Of a DNA stretch of 64,000 nucleotides, positions 1 to 64,000 are shown piece after piece. The stretch lies in the NCBI GenBank assembly GCA_964016885.1, contig OZ024740.1, positions 405,480,001 through 405,544,000 of the forward strand, in the 5' to 3' direction. A program made the translations under genes and the position numbers. The first letter of the stretch is position 1. The number at the start of each line of letters is the position of its first letter. The DNA comes from Eledone cirrhosa. Taxonomy: Eukaryota. A model generated the notes under the pieces. That model did not search any database. It was not told the origin of the DNA and saw only the letters and a list, made by a program, of their open reading frames with translations.

Positions 1-272
1 TTCTCGCAAGACTTGCAGCCACGGAAAAACTAGTGGTAGCTGAATATTTCAAATGTATCCCTTATTGTATCTGTTAAACTCAAAACATGGAAATAAATGA
101 GACATCTTTAACACCTTACTGAGGTATCAGGTGATGCCCGTGGGGGAGCCTGGTTATTTCAGCGCCTTAGCCTCGCCATCACCCGTAGTAATGCTGCAAG
201 CGTGTTGGCTTGCCTGAAAGTTAACCCCTAAGGTGAGGTGCGGCCGATTGTCGAACTTAGTGGTGAATTGCG
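1..272 (+). mobile_element. 3' fragment of CRE-clade non-LTR retrotransposon (restriction-like endonuclease C-terminus and 3' UTR)
   Basis: Translates to ...LTEVSGDARGGAWLFQRLSLAITRSNAASVLACLK, matching the WLFQR(I/V)SLA...GNA motif of the other CRE-like copies. Its reverse complement matches 62820-63020. Confidence 0.7.
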
Positions 273-283
273 CCCCCACGAGC

Positions 284-390
284 TTTACCAGTTACCTCTG
301 TTAGGCGAGCCGCCAGTGAAGATAGGAATCTCGCAGTCAGTAGCCCGACTCCAAATGTCTCGAACGCCACAGGCTGGAAAATGTAGTTCG
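284..390 (-). mobile_element. CRE-like retrotransposon fragment, convergent with 1-272
   Basis: Reverse complement aligns with 34967-35075 (NYIFQPV..ETFGxVGLLTxRFLSSLAARLTEVTG). Confidence 0.7.
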
Positions 391-789
391 TATTTTGTTC
401 TTGAAAAATATCCGTAAAAAAGAAATGCGTTATTATTTCGTGTTTATATTAAATCTAATCTCAAGTCATCCAAAATAACAAGCACTTTCAGAGATCAGAA
501 AAAAATGTTGAAAGATTAAAAATAGATATAAGAAGGTTTTATCATCCTTACTTGTCAATAATGTTGTTTTTGTTTGTGTCACAATATATTTACATAATTT
601 ATGTATTTATCATTTGTGAATTACATGGCTGAAACAGCACTTATCTTTTACATTAAAATTGAATATAACCAAGGTGTCTACATTTTGATACAGGTTGACG
701 CTCAGTGTATTTTAAAATGACAGACATGCACTTGATTGATTTATGTCTAACACTTGTGTTTGATGGTTTATAAAATAATGGTTTTTTTT

Positions 790-940
790 TAATATAGGCA
801 CAAGGCCTGCAATTGGGGGGGAGGGGAAAGTCGATTAAATTGACTCCAGTGCGTGACTGATACTTTATTTTATCGACCCCGTAAGGTTGAAAGGCAAAGT
901 TTACCTCAGCGGGATTTGAACTCAGATCATAAAGGGCCGC
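790..940 (-). mobile_element. tRNA-derived SINE (family S1)
   Basis: Reverse complement has B-box GAGTTCAAATCCCG and the family core CTTTGCCTTTCA(A)CCTTACGGGGTCGATAAAATAAAGTA, as in the full copy at 30414-30610. Confidence 0.8.
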
Positions 941-954
941 AAGATGGTATATAA

Positions 955-1272
955 AATAATAATAACGAAATTATTGTGTACAGTGCTCAGGTGCACTACA
1001 ACTCATCAAAGGTGTTTGTATAGTACATAGAATAATGTACAAATGTCAGGAAAGTGAACAGCGTATGGAGGGGGAATATCTGTTGTAGTGTTGGCAAATT
1101 TCAGGAAGCATGGAAGTTTTAAAGGATGGAGTGTCTCGACAGCTAACAACTGATGCAGGTAGTTTGTTCCATGCTTCAGCAATTCTGAGCATGAAAAAAT
1201 GTTTCCGGAAGTCATGGGAGCTGTGCTGTTTTCTGACTTTGTAGGCATGCCCACGTGTGTTAGACAACATGG
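955..1272 (-). mobile_element. CR1/L2-group LINE 3' end
   Basis: TRGHAYKVRKQHSSHDFRKHFFMLRIAEAWNKLP is a typical CR1-group RT C-terminus. Closely matches 56600-56960, including the GTGC-ACCTGA-GCAC hairpin and (ATT)n tail. Confidence 0.85.
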
Positions 1273-1529
1273 AATTCAAAAAGGTGCTCGTGTTACGTCC
1301 ACTTTCCACACAGGCATGTGTTGGATGGGTTGTCACAATCTGAGACCAGACATATCGGAGCGACCTTATCTTGCTCATACATTACATATTTGGCATGGTT
1401 TCTATAGCTGGATGCCCTTTCTGGCGTAACCACTCTAGAGTGTTTACTGAGTGTATTGTTTTTGTGATACCAGCACAACCACTTTATACAGTTGACTAGG
1501 TATATTCTATCAAGGCACCAACACTAACA

Positions 1530-2110
1530 ATTTACAGAATGTACTGGGTGAATTTTATCGTAGCACCAGTATGTCACAGCCAGGATTAGCAAGGAAAAAG
1601 CAGCTTCTATCATGCTAAAGAATGTCTGGGCATCAAAAGAGATCTGCCCAAGAACTAAACTTCGTGCCTTCAACTCTGACGTGAAGGTGGTACTGCTGTA
1701 AGAATGTGAAACTTGGAGGATAACAAAGAAGATGCAGCAGAAGATCCAGACATTCTTCAACACCTGTCTGAGGCACATCTACAACATCAAATGGCCAGAC
1801 AAGATCAGAAACGAATATCTGTGGGGGGAGGGGGGGGGGGGGATGGACAGGAACCAGTGGTAAAGCAGATTCTGCAGAGGAAGTGAAGCTGGATTGGGCA
1901 CTCCCTCAGGAAACATCCAGCAACACACGCCAATCCCTGACCTGAAACCCGCAGGGTTAAGAGGAAGAGAGGCCAGTTCCGCGGCAGCTGGAGACATGAC
2001 ACTGAGAATGAATTAAGAAAACTGGAAGCTAACTGGAGTTAAGTGGCGAGCGTAGCCCATGATCATGTCCGATGGCGGAGGGTTGCCAATGGCCTATGCT
2101 GCATAGAGAG
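1530..2110 (+). mobile_element. Degraded RTE-clade LINE (RT C-terminal region)
   Basis: Frameshifted peptide ...MLKNVWASKEICPRTKLRAFNSDVKVVLL*ECETWRITKKMQQKIQTFFNTCLRHI...WPDKIRNE...WIGHSLRK. Confidence 0.75.
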
Positions 2111-2271
2111 CCATGGGGCTGAATCAATGACTAGTACTAAAGTGGTCGTCATAGGAAGCATGTGCGTGTGTGTGTTTATGTTTGCTTTTCATTTTTAAGT
2201 AAAGTCAATTTTAAGGTACAACTGCTAAATTTAGTTTTCTCTCTTTATATATATATATATATATATATATA

Positions 2272-2790
2272 TCATCATCATCATTTAACGTCCATGTTCC
2301 ACGCTTGCATGGGTTTGGACGGGAGTTTTCCCACTTGAGGCAAGAGTGGTTGTCTTGCTCGCATAGGACTGTCTGGCGGGTTTTCTACAGCTGGATGCCC
2401 TTCCTAACACCAACCACGTTTATAGTGTGGGACTGGGAGGTTTTTACCGTGTTACCTACACAGCCACATTACAATGTGGACTGTGTTTTATTGTCGTGAC
2501 ACCTACACGACCTCATTTGTTTCGGGCTGGATGTTGTGGTACCAACATAACTTTACATTGAAGAGGGTGGTGTGGATGGGGTGGGGGTAGTGGGACGGGG
2601 GTGTATTTTTGTTAGAGGTGCCTACTGACTGTAGTAGGTTTCACTTTGTACTTAGGTAAGGCGGGTCTTCTCTATTACTGTGTAGCGCCAAAGATCTCGG
2701 TCCAGTGACATTGTCTTGGAGAGGTGTAAGTGTGTGAGGTCGGAATTTATCAAGTCGTCCCAGGTTTTTCTGGAAGACCCGCCTTGCCTA
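2272..2790 (-). mobile_element. 5'-truncated RTE LINE (family R1) 3' end with (GAT)n tail
   Basis: Encodes RKTWDDLINSDLTHLHLSKTMSLDRDLWRYTVIEKTRLT*, nearly identical to 59098-59220. The 3' UTR matches 58600-59097 and the tail abuts (TA)n at 2245-2271. Confidence 0.9.
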
Positions 2791-4299
2791 AGTACAAAGT
2801 GAAACCTACTAAAGGAATATAATAGACAAAATCCATGGGTCTGAAAATCAGAGACATGAGGGCAGCCGAACATTTATTATATTCCTTTGTTATATTTTGA
2901 ATACCAGATGATGTCACCAGATTCATTCTGAACCCGGTCATTGAAATGATCATAGTATAATAAACCTTTTAATGAATTACACCAGTCCAGCCTCCTGTTA
3001 TTTTATAATAATTAACTCCGTACTCGCACCACCAACTACACAAACGAAGACGGGTGAGTTGCATTACGTCGAGTGCTCTCCATAATATTACATCGAGGTT
3101 GACCATACGGAATGACCAGTTCTATCCAGTGGTGAACCAACAAACCTAAAAAAAAATATATAGAGAGAGAGAGGGGGGGGGGGGGGAAATTGCTCTTGTG
3201 TTTTGTTCATAACAAACCTTACAGATACAAACATAAATAGTCTGTACTTTAGAAAGTACAGTGTGTAATCACTATTATTAATATACAAGTTCAACAGAGG
3301 TAATTCCGTTACTCTGGTCATAAACTTCTGTCTAATATTGTTTCATGAATGTCTTCCATGTGGCCCAATTCTCTTTGCTCCTCTCTCTCTCTTGGTCTCT
3401 CTCACTGCCAGACCAATGAAATTCATCTCATTACAGAAGTTTGGAAAATACATTTTTAATAATACTTTTGCAAGCAAACACACACATACACATCATACCT
3501 AATACACAACGTCAAACGATTCAACTGTGTTTATTTGTTCTTCGTGTATTGTCGTATAACTTTGAAGAAAGTTATATTTAATAAATTAGTAACATAACGG
3601 CTTTGTATTGCCATTTTAAAACTCAGCAGGCCAAAATTACTCAACAACAGGTTTCAAATTTTGGTCAGCAGAAAAAAAAAGCAAAATTTTGTTGACCAGT
3701 GTGCAATCTCTTGTAGCTATGGGTGGAGTCAATATGGATTAGCCCATAGCTAAGAAACTTGACATGATAGAAAAACAATATTACCATTTTTAAACTCAGT
3801 GGTACCAAATTACTTAGGAACAGGTCTCCCACTTAGATCTCCAGAAAAAAAGCAAAATTTTGTTGACCAGTGTAATTGTAATTGTTTAAGTATCAGTATT
3901 GTTTCTATGTGTATATACTTGTATGTTCATATACTTTCTGAGTGTAACTATATGGATTGTTCTAGTGGGAAATGTGTGTATATATATATCCATATATAGA
4001 GAGATTTTGTGTTTAGTCTATATAGAGGTGTGGTGCAGTATTGTTAATGATGTATGCATTATTAATGTAGCTTATTGTGTTTAACTGTATTTGGGTGTAA
4101 TTTGATGACATCACCATTTTACGTCTATTTTCCACACTAGCATGGGTTAGACGAGTTGTTCTGATGTGGGCAATGCTAGGTCAGGTGACTGATTTTGGCT
4201 TGTGTACATAAATATGCCTAAGACTGGTTTGTCGACTAAGGTAGTTGTAAGATAGTGGTATTTTGTGTGTCCAAGCTTGTATTCCTCCCTGCTATATGG

Positions 4300-4790
4300 C
4301 GGTGGGATTGTATATGGGGGATCTGCTGAAAAATTCCGTTTTTGTATTTAGATATTTATCAGAGGTCTTTAGACCCTGCAATATTCTAAATTTTTCGGTC
4401 AAGCAAAGTGAACACCTCGTAAGGGCGTGATTTTAGCCAAAATATTCCAGTTAATTGTGTATGGGATCCCTTTATCCTTCAGGTACCACACACAACTTGC
4501 CAGTACCATGGCCATCCTCATTTTCTGATGTTTGAATGATGTGATATGTGAGTACTTCCGTTGTTTGAACCGACCTTGTGTCATATCCACATATCATTCT
4601 CTGCTCTCTGTGTGTGATTGGTTATAGTTGGTATGGTAGTAGCTTCATATATGTCCAACTTGAGGTTACATTTTTGTTGCAGAGGGCATTTTTTTCATCC
4701 TGGGCTTACATCAGATTCATTTCTATTTGTAATTTTTGCCTTCATGGAAAGACTACAGGTGTAGCTGACCTTCAACTGCTTGTTTGAAAT
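4300..4790 (-). mobile_element. Penelope-like element relic (GIY-YIG endonuclease region)
   Basis: CPLQQKCNLKLDIYEA...(Y)xGMTQGRFKQRKYSHITSFKH...LASCVWYLKDKGIPYTINWNILAK fits the GIY-YIG module of Penelope-like elements. It contains a frameshift. Confidence 0.6.
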
Positions 4791-7700
4791 CAGCTCTCAC
4801 AACTTCTGCCCAGATCTTCTTTGGTCTCCTTCCACTAAGATTTCTTGGCACTTTTTCACCCAACAATCATCATCCATATGCCTCACAAAGGTAAATTTAT
4901 AAACCCCAACTGATTTCAATGGGAAATAATTTTTTTCCTTTTTTTTTTTCTTTCATGCGCTAACAATTAAACTTACCTCCTTATATGCTGTAAAGGACTT
5001 TTTACCCTGAAAAGGAAAAAAGGAGATGAGAGTGAGGTGATCCTCCGATTTTTAACCACTGGGAGTTTACCATTTTTTTTTTTTTTTTCTTTTTGCGCTA
5101 CCAACTAATCTTAACTCCGAGTAGGCTGCAAAAGACTTTTTTTTCCTGGTAAACAGAAGTGGAAGGGCTACCCTCCTACCTGCACCTCACTCGCAGAGTT
5201 TTCTTTACCCCTAACCCCAACCCCAACTGAAATTGATGAGGTTTTTCAATAATAATAGCCATACCAGCATAGTCTTCTCTTCTGCACACTACATCTAATT
5301 CCTTTTATACCCAGATTTTCTCTCAGCACATTTATCCTTTGTCTTTCATGCATATCCCTTCAAAGCATACTTACTTCATTTCTCTCCAACCTTCATATAT
5401 TCTCTATATTCAATAACCTTGTCTCACTACCGTACATCTTGCATTGCACACAGACATCAGACAGCTGGCCTTTCGTTTGTAAATTGCAACATGTCCATTT
5501 GAGTGTGCCTTAAAAATGATGTCACATGATTTAATATTAAAAATAAAAAGATAACTAAGATGGCGGAATAACATGTTTAAAAGTCTTTCTGTTTCATTTA
5601 TGTAAAACATGTCATGGTGGCAGCGAGACTGATATGCCAGGCACACCTAAAAACTAAAAGAATTGAAAATCAGTTGCAAAGTGAATTTTTCCTTTTTCTA
5701 AGGAGTTCAAGGAAGCCAAATCAAATGCCTGGCATGAATCACACATATAGCATTATGATTTTTTGTAAGAACCTTTTCTTAAGTTATACTCTAAACAACT
5801 TATATTAAAAATCAATTGAATATCATGGGTGGTATATTTCATTAGAAATATGATCATGAACAGGATATTATACTATGAAGGAGCCTCTATTTTTTCAGTC
5901 AATCTACTAGAAAGGGAAGACAATTTTTCCTCAAATGACACCTTGCCATTTTCTGGATAATGTAGTCCTAGATACATTATATTTATATCTATGAGATGTT
6001 CATAAGCCAGTTCTATCAGAGGCAATGATAAAACTCATTAGGTTCAATATTTAGTTTTGAGAAGTGAAATACTTCACTTTATGATAACTACAGTTAGGTT
6101 AACTGCAAACTTGAAAGATAATAGTCTTTATCATGGAGGCTTATTACAACACTTGAGATACTAAATAAACCTCTGTAACTATATTAACTCTTAGCGTCCT
6201 GTAATAATTTATCTAAAAACAGGTTTGTTATTTCAAATATTTATATGTTTTCTATTAGACAGATGTTAAAAAAATAATGGATCTGGTTCTTTATGTTGAG
6301 TTCAAATCATGTTGAGCTGAACTTTGCCTTTCAACCTTCTCAGGTCAATAAAAGTACCAGTTAAATACTGGAGTTGATGTAATCAACTCTCTTCCCTGCA
6401 AGTTGTTGTGCCTAAATTAGAAACCATTATAATGGATAACAAGTATAGTAAAGACTGTTCTGCTGAGGATATTTAATGAGGAAAAAAACATATCTGGAAT
6501 TGTTGTTCTGGTTGCCAAATATCAAGTTAATTTAATACTAATCCTTGCGCTATTTTTTGTCATGCCACATGCCTATTTTCAATTTTGATGATGATACAAT
6601 ATTTACTTACAACTTCAGAGTGCATGTAATAATCTTGATTAATATTATCTTAGTCACAACATTAGTATATTGGTATTTACTTTGACAATTTATTCCTACG
6701 GAACTTCTCACCACCCATATCTTCTAAACATATAAAAACTCTTTGTTAATTCAAAATCAAAGTGCCAATTTTATTGTATCTGGTTCTTGGTAAATACCGT
6801 TTGTGAGATATAAAATGCACCCAATACATCTTGTAAAGTAGGAGTGTTGGTGCCACAACAAAATACACCCAGTATACTCAAAGTGGCTGACATTAAGAAG
6901 GGCATATAACTAAAGATCGCACTAAAAACAGAATGTATGAGTAAGACATGCTCATACATTTAGATAAATATAGATGATGATGATAAACACTTAAAAAAAA
7001 CAGTTCCATATCATAGAACTAGGGTCATTGTGGTAACTAAGAGATTAAATAAATAAAAAAATTGGTAGTTAAGGCATATGCTCTACCACCAACCCTCTCA
7101 AGATAGTCATGTAAAGAGAAGTGAAGTGATCTCAGTTAGCAAGCAAAACTTCTGAATTGAGTCACCAAGAAATTACCTTTACCCCAAATCCTTTTGCTAC
7201 AAAATCATGTGAAAGTGCCTGTATTTATCTAAAAACGTTCTATTAAAATTTTATGTACAAACCTTTAACTTGTATTCCAAACAGCAACTTAATAATGAGA
7301 ATGTTGTACTACTAAATCCCTCCAGATACTTGATTATTAAAAAAATCGTTTGAAAATCAAATCAATTTCATCAAGAATATGGTAGGGAAGCATTAATATT
7401 GTTTTCTAAACCAATATTTTAGGCCTCAAATTTGGACGAAAAGAGGCTAGTTGATTGAATCATCATTATTACTTGACTGGTACTTCTTTTATTTTACTCC
7501 TCTAAATATTAAAGTCAAAAGAAATGATTTTGGTAGTATTTGAACTCTATGTAAAAAGATGAGCCTAAATACTGTAATACAAATAGTTCAGCTGTCATTT
7601 CTGCCACTCCACCTACAGTAATAATATTTTCTAACATGGACTCAATGCCACATATTGTATATGTATATTAAATCATCTGCCAGTACTTAACTGGTATTTA

Positions 7701-8697
7701 AATTATCAACCCTGAACGAATGAACTGTTAAGTTGACCATGGGTGAATATAAAGGGACATAACTAAACATATCAAGTCATTTAAGCGGCTCTTCAACAGA
7801 TTCAGCCACCATTTTTATAATAAGAAAATCCAATTTTATAGAAAATAATTTTTTTTATTAAAAAAATTGACATGACAAAAATCACAGACAACACAAATGA
7901 AAGCATTAAATTATAATTTTGATTCAAAAATACAAAGGTCTCTGAAAATATGAAAAGTATATTTTTTTCTTTGGATTTTAAATGATTTTTAAAAATAAAT
8001 ATTCAAACATTATCTGCACCATATTTTTTCCTTCGGATATAGATTAAAATCAAAACCTATATTTGTATTTATACATATACATGAAATTAAAGATTAATTA
8101 ATACCAGGAATATAATAGATTATTGTAAGTCCCAATCATGACACAGCAGCCTAAAAACTACTACTGACATCAATTTTCAATTACACACAATTTAAATCAA
8201 AGAATATCACAAATAAGTTTGTTGTTGTGTTGCTAATTATAAACATGGTCCTGCATTAAGAGTTTAGGGGCAATATCTTGTCACCAGAGAGTTTGGAAAC
8301 TTGAAAATCTATGCCCTTTACCCAAACAGTATTACCGAAATTCATGCAAACAAGGATAAATAATACTGGGAAAGCAACAATATATATATATATAATGAAT
8401 GTGTGTGTGTGTGTGTCTGTGTGTAAGAAAGGAGCCAGTTTCTTCATCATTGATACTATCTCCTAGTCACAACTGGCAGGAGATGGGATTTGAACTCAGA
8501 ATGCACAGAACTAGATCAGATAATGCAAAGCATCTCATTCAACTAACAATTTTGCCAATCTACTGCACCTGGGTTGGTACTTTAATTATAAACCCTGAAA
8601 GGGTGGATGAAAGACAAAGTTAACATCAGCAGGCTTTAACCTCTGAGCAAATAACGAGGCATTTAATCTGATGCCCTAATGACTGCCACACACACAC

Positions 8698-8732
<35 letters not shown>

Positions 8733-9250
8733 CTTGTTGAAACCTCAAGGTCACTGATAGTTTTCTACTGAAATTTACACTCTGCCCACAAATATTGAGT
8801 GCTAATTCAGTTAATGTTTATATATTTTTAAACACACATTCTAATATATATGTGTGTGTGTTCTCAAAAGACAATGCACCTTAAAACACTTGGCAAAATA
8901 TGATACAATCAGAAGAGACAAGAACAAATACCATAATCATAGTTCAGAAGACATTAAATTTCTTAAAGAAAATCTTTAAATAATATTCTATCAACAATTC
9001 TTGCTTTTTCTATACAATATGAAATAAAAAGGAAAATATTCAACATTAGAAGGAAAAGCATATGTATATATATATTATATAACATTATATAATATATTAT
9101 ATAACATATATAATATATTACATAATGTATATTATATAACATGTGCATAATATATATATATATATATATAGTGTATATATATATATATATAGATATATAT
9201 ATATATATAGTGTATATATATATATATATATATATATAGATATATATATA

Positions 9251-10148
<898 letters not shown>

Positions 10149-10401
10149 AGCTACCCCACACCCCTCCCACCCGCCCCCACACACCACCATTCTTAATACG
10201 TGGACCAATCATAAGCCAGAGCCCCCCCCCCCCCCCCACGCATCACCATTATTATTATTACGCGGACCAATCATAAGCCAGAGGCCTATACTATCGCTTG
10301 CCCGGTTGCCTTCAATATATGATGGATGGATGGATGGATGGACGGACTGCGGAATCCTGGAGAGTGGAAGGGAGAGAAAAATCTGGACGCTCAGAGCGAA
10401 A

Positions 10402-11832
10402 ATGCCAAAGTTAAAGTCAAATTCACCTCGTGGACGAGAATGCGAGCACTCCTCTTTGTTTCGTCCGCAGATGGCTAACATAACCCTATCTACCCCGCCC
10501 CCCACCACCCCCACCCTCCAAACGCAACCCAAAACTTCAGAGTTGGTACCATTAATGTAGGCACCCTAAAGGGTCGCGCTAAAGAGGTTGTAGAAATGCT
10601 TGAACGTAAGGAGGTCGATGTTTGTTGTATTCAAGAGACCAGGTGGAGGGGTGGGTCTGCTAGATTCATTGAGGGTAAAAAACGATGTTATAAGCTTTTC
10701 TGGGTGGGAAACGACGATGGGCTGGGTGGAGTAGGAATCATGGTAGCAGAAAAGTGGGCAGATAAGATAATAGACGTAAATAGAGTGAACGACAGAATAA
10801 TTAAAATACGACTTGTCCTCAATAGAACTACGGTGACAGTAATATCTGCGTACGCACCCCAATCCGAACTGCCCGGCACTATAAAAGACAGATTCTATGA
10901 GACACTGTTGCTAACTACCTCCCAAATATCTGACAGTGACTATATAATTATTGCAGGCGACTTAAATGGTCACGTTGGACAACATTGTGACGGCTACGAC
11001 GAAATCCATGGAGGCTATGGGTTTGGTACTAGAAATGAGGAAGGCTCCAGAATCCTGGAATTCTGTGATGCAAATAACCTAACTATCTGTAACACTAACT
11101 TCAAAAAACGTGACAATCACCTGATCACCTATAGATCCGGGGAACACACAAGCCAGGTAGATTATATCCTTACCAGAAGACGTGACAGAGTGTCTGTTGT
11201 AAACACTAAATCCCTCCCCCATGAAGAATGCACCTCCCAACATAGACTGATAATTAGCGACCTCATAGTCAGGACGAGACGTACTCGACAGCAGAAGAGG
11301 ACTATCCTCAGGAGGAAAATATGGAAACTAAAGGACCCCACAGTCAGAAATAAATTTCAAAGCATATTACTTGATGCTTTCGACAGTAAGGAAGAGCATC
11401 TAGAATCGGACAATATAGAGGGACAGTGGGAATTTCTGAAAGCAAACCTGCTGATGGCGGCAGACGAAGTCTGTGGCTGGAGCAGGCCTGTAGGCAGGAG
11501 GAGAGTAACATGGTGGTGGAACAGTAGGGTGGAGGGGTCAATTAAGGCCAAAAAGCAGGCTTGGAAAGTATGGCGGGATGGGGAAGTAGAGTAGACTATC
11601 AAGTGGCCAGGAGGGAAGCTAGGAGAGAAGTGTACTTAGCAAGAAGGGAAGCTGAGGAAAGAAAGTTCAAGCATGTTCTACAACGCGATGACCAAAAACG
11701 TGAGGTGTTCAGGATTGCTAGGCAGTCCTATGCGAGCAAGACAATCACTCTTGCCTCAAGTGGGACTACCCCCGTCCAAACCCATGCAAGCATGGAACAC
11801 GGACGTTAAACGTTGATGATGATGATGATGAT
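10402..11832 (+). mobile_element. RTE LINE (family R1) 5' part: APE endonuclease joined by internal deletion to the 3' UTR and (GAT)n tail
   Basis: FRVGTINVGTL, CCIQETRW, ISAYAPQ, AGDLNGHVG, QVDYIL, TSQHRL are APE motifs (ORF 10596-11594). There are frameshifts near 10533 and 11580. After VFRIARQ (11724) the sequence switches to the R1 3' UTR. No RT is present. Confidence 0.9.
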
Positions 11833-13540
<1,708 letters not shown>

Positions 13541-15811
13541 TATATGTGTGTGTCTGTATAATCAAGGAAGTTCTAACCATTGTGGAGAAAAAGAGGACAA
13601 ATGATGGTAATGTTTATGATTGAGAAAGTAATAGATGATAATCATCATCATCATCAAAATATTAAAGTGATGCAGTTAATTTTGTACTTATCAAAAATGT
13701 TTTGCTATGTGAGAGTCACCCGATCAATCTTGCCTCAATTCTCGTCTAACCCATGCTAGCGTAGAAGATAGACGTTAAATGATGATGTTGATGATGATTG
13801 TGGTTTCATGCAATATTTTATTTACCTGTAATAGGAATGACATGATTAATCAAACATTTTGTAGTTTTAAAACATATTCCATTATATTTACCCTTATAGT
13901 ATATTTTATAAGTTCAAATTTAACTTATAACATACAATAAAAGTACTAAGTTTATGAAATGATTGCTTTCAATATATGTAAAGACTCAGATGTATACATG
14001 ATGAGAAGTGATAAAAGATACTGCACATTCTTTCACAATAAATTTTATATTAGTGAAGTGTGTCTTAGTCTTCTTTTGTCTTTCTTGAGCTTATGGGGCT
14101 CATCAGGCTGGAGCATATTCTGGTTTTATGTAACATTAAGCAACAGAATATAAGACTTCCCAAGATGCCATGAGGTTAACTCCCAACTGGTACTCATTTT
14201 GACTAGAGTCAGAAATCAAACCCACAAATTGTTTGATTATAAGCCCAACACCCTAGTCAGAATAGAAAGTCTTAATTCAGATATATCCTCATCATTGTCA
14301 TTTTATGTTCACTTTCCACAAGGGTAGGACAGGTTGTCACAGTAAAAAATTTGACAGGCTAGAGAGATCTCATCTTGCTCATACATTCAAATTTGACATG
14401 GTTTCTACTGCTGGATGCCCTTCCTAACACCAATCACATTTCAGAGTGTAGTGGGTGTATTTTATCATGAATGGTAGTGTTGATGCTATATAAGAGAGAA
14501 CATCATTAGCAATAAGTATAGATAGTGTTAAATTATCAACAGTGGTGTGAATATTATGTGAATTTTAGTTTTAAAAAGAACTAAGTTTAAGAATATTGCA
14601 CACTCACAATTTAAAACACTTGCTCAAGGGTTTTTATATTTGTAAATACTGAAACAAACATTTATTGCATTAGATATGTTACACTGTATCAAAGTTATGC
14701 ATCTCCGTCAAATTGAAACCAAGAAGATATTTAGATATAAATTCAAGTTTAAGGAGTAAACTTTAGACTATTTTCATGGCAAAATTGAGAAGTAGAACGA
14801 AACTTTATAAATATAATTACAGCAAATATATTATTGCATTTCATACTCTAACTGCTCAACAAAATTTCTTTATAAAATCACCTTTTTGAAGTTCCAAGCT
14901 AAAGTTATTGACATAACGTCCATTTTCCCTGTTAGCAGGAGTTGGATGAGTCAATACTGGGGGCCTACATTTCATTTACCTACATTTCTGCATTTTACTG
15001 AGTACTCAGGCAAGATGAGGGCTCATTGTTTCTAATCTAAAGATATATAATAGATAGCAATTATATGGAGAAGCAATACATTTATAAAACAATTAACTAT
15101 AAGCCAATATATTATTTAAATGCACATACAGTCAATAACTGAAGCTCTTACATACTTGTTCAACTATTTATACAAAATAATATTGATCAAAATAAATTAT
15201 CCAGTTTATATTTTATATTCTCATGAAGAATGGGAGTATTATGGATTGGTTCTTGTCTTAAGTGAAATACAACAATGTAGATTGAAAGAACAGTTTACCA
15301 ATTATATTATGAAACAGTTTTGAATTAATAATGTAAAATCCATTCATGAAAATTATAATCATTACAAATAAGATACAATAGAACTGAAAATATATTATAG
15401 TCAGATAAATACTTATAACTGAATTCAATAACTAAATTTAGAAAATTTTTCATGAAAACCTTGATGTAACAGAAAACAATGTGTGAGGAGGAGTATAGCA
15501 TTAAAACTAAAAAATAAGGAGCTCACTTAAAAACTGAATTTCTGAATTAATAAAAATAGTGTGAAAATAATAGGGAGAGGAATTTACTCGAGGGATAGTA
15601 ATTAACTGAATACAGGCTAATATGCTAATTTATTAATTTTCAACAAATATGAAACAAAATCAAATGAATGTGCAAAGATAGACATTGCAAACCATAATAA
15701 CAAACACCATAAAAATACAAACGAAAATAAATTGCAAGCATCATTAAGTTTCAACATCCACAGAGAAATGGATGTTTTAATGAAACCTTTTCAAAAATGA
15801 TTTTTTTTTTT

Positions 15812-16347
15812 TTAATTTGATGTTGAAGAATTCTTTTTTTTTGTTAAAATTTGTGAAACTAGCTTTATAAATTTGGGATTTTTCAATATTTTCAAATGGT
15901 CAGCTTTTGGAACAACATAATGGTGAACAGGTTGCTTCTGTTGCTTTGACCATTTCAGACAGCCGAGCAAACTTGGTAAATTCACTGTACCGTCTCCTGG
16001 TCCATATATTGTCTTAGGTTGAACATTAGGATACCGTTTACCATAAATAAAACTAGCAGGAGTAGGTACCTCAATTCCATGTATACAATGAACTTCTACT
16101 CCAGGAGGTCGCAGGTCTTTCACAAGACCCTCAGTGTCTTTACGCATGTCATAACCAGTTGTAAAGTTCAAATCTTTAAAAAACTGCTGGTAATCATTAA
16201 CAGTATAATTGCGTCCAGGATGAGAAACAAGTATTTCATCTGATTTCCAGAAAGTATCGTATGGCATAAGCCAAGCTGTTGAAGATGCAGTTCTCTGGTA
16301 TTTCCGAACAATATTATCTTTCAGTATACTAATTCCAAGATTATCCC
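15812..16347 (-). CDS. PLA2G15: Group XV phospholipase A2 / LCAT-like, coding exon 6 (last)
   Basis: Acceptor tttag|GG GAT AAT. Encodes GDNLG...PPGVEVHCIHG...GDGTVN (catalytic Asp)...ADHLKIL (catalytic His). TAA at 15812-15814. 536 nt. Confidence 0.95.
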
Positions 16348-16439
16348 CTAAATACAAATAAAAAGAAAAGTATTTTAATACATTAAAAAGGAAAATTTAT
16401 TCAGGCAAATAGAATGAAGTATTATGTGTGTTAGACCTA

Positions 16440-16670
16440 AGTTCCGATGACAAGTGTTTCAGTTGTTTGATCAACAGTACAGCTTGCTCATGAAATTAAC
16501 ATACAAGTGCCTCAGCATTCCCCAGACTGATGTACATTTAACATAGTTCACAGAACAATTCAGCATGAGAGTGTGTGACAAGGCCATTTCACTTACAGGT
16601 GCAACTAATTTTTTTCAGCTGAGTGAACTAGAGCAAAAGAAGTAAAGTGTCTTGTTCAAGAACACAAGGC
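16440..16670 (-). mobile_element. CORE-type SINE fragment (family S2) in intron 5
   Basis: Reverse complement TGTGTTCTTGAACAAGACACTTTACTTC..TTGCTCTAGTTCACTCAGCTG matches 22285-22338. Confidence 0.65.
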
Positions 16671-17885
16671 ATTTCACCATGCACTTTCTCTATGAAATAT
16701 CATACTGCTCTTAAACATGCATTTATATTTTTCCAAGTAAACCTCAATAGGCTAGTTCTATATATAGTGGTCGTGGAGGTGCCACGACAAAAAAGCACCC
16801 AGCCCACACTGTAAAGTGGACGTGTAGGCGCCATGGAAAAAAAGCACCCAGCACTCACTGTAAATGAGGTTGGTGTTAGCAAGGGTATCCAGCTGTAGAA
16901 ATCAAGCCAGAATCAGTCCCTGTATGAGCAAGACAAGGTCAGCCGACTGAACACTGCCCACAACAGGACAACCCGTCTAACCCATGTTAGCATGGAAGAA
17001 CGGACATAAAACGGTGATGATGATGATGATGATGATATATTTATATACACAAATTAACAAGAATTAATGTAGTTTAATAAAGTTCCTGGTGTCATCAAAA
17101 TCAGGTTAATTGATGCTGATAGACAAATATTGCAATCCATTAATCATTTCAAAACAAACATTTTGGAATTTGTGTCTGGCAGCAATTATCATTCTCAATC
17201 AAATGTCACCCATTACATACCATAAAATATTCAATAAAATAGAACATGTTTGCCAAGATACTCTTCGATTAGAGAAAGTGTGATAAAAAAATTAGCAAAA
17301 AAAGAAAAAAAAGACATCAAAATCTTTTCTATTCTTAACCTTCACCCACTCACCATGGTCTATCATTTGTCATTGCTCTCTCTCTGGTTAACCCTCTTGG
17401 ATCACTGCCTTAAATGAACAGAGACAGCATAGGGTAGTGAGTACCTTTTAGTTTTGCAAGATTCAAGACAAACACATTTGTATTGGTACTCCAATAAACT
17501 CCACTCAGTACACTCTGTAAAGTAGTTGACAATCGAACAGAGATAATATAAGGTCAAGAAAAACTTTTAGACCTGCTGAGGCCATAACGATCTCTGTAAT
17601 GTTAGTGTCATGATAAAATGCATGCAGTACACCCTGTAAAGAAGTCAACATTATGAAGGTAATCCAGTGGTAGAGACCCCTGCCAGAAATGGAACATTTC
17701 AAGTGCAACATACTCCACCAACCCATTTAGAATAAGAACCAACTAGAATCATGAGAACCTGTCCAACACATGGTAGGGTAGAAAGCAAACATAAAATGAT
17801 GATGATGATTTCAGATAATATAGTTATTAAATCATTTTTTCCAAAACACTTTCAGATCTGAAGACAAGTAACTACGATTCCTTAC

Positions 17886-18113
17886 CTGAAGCCATGACTC
17901 GAAGAGTTTTTGCAGCACCACCCCAAACTCCAGAAATTGTGATGAGAGACTCAATGTATCGGTCTTTCCAAGCTTGTGTTTGAGAATTGAGGAAATATAA
18001 CATAGTTGGGCAACCCATACTATGTGCCATTAGTGAAACACTAGTCTTATTGTTCTTGTAGTAAGTATCTTCAACCAATGACTTGAGGTTCTTAAAATAG
18101 TCTTGAAATTCAT
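17886..18113 (-). CDS. PLA2G15: PLA2G15-like coding exon 5
   Basis: ttttgcag|AT GAA...TCA G|gtaag, 228 nt. Encodes EFQDYFKNLKSLVEDTY...AHSMG (nucleophile Ser)...GVWGGAAKTLRVMAS. Confidence 0.95.
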
Positions 18114-18735
18114 CTGCAAAATTTTTAAATAGTTAGAGTTAGAAAAAGAAGCTAACAGGAAGTTTTGGACATGTGATGTATATGGATGATGATCATTGAG
18201 TAAAAAAGTGCTAGGAAATCCCAGTGGAAGGTAGCTGCAGTAGAAGAAGACCTGGGTAGAGATGGTTAGAGCTGATCCCAAATCACTGAAGCTCACAGAG
18301 GAGATGATGAAGGACCACAATGAGTGAAGGGATACTATGCTGGAAAAGACCTGGTGATGATGATGATGAATAAGTCAGGTTTAAAAGAAAAAATTAAGTT
18401 GAAGCTTATACTAGAAAGCTTATTCTATTATTTCCTAGTTACCTTAGTCCATGTAAATAGGACATGCTTAGCAGAGGTTTAAAAACTGACACCAAAATTA
18501 CATCATCAACCTTGCAGATCTCACATCGATATTTAAATTGCAAGAATTGATGTGTAAACATTGAAAGTGGGAGTTGATAAACCAGTTATGCAAGTTTTAC
18601 TTCTAAAAGTATATAGATAATTCCATTTCTTTAGTACAGCATAAATTAAAGGCACACATCGATTAAACTGACTAACAGATAAGTGTGTATTTTACAACAT
18701 AATTATGCACCAGTATTTTTAACATATATACTTAC

Positions 18736-18834
18736 TTGGAGAACGTCTGAAATCATACGGTGCTCCTCTGATAGATATATTTCTGGTTAATCCTAGTTTG
18801 ACAAGTTCTTCAACAACATAGTAGTAGTAGGTAG
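18736..18834 (-). CDS. PLA2G15: PLA2G15-like coding exon 4
   Basis: ttcttctag|CT ACC...CCA A|gtaagt, 99 nt. Encodes TYYYYVVEELVKLGLTRNISIRGAPYDFRRSP (family GAPYDxR motif). Not in the ORF track. Confidence 0.95.
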
Positions 18835-20008
18835 CTAGAAGAAAAAAAATTGTAGGGATTTCAGTCAAATAGTTATATCATGCTATCATAACACCTTTTC
18901 TAAATTTGTGAAGAGAAAAAAATATTAACAACACTAAAGTGTTCAACTATTTGAACAGATTGTTTTTAAAGGTTCAGGTATGGGGATAAAACCTGTATTC
19001 AAAGAAAAGCAATTTTAGTCATTTCAAATAAGTTACATCGTCTTTGTGCTGCTTCTTACAACTTTGCATCTTATCACAATATATTTCTTATTTTCAAAAT
19101 AAGAGCTTGGATATATTCTTTGCTTAAAATACAATAAAATACTTAACTTATATAAAAATAGATTTTTTTCTTATTTGCTTTTATATCCACTCTGTAAGGT
19201 GCTTGTACTGGTGCCATGAAAAAAAGCACCCAGTCTTTGTAAGGTGGTCATACTGGTGCCATGACAAAAAGTACCTAGTCCACTTTGTAAGGTGGTAATG
19301 CTGGGGCCCACAAAAAAAAGTACCCAGTTAACCCTGTAAGATGTTAGTACAGTACACATTGTAAGGTGGTTGGCATTAGAACGGCTTCTAGCTGTAGACA
19401 ACCAAGCCCAAAACAGGATGTATAACATCTGTTTAGCCTCAATGTGACAGCCTGCTCAACTCATTCAAGCATGAAAAAAATAAACATTAACTGGTGATGA
19501 AGATGATGATCCAATCTGGAGAACTACATTAAATATTTAAGAACAAACTAATAATGTGTTGAAGTGAAACAGTGGAAAATAGTGATAGCCTCCATCATCA
19601 CACATATATCTATTTTCCATGCCTGCAAAGGTTAAATAAGTTATCACATTCTGAATCTAGACAGGTCAGGATGACTGTCTCACTCATACATTTCATTCTG
19701 GCATAGTTTATATGATTGGATGCCCTTCCTAATACCAACCACTTTATGGCACGTACCAGAACGACCACCTGACAGGGTGGACTGGGTGATTTTTATCATG
19801 ACAAGTCAGTGTAGTTACCTTCCTGAAATCTGTTGTCAAAGGATCAAACTAATTATACTCAACATTATGAATGTAGTCTGTAGCTCCAAACTTTGAAATG
19901 AGTTATTTAACTAAATTTATGATGAAGTAATGAAATCTGTAAAGGTAATCGTTAGTATCAAGTCTACAAACATTTTAATTTTTTTATAATTCATAGAAAT
20001 TAACTCAC

Positions 20009-20127
20009 TGAATCTTTCCTGTCCAGGGTCCAAGTATTCTACTGTTGGAGTACTGCCAAAACCAGGAATATCAATAGAAACGCCTGGTGAATCATATGTT
20101 CTTCGAGTTTTTTTATCGTATACTAAT
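20009..20127 (-). CDS. PLA2G15: PLA2G15-like coding exon 3
   Basis: cttttcag|A TTA...TTC A|gtgagt, 119 nt. Encodes [39 protein letters not shown]. Confidence 0.95.
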
Positions 20128-20480
20128 CTGAAAAGAAAAATGTTAATCTAAAAATGAAGAAAACTATATTTTAGCATCATATTTGATGCAATGAAAACAA
20201 ATTTCAGCAACAGCTATGTTGGTTTCAAAACCAACTGACAATTCCAAAACTCAATTATAAGAAAATCCTCCAAATCCAAATATTTTTTCTATACCAACAA
20301 TTAATTTTAATTACTGAAGAATGAAATTAAAACATGATTATGCGTTTCTTCGTGTTTGCATATTTTGAGTAGGTCTATAGATTTAGATATTTATAGAAAT
20401 TGTTAGTCAGTATTTAATAATTAAGCATCTTTTGTGAAACTATGAAATAGGCTCTTCATTTCTAAATGCATTTTCATAAA

Positions 20481-20890
20481 TCATCATCATCATCACCATT
20501 TAATGTCCATGTTTCCACGCTGGCATGGGTTAGACGAGTTACCTGTTGTGAGCAATGCCAGGTCAGGTGACCATGTCTTGCCCATACACAACCGATTTTG
20601 GCTTGGTTTCTACAGTTGGATGCCCCTCCTAGCATCAACTTCATTTACAGTGAGTACTGGGTGTTTTTTGTCATGATACCTACACAACCACTTTATGGTG
20701 AGTACTGGGTGTTTTTGTCAGGACACCTACACAATCACTTCACAGTGTGGACTGGGTACTTTTTGTCATGATACCTACACAACCACTCTACAGTGAGTAC
20801 TGGGAACTTTTTCCGTGACACCAACACGACTACTTTATAGTGTGGGCTGGGTGCTTTTGTCATGACACCTACACGACCACTTTACAGTGT
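20481..20890 (-). mobile_element. RTE-type 3' tail / non-autonomous element with ~43-bp internal tandem units, in intron 2
   Basis: (CAT)n tail and GGATGCCC motif, plus about six copies of ACTTTACAGTGAGTACTGGG...GTCATGACACCTACACAACC. Confidence 0.7.
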
Positions 20891-21546
20891 TGGCTGAAGG
20901 CTTCACTGGATGTATACTTCCGCTTGTCCTCATGAGAGTGGGTGTGGTGGAGTGGTGCACACTATATATATGCTTCAGCTTCGGCCAAGTCTGGTCTTCT
21001 GTAATATTGCACAACACCAGAGATATTGGCCCAATGTCATCACCTTTGAGAGGTGCAATTGGGCATGGTTAGCTTATATATATCTATATATATCCTGAAT
21101 GAGATAAATATCACACTGCTTCCAGCATTATTTTCATTTTATGTGTGCTTTTCCATGCATACACCAGTTAAATGGATCATTTAAAATCAAATCGGTACTT
21201 AATCAGGGCTAATATCTTCCTAGACAGGCCAGGAAACCATGTCTCGCTTATATTCCATTTATGACATGGTTTCTAGAGTCCTTAATTCCAACTACTATTC
21301 AGGGTGTACTTGATGCATTTTAGTGTGGTAACATCACTATGGAGTTTGTCATGTTCTTGACACAACCGAAGAGTCCGTTATTTAGAAATGGTTAAATAAA
21401 CAACTTAGTAGTAGCTAATGTATTTCAATCTATTTGAAACAGTTTGTCAGAGTTGGATTATCAATATTTGGAAGGATGCACCTAAAATATCAGCATATAA
21501 ACATCCATGAAATAAAAGTAGATTAAATAAAAATAAGATGAATTAC

Positions 21547-21700
21547 CTCATGTTGTCAACAAAACAATCCTGAGCAACTGTGATTTGAGTAAGATCCAAC
21601 CATAATGTATAATAATAGTTAGTTTTCTTTTCACAGTAGACAACAGGACTCATACTTTTGTTCAACTTTGCTGAAATTTGGCTGCCGCCATCTCCAGGAA
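21547..21700 (-). CDS. PLA2G15: PLA2G15-like coding exon 2
   Basis: tcttatgtag|TT CCT GGA...ATG AG|gtaatt, 154 nt. Encodes PGDGGSQISAKLNKSMSPVVYCEKKTNYYYTLWLDLTQITVAQDCFVDNM, with the conserved Cys pair. Confidence 0.95.
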
Positions 21701-22213
21701 CTACATAAGAAAAATAAAGAAAACAAAGAACAATTTATAACAATGCAAATTAAACTCTAGATAAATTAATTTCACCCATATCATTTAACATCCATTTCCC
21801 CTACTAGCAAAGGTTGGATGGGTCTTCACAGACCAAATCACTACTGTGAACTACTAACCTCTAAGATAAGACCATGGGCCTACATTTCAATAGGTTCCTG
21901 CACTCTGAGAACTCAAATGGTCCAGGGACTGCATCTCACATATGTTCCTCCACACAACCAAATGCATTTTATCCTAGCACTAAGGAGGGTGTCATGTCTT
22001 TGATACAGCTGATGAGTCCTCCCAACCATTTGTTTGGTAACTTTTCTACAGCTGGATATCTTTCCTATCACCAACCACTTTACAGGGAGTACTGGGTCCA
22101 TTTATGTATATCACCAAACACTAGAGAGGTCTTTGTACTCTTGACACAACTGAAAAATCCTCCTGAACCTTTTGGGCATGGTTTTAACAGTAGGATACCC
22201 TTCCCATCATGAA

Positions 22214-22535
22214 GGCGCATGGCTTTGTGGTTTGAGCTTTGGACTTACAATCACAAGGTTGTGAGTACAATTCTCGGACCAGGTGTTGTGTTCTTGAGCA
22301 AGACACTTTATTTCATGTTGCTCCAGTTCACTCAGCTGTAGAAATGAGTTGCAACATCACTGGTGTCAAGCTGTATCAGCCATTACCTTTCCCTTGGACA
22401 ACATCGGTGGTGTGGAGGGAGACTAGTATACATGGGCAACTGCTGGTCTTCCACAAACAACCTTGCTTGGACTTGTGCCTCAGAGGGCAACTTTCTAGGT
22501 GCAAATCCCATGGTCATTCGTGATCAAAGGGGGTC
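22214..22535 (+). mobile_element. tRNA-derived CORE-type SINE (family S2)
   Basis: tRNA-like head GGCGCATGGCTTTGTGG...GAGTACAATTC followed by CORE-like TGTGTTCTTGAGCAAGACACTT. A second head-only copy lies at ~23221-23285. Confidence 0.7.
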
Positions 22536-24574
22536 TTTATTCTTTACCCCCTTCCTATCACCACCCACATAACGGTGTACTGGGTACATTTTTTCATGGC
22601 ACTAGTGCTAGAGAGGTTTTATGGTAATTGAATCAACTAAAGAGCCCTCTCTACAGAGATAGTAGAGATATGAACAGTAGGAAGGATGTCTCTATACTAT
22701 ATCTCTTGTGATATGGCACACTCATATCATCATTAGATCAACTAATAAATTTTGACATAGATGGATGGATAGAACTATTAAATGAAATCTGACTTCTGGT
22801 GACTGTGCTGCATTCACATCCATAAAGATTTCCTGATACATTACAAAGGTCCTTTGCTTCCCTTTAGAGGTCATTTTTTTTCCTACAAGAGTAATTTGCT
22901 TTGTTACCCATTTACAGCCAGGTGGATTGAATCATTTCAACAGCTAAGTACCAAAGCCCCTAACACCATGCACTGCTGCAAACAAGACTTGAACTAACAA
23001 ACATACAGCAGGATGTCTACAATTTAATTCATTAGGCCATCTGTACTCTTAGTTGATCTGACTCACAATATCCATCCACAAATTTCACACAATGCTTTTG
23101 TTGATCAAATATGATCTACTTTATGTTTATCATGGGGTCCTTTTTTGAAGCAATGTTTTATGGCTGAATGCCCTTCCTGGTGCTAAACCTTTTAGTCTGT
23201 ACATAGACAAACTAAGTAAAGGCACATTGCTTAGAGGTTAGGGTATTCAGCTCGCGATCCTAAGGTCATGAGTTAAATTTCCAAAGCACACACAAACTAG
23301 GTATGTATTAGCATATAAAGAGAAGCTAAATATAGTTGATTATTTTACTGCTCCCATTTCAGTTTTACATTTTACTTCAGAATTGTATTCATGTATTATT
23401 AAAATAGAAAACAACCTCAATCAATGCCTGAATAGATACAGAAAAATTTTGCTTGTAATTGTTGATAGAAAATAAAATTGACATTGAAGCAATAAAATAC
23501 TTGTTTTTGTCTAGACAGAAATATGTACAATAGATTATTTTCAGGGTATCATGTCAACACTAAGACCCAGAATGCTACATACAAAACACTGGATGCATTA
23601 GTTTAACATTTTATTTTTCACTTTTTGAAAATTTAAAATGCTGCTTTTCAATTTAAGATCTTGATGAAAATAATTTTTCTTTTTAATTGAAAAAAGATAA
23701 AATAATAATTAAAAACAATAATTTGACAGATCTTGAAAATCTGATGTTGAAAACAAAAATCTGAAAAACATTTTTTTTTAAATACATAAAAAGAAGGCTA
23801 AGAGATTTCTTTTTAAATTCTTTTGTATCATAATATATACTTTGTTCTCTGATAACCATGTATATATTTCACAAAATGAATAGTAACATTTAGTGGAAAC
23901 TTATTTAAATACAGTCATCAAAATCAAAATAATTTCCTGGAAAACAAAATAAAAACATGAGCATGTGATTTCCATAATGTTCACTTTACAGCATAAGCAT
24001 TGGTACAGCCTACACCATTCAAAGTTCACGTTTGAATTAGCTTTTTGTTTCGTTTAGGATACATTCTATTGTACTTTATATAGTAATTATGATAAATCTG
24101 ACTAAACTATAATTTTTCCATACATTGTAATATTAAAGAAAAGCTGGTATATATTATTAAGCATGAAAAATATTTTTTCCAAAGATATATTTAGGTATTT
24201 AATTTATGTTCATTTTTTTTTTCTCTCTGATCAAAACTGGAATCTTACTTGTTCAGTTGGTGTTCACCAAGGATAAGTTGAGCCAGATTTTACCAGCTCA
24301 TCCAGAGGCTGCCCATGTATGGCAATCATTGACATCTGATGTCAATATCAGCCAGTCAAAACTTCAATGGTGGCTACCATATATGTGAGGACCAGATATT
24401 AGCTCAAGATCTGGCCAATCCATATTTTCAACTATCAACCTCACCATTTACGCCATTGCGGAAGGGGCTCAAGCCTGACTGCAGAATGCATGACCAAACC
24501 AATGAGGGCACCTTTTGAGTAGTTGTTGGAGGAAATCAGCTGGGACAATAAATTACAGACTTTAGCACAAAATC

Positions 24575-25450
24575 CATGGTCAAAATTTTAAGTATGAAAG
24601 AAGAACCTAGAGTTGAAAGGCCTTAAAGTAAACTTTGCAAAAACAAAATTCTTAATAAGTAGGAAAGAAAACAGAAAGATGATACCAGAGAAGTGGCCTT
24701 GTTCAATATGTCAGAAAATGGTGGGCAGAAATTCTATAAGGTACACACAGTGTAATTTACAGACGTACAACAGTTGTAGTGGGATTGCAGGCATGCTAAC
24801 GGAAAAAACTTTGTATGTAGTAGATGTGCAGAAGTAAGCACTAAGAACACACGTGAAATAGATTGCCAGAGAGCTTCCTTAGAAGTAGTTGACAGCTATT
24901 GTTACCTAGGTGATCAAATTAGTAGTGGGGGGAGGAAATGCCAGAAGTTTGATAGCTAGGAGAAGAACAGGTTGGGAGAAGTTTAAAGAGCTGTTACTGC
25001 TGCTGACAACAAAGGGCTTTTTTCTCAGAGAATGATGCCTGTGTGTGAACTTTGATGCTACATGGAAGTGAAACAAGGGCTTTGACTGCAAAAGGCCTGT
25101 GGAGGCTAGAATGAAACAAATCGAGTATGCTCCAATGTATGTGTAATATTAGTGGGTATGAGCAACATAGCATAAGCAAACTGAGGGAAAAACTTGGCAT
25201 AAGAGGAGCTGGATGTAGTGTGCAAGAGAGAAGACTGCGTTGGATTGGACATGTGATGCACATAGAAGGTAGCAGCTACATAAAGAAATACAGAGAAACA
25301 CTAGTGGCTGGGACACATGGAAGAGGCAGACCCAGGAAGACATGGGATGAGGTTGTAAAGACCGACCTTAAAAAACTAAACCCCATAACAAATGACGAAG
25401 GGCCATGGGGGCTGGTGCTATGCTGAAGACCCAGCCAACAGCATACAATG
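24575..25450 (+). mobile_element. Degraded RTE LINE 3' region in intron 1
   Basis: KGLKVNFAKTK, KWPCSIC, ERRLRWIGHVMH, GRGRPRKTWDEVV, with stops and frameshifts. Confidence 0.85.
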
Positions 25451-26309
25451 TGGCCTGACATTTCCATGCCCCCCTCTCCCACTAACACTCCCTAGCAGCT
25501 ATCCTCACCATCACTACATGTCCCCTCCAGCATTCATTCCTTAGGTGCTGCCCCCTCAAAAGCCCTTAGATACCCTCACTATTGCACCCTAGTAGCTACT
25601 CTCTTCACCCAATGACCCCACCCTTACCCCCTCCACTTTCACCCCATAGCTATTCTCTCCATCACTACACCTCCCTCAAAGCTTGCCAAACAAACAGTTG
25701 TGTCAAAGACATGACAACCTTTCCTGTGCACTAGATAGAATGTAAAACTGTAGGTAAGTGAGATGTAGAACTAAGAGCAGTTTTAGTTGATTTGGTATCA
25801 AAGGAGTTAACAAATGGTCATGAAAATAATTCTGGATACACTTCATAGAAAACTTGTTTCACTGCCTATTATTTTCAAATCATTTTGAAAATAATCAAGA
25901 ATTTGGATGTTGCTACATAAAATTATGATCAAAGGTTTTTTTAGATAAATATAAATACTTAAAAATAAACAGCTTTGAATCATAAAACCAGGGGTGGTTT
26001 GGTATCAAAAGGATTAAGTAATTTTCAAAAGGAAAAATCATATCACTGTCAAAAAAGAAGTTCATGAAGTTATTGACACTGTGAGAAAATTAAACATTTA
26101 CTCATAAAACATAATTTAATGATAGGTCAAAGGTCCAATTCATTGATATTTGGCAATCAAAACCATGGGAAAATAAATAATGAAAAAGTTCTATGCTGGA
26201 GAATTGAACTTTCCTCCCTTTCAAACATCATAAACTATACACCTGGCTTTGAGATTCTTTCAGACAAGCATTTGTTTTATAGTTGTACTACTACTACTAC
26301 TTCAACAAA

Positions 26310-26770
26310 TATAAATCAACTGGACTTTGTATGTGACAGATGCACAGGAACAGTCAATAGTAAGGCTACACGAGAAATAAACTCTCTCAAATGTTCAGAA
26401 AGCCCACTGGTAGTGGCAGAAAGCTTTCTGGGTGATCTCTATAGCCAGAGTATCTGCAGTGTCTAGAAAGAAATGAATCAAGTATGCTCTAGTGGATCTG
26501 TAATGTGTATGAACTACAGTGCATGTGAACTGAGAGAAAAGTTGAGTATAGGAGGAATTAAATGCAAGAGAAATGATTGGGCTGGTATGGGCATGTGATG
26601 CATAAGAACAAGAGGTGTATAAAAAAAATATCCTGAGAGTTTAAGGTGGATGGAACCCATGGAAGAGAGAGACTAAGTAAGATATGAGACAAAGTTGTGA
26701 AGAATTACTTCAAGAAACTGAACCTCATGAAGGAGATGACACAGGACTGAGCAAACTGGTACTATGATAT
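26310..26770 (+). mobile_element. Highly degraded RTE LINE fragment
   Basis: DFVCDRCTG..., ELREKLSIGGI, WYGHVMH similarity to 59098-59820. Confidence 0.65.
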
Positions 26771-27400
26771 AATGTGCCAATACAAGCACTGACATAGCAT
26801 GTGGCAACCTCTCTAGTGCCATGACAAAATTCACTCAGTACACCTTGTAAAGTGTTAGTGTTAGTGTTAGTGTTGGTGCCATGATAAGATGCACCCAGTC
26901 CACTCTGCTAGCATGGAAAGCAGACGCAAAATGATGATGATGATGATAATCTAGTAATACCCAATGTGTGTTGGCCTATTAGTCCAATGTCACATTTGAC
27001 AACATATAGTGAGAAAGAGAATTAACACTTGAACATAGTGGCAGGCAAAGTGTGAGAGAGACAAAGAAATGATGTCCTGGAGCACACAGAAGTAATTGTC
27101 TTTTGCAGAGTGTTTGTACAACATTATGTTTTCTTTTAATTTATTTACCTTCTATTACCCATAGTGGAAAATGTATATTCCTAAAATAACACTTGAACAT
27201 ATGATGGGTAACATTCTAGTTTCTATATAATTCCTTAGTACATCCTGGTGTGAGAAAAATGCTTCATTTTATAAAAGTATGCAACCTATGTTGCAGAAAT
27301 TTTATGTCGAAGAAATATGGCAAGCTTGTGCCAATTTCCATTATGTAATAAAATTAAACATACCAGAATCTAAAAAAAAAGACAAGGGAAGATAACTCAA

Positions 27401-27590
27401 ATAATTGTTTCTACTTTTGGCATAAGGCCAGCAATTAACCAGTGTATTACTGGTACTTTATTTTATCGACCCCATAAGGATGAAAGGCAAAGTTAACCTC
27501 GGTGGGATTTGAACTCAGAATGGCAAGAGCCGTAACTCTATGCGTCAAAGCATGGCATCCGACCCTCTACCGATACTGCCAATCCACCAA
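27401..27590 (-). mobile_element. SINE S1 in intron 1
   Basis: Reverse complement closely matches 30418-30604. Confidence 0.85.
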
Positions 27591-27823
27591 TATTAGCTAA
27601 TCAAAACTTTTGAAAAACAAAGACTGCAGATAGGAGTGGATTTTGTCTTTACCCCCTTATTTCAACTCACAATATTACATTTGTGAGATCCTACTGTATG
27701 TGTATTTTTAGTATGTAGAATGCCACCACCAAAGTTATTTTCCCTCAACCTTATTAATAAAATTAAATCTAACTTTTATCATCTGAAAGATACTTCTCAT
27801 GTAAAAGCCACCTGTCCATTCAA

Positions 27824-28161
27824 CCCTTTAGCATTTAAACTGGCTATCCAGCCGTAGAAAACCTGCCAGATAATCCTCTACGAGCGAGACACTCTCCCCC
27901 GACCAATCTTGCCTCAAGTAGAGCAACTCCTGTCTAACCCATGCTAGCGTGGAAGATAGATGTTAAACGATGATGATATCCGGTCAGAATTCTCTTACCT
28001 CTTTCTGTTCAAACTGGCCATAAATGGCCACTCAAACTAACATTAAAGTATTGTTCTCAAAATAAATAACATCAAAATCTTGTAGATTCAATATTATGTG
28101 AGGTAAAGCCTTTACCACAAAAATACTATAGTATATACAGAGTAATTTAAATGCTATAGGG
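27824..28161. mobile_element. piggyBac-type MITE with an RTE tail inserted (~27845-27976)
   Basis: Terminal inverted repeats CCCTTTAGCATTTAAA / TTTAAATGCTATAGGG, flanked by TCAA and TTAA. Body is homologous to 61054-61262 (inverted) and 47096-47287. Confidence 0.75.
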
Positions 28162-28609
28162 TTAAATATCTGTAATAAACTTTAAAGGAGCCGTTCTTCA
28201 TGCTAATAATTTGATGTTTACTTTTTATAATCAATGATTTTTTTCATTTTCCATACACCAAGAATTTCTATTGTTAGAAAAGGCTTATCATCTCTCTCTC
28301 TCTTGCCATATATATAAGTTTTTGATTGATTGCATATTATTAGATATTACTTTTAGAATTAACAACCAATGTGAACTTGGAAATTGAAGTGTTTATAGTG
28401 TAATTGTTTCAAGTGAAGATATACAAATAGGTTTAACTCTTCTGAAACCCAACTGCCTGAAACCACCTGAAAGGAACAATTTATTTTAGAGTGTTCATAT
28501 TTAAAAACCTTCCAACATAATTTTATGAAAGAACCTTTAAGTCATTTTTCCAACACCAAACTGATAATGTGAAAGTTAGTTATATTACTCCAAACTCTTG
28601 GTTATTTTC

Positions 28610-28682
28610 AAAATTATATGATAACCATTGAAATTATATGATAACCAAAATTATATGATAACCAAAATTATATGATAACCAA
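28610..28682. repeat. ~17-bp minisatellite (AAAATTATATGATAACC) x4
   Basis: Seen directly. Confidence 0.85.
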
Positions 28683-29474
28683 TCTTTCAGTAAAAATATA
28701 GTAAAAAAAAAAAAAGAGAAAAGTAAAAAAGGTTAATATTAAAATTTATTCAACAAATGATGTGTATACCAAATATACATACAAGGATAGCAATAATTTA
28801 TTAATGGAGTGAAATTATATAAGAGTTGTTTATCTCTAAAAACAGTAATTTGTTCTTCCCTATTCTCCCAGTACCACTTCAGCCTTGGTTGCTGATGATA
28901 TATGTCTCTTTCAAATTGTTTAAATGATTATGTAAGGAAGATGTAAACTCCCAGTCCATCTGAGAGGTCAGTAGCCTTGTTTGAGTACTAACTCTGGCTA
29001 TAAAGACCCATCAAACCCTTGCTAGCAGGGAAATCAGACATTAAATAGTGATGATTATATCTGGTTCTGTTTTTAACAATACAGAATTTGGTTGCTATTT
29101 CTAGCATGTTAAGTGGCTAGATAGAAGCTATCTCAGTTTACATGTTATTGCTAGTGGGCATAAAGGTAAAGTGATGATGATGATGATTTATGCATACAGC
29201 TATTCAGCTCCTTTGTCTATGTGACAACAGAGATGAACATTTTTGAAGATGATCTCACTATTTTGCTATATATTCTTTCTTAGCCTACCAAATGCCTGTG
29301 AATCTAATATGAGTTGGTTGCAAACCTCTTATGAGAAGAAACAGGACTGTTGATTACCCCCCCCCCCTTTGTTTTTGCCGAGAATAAGTAAGTAACATAG
29401 TCACTACTTCAAAATTCATAGCTAATGGCCTTTAAAATGTTTTTAATTAAACATACATTATATTATCAAATATA

Positions 29475-29590
29475 AGTCTGAGTTCAAATCCCACCGAGGT
29501 TAACTTTGCCTTTCATCCTTACGGGGTCGATAAAATAAAGTACCAGTAATGTACTGGGTAATTGCTGGCCTTGTGCCAATAGTAGAAACA
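29475..29590 (+). mobile_element. 5'-truncated SINE S1 with 18-bp TSD
   Basis: ATTATATTATCAAATATA at 29457-29474 and 29591-29608. Confidence 0.9.
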
Positions 29591-30149
29591 ATTATATTAT
29601 CAAATATACTATACATACATTCATATACTGTATACATCGCTATTTCAGAACACCAATATTAATACCTAATTTGTGCTTCACCGGCAACCACTCTGTTTAA
29701 TCAGCTCTTTAAATATTATTGGAATTCTATAAGAATCCAGCTTCTATAATTCTCAGTAGAGGCGAAAGAGTGAGTAGTCTTGATAACTGCTTATGAGCGA
29801 GAAACAGGACTGTTGATTACTCCCCTTCGTTTTTGTCGAGAATAAGTAACATAGTCACTACTTTAAAATTCATAGCGAATGGTCTTCAAAATGTTTTTAA
29901 TTAAACATACATATATACATTTAATTAAACATTCATAGATACATTGAGAGCACCAATAGAAAGATATATATATCCAGGGAGTGTAACATGAAGTTACTGT
30001 AGGTTCACCCAGGTGAGCACTCGATGTTTAGATTCACATCTGTAGCAAGGTGTAGAGCTAAACAGAATGTAAATATAATAATACATGGACGATTTGTTAT
30101 GCCTTCATTACAACAAATCATTCTTGTATTGTATATATATCATCATTAC

Positions 30150-30312
30150 CGTTGGACGCTATGCTTTCCAGCATAGTTATGTCTCTTTACGGTCTGAGTT
30201 CAAGTCCCGCCGAGGTTAACTTTGCCTTTCATCCTTACGGAGTCGATAAAATAAAGTACCAGTAATGTACTGGGTAATTGCTGGCCTTGTGCCAAAAGTA
30301 GAAACAATTATC
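30150..30312 (+). mobile_element. SINE S1 (5'-truncated)
   Basis: B-box GAGTTCAAGTCC, family core and TAGAAACAATTAT tail. Confidence 0.85.
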
Positions 30313-30413
30313 ATATATATACAAAGAGAGATTAGGAAGTTTTTCAATGTATGTATGTGTATGTGATATACATACATTCACACAAACGCACATTATTTGT
30401 TTATTAAAATATA

Positions 30414-30610
30414 GGGCGGTGGATTGGCAGTATCGGTAGAGGGTCGGACACCATGCTTTCCAGCATAGTTATGTCCCTTTACAATCTGAGTTCAAATCCC
30501 GCCGAGGTTGACTTTACCTTTCATCCTTACGGGGTCGATAAAATAAAGTACCAGTAATACACTGGGTAATTGCTGGCCTTGTGCCTAAAGTAGAAACAAT
30601 TATTATTATA
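30414..30610 (+). mobile_element. Full-length SINE S1
   Basis: A-box TGGCAGTATCGG, B-box GAGTTCAAATCC, core CCTTTCATCCTTACGGGGTCGATAAAATAAAGTACC (resembles the MetaSINE domain as I recall it), and (ATT)n tail. Confidence 0.85.
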
Positions 30611-30769
30611 TATACTGTAAATGTGGGCGTTAGGAAGGGCAACCAGAGACACCCCTATATGAGCAAGACACGGTCACCCGACACAACTTGCCTCAAAAAT
30701 AGGACCCGTCTAACCCATGCTAGCATGGAAGATGGATGTTAATCGATGATGATGATGATATATATATCA

Positions 30770-31460
30770 GGTTTCATGACATTGGATGGCAACCTTACCT
30801 GTTAGATATGGTGGCCTTGGCCTCCGGTCTCCGTGGAACCAGCTTGGACTTAGCCCAGTAGATGTTCCTCCTCCTCCTCCCCCTGCTGACGTCAGGTTTC
30901 CCTGAAGCTTTGTCTCTGGATCTGTGAGCCACACAAATGTCACTGCGGATCCTAAATGGACTCTTTCGGCCTCCACCCGCTTTCCTGTCACTACAGTGCT
31001 GGCCGCTTTCCACACCATGTCACTCTCAACGAGGTCATAAAGCATGGCTTGAATGCTGCAGGCTTCCCCTCCCAGCTCGAGCCGGTGGAACTGAACCGAG
31101 GGGACGGCAAAAGGCCAGACGGTATAACCATCTTCCCGTTCTGCGATGGCAAACCCCTTGTCTGAGATGCCACTTGCAGCGACACTTTCACCAACCACAA
31201 CCTGGTGCAGTCTGCAACTAACCCAGGTTCTGTTGCACTTCAGGCTGAGGAGGGCAAACTCTGACTCATGCCCCTAGAAGTGGAGACTTCTGGCGTCCTT
31301 GACCCAAGAGCTACCTCCCTACTTACCATCATAGGCATTGAGTTAGCTAGCCACAAGTGTGAGCCTCGCGAGATGGAATGGCTCTTCCAGCGCATCTCCC
31401 TTACTCCGAGGAAACGCCTTCTCCATTCTGTTTGCCGTGGGGCAGCCAGCACGTGGGATC
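30770..31460 (+). mobile_element. CRE-like retrotransposon 3' fragment
   Basis: [45 protein letters not shown]. Homologous to 61690-62560. Confidence 0.85.
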
Positions 31461-31699
31461 CCATTTGTTCATATAATACAGAGAGATGGAGGCAATAACA
31501 GTGGGAGTTCGGCTCTTCTGTGTTTGACCTCGTCAGTTGTCTGTAGGGAGATAGTGGTTTGTACTTAGCGAAGGATTTTAGTACCTTTTGTTTGTAATTC
31601 CTGTATGTATTATGAAAGAGGATTGAGTTTCCATTGATACCTTTGTATATATGTATGGTCTGCTTTTTTCTTATATATACAAAGGAAAAAAGAAAGAGA

Positions 31700-32310
31700 A
31701 AAAACAAGCAGGTAATTCACACATCTGGAACCACATACAACAAAAGGCAGGTAATACATACAGCTAGGACTACATACAACACAGAAGCAGGTAATACACA
31801 CATCTGGAACCACATACAACAAAAGGCAGACGAAAGGGGTGGACAAACGAGCCGCTACTAGAGTAAAAGATAACAGTATCGCGAGGAGCACTGGGAAACC
31901 TCTCTAATAATTTTTGAGGCAAGCCAGTACACTCACAGCATTACCTCGGGTGATGGTGAGGCTGAGGTGCTGGAACAACCAGACGCCTTCACCAGTTACC
32001 TCAGTTAGGCGAGCCTATCAGTGAAGATAAGTAACCTCACAATCAGTAGCCGGACTCCCCCAAACATCTCGAACACAACTGACTGGAAAATGTAGTTAGC
32101 TGTCAGATGATGGTATTTTAGGATTTTGTTTCGTTCAGCTTTGGATGCTGTAGCTCTCGCCCATACCGCTGCATCCATGATGTGGGAAGAACCTAAAGAG
32201 TCACTAACTGTGACGTCACAGATAAGGCATCTGCCTCTTAATCAGGGGCACAGGATAAGACCGTCAGGTCTTTCCCCATCAATTCTGGACAACCCAAACC
32301 GGTTCCAAAA
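31700..32310 (-). mobile_element. CRE-like retrotransposon 3' fragment (second family) with ~40-bp tandem units in the 3' UTR
   Basis: GERPDGL...CDVTVSD...NYIFQ. Reverse complement aligns with 34760-35240 plus 37340-37362. GCAGGTAAT...CATACAACA occurs three times at 31708-31829. Confidence 0.8.
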
Positions 32311-32399
32311 TGGTGGGGGGGGGCAATGGTAATAGGAGAGTGTGTGCATGTGTCATATATATATATGTGTGTGTGATGGACAGAAGTCGCTCAAATTTA

Positions 32400-33020
32400 T
32401 ATACATGTGAATGGAGTTACACTAAAGCAGGTAGAGAAGTTCAAGTATCTCGAGGCCGGATTCACGAGTGATGGACGGCAGGAGGCTGAATTAAGTGCAA
32501 GAATTGCAAAAGCTGAATGCGCAAACTTCAGCATTCAGTAATCAGAAGGGAGGTAGGTGTAAAGGCCAAACTTGCTGTCTTCCTGCGAACACTTAACTAG
32601 TTGTTATGAATCTTGGGTAATGACCGAAAGAATACGATTGCAAAAAGAGGCGACCGAAATGGGGTTCCTTCGGAGGGTTTTGGAGTAACTTTAGTCGATA
32701 AAGTGCATAGCTCGGAGATCAGAGTCACTCAAAACAGAGCCGCTACTCCTCCGGATTGAGAGATTACAGCTCCGATACGATGGGCATGTGGTTATATTGC
32801 CTCAGGAAAGAATTGCTAGACAGATTTTATAGGCAAAACCAACCGGTAGGAGACTCAGAGGTAGACTTCAAGCAATATAGTTGGATTACATCCATGAGCT
32901 TGGCTGGTCTCGCTTTGGGATCCAACTGGATCAGTTAGAGATGTTTGCTTCTGACAGACTCGTTGTTAGGAGTGTTTGAGGAAGACTGCCTCCACAACAC
33001 TCAGAAGTAAGTGGGCGAAG
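32400..33020 (+). mobile_element. Degraded RTE-clade LINE (third family)
   Basis: LKQVEKFKYL...FTSDG...ARIAKA, YESWVMTE, IERLQLRYDGHV. Confidence 0.7.
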
Positions 33021-34133
33021 AAGATATTGTCAATTTACTTTTCAATTTATATATATCTATATGCATATATATTTACATATAATATCAATACGCACACTAC
33101 ATATGCTAGCAAAAAACCGATCTGAGGGCGGTAATCTGCTAGTAATATTAATGATTGTACAATCCACGACACCACTTATTTTATAATCAATACAGGTAAA
33201 TTTTGTGGGCAGTGAAGGAATTGTTATCGACTTTCGAATAAATGTATGGAACAAGTCGGAGAATCAAATTTCTCGACTATCAAACACCAGCGACTCGGTG
33301 TTCATGCTCGGTCAGTCACTTTCCCTATATTTGCAACATTAGTGCTATTCCTTACTTATTTACAAGTCAAAATAGATAAAAAATAAAGAGAATGTTTTTT
33401 TTTTATGTAGGAATTAAACATCCAACATAAAACCTTGGCAATTTAAAAACAAAGAAATGTTTGGTCAAATACGTTTTATTGTTTAGCAGACATGATGAAA
33501 GCTATTTCTATTGGACCCCATCTTTTTAGGACCATCTATAATTACATATATCCTTTTGGCGTAGTAGATAGCAGATATTATGCCATGTGGCGTAGCCCTT
33601 AAATTACATGCGTCGCAGCTAAAAGCCAACATTCTAAAGGGTTGTAGTAGGTTATCATGTTGCACTAACATTTCTATAAGATACAGAGGTCGTGAAAGTT
33701 CCTTTTAATAAAATATAAAAATAAATTCTTGTTTGCCTTTATAACACTAATTACGGAAATACCAAATACTGAATTAGAATATAATTCAATCTAAATGTAA
33801 TGGTTTTTCGGAAGAATACTTCAACTACTTCAAATGAAAAGTACTTAGAAACTAGATAGACAAGCTATTGTCTGAAGGCGATAGTTGTTCAAAGCTTGTG
33901 TTAAAACTGGTCGCTGTTTACAATTGCGCTTATGTTGCAGAGAGAAAGTATAGAGAGCATTGTTAGCGTTATTATAGTACACTAATTATGATACTTCAAA
34001 AACATACAGGAGAGAAGCAGAGAACTTTGTTTCTGTTAAAACATGTTGTTACTGGAATTTCAAAAATGTTTGAAAAGAAAGAGAACGATATTTCATGTAA
34101 CACGCTGCAGACAGGAGGAGAGGAAATTCTTAC

Positions 34134-34224
34134 CTAAAATGACTGGATTTATGGAGATAGCAAATGTTACAGTTAGAATTAGGAGTAAAAGAAGTTCCAA
34201 CAGATTCCTGTCAGGCATTGCCAT
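34134..34224 (-). CDS. PLA2G15: PLA2G15-like coding exon 1 (signal peptide)
   Basis: Encodes MAMPDRNLLELLLLLILTVTFAISINPVIL, then G|gtaag. Splices in phase to exon 2 to give the family motif NPVILVPG. Total CDS 91+154+119+99+228+536 = 1227 nt (408 aa plus stop). Confidence 0.9.
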
Positions 34225-34659
34225 AACTTCGTCGATGCTGTCGGCACAAACAATGAATTAAGTGTAATGCAAACCGGTGTCAGGCGATATACAACCCGAG
34301 ACAAACTATCCAGTGAGCTGATGTTGTATGGACTGATTGTTTAGCTGCGCGACCTGGTATATATATCAGATTGCACTGCTAAGAATTCTTTCAAAATCTG
34401 TTGGCTGACACGTTAAATATGTTTGTTTTTATAAAACACACATACACACACATATCACGCATATATATATGTGTGTGTGCGTGCTCACGAGTAGTTCAAG
34501 ATAAGAAAAGATAAACAGAAAACTTGCATAGGTTAGATGGGTTGTCATGTTCTGGACATGTCAAATGACCTTGTTTTGATTAGTTTGGTATGATTTATAC
34601 AGCTGGATGCGCTTCCTAACACTAATTGCTGTACATCCTGTATTTGATGCCTTAAATCG

Positions 34660-35240
34660 TGGCACCAGCGTCACCAATTGTTGAGTGCACTAGGTGCATC
34701 ACGGAACTAAACCTTATTATCAAGAGAGCTTTGGCCCGGGCTAACATCCCCTCAATCTTGGAACCATCTGGGTTGTCCAGAAGTGATGGGAAAGACCTGA
34801 CGGCCTTACCCTCTGCTTCTGGTCGAGAGGCAGATGCTTTGTCTGGGATGTCACAGTTAGTGACTATTTTGCTTCTGCCCACATCCTGGATGCTGCGGTT
34901 AGGGCGAGAGCTACAGCATCCACAGCCGAACGGTACAAAATCCTAAAATACCATCATCTGTTGGCCAACTATATTTTCCAGCCTGTGACGTCCGAGACAT
35001 TTGGGGGAGTCGGGCTACTTACTGTGAGATTCCTATCTTCATTGGCGGCGCGCCTAACAGAGGTAACTGGCGAAGCTCTTGGGGGTGCTTGGTTGTTCCA
35101 GCGCATTAGCCTCGCCATTACCCGACGTAACGAGGCGAGCATGCTGACTTGCCTCAAAAATCATTAGAGAAGTTTCCCAGTTCTCCTCGCGATACTGTTA
35201 TCAGCTCGGTTGTCCACCCCTTTCGCCTTCCTTTTGTTGT
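34660..35240 (+). mobile_element. CRE-like 3' fragment upstream of PLA2G15, 3' UTR interrupted by LTR element B
   Basis: LNLIIKRAL, LEPSGLSRSDGK(R)PDG, VWDVT, ETFGGVG, WLFQRISLAITRRN. Confidence 0.85.
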
Positions 35241-35523
35241 ATAGCGAAGATACTGGGTTGTATGAATGTAACAAAACGAGACATGGTTTGTGTGTATAAT
35301 ATTTAATTAACAATGGTAGATAGTATACTTTACATGTCAAAGATAGATGTTAGAATGAAACAAAGTTAGTAGTTACCGTTTTGATTGCCAGGCAAACGCG
35401 ACTGGCAGAGGACGCCTGGCTAAGGCCAGGCGCCTGTTGGCCAAATTAATGGCAGAGCCAAATGAGAGGCTCTTGGCCTGGTGCCGAAAAGGCAAAGAGA
35501 GAAAGGAAGCTTAAAGTTGTTAG

Positions 35524-35547
35524 TTTTATAGGGCTCTGACCGGAAGT
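35524..35547 (-). promoter_or_regulatory. LTR U3 core promoter: ETS-like CCGGAAGT plus TATAAAA
   Basis: The TTTTATAGG...GACCGGAAGT arrangement is conserved in all five full LTRs of A, B and C, despite otherwise divergent LTR sequence. Confidence 0.6.
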
Positions 35548-36955
35548 TGCAGAAAGGGTTCCACTTCCCGTCTAGATCCTAATCAAAACAAGGGAGACAA
35601 CCGCTACATAACCTCCCGCCAGAATTTTAGTGTATAAAAATCGAAATGAAAATATGTAGCAAGTTGGCGAGAATGTTGTAACAGGCATGAAAATTACGAC
35701 AAAAGAATGTTTGGAAAAATCAATGATAGATATCAAGGTAGCCAACCGCTCTTGGCCAGAGAACGACTGGACATCCATCTATCCATCACCCAAAGATACA
35801 ATGTAATAAAGTAAAAGTAATAGAAGAGCTCAAAGTTCAAAATATAGTTCACAGGTGTGCAATCACATGACAGCAGGAAAGAAAGTGTGTTCCAGAGAAT
35901 GAATGCAGGTGGTTTCTGTTCTGTGGTATATCGTGAAATTTCCAACCTCCGAATGGATTTTCTCACAGGAAGAGTGCTGCAAAAATGAATTCTCTGGCTT
36001 TGGTGAAGCTGTATTGATGTATTGCTGTTGCTGTTATATTGCTGTTGCTGCTGCTGTTGTCTCGCTGAGTGAGCGTATTCGGTGTTTAAATTCACAGTAA
36101 AAAATTTTTTTTTAGAAAAAATGAGTTGCGCAAAGTGCTAGAAATAGCAGCCGAAGTTGATGGTCGATGTTGAGAATGCATTGACCTGGAAGGGTCAAGA
36201 GGCCAGCGACCAGAGAAATAAGCATTCTTAATAAATGCGCGGTTATCAACGGTAAATTTACATTGTAAATTTATAAACCGGCAAATAGAAGAATATAGCT
36301 TAAGGCTGAAGAATCCCTGGTGAGAAATGTTATCTCTGGCGTGCGGCTGTCTGTGAGTAGAGACATCTCTGTGAATCGAGAATTTATGCTGCCTACACGT
36401 GCCAATACAAGGTTGAAAAAAATAATATTTCTAACGCGCGAGAAAATGATAGTGCAATTTTGAAAGTGACAATGATGAAAAAGAAAGGCTTCACTCAGCA
36501 TAATTATTGGTGTGAACTTTGGAAAAAAACAAAAAACTTGAACGATGAAGAAAACGATGAACAAAAAGGCAATGGTTCATCGAAAATAAATGTTCCTGTT
36601 GAAATGTTTTTTAAAGAATATCAAATTTCTTTTTTTTTTGTGTGTGTTTTGAAAGAGTTCGTTGTAAGAAACGAGAAACATATATATATATCGTGAAATG
36701 TTTTTTTTTTTTTTTTGTTTTGAAAGTGTTCGTTGTAAGAAACGAGAAACATATATATATATTGGTGAAATGCGACAGTTAATTGATGCGTGAGAGAAAA
36801 AGTCTGTCTGCGAATTCCACATGTGCGTGTGTGCGTGTCCTTGAGTATTTTCATAGTTTGTCGCTAAATTTGCTGTGTATTCGTAATGTTACTCACAAAA
36901 CCAGATGTGCTATTTTTTTCTTTTTTTGGGGGGGTGACCACTTATAGCGATGAAC

Positions 36956-36987
36956 GGCTGCGTGTTCGTATCACGTCGGGGTCACTA
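36956..36987 (-). promoter_or_regulatory. Extended tRNA-Trp primer-binding site of element B
   Basis: Plus strand GGCTGCGTGTTCGTATCACGTCGGGGTCACTA versus metazoan tRNA-Trp 3' end GGCTGCGTGTTCGAATCACGTCGGGGTCACCA. Confidence 0.9.
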
Positions 36988-37361
36988 ATATAGCGAAGAT
37001 ACTGGGTTGTATGAATGTAACAAAACGAGACATGGTTTGTGTGTATAATATTTAATTAACAATGGTAGATAGTATACTTGACATGTCAAAGATAGATGTT
37101 AGAATGAAACAAAGTTAGTAGTTACCGTTTTGATTGCCAGGCAAACGCGGCTGGCAGAGGACGCCTGTTGGCCAAATTAATGGCAGAGCCAAATGAGAGG
37201 CTCTTGACCTGGTGCCGAAAAGGCAAAGAGAGAAAGGAAGCTTAAAGTTGTTAGTTTTATAGGGCTCTGACCGGAAGTTTCAGAAAGGGTTCCACTTCCC
37301 GTCTAGATCCTAATCAAAACAAGGGAGACAACCGCTACAGTTGTATGTGGTCCCAAATGTG

Positions 37362-37890
37362 TGTGGGTTTGTACAGCCACCGGAAATAACATCTGTGAAA
37401 TATACAGCGCCATCTACCTGTTAGCTAGCTACCTCACCGTGAAACAAAAGAACCCTTAGAAGCTACAAGAATAAACGCCTACACAGCGGCTAAACATCAA
37501 ACGATTATTTCTGTATAAATAGAGTGGTCCCAAGCACTTCGCCAGTCGATATTTGGCAGAGTCAACCCGCGTATCGTTGTTCCTCGCCTCTGCCACGCTT
37601 TGTCACTCACACACGCCTTGTACCTCGAATCGTCGCTTCATGTGAAAATAAATAGCTGATCGAATTTACATCTCGCCTTGCTTCGTCCTTTCAACTTGTG
37701 CTTTCGTCTGTCCATCCTCAACAGTTCTTTTAAGGGCTATATGCGACTACAGTTCTTTTAAGGGCTATCTTCAGATATGATCAAACCGTATGCGATAACA
37801 GTCCTTCTAAGGGCTATTCTCGGATCTGATCAGAAGTAGTGACCAGACTGACTAACCACATCGCTACAGGTTTTTTTATTTTTCACTACA
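37362..37890 (+). mobile_element. Possible solo LTR of an unrelated family
   Basis: TGTGG...CTACA ends, GCGCCATCTA motif, TATAAATA near 37513, AATAAA near 37647, CpG-rich. No TSD or partner LTR found. Confidence 0.4.
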
Positions 37891-37898
37891 TATATATA

Positions 37899-38055
37899 TT
37901 GGATTTATGCCAGGTAGGGGTACGACCAATGCTCTCTTTCTAGTGAGAAAACTACAGAAGAGATACTTAGCTAAGAGTTAGCCACTGTGTGTACTATTTG
38001 TAGATCTGAAGAAAGCCTTTGGCAGGGTACCAAACTCTATAATCTGATTGGCACT
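37899..38055 (+). mobile_element. RTE LINE RT, left half (split by Gypsy A)
   Basis: GFMPGRGTTNALFLVRKLQKRYLAK...FVDLKKAFGRVPNSII*LAL, continuing at 44744 as ALKKLVVDEWLVRAMQ. Confidence 0.9.
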
Positions 38056-39154
38056 TTAGGAGATTAGTATCGGTGTACACATAAAATTATTATAAAAGAC
38101 AGTAAATACCGGTGTGTGTTGTAATAATGTTTTTACTTCATAGAAGTCAAAGGTATTAAATGTTAAGAATTCGTTACCCGATGGTCACAACTCCAGGCTG
38201 AAGTTGGTAGAGAAAAGAAGAGATCTTTTCTAGCTGGTGTTAACATCTTAGGCTCTCAGGCTGAAAGTTGCATTGTTCTTGGTAGCGAAGGATTATCAAA
38301 AATGAATCATCTCAAGCTAAGGTCGCAGGTGTTACCACTTCGGAAATCAGGAGGCAAGAGAGATATCGTGGTGACCTGTTCCTTTTATAGGAGATGACCG
38401 GAAGTGACCAACAGGGAGTCTGTCAATCCCAAAGGGAAGCAACTCCAGCTACTTCCTGTCTAGAGAGCGATGATGAGATTGTCATGACAAGGGAGGCAAC
38501 TGTTGCTACATTATCTCCTGCCAGATTTTTAAAACATAAAAAATCGAAAGAAGCATGCATGGAGTAAGATGGCGAGCATGTAAGAGGCATGAAAATTATG
38601 ATACAATGTAATAAAAGTAAGAGAAGAGGTCAAAAGTTCAAATATCTAAAATACAATTCACATGTGTGCAATCACATGACAGCAGTAAAGAATGTGTTCC
38701 AGATAATGAATGCAGGTGGTTTCTGGTCTGTGGTATAACATGAAATTTCCAACTTCCGAAGGGAATTTCTCACAGGCAGAGTGCTGCAGAAATAAATTGT
38801 CTGGCTTGTTCTGCTGGTTTTAGTTGTTGATGAAGCTGTGTTGTTGTTGTTGATGAAGCTGTGTTGTTGTTGTTGTTGTTGTTGATGTTGTGAATGCGTT
38901 GACCTGGAAGGGTCAAGAGGCCAACGACCAGAGAAATAAGCATTCTTAATAAATGCGCGGTTTTCAACGGCAAATTTACGTGGTAAATTTATAAACCGGC
39001 AAATAGAAGAATATAGTTTAAAATGTTCGTTGTAAAGGAAACGAAAAACATATATATATACATCCAGTGAAATGGTAATGAGAGGTACATTGTAATACAA
39101 TAAATCAATAAATAACAAGAACAGAAAAAAAAATATAAGGCTCCAATGGCCAGT

Positions 39155-42100
39155 TCACATAAAAATAGTTTGGCAGAACTTTTGGGGCCAGTGGACTCTC
39201 CGACCGGAACGGGTCGTAGTCTTGTATGTAGGTGAAGGTGTGGCAGAAGGAGCAGGTGTATGCACAAGAGAGAAAGATTGGGGTATTTGTGGCTCGGGTG
39301 TATGAGCGTCATTGTGTGCCCTTTTCAGTCTATCCACCGAAATTGTTTCTCTGGACCCCTTAACGTCTACAGTGAAATGTTTTTCAGTGCGTGCTAACAC
39401 ACGGTAGGGTCCAGAGTATGGTTGTGTGAGGGGTGGTCTCACAGCATCGTTCCTTACGAACACATGGGTCCACGAGGCAATATCCCTCGGGACCGCAGGT
39501 TTTACAGTTTGCTTCCTCGTATCCATCGGCGGCAGATCCTGAAAATAAGAACGCAGACGGGATACGTAGGAAAGCGGATCTTGGAAAGCAAGATCAACAG
39601 GGACAAGCATTTGCCCAGGCAACGTTAGAGGAGCACCGTAAATTAATTCGGCCGGGGAGAACCCAAGGTCCTCCTTTATTGATGACCGAATTCTTAATAA
39701 CACAATAGGAAGGTACTCGCTCCAACGTTGAGAGTCTGGATAGGCGCGAAGAGCGGCCTTTAATTGGCGGTGGAATCGTTCCACCATTCCATTTGAAGCA
39801 GGGTGATTGGCTGTGGTCCGAATCCGTTGAGCTCCAATTATTTTTGTGAGCTCAGAGAAGAGATGGGACTCGAATTGTCTACCACGGTCTGTGGTGAGTG
39901 TAGTTGGTACCCCAAAGCGGGTAACCACCCTGATACCAGTGCACGTGCTACAGTCTCAGCAGTCATGTCTTGTAAAGGGATGGCTTCAGGCCATCGCGAA
40001 AAACGATCGACACACGTCAATATGTAAGAATATCCACCTCTGAATGGCCAAGGTCCGACGATGTCAATGTGGATGTGTTGAAACCGAGCATCTGGAGTAC
40101 TGAAAGTACCAAGTGGAGTCCGGATGCGTCTATGGATCTTCCATTTCTGGCAAGCGATACAGGAACGGCACCAAGCAGCAATGTCGCGCCTCATATTTGG
40201 CCAGAAGAATCTGGCTGTTATAAGTTTAACTGTGGCAGCAGATCCTGGATGAGAAATGTTGTACAAAGCCAGGAACACAATTCGACGGTGAGTCTCAGGA
40301 ACAAGTGGTCGTGGTGCATCAGTAGATACATCACATAGAATCTGCCTGTCGGTGGTGGACAAGGGCAGATATTTGAAAATGCAAGTCGCAAATTCAGTAG
40401 AAAGAGTGTCCAACGATTGGAGTGCAGGTTGGTCTGCAACTAAACGACCTAAGTCGATCTCCTGGGATGACGAGATGGAGCTAATTGGCAAACGTGACAA
40501 TGCGTCTGCAACTATGTTGTGCGAGCCGGCAATGTGCTGGATATCGTTTGTAAATTGTGAAACGTAGTCCAGGTGCCTTGTCTCTCTGGGCGAATATCTG
40601 TCGGCTTTGGCCCTCAAAGCGAAGGTCAACGGTTTGTGGTCGGTAAAAACCGTAAAAGTTCTCCCCTCAAGAATATGAGAGAAATGTTTCACCGACAGAT
40701 ATATGGCTAATAATTCCCGCCCAAACGTGCTATAACGCGTTTCTGCTGGTTTCAACTTCCTCGAGAAAAATGCCAAAGGTTGGTTTTCAGCGTAAGACTG
40801 TTGTAAAACTGCTCCCACAGCGGTATCAGATGCATCAACACAAAGCGAAAGCTTGGCCTCTGGTACCGGGTGGGCTAGCAAAGAAGAACTAGCGAGTGCT
40901 GTCTTGGCAGACTGGAAGTCCTGAAGCTGTCCTTGTGTCAAGGAAATGTCTTCATTCTTCTTACGACGATTTTTTAAAATGTCAGTAAGGGAAGATAGCC
41001 AATTAGCACAATGAGGAATGAAACGCCTATAGAAATTGATTAGGCCTAAGAAGTGACGCAACTGGTGAAGTGTAGTAGGCGGAGGTAACTCCTGTATGGC
41101 TTGAACTCGCTGAGGAAGCGGCCTAATACCTTCGGCGTCGATGAGGTGGCCTAAAAAATGTAGGGAAGTGGAACCGAAAACACACTTTGCAGGATTCACG
41201 CGAACGCGGTAATCCTGAAGTCGCCGAAATAAGAGAAGCATGTGGTGCATATGCTCTTCCGGAGAGGAACTAGCGACGAGAATATCGCCTATGTAAGCAT
41301 AAACGAAGTCCAGACCACGCGTGACCTCGTCTATGAACCGCTGAAAAGTGCTAGCGGCGTTCCTGAGTCCAAAAGGCATGGTCAAAAATTCGAATGATCC
41401 GAAAGGGGTTGTAATCGCAGTTTTCGGAATATCCTCCTTCCTGACCGGAATTTGGTGGTAGGCTCGCACTAAATCTAACTTAGAAAAAATCTTACACCCC
41501 TGCAGTGAAGATGCAAAATCGTGGAGATGGGGAATGGGATACCTATCCGGGACGGTCATGGCATTTAACCTCCTATAATCCCTCGTGGGTCTCCAGTCGC
41601 CGGAAGTCTTGGGCACCATGTGTAACGGTGAAGCCCAAGGACTCGTAGATGGGCGAATAATGCCCAGCTGCAGCATATGGTCGAACTCGGACCGTGCTGC
41701 CTTTAATTTTTCCGTCGGTAAGCGGCGTGGACGCGAAAACACTGGAGCACCGGTGGTGGAAACGAAATGTTGGGTCGAGTGTGTTGGGTCAGTGACTCGA
41801 AAATTTCCATCTGTGAGCTCTGGGAAAGAACCCAGCAACGCATGGTAGGCGTCTCCAGCGGCAGCGACAAAGAACATGGGGCTGACTATTGGAGCATTGG
41901 CTTCCTGGCCGTGAATTGAAAAGCCGGTGGTGTTATCCACCAGGCGTTGGCCACGGACGTCCACAGTTAAGGAGAAGTTGTGGAGGAAATCCGCTCCTAA
42001 GATGGGATATGGCAAATCGGCAACCGTAAAAATCCACTTAAAATCCCTTCGAAGATTTAAGAATTTAAGAGGGAGCGAGATTTGCCCGTACGTCTTTATA

Positions 42101-42300
42101 GACGACTGGTTAACTGCCTGCAGCGTAACAGATGACTCTATGGGGGTATCTTTCAGGCAATGGACCGGCCAAATACTACAGGAGGCTCCTGTATCCACGA
42201 GGAAACCTCTTCCGGACATTAGGTCCTTAATGAAGAAATGGCGGTTTGGTGACTTTATGTTGAGGTCAGCTGTCCCCATCAGCGGACCTCTTAGGCGTTT
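39155..42300 (-). pseudogene. pol: Gypsy pol (protease, RT, RNase H, integrase)
   Basis: FLVDTGA; MPFGLRNA; RT catalytic motif mutated to YIGD; VDASD and RELLA; integrase HPG..CIAC, HIDIVG, TDRGRQF, NGMVER. Frameshift near 39928. Confidence 0.95.
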
Positions 42301-42303
42301 CCC
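42262..42303 (-). promoter_or_regulatory. Putative -1 ribosomal frameshift signal
   Basis: G GGA AAC heptamer (42297-42303), 6-nt spacer containing the gag stop, then hairpin GAGGTC-C-GCTG-ATGGGGA-CAGC-T-GACCTC. pol is in the -1 frame. Confidence 0.8.
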
Positions 42304-43803
42304 GCCTTATGAAAGGAGCAAGGTTGCACGCAGTGACTCGCGTTCTCAGCAAATCACTCGTGGTACCAGCATAAAGATGAAGCTGGTGACTTAGAACGCC
42401 GTCTAAAACTTTGCGATCTCCCGCGACTGCGGGGGCGCGAACAGCCACCACACAAGGCCTTCATCTTGTGGAGCTCTATGGTGAGCTCCTGAATGGACCT
42501 TTGCATCGCTATAATGGTCGAGCTGTCTGTTGGCGTAGATCGCATGGCCGTGTGTGGCCCGAGCTGGGTGGTGAACAGCGGCAAGGGGGTCGCTGCCTCT
42601 GCATTCGTCACCTCGAAAACTTTGTCCGCATATGCGGCAAGCTGATCCACCGTGCTTGTATCACTCATGGGGGCCAAAATTGCCTGTACGTTGGTCGGCA
42701 GGCGCGAGAAGAACAACTGCTTCAGCAGGACAATTTCCGCTGCAGACCCCTCCGTTAGGTCCTTCATTCGCCTAAGGAGGTTCGATGGGGTGCCATCCCC
42801 TATATGTTCCAGATGGACCAGAGCCCTAAATCTCTTTTCTGAAGACTGTTCTGTCCGGCTGAGTATTTCAGCCTTCAGAGACGTATAGCGGAGAACTCGT
42901 TTTTGAAAGTGTTCGTTGTAGGAAACGAGAAACATATATATATCGTGAAATGCGACAGTTAGTTGATGCGTGAGAGAAAAAGTCTGTCTGAACGCGAATT
43001 TCACATGTGCGTGGTGTGTTCGTTTCTTGGAGAAACATATATATATATATCGTGAAATGCGACAGTTAGTTGATGCGCGAGAGAAAAAGTCTGTCTGCAC
43101 GAAAGTTTCACATGTGCGTGTGTGCGTTTCTTTGACTGAGTATTTTCATAGTTTGTCAATAAATTTGCTGTGTATTCGTAATGTTACTCACACAACACCA
43201 GATTTTGCTATTTTTTGTTGGGGGGGGGGGGGGGGCGACGACCACTTATACCAATGAACGGCTGCGTGTTCGTATCACGTCAGGGTTACCAATATAGCGG
43301 AGAACTCGTGTGTATGAATGTAACAAGGAGACATGGTTTGTGTGTATAATATTTAATCAACAATTTAACAGTATAGTTGACATGTCAATGAATAAACGAA
43401 AGAATGAAGCAAAGTTAGTAGTTACCGTTTTGATTGCCAGGCAAACGCGAGACGCCTGGCGAAGGCCAGGCGCCGGAAGGGCAAATGAGAGAGTGAGAAC
43501 TTAAAGTTGTTAGTTTTATAGGGTTCTGACCGGAAGTTACAGAAAGGGTTCTACTTCCTGTCTAGATGGTGTTGTGAGTGTCACAACAAGGGAGGCAACT
43601 GCTACAGACGTTTACGACGAGTCTGTGGTTGTCTCTAACACGAGGTCCTTAACCGCTGGGAGAATTGCCGGCGGAATTGCGCTAAGGACCACAGAATGTT
43701 GTAGTTCCTCGTCAACTCTGTTCGCCCTGAAGAATGCTTCTAACTGGGCGAACCATAGCCTCACGTCGCCCGTGTACGTTGGCAGAACAGAGTGGGAAGC
43801 CAT
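42291..43803 (-). pseudogene. gag: Gypsy gag, interrupted by element C
   Basis: LPTYTGDVRLWFAQLEAFF...[insertion]...TSLKAEILSR...IGDGTPSNLLRRM...LFFSRLP...CWYH..C..PC. Premature stops at 43612-43614 and 42354-42356. Confidence 0.9.
42885..43606 (-). mobile_element. Non-autonomous LTR element C (relative of B), internally deleted, inserted in gag
   Basis: TSD GACGT at 42880-42884 and 43607-43611. 5' LTR 43294-43606. Only 16 bp of the 3' LTR remain (42885-42900). Extended PBS at 43260-43291. Internal region matches 36650-36990. Confidence 0.92.
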
Positions 43804-44743
43804 TGGTATACCGTAGGCAATCTACCGTTTGGAAAAATATCTCTAACGTAACAGAAAAGGAAAACAAAATCGCTTATATCTCCGTCAAACCACTGGACCG
43901 GAAAAATAATGCATCCGGGACATATGCAAACAAGCGATTAAGTGAATGCTGTTATACTAAGGTAAGGGCAAGGAACCTAAAAAAAAAATCCAACATGGCG
44001 GACTATTTCGCGCCAAAAACATTATTGATGGAGAAGAGAGACTCCATCTTGTCATCCTCAAAAATTTTTAGCCAGAGAAGAGAAGGGCAGAAAAGGAGAG
44101 AAAAAAAAAGGCAAAAACATTTATACAATTGCTGTTTGTCTGTGTGTCAATAATTGTAGGTGTTCGTTTTGTATTAAATTGTTATATTTTTCTCTTTTTC
44201 TTCTGTCTTTCTTTTTTTTTACTTTCTACACCATATACCATTTCCCATTTTTTTTTTTTTTTTTTAAATCACATCGGGGGTCACCACTTTAGGAGATTAG
44301 TATCGGTGTACACATAAAATTATTATAAAAGACAGTAAATACCGGTGTGTGTTGTAATAATGTTTTTACTTCATAGAAGTCAAAGGTATTAAATGTTAAG
44401 AATTCGTTACCCGATGGTCACAACTCCAGGCTGAAGTTGGTAGAGAAAAGAAGAGATCTTTTCTAGCTGGTGTTAACATCTTAGGCTCTCAGGCTGAAAG
44501 TTGCATTGTTCTTGGTAGCGAAGGATTATCAAAAATGAATCATCTCAAGCTAAGGTCGCAGGTGTTACCACTTCGGAAATCAGGAGGCAAGAGAGATATC
44601 GTGGTGACCTGTTCCTTTTATAGGAGGTGACCGGAAGTGACCAACAGGGAGTCTGTCAATCCCAAAGAGAAGCAACTCCAGCTACTTCCTGTCTAGAGAG
44701 TGGTGATGAGATTGTCATGACAAGGGAGGCAACTGTTGCTACA

Positions 44744-45800
44744 GCACTTAAGAAGCTAGTTGTAGATGAATGGCTTGTGAGGGCCATGCAGACCATGTAT
44801 AGAGAAGCAATAAACAGAGTGAAAGTTGGCAATGAGTACAGTAATGAATTTGAAGTGAATGTGGGTATACACCAAGGATCAGTCCTCAGTCCACTCCTGT
44901 TTATCATTGTATTTCAAACCAACATTGAGGAGTTTAAAACTGGCACTCCATGGGAGCTCCTATATGCTGATGACCTAGTCCTCATAGCTGAATCTGTAGG
45001 AGAGTTAGAAGCAAAATCTCAAGCATGGAAGAAGAACCTAGAGTTGCAAGGCCTAAAATTAAATTTAGCGAAAACAAAAGTCCTAAGTAGGAAAGAAGAC
45101 AGGAAGGTTATACCATGAGGAAATTAACCTTGTTTAATATGGCAGAAGAGGTGGGCAGAAATTCCATAAGGTACACACAAGAGATGTAGTGGTATTTCAG
45201 GTAGGCTAACAGCTCCACGGAGGAAGTGAGCACAAAGAGCAAACCTGAAATAGATTCCCTCAGCTGCCAGGGAAGCTCCATAAAAATTTTTGACAGCTTT
45301 TGCTACCTAGGTGATCAAATTAGCAGTGGGGGAGGGTGTGCCAAAAGAGTGATAGCTAGGATAAGAACAGGCTAGGAGAGGTTTAGAGACCTATTACCAA
45401 TACTAACAACAAAATGCTTTTCTCTCAGAGTGAAGGGCAGACTGTGTGTAAACTGCAATGTTATACTGCAGTGAAACATGGGCCATGGCTGCAGAGGCTA
45501 GAAAGAAATGAGTCAAATATGCTCCAATGAATGCGTAATGTTAGTTTACATGAGCGACATAGCAGAAACAAACAGAGAGAAAAACTTAGCATAAGAAAAA
45601 TTGAATGTAGTGTGCAAAAGAGAAGTCTGCGTTGGTATGACATGTGATGTGGACTGAAGAGGCAGACACAGAAAGACATGGGATGAGGTTGTGAGGACTG
45701 ACCTTATAAAAACTAAACCTCTCAATAGAAATGACTAAAGACCACGAGGGCTGGCGTTATGTGGTGCCGAAGAAGACCTGACCTGCAACATACAATGTGG
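44744..45800 (+). mobile_element. RTE LINE RT, right half
   Basis: GIHQGSVLSPLLF, LLYADDLVL, GLKLNLAKTK, then a degraded C-terminus. Confidence 0.9.
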
Positions 45801-46312
45801 CCTGAATCCCCACCTCCACCATCGCTCATTAACAGCTATCCTCAACACTACTACACCCCCTCACTGCACACGCTATGCTCCCTCCTTACACACGTTCCTT
45901 GCTGCTTTCCCCTTGTGAAGTGGTTCCTGATGGGAAAGGCATCCAACTGTGGAAGGCTTGTCAAACAAAGGGTTGGGAGGACTCTTCAGTCATGTCAAGG
46001 CATGACAGCCTCCCTAGTATTTGGTGATCTACACAATAAATGCACCCACTACATGCTGTAAAGTGGTTGGTGATATGAAGGGCATCCAACTATAGAAAGC
46101 TTTCCAAACAAAGGGTTGAGAGGACCCTCAGTTATATCAAAGATAAGACAACCTCCCTTGGGCACTCAGTAGAATATGAGACGACAGATCCCTGGCTTGT
46201 CAGGGAGATCAGTAGCCACTGCTTCAGTACTGACTTGGACTATGTAAACCCATCCAACCCTTGCTAGCAGGGAAAGCAGACGTTAAAATAACGATGATGA
46301 TGATGATATCTA

Positions 46313-46347
<35 letters not shown>

Positions 46348-46669
46348 GTGGTGGGGATCTTGCCAGAAATATAAGGAACAGTGACATTATGGCGCTGAAG
46401 GGCTTTACTTGAAGCTGAAGAACGAATGACGTCATGTAAATGGAAGTACGATCAGGCTTCGCTCGCTTGCTTTCAGACTGTCATACACAGGGGACATATT
46501 TTTGCTATGTGAACTCAGGATATATATCTATAGGTTCTGATCAGAGGTTAGGTGGGTAGGGCACTCACGGATATACCCCATCTGAACAAGGTCAACCAAG
46601 GAGATGTCCCCCTTTACGACAAGCTATTTCAACCATGTGTGTTTTATTTTTTTTTGCTTATTCCTGACC

Positions 46670-47095
46670 CACAGACAGGATGGGAGAGCAGATGGACATC
46701 TATGTGGCAGGAATTGGGAAATTGGCCACACTTTCTGGATTTACAGGAGAAGGTTTGGAAAAGGTGGCACAGCTGGCATTTGTGAACGGTTTCCCTGATG
46801 AGGTATCAATGAAGCTGCAACAGCTGCAAGGCAATGAAACAATGTCCATAGGTCAATTAATCGCTCAAGCCCACGTGTCTAAGTGAAACACCAAACTGAA
46901 TGCTGTGGCATTACCAGCTATTGAAGCCTACAACATTATGCGGTGATCAACGAATGCCGAAGAAAAAAGAGCTGTGGCATGACCATGATCATTTAAAGAG
47001 TCGATTTGCTACCAGTTGGCCAACAACTGCAACCAGGGAATTAGTCAAAGCAAGCTTACTACACCTGTAGCTACCCCTACAAGTGATAAAAGAAG
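46670..47095 (+). mobile_element. Degraded Gypsy-like gag fragment (family D)
   Basis: GEQMDIYVAGIGKLATLSGF...QLAFVNGFPD. The end (47017-47095) matches the gag-pol junction at 48746-48830. Confidence 0.6.
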
Positions 47096-47287
47096 CCCTT
47101 TAACACCAGCCGTATCTGGCCAGGATTCTATCACCTCTTTCTGTTCTAACTGGCTATTCATACTGATGTTAAGGTACTGTTCTCAAAATAAATGATTTCA
47201 AAATCTCATAGATTCGAAATTATGTGAAATAAAGCCTTTACTGTGAAAATACAATAGTATATATAGAGTAATGTGAGTGTTATAGGG
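47096..47287. mobile_element. Degenerate piggyBac-type MITE copy
   Basis: Body is homologous to 27980-28161 and ends ...TATAGGG|TTAA. Confidence 0.65.
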
Positions 47288-47548
47288 TTAAGCAGTTTTA
47301 GATAGGTTGGTGCCAAAAAGGTTAAAGGGATTCTGGCTGGTCTGGAAAAGTTGATTACTTCGGAATTGTGGTATCCAAGCAATTCAAAAGATTGTTGGAG
47401 TTGAGCTTCATAAATAATACACAGAAACAAAAAACAGAAAACCTAAAAGTCACAAAGCTATGACCTTTTCCTTGATTTAATGTGAACCCATGTAAAATTT
47501 CAGCTACCTAAATGTGAAAGTGTAGCCTACAACTTGAAACATACATGC

Positions 47549-47596
<48 letters not shown>

Positions 47597-48639
47597 GTGT
47601 GTGTATGTATATATGCATGTATATACATATATATATCTTGTGAATACATTACAGATATCTCTGACCATAATTATCTATATGAGATAATCTCTATATCTTG
47701 TTATGTCTCAACTTTTAACAGTAAACATTTCCAAATGTACGCAATGGTAAATAAAATTTGGAAAATAGGTCGATGTACTTGTCAAATTTACAAGTACATA
47801 TCTCTCTCTCTCTTTCCCTCTCCCTCAAATTCCAAGAATACTAAAGAATAAACACTGTCAAAAGAGACTGGAATATAGTGGGTTAGTTGAAGAAAGTTAT
47901 TGCCTTACAAACAGCCAATAAGATTCATGGTGACATGGAGTGAACAAAATTTGAATAGCTTATCATAAATGTATAATTTGTTACCAAGAAATTTTAGTAA
48001 GAAAGAAGACAAAATCCTGAGTTCCCAGTGGAAGGAAGCTGCAGAAAAATGCAAAAGAAAATCTGGGAAGGAATGGTGAGAGTAGATTTCAAAATACTCA
48101 ATCTTACAGAGAAGATGATAAAGTATAACTAGTGGAAAGAAACTGCACTGGAGAAAACTTGTCTAAACTATTCAAGCATGGGGAAATGGATGTAATGTGA
48201 TAATGTGGCTTTTATAGCTAGCAGTTTTCTAGTAATATTTGACTGTCAATGTGATAGTCCTTTCTATGCATGGTGTAAATCAGAAAGTGATATTGCATAA
48301 ATGTCTGCAGCAGTTCCTCTTAATTTATTACTGCAGCTCTCTGTATCAGGATTTATAAAGACCAGTGGTTAACCAATTCAACAGTCCATAATCCAGAGAG
48401 CCAAGAAGGATCCCATGACTATCAAATTCTTAACTCTAAAGAGAAAAACCTTTAGCTCTCATGAATTTGGAGGGGAGTTCTAACCCCTACCATCACCACA
48501 CTACCTTATAGCCAGAAAGCAGTCTTGTTCAAAATCTGTCAGAGGTCCTGCTCTATATACATTATTATGTAACTCAATATAAGAGTTATACTTACCTTGC
48601 CAAGTCACTATAGAACATGTCCATCAGCCAAAGTGTTAT

Positions 48640-50880
48640 TGATTTGTATCCAGGGTCATTTGTGTCAGGGACCACACATGACAAGGGACTGCTGGGAGGC
48701 GAAGCCTGAAATAATTTGCTACTGATATAAGTAGGCAGGCCACATTGCCAACAACTGCAACCGAGGAAACAGTAAAAAGGGGAGTTACTGTACCAGTAGC
48801 TACCCCTGGAAGCGAGTAGAGGCGCTCTTGCAGTTGCTACTCATAGTGGATGGGAAGCTCTCATGAGTCCTTGTGAACAGTCTGCACAACAACACTAGTG
48901 ACCTCAGAGGTGCTTAAAAAGTGGAGTGGATGAGTGGTGTAAGGGCAGTTGATGGCAGGGAGATTGGATGCAGAGGTAGAGATGGCAGTACAAGGAATGA
49001 AAATAAGGCTACAGGTGATCATGATCAACCATGTGGTGGTTGGAACTGATGTGGTAATGGCCATGGATGTGATTGGCTGATTAGGAAACATTACAGTGAG
49101 TGAGAATGGGGTAACATGTGGTAGCATGGGATCAGCATGCACCGTGAATGTGCTACAGGGGAACAAGGACAGCCATGAAGAAAAATGTGCTGTTTATACC
49201 ATTCAAGATAAGTATTTCTGGGCTGTGTTCGATTATCAGCAATGGATAGTTGAGTGGTACTGGAAAAAAGAGTATCTAACATTGAAGAACAGAGGGAGCT
49301 GCTATCACCATGCCCTGAGAGGGGATGCTAGAAGTGAATTTGGAGAAGAGGTGCAAAGATGGATTGAGTGGGGCATATTAATCCCTTGGAAGGAGGAAAT
49401 ACAGAGCGGAGTATTGCTGTTAATGGCAGTCGTGCAACCAGCAAAGAACAAAGTCAGGACAGTGCTGGACATTCATGAATTGAATGAACACGTGTCACGC
49501 CACACAAGTGGCGAGGTTAGAGATATCTGCGAGGAAACCTTACGAGAGTGGAGACAAATGACTGGGACTTCCACAATTGTCAACTTAAAGTCAGCATATA
49601 TGCAGCTACATGTAGCTGAGAAATTGTGGAGGTATAAGGGCTTGACCAGGCTGGGGTTCAGGTTGAATTCAGCACCAAAGATCATGGTGACGGTTCTCAA
49701 GACCATTTTGGAGAAGGTGTACAAGGTGGAGAGGGCCACCAATTCCTTCATCGACGATATTTTGGTAGATGAGACCGTGGTGTCAGCAGCAGAGGTCTCA
49801 AGCCACCTAGGAAGGTATGGGTAGATGAGACCGTGGTGTCAGCAACAGAGGTCTCAAGCCACCTAGGAAGGTATGGGTAGATGAGACCGTGGTGTCAGCA
49901 ACAGAGGTCTCAAGCCACCTAGGAAGGTATGGGTAGATGAGACCGTGGTGTTAGTAACAGAGGTCTCAAGCCACCTAGGAAGGTATGGGTAGATGAGACC
50001 GTGGTGTCAGCAGCAGAGGTCTCAAGCCACCTAGGAAGGTATGGGTAGATGAGACCGTGGTGTCAGCAACAGAGGTCTCAAGCCACCTAGGAAGGTATGG
50101 GTAGATGAGACCGTGGTGTCAGCAGCAGAGGTCTCAAGCCACCTAGGAAGGTTCAGTTTAATCATAAAACTGCCAGAGGCAATGGAAGAGGGAGCTGTAT
50201 TGGGACTCAGGCAGCAAAGGGACAAGATGGTATTTTGGATGGGAAATGAAGTCCCAGAACTGGACACCAGCAAATTGGTGGGACACTATCCAATTGTGGG
50301 GGTCGCTCTGAACAGCATGCAGCTATGTCTAGAGACAGGCAGATGGGGTCAGCTGGGAGACAGAGTGAGAGAAAGGACAATAGCCATGCTGTAGGAGAGG
50401 GTAGAGGTGGAAAACCCAGTAAGAGGAAGCTGATATATACCCAAATTGGAGAACGGGACCATACAATGTCATGCCAGCAGCATAGTGCTTGGGGTCGCTC
50501 TGGAAATAGGGGATGTTGAGGTTGAGAATTCAGCCTGAATAAGGAAGGAGAACTGCAACCACATCAATGTGGCTGACTTGAACACCATGCTGAAGGGAGT
50601 GAATCTCGGCCTGAGATGGGGCTGTGCACCATAGAGATAAATACTGATTCAGCCACTGTACTCAGATGGGTGAGAGGAGGGTGAAAATGAGAAGGGCAGC
50701 AGAAATGTTAATAAAATGCCATCTGGGAACTCTGGGAGAGCTGGCAGCTGAGTTCGGCCTGAAGTTGAGTGTGGTTTTTGTGCCCTCGGAGAAGAATAGG
50801 TTAGACATCCTAACCAAGGTCAAGAAAGCCTGGCTGGAAGTGGAAGAAGATGTGAAAATGGGGATAGCTACAGTGTGACT
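48640..50880 (+). mobile_element. Degraded Gypsy-like gag-pol (family D)
   Basis: Two degenerate CCHC knuckles (C..GPHMTRDC; ICY...GHIANNC), RT (KVRTVLDIHELN, LTRLGFRLNSAPKIM, FIDDILV) and RNase H remnants (NHINVA, TDSATV). Confidence 0.8.
49764..50152 (+). repeat. 56-bp tandem repeat, ~7 copies, within the RT
   Basis: GTAGATGAGACC... starts at 49765, 49821, 49877, 49933, 49989, 50045 and 50101. Confidence 0.97.
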
Positions 50881-52094
50881 CATGTGGAGACACAATGCTA
50901 GGTCCCTTTGCTTCCTCCGACACTATTTTAGTCCTGTATCATTTAGCCTTTGTTTCTATGAGGTTCATCTCCTGGCAGCATATTTCCTGCCAGTTTCTGC
51001 AATCTGTGGCAGTTTTTCAATGGAACTTGGGCTTATCAAACATCTTTTACCATGAAGTCTTCAATTTTTATAGTTAAATTATTAGCTAGTCTTTCTGCTC
51101 ACTTATCATATGATTTCCTAAGTGTATTATGCTGAAATCCTTTGGAGATATACAACTTGTATTTTTGTTGTTCATTACACTTCTACTTCAGTTATCAAGC
51201 ATCAGAGATACTATTCATCGTTCTGTTGTTTTCTTTAAAGCAAGAATTGAATTCTTGCAGCAGAGGTTACTAAATTTTTCTGCTATATGTTTTCACTGCA
51301 AAACCTTCATCAGAACCTTTTCATTGAGTGTTATTGCTTGATATAGCCATCTTCTTTTTCTTTTCATAAATGATGATGATGATGTGTGCACCTCTCTATT
51401 GCTGGTGAAGGTTTCCCTACTATCAAATATATAGCTCATTTTTCAGAGATCTAATGGCAGTTCAAACTTCAGAGAATATTTGCATGAATTTGAGGTTTTG
51501 GATAGAAGGTTAAGTCAGTTTATCTGGGCCACAGTAGTCAACTATATAGTTTGACATCTGAATCTATCTATTTGCCTAAATTCTGTGTAAGTCATGTTTC
51601 TTAGAGACCAGCTCCTCAATTAATGGATGATTTAAAGAAACATTACAATATATATGTATGTATGTATTATTAAAGACACAATGAGGGAGGGGATTAGATA
51701 GATTCATATGACAGAGAATAAATTAAAATTTTATCCTTTAGTATTTTACCATAACACAAAAGGTGTCTTGATGGACACAGTTCCTTGCCACATCAAGCTG
51801 AAACCTTTACAGCCCATGTTATAACATGCTCATTCCTTTCAAACAAAGACACAGATGTATAACATCCCAAAACACTACTAGAAACACCATAGCCACCCAC
51901 TGAACAAACATAAAAACACATATGCTGAGAAATACCATCACCCTCAATTACCTCACTAACCCCAAACGCTGAACTGATAAAAGCAGAGTAACTGCAGTTG
52001 TTGTACTTTGTCTGAGTCCATCTTGCCTACCTCCACTGTGACAAACATTAAAATCTACAGGCACATAGGAACAGACAAGTCAAGGGAAGTAACT

Positions 52095-52542
52095 CTTTCT
52101 AACATTAGCACAAGGTAAGCAATTTGGAGAAAAGGAAAATGGAATTATATTGATTCCTGTACAGAACTGATACTTTATTTTATTGACCCTGGAAGAATGA
52201 AAGGCAAAGTTGACCTCGACTGGATTTGAACTTACAATATAGTAAGTCATAACTTAATACCATAAAGTGTTCTGTTGAATACTCTAACTACTCTGCCAAA
52301 CCACTGCCCTAAAGGTTAGAGGAAATAATTGTTTCTACTTTAGGCACAAGGCCAACAATTTGAAGGAGAGGGGAAAGTTGATTAAATCGACCCCAGTGCA
52401 TTAGTAGTGCTTTATCAACCCCGAAAGGATGAAAGGCAAAGCTAACTTTGGTAAGATTTGAACTTGGAACGCAAAGCGCTGTAACTCTATGCTGCATAGC
52501 ATATTGTCCGACATTCTATCGATACTGCCAATCCACTGCCCC
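52095..52542 (-). mobile_element. Two tandem SINE S1 copies
   Basis: Core ATGAAAGGCAAAG...GATTTGAACT at ~52197 and ~52429. Confidence 0.8.
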
Positions 52543-53177
52543 TTTTAGAGGAAATAATGCAGTATGTCCAAACTTTTTCATTGCACCCCAGGCAATTAAC
52601 CACTGCATCTTACATTGTGTAGTGTGGTTATCATGTTGGAGGAGGCATGATATATTTCGAACAAGAACAAAGTAAATCTCACCTAAATTATTTGACCAAC
52701 ATGTCATGTGTCTGCCCAATCAGAGCTAATCTGTGGCTACACAACAACAGTAACATGTTGAAAGTGATTTTACATTGTCAATGAAATAAAATGATAATGC
52801 TTTCAACTGATAATATCTCAGCTTGCAAAATAAACAGGCTAAACATAATATATCTAAATGTGATTTATTTTTTTCATTATCTAACAAAAAAATCTCTGGA
52901 CATTTACATCAGATTTAATTTACAGTTACAGCTGTGAAATTTAAATTTTATTCTATCATTTTTCCTATTAATTTGATTAATTAGGCTGATGAAGTAAACA
53001 TTTATATTTATTTGTTCTATTATTTATTTATTTATTGGTTTATTTAGTTAGTAGCTTATTTATCTATTAGTAGAGTGATATCTAATTTTGACGCTGGCTT
53101 TAATCTTCAGCTTAGAAAAAAGGTGTAGTTTCAAATATTTGTATCTACACAATGGAACAATTGACTACTAGCTTTAA

Positions 53178-53199
53178 CATCATCACCATCACCATCATC

Positions 53200-53264
<65 letters not shown>

Positions 53265-53472
53265 CATCATCATCACCATCATCATAATCATCATCATCAT
53301 GATCACCACCACCACCATCGTGATCACCATCACCACCACTGCTGCCACTGCCACCATCATCACCATCTCCAGCACCACCACCACCACCACAACAACAACC
53401 ACCACCACCACCATCATCATCATCATTGTCATTATTATCGCCATCATCAACATCACCATCTCCAGCACCACC

Positions 53473-53504
<32 letters not shown>

Positions 53505-53626
53505 TGTCATTATCATCAACATCATCATCACCACCACCACCATCATCATCATCACCATCTCCAGCACCACCACCACCACCACCGCCATCATCATCGTCAT
53601 TATTATCATCATCATCATCATCATCA
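53178..53626. repeat. Compound (CAT)n/(CAC)n trinucleotide repeat
   Basis: Seen directly. Confidence 0.95.
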
Positions 53627-54227
53627 GTTTACATTGTTTTTCCATTCTGGCCTTTGTTAAACAGGTGTCACAACATTTCAGCCCCTGTCACAGTCATTTA
53701 CCAACTAACACCAACACCAACATACTTGTGTATGCCCTTTACAGAATAGATTGTAGGGGTTGTGAGCAACATCACTAATTCCATTCATCTTGCTTCAGTT
53801 TATTCAGGGTTACTTCTCTTCTAGACAGGTGGCTTTTCATGTAACTTGTAGGATTCATGCCTCCCTTGTATGATTTGAACAGAGCCTTTTTTAATATTGT
53901 GTTTGTCTAGAATGTCCTATTTTCTAGATGCGTCAGCATTTACTAAGTCTGAGCAAACAAATCTGTCCATGATGGAAGCAATGTTACCAAGAGAATCTGT
54001 GATTGTAGTCTCAGGCAGCTGGGCATAATAGTGACCCCCCCCCCCCCAGTATGGAGTTAGAGGAGAGAAGGAGGAAGTTAGGTGGGTCAGAGTAATTACA
54101 GTGAGAATATGAGAAATTGAGGAGAAGCTGTCTCCATGATGTAGGTTAGAGTGGTCCTTGATCTTTAGAGGAGCTATTACTGCAAATACTGGGGCTTGTC
54201 TGGCTGCTTCCTCTCTCTGCACCAATC

Positions 54228-54395
54228 ACCATCAAGACCTCAGGTGTCCTTGAACCCTGTACTACTGAGCTCCTCTGTAAAATCGGATCAGCAGCAGCCC
54301 ATCTGAGGAAGGGACCCCGTGAGGTAGGGTTGGCTGTTGCAGCAGGTGTCACTGGCCATTGTCTGTGAAAATTCCTTTGCAGTTTTGTCTGTGGG
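54228..54395 (+). mobile_element. Degraded CRE-like 3' fragment
   Basis: IKTSGVLEP...GPRE..WLLQQVSLAIVCENSF, similar to VETSGVLGP...WLFQRVSLAVLWGNAF. Confidence 0.65.
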
Positions 54396-55150
54396 GCACA
54401 GCCCAAACACTTCCCCACCCCTGGCATAGAGCGTATCACCCCCTTCCTTTCCTCTGTGGCCTCATAGTCCCCCCCCCCCTTCCTCTCATTTATGGTATTT
54501 ATAGCCCTTTTTCCTACTTTCCTTTACAGTCAGATCTGCCTTTCTTTACCCCTTCCCCCTGTATCCATTTCTTGGTTTTGTTTTATTCTTTTTTTTCTTT
54601 TTTCTTTTTCTTTCATATTTCCATCAAAATTTGCAATGCTATTTACTGCGAATTGATTTATTGTCTGTAATTCTATTAAATTACAAAAAATAAAAAAAAT
54701 TATAAACTTTTATATTCATTGTTCATGTATTTTATGATGTAAACATTTTCAGCACATTCTTTGTGAGCTTGTTACTAACACAATTCTCTTTACAATGAAA
54801 TTATGTCAGTGACCAGGTCACAAATCTAACAAAAGTTTTGAGACCATGAAATAAATGAAAAGTGAAAATATCAGTTTTTGTGTTTTTTGAATGACTAAAA
54901 TGATTCTTCCATGATTTAACTGCTTTAGTCTCAACATAATCACAAAGCAAGTCACTTGCCAAACAAGTACAACTCTGAACTCTGAAATTTAATCATAACC
55001 AGATTCCAAGTAATTCCATTGTAGTTTTGTTACAGAGCTACTTCCTATTTAATTCCAGTTCTGAACATGTATTCATTTAATTTTCACTGTTTCGTTTTTA
55101 TCTCTTGACCGAACCACATGACCCTGATCTTCTAAACAACATTATTATGT

Positions 55151-55221
55151 ATACTCACCTGGCATAGGGGTTAACCATGATCAGCTAGGTGGTTCCCCCA
55201 AAGTGAGGCCCTTCTGTTGCA
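55151..55221 (+). pseudogene. U1: U1 snRNA retro-pseudogene, 5' ~71 nt
   Basis: ATACTCACCTGGCATAGGGGTTAACCATGATCAGCTAGGTGGTTCCCCCAAAGTGAGGCCCTTCTGTTGCA follows the invertebrate U1 5' end (ATACTTACCTGG, stem-loop I, start of loop II TTGCA). Truncated before the Sm site. Confidence 0.88.
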
Positions 55222-55222
55222 A

Positions 55223-55440
55223 GGGCAGTGGATTGGTAGAATCGGTAGAGCGTCGGATACTCTGCTTCGCGGCATAGAGTTATGTCCCTTTAAGTTCTGA
55301 GTTCAAATCCCTCAGAGGTTAGCTTTTCTTTTCATCCTTACAGGGTCGATAAAATAGAGCACCAGTAATGTACTAGAGCTGATTTAATCGACTTTTCCCT
55401 TCCCCAAAATTGCTAGCCTTGTGCCTAAATCAGAAACCAT
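55223..55440 (+). mobile_element. Full-length SINE S1 fused to the U1 fragment
   Basis: GGGCAGTGGATTGGTAGAATCGG A-box, GAGTTCAAATCC B-box, core and tail. Confidence 0.88.
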
Positions 55441-56024
55441 TATTATGGAAGCATGATAAAAAAGAAAAAAAGCAGAGAACTTTAATGATATTTAGTTTCC
55501 ATGCCAACATGAAAAGGAAGATATCTCTGTAGTGTAGCCAGATGTGACTTGTTTCTCTTACTCCACAATAATTAAATACCCCACCCTCTGCCAATATGCC
55601 CTTTCCATTACCCTCTACATCACTATCTAACCTCCCCTTTCCCCTTCCTCATACCTCCATCCCTTGTGCAATTCATACCAATAGGGAATTATAGAACCCC
55701 CCCCCATCCCAGTATACCTTCTCACTCCTCCACTCACATCCCTGAATTTCCATCTCCTTGTCCAACCATGCCAGTATAGAAAGATAAATGCACCTCGCAA
55801 TCTACTGCCAACCATCACTCTTTAAGATCACCTCTCCCTCTCACCTCCTCCCCCAACAAACATGTGGACGCCCTTTATCCCACTGCTATCACTGCCTCCC
55901 CAGCCTGGCCAAGGACACAATAAGTGCCCTAGTGTTTAAAAATGTGAAACTGCAGACTTTTTAGTCACATGACTAATCCTGGTCCAGGTAACAGTATATG
56001 AACAGTAATATGAATTAATTAACA

Positions 56025-56230
56025 ATTTCTAAATTAGGCACATGTCAAATAATTTGGGAGAGGGAAAGTTGATTAAATCAGCCCCGTACCCACTGTTACT
56101 TTATTTTATTGACCTTGAAAGGATGAAAGGCAAATTGACCTTGGTAGAATTTAGACTCAGAACATACTGAGCTAGGACAAATACTGCTAAGCATTTATCT
56201 GGTGCTCTAATTACTGTCAATCTACTGCCC
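56025..56230 (-). mobile_element. SINE S1
   Basis: Family core on the minus strand. Confidence 0.75.
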
Positions 56231-56337
56231 TGTAATCTGAATTATTACCATTACTCATACTATTATGTAAATTAGTCAAATTAATTTTGTTGTTTCAAAG
56301 TTTTCATATACCATAAATAGCTATTAGCTACTATTTA

Positions 56338-56960
56338 AAACTGTATACAGCTATGGTACGACCACACTTGGAATTCGCATCACCAGTCTGAAACCCCTAT
56401 CTTGTTCAGAACATTGACCGCCTGGAAACTGTTCAGAGACATGCAACCAAGCGCATACCCTCCATCAGACACCTACCATACTCTGAACGCCTTGCTTCCC
56501 TGGGCATGGGTTCATTGAAGCTCCGACGTCTGGCAATGGACTTGGTAAACACCCACAAAGTTATTAACCATCTCGCCAACAACAACCCTGAGCACCTTTT
56601 TGATCTCCATGTGTCTAACACACGTGGACATGCCTACAAAATCAGAAAACAGCACAGCTCCCATGACTTTCGGAAACATTTTTTCACGCTCAGAGTTGCT
56701 GAAGCATGGAACAAACTGCCTGCGTCAGTTGTTAGCTGCCGAGACACTGCATCCTTTAAAACACTCATGCTTCCCAAAATACGCCAAAACTACACCTGAT
56801 GTCCCCCTTCCATACACATGCACACATGTGTATATCATGACTCATGCACTGTTTATTTTCCTGACGTTTGTACATTACCCTATGTACTATACATACACTG
56901 TTTGATGAGTTGTAGTGCACCTGAGCACTGTACACAATATTTCATTATTATTATTATTAT
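56338..56960 (+). mobile_element. CR1/L2-group LINE 3' end
   Basis: LYTAMVRPHLEFASPV*NPY...LETVQRHATKRIP...TRGHAYKI...AWNKLP, with (ATT)n tail. Confidence 0.9.
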
Positions 56961-57218
56961 TCCTACTGTTGACAGTGAGTAACCAATATCTTGTGAGGCT
57001 TTAATAAATGCTGAAAATTGTCAGAAGGATCTCATTTTCTGTCTACAGAGAGAAAGGACCTCTGTTTTAAGTATGTGTTTATAAAAACATATGCTAATAA
57101 ATTTACCTTACATTTCTGCTTATCCTGTCCATGTGCACTGTTTCTATTAATTAATTAAATCACATTGATAGCAATTGCATTGTTTTAGAAATTAGGAAAA
57201 CTAATTTTGTTCTATCAG

Positions 57219-57390
57219 AGTTTGCATATACTATAATTTTGCCTTATATCTCTAGTTTGCATATACTATAATTTTGCCTTATATCTCTAGTTTGCATATA
57301 CTATAATTTTGCCTTATATCTCTAGTTTGCATATACTATAATTTTGCCTTATATCTCTAGTTTGCATATACTATAATTTTGCCTTATATC
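57219..57390. repeat. 35-bp minisatellite, ~5 copies
   Basis: TTTGCATATACTATAATTTTGCCTTATATCTCTAG at 57221, 57256, 57291, 57326 and 57361 (last copy partial). Confidence 0.97.
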
Positions 57391-58593
57391 AGTAATAGAC
57401 TGTCAATGTTCAGTGCTTCTACACCATGTATTGAGTACTATCTTCCTCTATCATTTTGAAATTATCATTTGTGTGTATATATATATATATGTGTATACAT
57501 AGATATATATATACATAACCCATGCTAGCGTGGAAAATTGACATTAAACAATGATGATGATGGTGATGATTAGAAATCAGAAGTAGAATTTGAAAATTGA
57601 ATTGAATTAGTAACTTTGCCATATTTCTTTAGTACAAAAAATAGTCTAATAATAACAGACCTTATAATCTCCTAGAAAAGGTTTTTAAAATGAGCATTAG
57701 CATGCGTGAGAATCAATTCCAATGCACACTAATGCGCATTGTAATATTCCAAAATTTCTTTCGCTGTTTACTTGAGACCATTTTTCAAATGGTGACAGTG
57801 ATAATATATTATGATTGTAGATGTTTCTGACAGTCTCTTCAATGTGAAATTCCAGCTGACATTAAACTTCATTCCATTAAGAAACCTTACTATCACATCA
57901 TCATCATATAGCGAATTTATATGTCAAATTTCACATCCCTCTAAATTATCCTGTGTTTATGAGAGTTTAATTTAAAATACAAATACCCACTAAGCAACAA
58001 CAGGTGTTGTAAGGCCATTTCCCTTGCTAAAGCAGGGGTTAATCATGCAACACTTATGACAGGCTTCATACCAGAGCTGGATCAACTAACTATTAAGCAA
58101 AATAAGCAGTGCCGAATTTACCATTGTGCTTAGGTACAAAAATTTTTGTAATGAATTTTTCAAATGTTTGGGGCTTCATAACATAGCACAGGGCATCATT
58201 TGTTCTAAATCCAGCACTGAAAATATGCTTAGAGCAACAAGGGAAGAGGGGTACCATTTTATTCAAATTACATATATTTGTCATTCCCCTAACCTTAACC
58301 CTAACCCTTTATATATGGTGAGGGGCATCATAGCCTTTTAAGTGCTTTGGACTTCAAAAGGACTTTATCTGGCCCTGCTTTATACTCATTATGGGATCCT
58401 TTCTGAGGCAAATTCTTATGGCTAGGTGGCCTTCCTAGTAACAACCCTTTTAGTCACTTCTTGTAACATGCAAGGATAGAGTGTGCATATCCACAAAGGC
58501 ATGAGAAAAATAGTTTACAAATTAGATTTTAGAAAAATAAAATGGCATTTTCCAGTTTTGCATGAGAGTATATTATTTATCATATTTCTATTC

Positions 58594-60630
58594 ATCAATC
58601 ATCATCATCATCAACGTTTAACGTCCGTGTTCCACGCTTGCATGGGTTTGGACGGGGGTATTCCCACTTGAGGCAAGAGTGATTGTCTTGCTCGCATAGG
58701 ACTGTCTGGCAGGTTTTCTACAGTTGGATGCCCTTCCTAACACCAACCACATTTACAGTGTGGGTCTGGGAGGTTTTTACCGTGTTGCCTACACGGCCAC
58801 ATTACAGCGTGGACTGTCTGGCAGGTTTTCTACAGTTGGATGCCCTTCCTAACACCAACCACATTTACAGTGTGGGTCTGGGAGGTTTTTACCGTGTTGC
58901 CTACACGGCCACATTACAGCGTGGACTGTGTGTTTTTTTGTCGTGACACCTACATGATCTCATTTGTTTCGGCCTAGATGTTGTGGCACCAACATAACTT
59001 TACATAGGAGGGGGTGGTGTGGATGGGGTGTGGGTGGTGGGACGGGGGTGTATTTTGTTAGAGATGCCTACTGGCTGTAGTAGGTTTTACTATGTATTTA
59101 GGTAAGGCGGGTCTTCTCTATTACTGAGTACCGCCAAAGGTCTCGGTCCAGTGACATTGTCTTGGAGAGGTGTAAGTGTGTGAGGTCGGAGTTTATCAGC
59201 TCGTCCCAGGATTTTCTAGGTCTGCCTATTCCGTGGCTACCGTCTATCTTTATTGCCCTGCACTTTGTTATACAGCTATCGACTTTCATGCACATCACGT
59301 GTCCGTACCAATGTAGCCTTCTCTCGAGTAAACAACATCTGATCCCTCTTATTTCTAATTTTTTCCTTAGTTCGTTTATGCTTTGCCGTTCACGTATATT
59401 ACTATTACACATCCAGCGGAGCATGCAAGCTTCGTTCCTCTCTAGTCTGCGTATATCCTCTGCGCACAATGCCCAGGTCTCACTGCCATGCAACATTGCT
59501 GTTCGTATGCAGGCATCATACAACCTGCCTTTCATTTTTAGGGAGAACCCTTTAGCGGCTAATAGTGGTATAAGCTCTCTGAACTTTTTCCATCCAGTTC
59601 TGACTCTAGCTACTGTACTTTCGGAGCACCCTCCCCCACTGCTGATTTTGTCACCCAGGTAACGGAAGCTGTCCACTATTTCTATAGAGCCCTCTGCGCA
59701 ATTGAAAGAGTTAGTATTTTGTGGGCACTCGCTGCTACTTATTGCACCAGAGCACCGCCCACATGTAAAATCTAAGTTCTTAGTTAGCTTACCTGTGATC
59801 CCACTACATCTTTTATGCACCCATACTTTGCATTTGGGACATAAAACCTACGCCTTTCCTACACACTGAGCATGGCCATTTCCCGGAAGGGACCGCCACC
59901 TTATTTTCTTTCCTACAAACTAGAACTTTAGTCTTAGCCAGGTTAATTTTAAGGCCTTTTGATTCTAGGCCGTGCTTCCATGTTTGGAATTTCTTCTCTA
60001 GCTCGGCCATTGATTCAGCTATGAGAGTCAGGTCGTCTGCGTATAGGAGTTCCCATGGGCAGCCGGTCTTGAACTCCTCTGTTATAGCCTGAAGGGCAAT
60101 AATAAATAGTAGAGGGCTGAGAACAGAGCCCTGATGGACGCCAACTTTTACGCTAAACTCTTCACTATATTCGTTGTTAATTCTAACCTTGCTGACTGTT
60201 TCTTTATACATGGCTTGTATAGCTCTCACAAGCCATTCGTCGACACCTAGTTTTCTAAGGGCCCACCAGATAATGGAACGGGGGACTCTGTCGAAGGCTT
60301 TCTCCAAGTCGACAAAAGCTAAGTAGAGGGGTTTACCTTTAGCTAGGTACTTCTCCTGTAGTTGACGTACAATGAAAAGAGCGTCTGTGGTACTTTTGCC
60401 TGACACAAACCCGAACTGCATTTCATCTAGGTCAATTCTCTCTCTGATTAGTTGCGCTATTACTTTTTCTGTGACCTTCATGACCTGGTCGATTAATTTA
60501 ATGCCTTTATAGTTACTCCTATCTAGGGCATCTCCTTTACCCTTGTAGCAGTTAATGATGATGCTGCTACGCCAGTCCTTCGGAACAACCCCATTCTGTA
60601 CGACTTGGTTAACTATCCGGGTGACCAAGG
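58594..60630 (-). mobile_element. 5'-truncated RTE LINE (family R1): RT, PHD-like finger, 3' UTR and (GAT)n tail
   Basis: ORFs 59813-60628 and 59098-59820: FVDLEKAFD, GVHQGSVLSPLLF, LLYADDL. One frameshift near 59843. Confidence 0.95.
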
Positions 60631-60658
60631 TGTATATATTATATTTTCAGAAAGAAAG

Positions 60659-61040
60659 GGTGGTGGATTAGCAGAATTGTTAGAGGGTTCGACAGAATGC
60701 TTTGCAACTTTCCTGAGTTCAAATCCAGCTGAGATCAACTTTGCCTTTCATCTTTCCAAGATCAATAAAATAAAGTACTAGTGAAACACTGGGATCAATT
60801 TAATCAACTTTCCTCTCCCCTAAACTTGTTAGCCTCGTGCCTAAATCATAAACCATTATTTATTTCGTGTTCCTATTATATTTTCAGAAAGAAAGTGTGC
60901 TGGGTTGGTAGAATCATTAGAGCATAAGACAGAATGTTTTGTGGCATTCACTTATGTCTCTTTATATTTTGAGTTCAAATCCCACTGAGGTCAACTTTGC
61001 TTTCCATTCCCATTTAGTGTCAATAAAATAAAGTACCAGT
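60659..61040 (+). mobile_element. Two tandem SINE S1 copies; the first is flanked by a 22-bp direct repeat
   Basis: TATTATATTTTCAGAAAGAAAG at 60637-60658 and 60874-60895. Confidence 0.8.
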
Positions 61041-61053
61041 TTATTTACCTTAA

Positions 61054-61262
61054 CCCTTTAGCATTTACATTACTCTATATTTACTATTATATTTTCATGG
61101 TAAAAGCTTTACTTCACATAATTATCTCTCATAATATCGAATCTATGAGATCGTGATATTATTTATTGCGAGAACAATACCTTAACATCAGTATGAGTGG
61201 CCAGTTATGGCTCAGAGGTGAGAGAATTCTGGATGGATATGGCTGGTTTAAATGCTGAAGGG
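61054..61262. mobile_element. piggyBac-type MITE
   Basis: TTAA|CCCTTTAGCATTTA ... TAAATGCTGAAGGG|TTAA. Confidence 0.85.
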
Positions 61263-61689
61263 TTAAATTACTGACCTAAATCAAAAGTCAACACAAATAT
61301 TTACAGAAGTAATAGAAAGAAGTCATAAGCGAGAGAGATGATATTTCTAAAATATTCATAATTATTTGTTACTCATTTAAACTGAATGAAATGATTTTAC
61401 ATTTCTACACTAATGGTTTTTGCTGTCACTGTTGTGACACCAGCAACTAATACACTTGAAGTGTTTTTATTATTATTATTATTATTTTTTATTAGAAGAT
61501 AATTTATTTACTTCCCCAGTTAGGGATATGGTAAAATTACATTGGCAGACATATTATACTTCATTTTATAAATTTACAATAGAATAACATTGCAAATATA
61601 TTTTACATAAATAACATTACAAATTCGTAAATAACATTATAAATTGCTTGCAATTCGCTCAGAAAACATTGCAAATAAACAGAACTCTC

Positions 61690-62662
61690 TGTGTTCAGAG
61701 AACGTGAGGCTGCCTGTGAGATGTGGGACTGGCTGGGACTTAGCCCAGTAGACGTCCCTCTTCCTTCTCCCCCTGTTGACGTTGAGTCCCCCAAACGCAC
61801 TTGGGATGCCATCCAGTGCAGCCTGGCCTCAGACAGGCTCACGTGCCAGCTCGACCAGCACCGCCTCGCTTGTTTTCGTGCGGCCTCCAAACCTCACAGT
61901 GGTGCCTGGCTCCATGCCCTGCCCTCCTTCTCCACTGGCACACAGCTAGACAACCATAGCCTGCGAATCGGTGTTTCCCTGAGGCTCGGCCTCCGGATCT
62001 GCCAGCCACACCAATGTCGCTGCGGTTCCACCGTGGACTCTTTCGGCCTCCACCCGCTTTCCTGTCTCCACAGTGCCGGCCACATTCCACGCCATGCTGC
62101 CCTCAACGAGGTCATTAAGCATGGCTTGGACGCTGCAGGCTTCCCTTCCTAGCTCGAGCCGGTGGGGCTGGATCGAGGGGACGGCAAAAGGTCAGATGAC
62201 ATGACCATCTTCCCGTTCCGTGGTGGCAAACCCCTCGTCTGGGATGCCACTTGCACCGACACTTTCTGCAGCCGCAACCTGGTGCAGTCTGCGACTGACC
62301 CAGGTTCTGCTGCACGTCGGGCTGAGGGGGCCAAACTCCTCAAACACCGGTTGCTCTCCGACAGGTTTGCGGTCGTTCCCCTGGCAGTGGAAACTTCTGG
62401 TGTCCTCGGCCCCAGGGCTACCTCCTTACTCACCACCATAGGCGCTGAGCTGGCCAGCCACAGGTGTGAGCCCCGCGAGTTGGAGTGGCTTTTCCAGCGC
62501 GTCTCCCTTGCCGTCCTCTGGGGAAACGCCTTCTCCATTCTGTCCGCCGGGGCTGTGGGTGGGCCCCATCACATACCAATACATTAGTTAAATACCATTC
62601 TTTCATCTGATACAACACAATAAAGACTAAAGTGTTTAAGAAAAAAAAAAAAAAAAAAAAAA
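61690..62662 (+). mobile_element. CRE-clade retrotransposon 3' region (Zn knuckle plus RLE), possibly ending in poly(A)
   Basis: [29 protein letters not shown]...RH, KR(S)D(D), WDATC, VETSG. A-run at 62641-62662. Confidence 0.88.
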
Positions 62663-62819
62663 GACTGAAAGATGTAGTTGAACTTTTTATTATAAATATA
62701 TTAAAAATATAAAAAAAAAAAATGTCTAAACTGTGTATAATAATATAAATTCATTGAATAAAACTCATAAAGGAAAAGAAAAAAAGAAAAAAAAAGGGGG
62801 AGGGGGGGGGGGGGGGGGG

Positions 62820-63020
62820 CAATTCACCGCCAAGTGCGACAATCAGCTGCACCTCACATCTTAGGGGTTAACTGTACACTTTCAGGCAAGTCAACACACT
62901 TGCAGCATTACCACGAGTGATGGTGAGGATAAGGCGCTGAAATAACCAGGCATCCTCACGGGCATCACATGACACCTCAGTAAGGTGAGCCGCCAGTGAT
63001 GACAAGAACTTTGTTGTCAG
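62820..63020 (-). mobile_element. CRE-like 3' fragment (same family as 1-272)
   Basis: Reverse-complement match to about 110-270, including TTAACCCCTAAG..GTGAGGTGC. Confidence 0.75.
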
Positions 63021-63459
63021 CGGTCCACTAATCTCAGCACAAGGCACGTGATTTGTGAAAGGAGAGGAAAGTCAATTATATCACACTCATGCCTTGACCC
63101 ATACTTTAATTTTATCAACCTCAGAAGGATAAAAGGCAAAGTTGACTTCAACAGAACTCATAATTTAAAGAGCCAGAACAAACTCAGCATTTATCTGACA
63201 CTTTAATGACTCTACCCTTATTGTTGTTATTAGCTACTTGTGAATAAATCTGTTTTTCTTTTCCAGTTACTTAATCTATATTAAAATAAGAGTGTTGTCT
63301 GTCTGTCTGTCCGTCAGGCTCACTTTATATAGTGAGGGGCAGCACCAAGCGAGAGATATATACATAGATAGAGAGAGAACAGGGAATGTCATGTGTTCTT
63401 GAGGTAGATAGACAGAAAGTTATGACGTCGCCCCCATCTAAATAGAAAGAGGGGGGGGG

Positions 63460-63597
63460 CAAATCCTGCTGAGGTCAACTTTGCCTTTCATCCTTCCAGG
63501 GTTGATAAAATAAAGTACCAGTTAAGTACTAACATTGTTGTAATTAACTTTCTCTTTTCCACAAATTGTTGGCATTGTGCCTAAATTAGAAACCATA
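63460..63597 (+). mobile_element. SINE S1 (5'-truncated)
   Basis: Family core and TAGAAACCAT tail. Confidence 0.8.
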
Positions 63598-63605
63598 TAT
63601 TTAAG

Positions 63606-63890
63606 GAACACAAGACTTTCTCTAAAGCCTCTGATAAAGCTAGGCGTGAAAGTCGGATTGCTTTCCGAACACGTCATGGTCTTCCACCTGATGTCCGCCC
63701 AAAGTTGCGTGCTGCAGCTTCCTTAAACCGCAGCTCGGCAGAACATGAAAGCTTCAGCCTACATGATGATGGGCAGATATGGAAGTTTGTTAAGGCTGGT
63801 GAAACATGGAAAAGAGATACCAGCTGGTCTGAAAACACTGTACCCACAACAACTGACAATAAAAAAACTGAAAAAACTCTGGGAAACTAA
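63606..63890 (+). other. Unassigned candidate coding segment (terminal exon or retrocopy fragment)
   Basis: 94 open codons, EHKTFSKASDKARRESRIAFRTRHGLPPDVRPKLRAAA...TLGN*, with higher GC than the flanks and a weak tttaag| acceptor. No family recognised. Confidence 0.25.
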
Positions 63891-64000
63891 ATCAAAACAA
63901 CCTGCCATCCCCTGCACATAATCATATACTGGAATCAAGGTACAAATTGTTATCCTTGAATACACGTAGTCTATGCAATAAGATTCATCGATTTTGACTC

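Follow-up and report, generated by a model that had tools for sequence, protein, structure and literature searches.

A 32-nt copy of mature tRNA-Trp in a non-coding LTR retrotransposon family of Eledone cirrhosa, probably written by reverse transcription past a methylated A58

Two copies of a non-coding LTR retrotransposon, elements B and C, carry next to the 5' LTR a tract of 32 nt that corresponds to positions 45-76 of tRNA-Trp, with a T in place of A58. This tract is probably a copy of the mature tRNA, common to the whole family, which arose once when reverse transcriptase (RT) passed a methylated A58, inserted a wrong base and jumped to an LTR end. More interesting than the copies in B and C is the genome-wide pattern of junctions between tRNA-Trp and LTRs, in which errors and end points recur.

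Results

The tracts of B and C match mature tRNA-Trp

The window, i.e., the whole stretch of 64,000 nt that was analysed, spans G000:C1:405480001-405544000 of a 3.0-Gb assembly. For comparison with the tracts, one host gene for tRNA-Trp(CCA) was taken from the ARAGORN calls and CCA was added to it. As the elements are read on the minus strand, the plus strand shows the tRNA sense. Within positions 45-76 the tract of B differs from the tRNA only at 58 (A to T) and 75, and that of C at 58 (A to T), 67 and 72. The initial annotation had located both tracts exactly, and its alignment to tRNA-Trp, with T58 as the one mismatch common to both copies and a primer site of normal length in element A, was confirmed against the host sequence. 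Beyond the 18-nt primer site 13 of 14 bases agree with the tRNA (binomial 1.6e-7), and the agreement stops at G45. The tract includes the CCA end, which is missing from the host genes, indicating that the template was mature tRNA. The possibility that the tract itself is a tRNA gene was dismissed, as ARAGORN (no tRNA gene within the window) and Rfam (no relevant match at 30000-52000) were both blank at the site.

Host tRNA-Trp(CCA) genes were found by ARAGORN in clusters on contig C4 and elsewhere. For the comparison, Trp genes were located by pattern search, while a family search for tRNA genes gave at least 16 places; 35 gene-like copies were collected and 33 of them scored, two degenerate ones being omitted. 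These encode A58 in 31 of the 33 copies and T58 in two (L159 and L160), and the match to the tracts runs beyond 18 nt, as the initial annotation had expected of the host genes. The two exceptions raise the question whether a variant tRNA gene or pseudogene with T58 was the source of the tract. This is extremely unlikely: L159 also departs at 32, 37 and 49 and L160 has A57, whereas B/C have G49 and G57, so neither represents the B/C haplotype. The genes also lack CCA, and none of the gene copies examined could have supplied the C and G that occur at 58 in other junctions (see below).

L159 (G000:C4:277429827) is a clustered gene copy, and two of its four changed positions (32, 37, 49 and 58) are likely methylation sites; cDNA may have overwritten this gene, or its changes may be due to chance decay. 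Tandem tRNA-Trp gene clusters lie at G000:C4:353.39-353.49 Mb and 277.40-277.44 Mb, with about 48 and 11 copies, respectively, among those listed, the larger cluster having mostly A57.

Elements B, C and A

The positions of the elements and their parts are given in Table 1. Two features beside the tract had escaped the initial annotation, a duplicated LTR end and a remnant of an older primer site. The tRNA match of this remnant (67-76) persists in deeper-branching copies of the B family, and the 11-nt LTR-end duplicate in B is likely the place where an over-extended plus strand landed in a wrong transfer.

Table 1. Features of elements A, B and C in the window; positions are those of the window.
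Feature	Position	Strand	Remarks
Element B, non-coding LTR retrotransposon, 2100 bp	35240-37339	-	LTRs 94% identical
B target duplication GTTG, 4 bp	35236-35239 and 37340-37343		
B 3' LTR	35240-35608	-	
B polypurine-tract-like sequence adjoining 3' LTR	35609-35622	-	from the sequence
B 10-nt remnant of older tRNA-Trp primer site (67-76)	36931-36940	-	
B 11-nt duplicate of LTR (U5) end	36943-36953	-	layout shared by L071, L111 and L135
B tract complementary to tRNA-Trp 45-76	36956-36987	-	ordinary 18-nt primer site at 36970-36987
T replacing tRNA A58 in B	36969	+	alignment to host tRNA-Trp
B 5' LTR	36989-37339	-	
Element A, Ty3/gypsy, CsRn1-like, broken gag-pol	38055-44743	-	
A LTRs	38055-38510 and 44288-44743	-	99% identical
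A pol over two frames: RT, RNase H, integrase	39155-42306	-	Pfam matches, in that order
A primer site, not extended, roughly 20 nt of tRNA-Trp (57-76)	44266-44286	-	a single substitution and an additional G
Element C, deleted B-family copy nested in gag of A	42884-43606	-	
C target duplication GACG	42880-42883 and 43607-43610		
C 3' LTR, 16 nt left	42884-42899	-	
C decayed primer-site remnant and duplicated LTR end	43235-43257	-	
C 32-nt tRNA-Trp tract, T58 at 43273	43260-43291	-	alignment to host tRNA-Trp
C 5' LTR	43293-43606	-	

Element A is flanked on both sides by a 4-bp target duplication (GCAC), and its Gag has the spacing CX2HX9CX3C with an in-frame stop within the motif. The 3' internal region of B is 75-94% like that of A. 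The U5 ends of the LTRs of all three elements read TA or AA instead of CA in element sense (35240, 36989, 38055, 43293, 44288), while the U3 ends have the usual TG. From resemblance, element A presumably sits inside a LINE fragment. We take an open frame at 15812-16396 (minus strand) to be like the last exon of a phospholipase/LCAT-like gene, and presumably LINE-like endonuclease/RT fragments and other retroelement remnants occupy 10479-11594, 30767-31273, 44624-45118, 59098-60646 and 61679-62152.

B and C belong to a young family that carries T58

The initial annotation had laid weight on the retention of T58 in two diverged copies. T58 is indeed present in both, but B and C belong to one family, and the shared T58 is therefore one inherited event; by themselves, the two copies are no evidence of what caused it. 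A genome search with the 18-nt motif, position 58 being N, gave 621 matches, and none for the reversed control; among the 100 matches listed, position 58 was T in 91, A in five and C in four. With a pattern anchored in the flanks, 386 matches were obtained (T in 97, C in three and A in none of the 100 listed). The family statistics rest on 80 B/C copies. The tract measured 32 nt in every one of them, and position 58 was T in 77, C in three and A in none, so that the extended length and the loss of A58, noted initially for two copies, hold across the sample.

Both LTRs were located in 49 of the 80 copies; 43 of these have the 4-bp duplication, eight have identical LTRs, and 47 measure 1.9-2.2 kb, giving a family length of about 2.1 kb, which is above the TRIM size (less than about 1 kb). 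With LTRs, primer site, purine tract and target duplication all present, B/C represents an LTR retrotransposon of the non-autonomous kind. Gag-pol is absent: tblastn with pieces of A matched only two of the 80 internal stretches (1.4-1.8 kb), and there only integrase fragments. B/C is a young, non-coding family of several hundred copies that presumably borrows its proteins from an A-like element.

T58 is found on every branch of the family, including the deepest rows (L020 and L117). The majority haplotype mismatches the tRNA at 67 and 72, within the primer site. The haplotype matching the tRNA at these positions occurs in nine of the 80 rows, dispersed on the tree of the adjacent internal sequence (eight changes, at least four forced by strong branches; shuffled mean 8.7), which fits an occasional refresh of 59-76 from the primer, with recombination as an alternative. 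Continual renewal of the entire tract from the tRNA was discarded, as 79 of the 80 copies have G57 and 70 have 67A; with A58 in none of the 80, one possible renewal was noted (the second match in L278). B-type LTR junctions with a base other than T at 58 (n = 15) comprise six tract copies with C and nine bare 18-nt copies. The latter are joined to inverted LTRs or to internal sites, and eight of the nine match the tRNA fully, versus nine of 80 ordinary copies; they resemble newly made plus strands that stopped at 59. For one copy with C58, T47 and a matching site, renewal past 58 is a possibility. The ancestral, pre-duplication junction of the B-type LTR gave no match in a search at one mismatch.

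Rearranged copies were also observed. In L147 and L027 the B-family tract unit is duplicated in tandem (46 nt), likely by slippage between the two LTR-end copies. Head-to-head inverted LTRs joined at the primer copy occur in L281, L283, L288 and L242, and also in L096, L136, L084, L097 and L105; in the B-family cases, the two sides are joined through a short overlap where the 18-nt copy ends.

Independent junctions are enriched for changes at position 58

The claim of the initial annotation that read-through wrote a tRNA modification signature into the genome is supported, yet by independent tRNA-Trp/LTR junctions and not by B/C. Patterns excluding B/C gave 87 matches in one case and 94, genes included, in another; in total, 115 distinct junctions were collected, forming 49 clusters by inner flank. 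The tests treat all positions alike and exclude B/C and family D. A single mismatch within 49-76 was present in 21 of 41 junctions, and in eight of these 21 it fell on position 58 (p 6e-7). In an overlapping set of 44 junctions with at most two mismatches in 41-75, position 58 accounted for 12 of 49 mismatches (p 3e-8). Here the base at 58 was A in 32, T in seven, C in three and G in two, on both G57 and A57 backgrounds, while A44, A59, A62 and A73 showed no mismatch at all. Most read-through copies (32 of 44) thus carry the correct A58, and some of the other states may share ancestry, as they cluster in few LTR groups. When families F, G and L136 were taken out, 4 of 16 mismatches remained at 58 (p 0.003); family F was left out of this conservative test since its decayed form has T at the aligned position. 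In the gene-like copies only 2 of 43 mismatches are at 58 (p 0.48; against the junctions, Fisher p 0.019). A G to A change at 49 (5 of 49 mismatches in the junctions) was rejected as a further signature, as it is also raised in the gene copies (4 of 43).

Such errors are expected of m1A, which causes RT arrest together with misincorporation, as described in part of PMC4787781. C makes up 3 of the 12 non-A states here, and, according to the same excerpts, little C is misincorporated in vitro where m1A is followed by A, although with a different enzyme. In family E (L034, L043, L052, L082, L166, L235, L275, L276), the tract ends at 39 and position 58 is A, C or G; a DNA search with this family gave three matches.

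As the B/C tract goes back to a single event and its majority haplotype has also fixed changes at 67 and 72, a chance A to T change has to be considered, in which the tract would stem from read-through but T58 would be an ordinary mutation fixed in the founder lineage; it may have been tolerated because a methylated A58 cannot pair. Family D, which has the same 45-76 tract and A58 in 24 of 24 copies, is in accord with this. However, T58 reaches the deepest branches of the family, and T is the commonest base other than A in the independent junctions, where the other internal A sites are unchanged. We therefore consider an ordinary mutation rather improbable and, given a read-through origin, an error at the methylated base a strong likelihood.

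The end points of long tracts cluster

The end points were determined for 37 junctions, one per cluster, that reach position 41 or further. Of these, 28 end at 35-41 (mode 38), none at 31-34, eight at 25-30 and one near the 5' end. The upper edge of the main group at 41 is a product of the search pattern but the gap at 31-34 is not (p 6e-5 against a uniform distribution over 25-41). Position G37 is mismatched in three of the nine longest tracts and also in L163. Seven ends lie at 35-36, just past G37; Cm34, which human tRNA-Trp carries according to excerpts of PMC10275265, could be their source. The same excerpts describe m1G37 as widespread and give dimethylation of G26 for 127 of the 160 cytosolic tRNAs characterised in eukaryotes; for plus strands of HIV, the available text of PMC13191261 reports stops at 58, 55/54 and 37. 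The two groups of ends fit stops at G37 and G26, assuming that the host tRNA bears these marks and that RT stops there; A58, G37 and G26 are presumably all methylated in this host. Eight more junctions end at 42-50, and B/C and D end at 45, a position for which no annotated modification fits.

In L143 (G000:C14 near 18749180), the outer end of a 3' LTR is joined to a tRNA-Trp copy that is nearly complete and includes CCA. The changes in this copy include G26 and A58, and L143 is possibly a tRNA-LTR proto-SINE structure.

A single mis-transfer may account for the B/C tract

A read-through origin of the B/C tract is very likely. The founding plus strand would have passed A58 with a wrong base and ended near 45. 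Unable to pair at the primer site, it would have settled on the minus strand at the U5 end and been extended from there, across the old primer site, into the element. This course would explain why a duplicated LTR end and an old primer site lie beside the tract. After the founding event, the tract would have been transmitted via element RNA; ordinary cycles would stop at 18 nt, at times refreshing 59-76 from the primer and leaving T58 in place. All steps after the tRNA match itself are ones that we infer from the arrangement of sequences.

The same layout recurs in L071, L111 and L135, in which the LTR end is repeated over 12-24 nt and overlaps the tract by 2-4 nt. Many singletons contain the whole LTR up to the U3 terminus, followed by unrelated flank, which is the extent of a plus-strand product and favours the plus-strand route. 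Alternatively, a LINE RT or a repair polymerase may have copied the tRNA on minus-strand strong-stop DNA, with later capture of the product; the marks of modification would then be similar. The polarity of the junctions (tRNA sense, CCA, minus-strand LTR) would be the same for both routes, but minus strong-stop DNA comprises R-U5 only while the singletons reach the U3 end, and the LTR joined in L143 is a 3' LTR, past which integrase sequence follows. Capture by another enzyme is therefore very unlikely, and plus-strand synthesis would be what made the copy.

Coding families bear long tracts as well

The initial annotation had proposed that longer primer pairing helps the non-coding elements to compete for tRNA-Trp and RT. 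This does not hold up, since coding families also carry tracts and the excess conservation of 45-57 is weak; a special benefit of the extension to non-coding elements is unsupported. Long tracts next to gag-pol homology were found in families D and F and in L107/L112, L094 and L115. An apparent strong purifying selection on 45-57 (0 of 310 windows as low) was withdrawn, as rows whose internal sequence was unrelated had inflated it. After removal of five badly aligned rows of the 80, 16 of 297 flank windows were as low as 45-57. Against the pooled flanks the difference remained (Fisher p 0.005), mainly owing to the variable LTR, and the neighbouring internal region was little different (3 of 13 versus 47 of 128 variable columns).

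That the extension was selected because longer tRNA-Trp pairing or RNA structure helps B/C to compete would be compatible with the read-through origin, yet it is unlikely and the extension need not be adaptive. The constant length of 32 nt, the few variable columns in 45-57, a predicted duplex of -60.6 kcal/mol for 32 nt versus -32.4 kcal/mol for 18 nt, and the common end at 45 of the amplified families B/C and D would all suit selection. Besides the flank windows of equal conservation and the tracts of coding families, what speaks against it are the two primer-site mismatches tolerated in most copies, the loss of 50-66 in most copies of family F (see below), and folds of the region that are not clearly above shuffled sequences (z -1.8, -0.5).

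The family F rows (L244-L273, L055, L140, L150-L153) include 30 sampled from 153 candidates. In this coding family, 28 of 37 rows keep 38-49 and 67-76 while the middle (50-66) has decayed, two identical rows have exactly 59-76 restored, and seven have the full 38-76 tract, with A at 58 in four and T in three. The seven full-tract copies, all of which were first found via the tract itself, require seven changes on the tree, at least four of them forced. The full tract likely reappears by rewriting from the primer, and strands stopping at 38 are likely caught by the retained 38-49, which would act as a long primer over-extension sequence. This suggests that family F accepts over-extended plus strands in replication. 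Complementarity to the tRNA beyond 58 adjoins the primer site in both families (45-57 in B/C, 38-49 in F).

Discussion

Taken together, the junctions may constitute an inherited in vivo map of tRNA-Trp modification, with errors at 58, 37 and 26 and stops near 38 and 27, in which long acceptors of some CsRn1-like families, reaching to 38, rescue read-through strands, so that primer sequence with its modification errors enters the germ line repeatedly; we hold this wider reading to be evenly balanced between right and wrong. If it is true, tRNA modifications, past or present, can be read from assemblies alone. Should the marks at 58, 37 and 26 be signatures of modification, assemblies record the in vivo behaviour of RT on modified tRNA, modifications could be deduced for animals without tRNA-seq, and one way in which mobile elements acquire sequence from primer tRNAs would be shown.

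tRNA inserts in retroviral circle junctions are known from older work, and single cases may be in print. Our literature search, which covered titles and abstracts and left older and subscription work largely outside its scope, returned no description of primer tRNA that was copied into a genome in extended form and bears modification marks. Ohshima and Okada reportedly put forward a tRNA plus strong-stop model of how some SINEs originated. L143 resembles such an intermediate in that a near full-length tRNA with CCA is fused to an LTR end, but it is a single copy with no sign of amplification, and B/C carry 45-76 only.

Among known elements, those of the CsRn1 clade (CsRn1, PwRn1, AgCR) share with element A the tRNA-Trp primer site, the 4-bp duplication and the Gag motif CX2HX9CX3C (part of PMC2582038); A is likened to CsRn1 by these features and by the order of its Pol domains. 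An extended primer tract is not reported for the clade in the available sections of PMC2582038, and B/C are non-coding. Helenus, Cassandra and Ajax are, like B/C, non-autonomous LTR elements holding sequence derived from small RNAs or tRNAs, with a 4-bp duplication in animals (excerpts of PMC10886601). According to the same source in part, the A and B boxes of Helenus lie within its two LTRs and are not complementary to the primer site, and the element is mostly shorter than 1 kb. Unlike Helenus and TRIMp3, B/C are 2.1 kb long and have a single internal tract outside the LTR, which comprises only the 3' half of the tRNA and lacks an A box. The errors at 58 recall the RT signatures of tRNA-seq, in which arrest and misincorporation occur at m1A (PMC4787781, in part). 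Here, in contrast, a retrotransposon RT would have produced them in vivo and they would have been passed on as DNA, and the spectrum of bases differs from that of the m1A-A context in vitro.

Both read-through products and acceptors for over-extended strands are already known in HIV. The HIV-1 plus-strand strong-stop products P1-P5 have, as here, a main stop before A58 and a minor one at the modified position 37 (available text of PMC13191261). The lentiviral primer over-extension sequence is, like the tracts described here, an acceptor adjoining the primer site for over-extended DNA (part of PMC8599865); it is also cited in PMC6088434, as far as that text was available, and the accessible portions of PMC3747384 and PMC3601003 contain nothing on it. 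The HIV acceptor spans a few bases; of products past 54, the same part of PMC8599865 states that they are unable to transfer or integrate. Retroviral plus strands of this kind have thus been regarded as dead ends, whereas here they were integrated dozens of times: unlike in HIV, products extending to 45, 38, 27 and beyond are found in the germ-line genome, and some of them founded amplifying families of tens to hundreds of copies.

Follow-up and report, generated by a model that had tools for sequence, protein, structure and literature searches.

How the 5' part of a U1 snRNA came to stand directly in front of a complete SINE, and whether it took one insertion or two, is the question raised by the locus described here. 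The sequence analysed, called the window below, is a stretch of 64,000 nucleotides of AT-rich, repeat-laden animal DNA. On protein similarity, its host is an octopod, since one LCAT-family exon (15812-16339, minus strand) is closest to Octopus vulgaris/sinensis, with 80% identity to group XV phospholipase A2, and to Argonauta hians (75%), as against about 50-58% for proteins named as those of other molluscs. The unit, whose features are collected in Table 1, is probably a chimeric retrocopy made in one LINE-driven insertion, in which the RT would have proceeded through the SINE as far as its 5' end before switching to U1 in loop II. This retrocopy is likely dead.

Table 1. Features of the U1-SINE unit, in window coordinates (TSD, target-site duplication).
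Feature	Position	Strand	Remarks
Left TSD, 10 nt, CATTATTATG	55140..55149	+	Chance 0.16%; inside 28 nt absent from the organism C ortholog
Extra T between left TSD and U1 +1	55150	+	Single unexplained base
U1 snRNA nt 1-71	55151..55221	+	Decayed; comprises the 5' end, stem-loop I and the 5' half of stem II and stops in loop II (TTGCA)
Full-length tRNA-type SINE with (ATT)n tail	55222..55446	+	Abundant octopod family; 12-14% off the majority of window copies
A-box-like motif, internal polymerase III promoter	55234..55246	+	Consensus motif, one mismatch allowed; SINE +13
B box, GTTCAAATC	55301..55309	+	SINE +80; exact in 4 of 4 copies tested
Right TSD, 10 nt, CATTATTATG	55438..55447	+	Overlaps the SINE's natural CATTATT tail

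A first, sequence-only reading of the locus had started U1 at its +1, given the fragment about 71 nt and called for a search with the U1 model. Both points hold: a cmscan of 55100-55221 against Rfam aligns 55151-55221 with positions 1-70 of the 166 of the U1 model (41.2 bits, E 1.1e-9). The score stays under the gathering score of 69.5 because the match is a fragment, cut on its 3' side. Contigs from four of 23 sequencing runs (X1, X4, X7 and X12) were also aligned to the locus, the statements made here being drawn from the best-supported rows of the resulting tables. A U1-like contig of about 600x from organism B aligns exactly to 55151-55221, and the alignment of a high-depth U1-like contig from organism D ends at 55221; these extents were derived from the distance-to-alignment-end column, a reading that was checked on the 337-nt contig of organism C described below. 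At 55215-55216, the multi-copy U1-like contigs of all four runs, which are taken for true U1 genes, read CA, against TG in the window, whose fragment has thus decayed. Among the best 40 of 197 difference rows, the U1 part differs from these contigs at at least 2 of its 71 positions, and the C at its U1 position 6 is either decay or the host's own letter. Within the same best 40 of 197 rows, the multi-copy contigs vary at the loop I positions 55184/55186: those of X1 agree with the window in having G/T, X7 and X12 both have T/T, and X4 has T/G. The loop I letters of all four runs appear, again in these rows, off the Rfam loop consensus, and octopod U1 may for this reason have a variant U1-70K loop.

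The fragment does not look like a U1 gene. Of the features of a functional one (an RNA of about 165 nt, stems III and IV, an Sm site), only what falls within model positions 1-70 is present, and the nearest Sm-like motif lies at 56051, about 600 nt beyond the chimeric unit. The splice-site-pairing letters ACTCACCT, to which attention had been drawn, are indeed there, at 55153-55160 within the U1 5' end, but they have no functional weight, since the fragment has no Sm site. Stem-loop I of the U1 piece forms on folding; compared with shuffled sequences, neither the U1 piece (z 0.37) nor the junction (z 0.71) gives an excess folding signal. The insertion of a SINE into a complete U1 gene is ruled out, as nothing U1-like, and no U1 3' part, lies past the SINE in 55430-56000. 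No further U1 20-mer was found elsewhere in the 64-kb window with up to 4 mismatches, and no Rfam match reaches gathering level in the whole window. An E-value scan of the window with Rfam returns U1 together with 14 below-threshold miRNA/scaRNA matches, which are taken for chance, on simple repeats.

The second partner had been described as a full-length SINE. This is borne out, with an A-box-like motif and a B box in the element; pieces akin to it were located by BLAST at about a dozen further sites across the window. The summed depth of the SINE core runs into the millions in X1 and X7. It is the A/B-box motifs, and these only, that suggest a tRNA origin: ARAGORN reports 0 tRNAs, and no Rfam tRNA match was obtained on the SINE head of the copy at 30413. 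The SINE of the chimera departs from the window majority at 23 of 188 comparable positions when all 12 others are used, and at 26 of 182 with five close copies. Runs of four T at 55324, 55329 and 55393 each include a base off the family majority; because these runs were made by private changes, this SINE copy is likely dead.

Several other arrangements of the family are seen in the window. Four copies (27400-27588, 29477-29616, 30150-30322 and 30413-30622) are 87-95% identical and have in common a 30-nt deletion in the 3' half, forming a distinct subfamily clustered within 3.3 kb. A head-to-tail pair is found at 52085-52542 (minus strand), the upstream copy of which has a 14-nt TSD beginning in its tail, and a tandem of two copies at 60637-61041 shows a 20-nt repeat ahead of each head, the second copy being without a tail. 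Tail-to-head SINE joints also occur in contigs of X1 and X7. LINE pieces are present at 59098-60646 (minus strand), 10479-11594 and 44624-45118, and include an RT (RVT_1, E 5e-32) with a weak match to PHD, together with an endonuclease of the AP type. A LINE-like 3' end with an (ATT)n tail and no Pfam match, which we take to be CR1-like from its motifs, is found at 56392-56963 and 951-1289. At 936-951 (minus strand), this CR1-like end abuts a 5'-truncated copy of the SINE. Twenty-eight pairwise comparisons of SINE and LINE 3' ends within the window disclosed no shared tail beyond simple repeat, the best pair being matched by 9 of 200 shuffles, and they rule out a tail shared with the LINE pieces of the window; that no partner LINE came to light there speaks against the preferred reading.

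For the junction of the two parts, a gap of one nucleotide, with the SINE starting at 55223, had been proposed. The junction is in fact flush, the end of U1 at 55221 lying directly against SINE base 1 in the same orientation: that base is A55222, because an A precedes GGG in four copies (30413, 60657, 56231 and 52310) out of five others whose head is still recognisable, 52542 being the exception. The spare base is instead T55150, on the far side of U1, which would be either untemplated or target-derived. Around the whole, the single 10-nt TSD already recognised in the sequence-only reading stands up well, as no perfect direct repeat other than the CATTATTATG pair was found in 54900-55700 (801 nt), and just 0.16% of 127,841 window positions have, no more than 5 nt upstream, at least 10 nt matching the 3' end of the SINE. 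In the same interval (54900-55700), there is no inner repeat or tail at the U1/SINE junction, nor is there any TSD-type repeat directly at the U1 3' end, unlike in a truncated U1 retropseudogene. The possibility that an older SINE, or a CR1-like element, had left its tail as the left repeat was also considered. This was rejected: the 18 nt left of the TSD are unlike nine SINE tails and the CR1-like tail, their scores being reached by the null in 247-957 of 1000 draws.

It had been cautioned that the right repeat overlaps the natural tail of the SINE. The overlap is real, and the right TSD extends this tail by only about 3 nt, ATT-rich targets being common in the region. The objection nevertheless loses weight, because the sibling SINE at 52542-52324 has a 14-nt TSD that likewise begins in its tail, 6 nt inside ATTATT. 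Another sibling, at 60657-60860, has a 20-nt repeat; of the four other copies found with both head and tail, two have such repeats of 14 and 20 nt and two just 6 and 7 nt.

These data can be set against a history of two insertions, in which a 3'-truncated ('tailless') U1 retrocopy would have come first with the ATT-rich duplication around it, and a SINE, drawn to ATT sites by the pairing of its tail, would then have landed exactly at the boundary between U1 and the right TSD, without any duplication of its own. According to Doucet et al., 3'-truncated snRNA copies, broken in single-stranded segments, are the commonest human class, and a second insertion at the 3' end is named there as an alternative (PMC4476161). 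SINEs of this family do insert tail to head at ATT ends, as in the tandem 52542/52310 and in tail-to-head joints of the runs, and one X1 piece with U1 letters stops at 55222 and does not enter the SINE. A second insertion would, however, be expected to have put another ATT-type repeat at the U1/SINE boundary, precisely where the junction is flush. Among four further full-length siblings that were tested, two have repeats, of 14 and 20 nt. The ortholog in organism C carries both parts. Had it kept U1 without the SINE, or with the rest of U1, the sequence-only reading would have had to give way; such a site was looked for, and the single ortholog recovered shares the junction of the window. Two insertions are altogether unlikely in our judgement. 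The flush junction, the lack of an inner TSD or tail, the start of U1 at +1, the significant outer TSD and the lack of a U1 3' part downstream argue for one insertion with a jump in loop II, as had been suggested.

A sequence of events can be proposed on this basis, in which the mechanism, the priming and the LINE responsible are those we infer, as is the choice of a template jump over RNA ligation or two insertions. A LINE endonuclease would nick an ATT-rich site, where the (ATT)n tail of the SINE would pair; such pairing would account for a TSD starting inside the tail, an overlap seen both here and in the sibling. The RT would then copy the entire SINE, which is observed at full length, and would go on from U1 nt 71, where loop II is single-stranded, its new template being either U1 itself or a fragment of U1 cut at this place, before running to the U1 +1, both end points being those observed. 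Repair would leave the 10-nt TSD and the one extra T seen in the window. The insertion would have taken place before the split from organism C, with decay since. The U1 head would not be expected to spread, as transcripts from the internal promoter of the SINE would begin near 55222 and so lack U1. Type-2 polymerase III promoters indeed start transcription near the beginning of the element, upstream heads being omitted.

A flush junction without shared bases, with both partners at natural-looking ends, would also be produced if a U1 5' fragment had been joined to the SINE RNA by ligation before retrotransposition and the product copied as one template. The SINE is intact to its +1, however, where a polymerase III transcript bears a triphosphate, which is a poor ligation acceptor. 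RNA ligation, a named alternative for U6/L1 and Alu/L1 chimeras (PMC11838501), cannot be told from a template jump by DNA sequence alone; it appears here as the least probable of the readings considered.

The sequence-only reading had left room for a new family of snRNA-headed SINEs, which is not supported by the copy number in X1. In this run, the right flank (55420-55899) is covered without any difference at 7.5x, its single-copy depth, while the summed depth of the contigs that have the letter of the window is 12.0x at 55215 and 16.6x at 55216. From this comparison, the window-type chimera has about 1-2 copies in X1 and is not a propagating family, the figure being a rough one from a low-coverage run with patchy cover of the locus. 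Among the rows listed, no CA-type piece, that is with the U1 letters, passes 55222 in X1 or 55221 in X4 or X12. Pattern scans gave 0 matches to the junction in metagenome contigs and 0 to the SINE core in viral contigs, and the 5 matches to U1 stem-loop I were all put down to chance (27-35 of 71 letters identical); as these scans showed no trace of octopod DNA, their blanks carry no weight.

More could be learned from X7 (organism C), in which an unbroken 337-nt contig (20.7x, 89% identical) extends from 54911 through U1 to 55246, thus entering the SINE by 25 nt, and has the same U1-SINE junction at the orthologous site. As this junction is common to both, the insertion is taken to predate the split from organism C. 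Against the preferred reading, the organism C ortholog is without the 28 nt at 55122-55149, including the whole left TSD; a loss in organism C would be a simpler reading than a gain in the window lineage, in a comparison that is unpolarised without an outgroup. No empty-site joint is seen among the best 15 of 533 joints, and organisms B and D (X4 and X12) have almost no left-flank cover.

A second X7 piece carries C55215 and A55216 at distances of 37 and 36 from its end, and so spans at least 55179-55251. The 337-nt contig could give only 32 and 31, and by depth it carries the A, not the C. The second piece thereby points indirectly, through the summary column, to a second U1-SINE junction with undecayed U1 letters. 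It is probably at another locus, since an allele, which is unlikely, would have broken the unbroken 337-nt contig. Its depth is perhaps about 23x by depth arithmetic, the single-copy level in X7. This junction-spanning contig with undecayed U1 letters is the reason for raising, tentatively and as something rather less likely than its contrary, that the octopod LINE machinery recurrently caps the full-length SINE with U1 nt 1 to about 71 at loop II, which would be a template-jump hot spot, or that one chimera founded a small U1-headed subfamily in a relative.

For the window unit itself, descent from such a subfamily, SINEU-like and derived from a master chimera whose transcription an upstream promoter would have driven, is quite doubtful. 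The low copy number in X1 and the lack of CA-type pieces beyond the junction in X1, X4 and X12 are against it, and the second X7 piece, which would otherwise speak for it, could itself be single-copy. The internal promoter would moreover drop the U1 head; because a polymerase III transcript would omit it, repeated junctions are more likely to reflect repeated jumps than a master copy. According to Kojima, U1 heads have repeatedly been added to SINEU, which favours a subfamily, but independent jumps of the same kind would look alike too, as Kojima found with the U1-like extensions of 26 SINEU-2 copies (PMC4494074). The single insertion with a template jump therefore remains preferred for the window unit.

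Precedents for such a chimera are known. Kojima 2015 cites one U1/Alu and two U2/Alu chimeras (PMC4494074), and Doucet 2015 describes U6/Alu, U6atac/Alu, platypus U6/Mon-1 and six lizard U6/AnolisSINE2 chimeras, along with internally truncated U5 chimeras, the truncation falling at single-stranded segments or loops (PMC4476161). As in the snRNA/SINE chimeras so described, the snRNA of the octopod unit lies 5' of the SINE and in the same orientation, one TSD surrounds the whole, and the copy number is low. As in the U5 chimeras, a snRNA other than U6 is truncated on its 3' side (PMC4476161), and, as described for L2/Mon-1, a simple-repeat tail would prime insertion. The octopod unit differs from these precedents in its mollusc host, in a U1 that extends from the exact +1 to loop II, and in a SINE that is complete to its first base, so that the jump would be from the template end. 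It works like the known snRNA/SINE chimeras and shares the features of theirs that can be tested here, and is best read as a mollusc case of a known class (U1/Alu, U6/Mon-1, U6/AnolisSINE2). What counts against a jump onto U1 is the remark of Doucet et al. that template switching is perhaps largely limited to U6/U6atac in human (PMC4476161). Template switching has also been invoked for the exchange of SINE modules (PMC4758252, PMC5786205).

The crocodilian SINEU-1, -2 and -3 share with the octopod unit a U1-derived 5' head on a retroposon, and, according to Kojima 2015, they repeatedly gain U1 pieces by template switch. They reach high copy number, about 137-7,700 per genome, whereas the octopod chimera has 1-2 copies; their tail is poly(A), no promoter can be recognised in them and their partner is Tx1-Mar, with a Mariner target preference, in contrast to the (ATT)n tail and the A/B boxes found behind U1 here (PMC4494074). 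The unit is hence outside SINEU by its copy number, tail and promoter, the U1-derived head being the feature they have in common. With tailless snRNA retropseudogenes it shares a start at the snRNA +1 and a stop in a single-stranded segment (PMC4476161), but a full SINE stands between the end of U1 and the right repeat. An octopus SINE, OR2, is named in PMC4758252. Our literature searches found no mollusc snRNA/SINE chimera in print, the combination of U1 snRNA, octopus and cephalopod returning 0 papers. Octopus tRNA-derived SINEs, including OK and OR1, were reportedly described by Ohshima and Okada in 1994. The present family resembles these by description, not by sequence, in its octopod host, its tRNA-type head with A/B boxes and its very high copy number.

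The locus suggests that snRNA/SINE chimeras likely form in molluscs too, in this instance from U1, a rare partner in the human examples. As a single copy, the unit is a fossil, whose presence or absence can serve as a marker in the phylogeny of octopods. Should the second junction be borne out, octopods would provide a live system for studying how snRNA heads join SINEs and why most such chimeras do not spread, the internal promoter being expected to drop the head; this bears on how SINEU arose and is transcribed. Recurrent capping or a small subfamily, if true, would mean that elements of the SINEU type are also born outside crocodilians, in a mollusc.

The surroundings of the unit, next to which no gene was identified, are themselves rich in repeats. 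The left flank (54780-54990) is occupied by an unclassified repeat with a summed depth of up to 17,000x in X1, and in one 154x contig a piece that stops at 54979 is directly followed by the beginning of the SINE (55222). Further away, on the minus strand at 39155-43145, ORFs with frames of 822 and 266 aa resemble the gag/pol of an LTR retrotransposon, and a 459-nt repeat, 99% identical between its copies at 38052-38510 and 44285-44743, lies around them. There are also tandem arrays at 49764-50152 and 57202-57390, their periods being about 56 and 35 nt.
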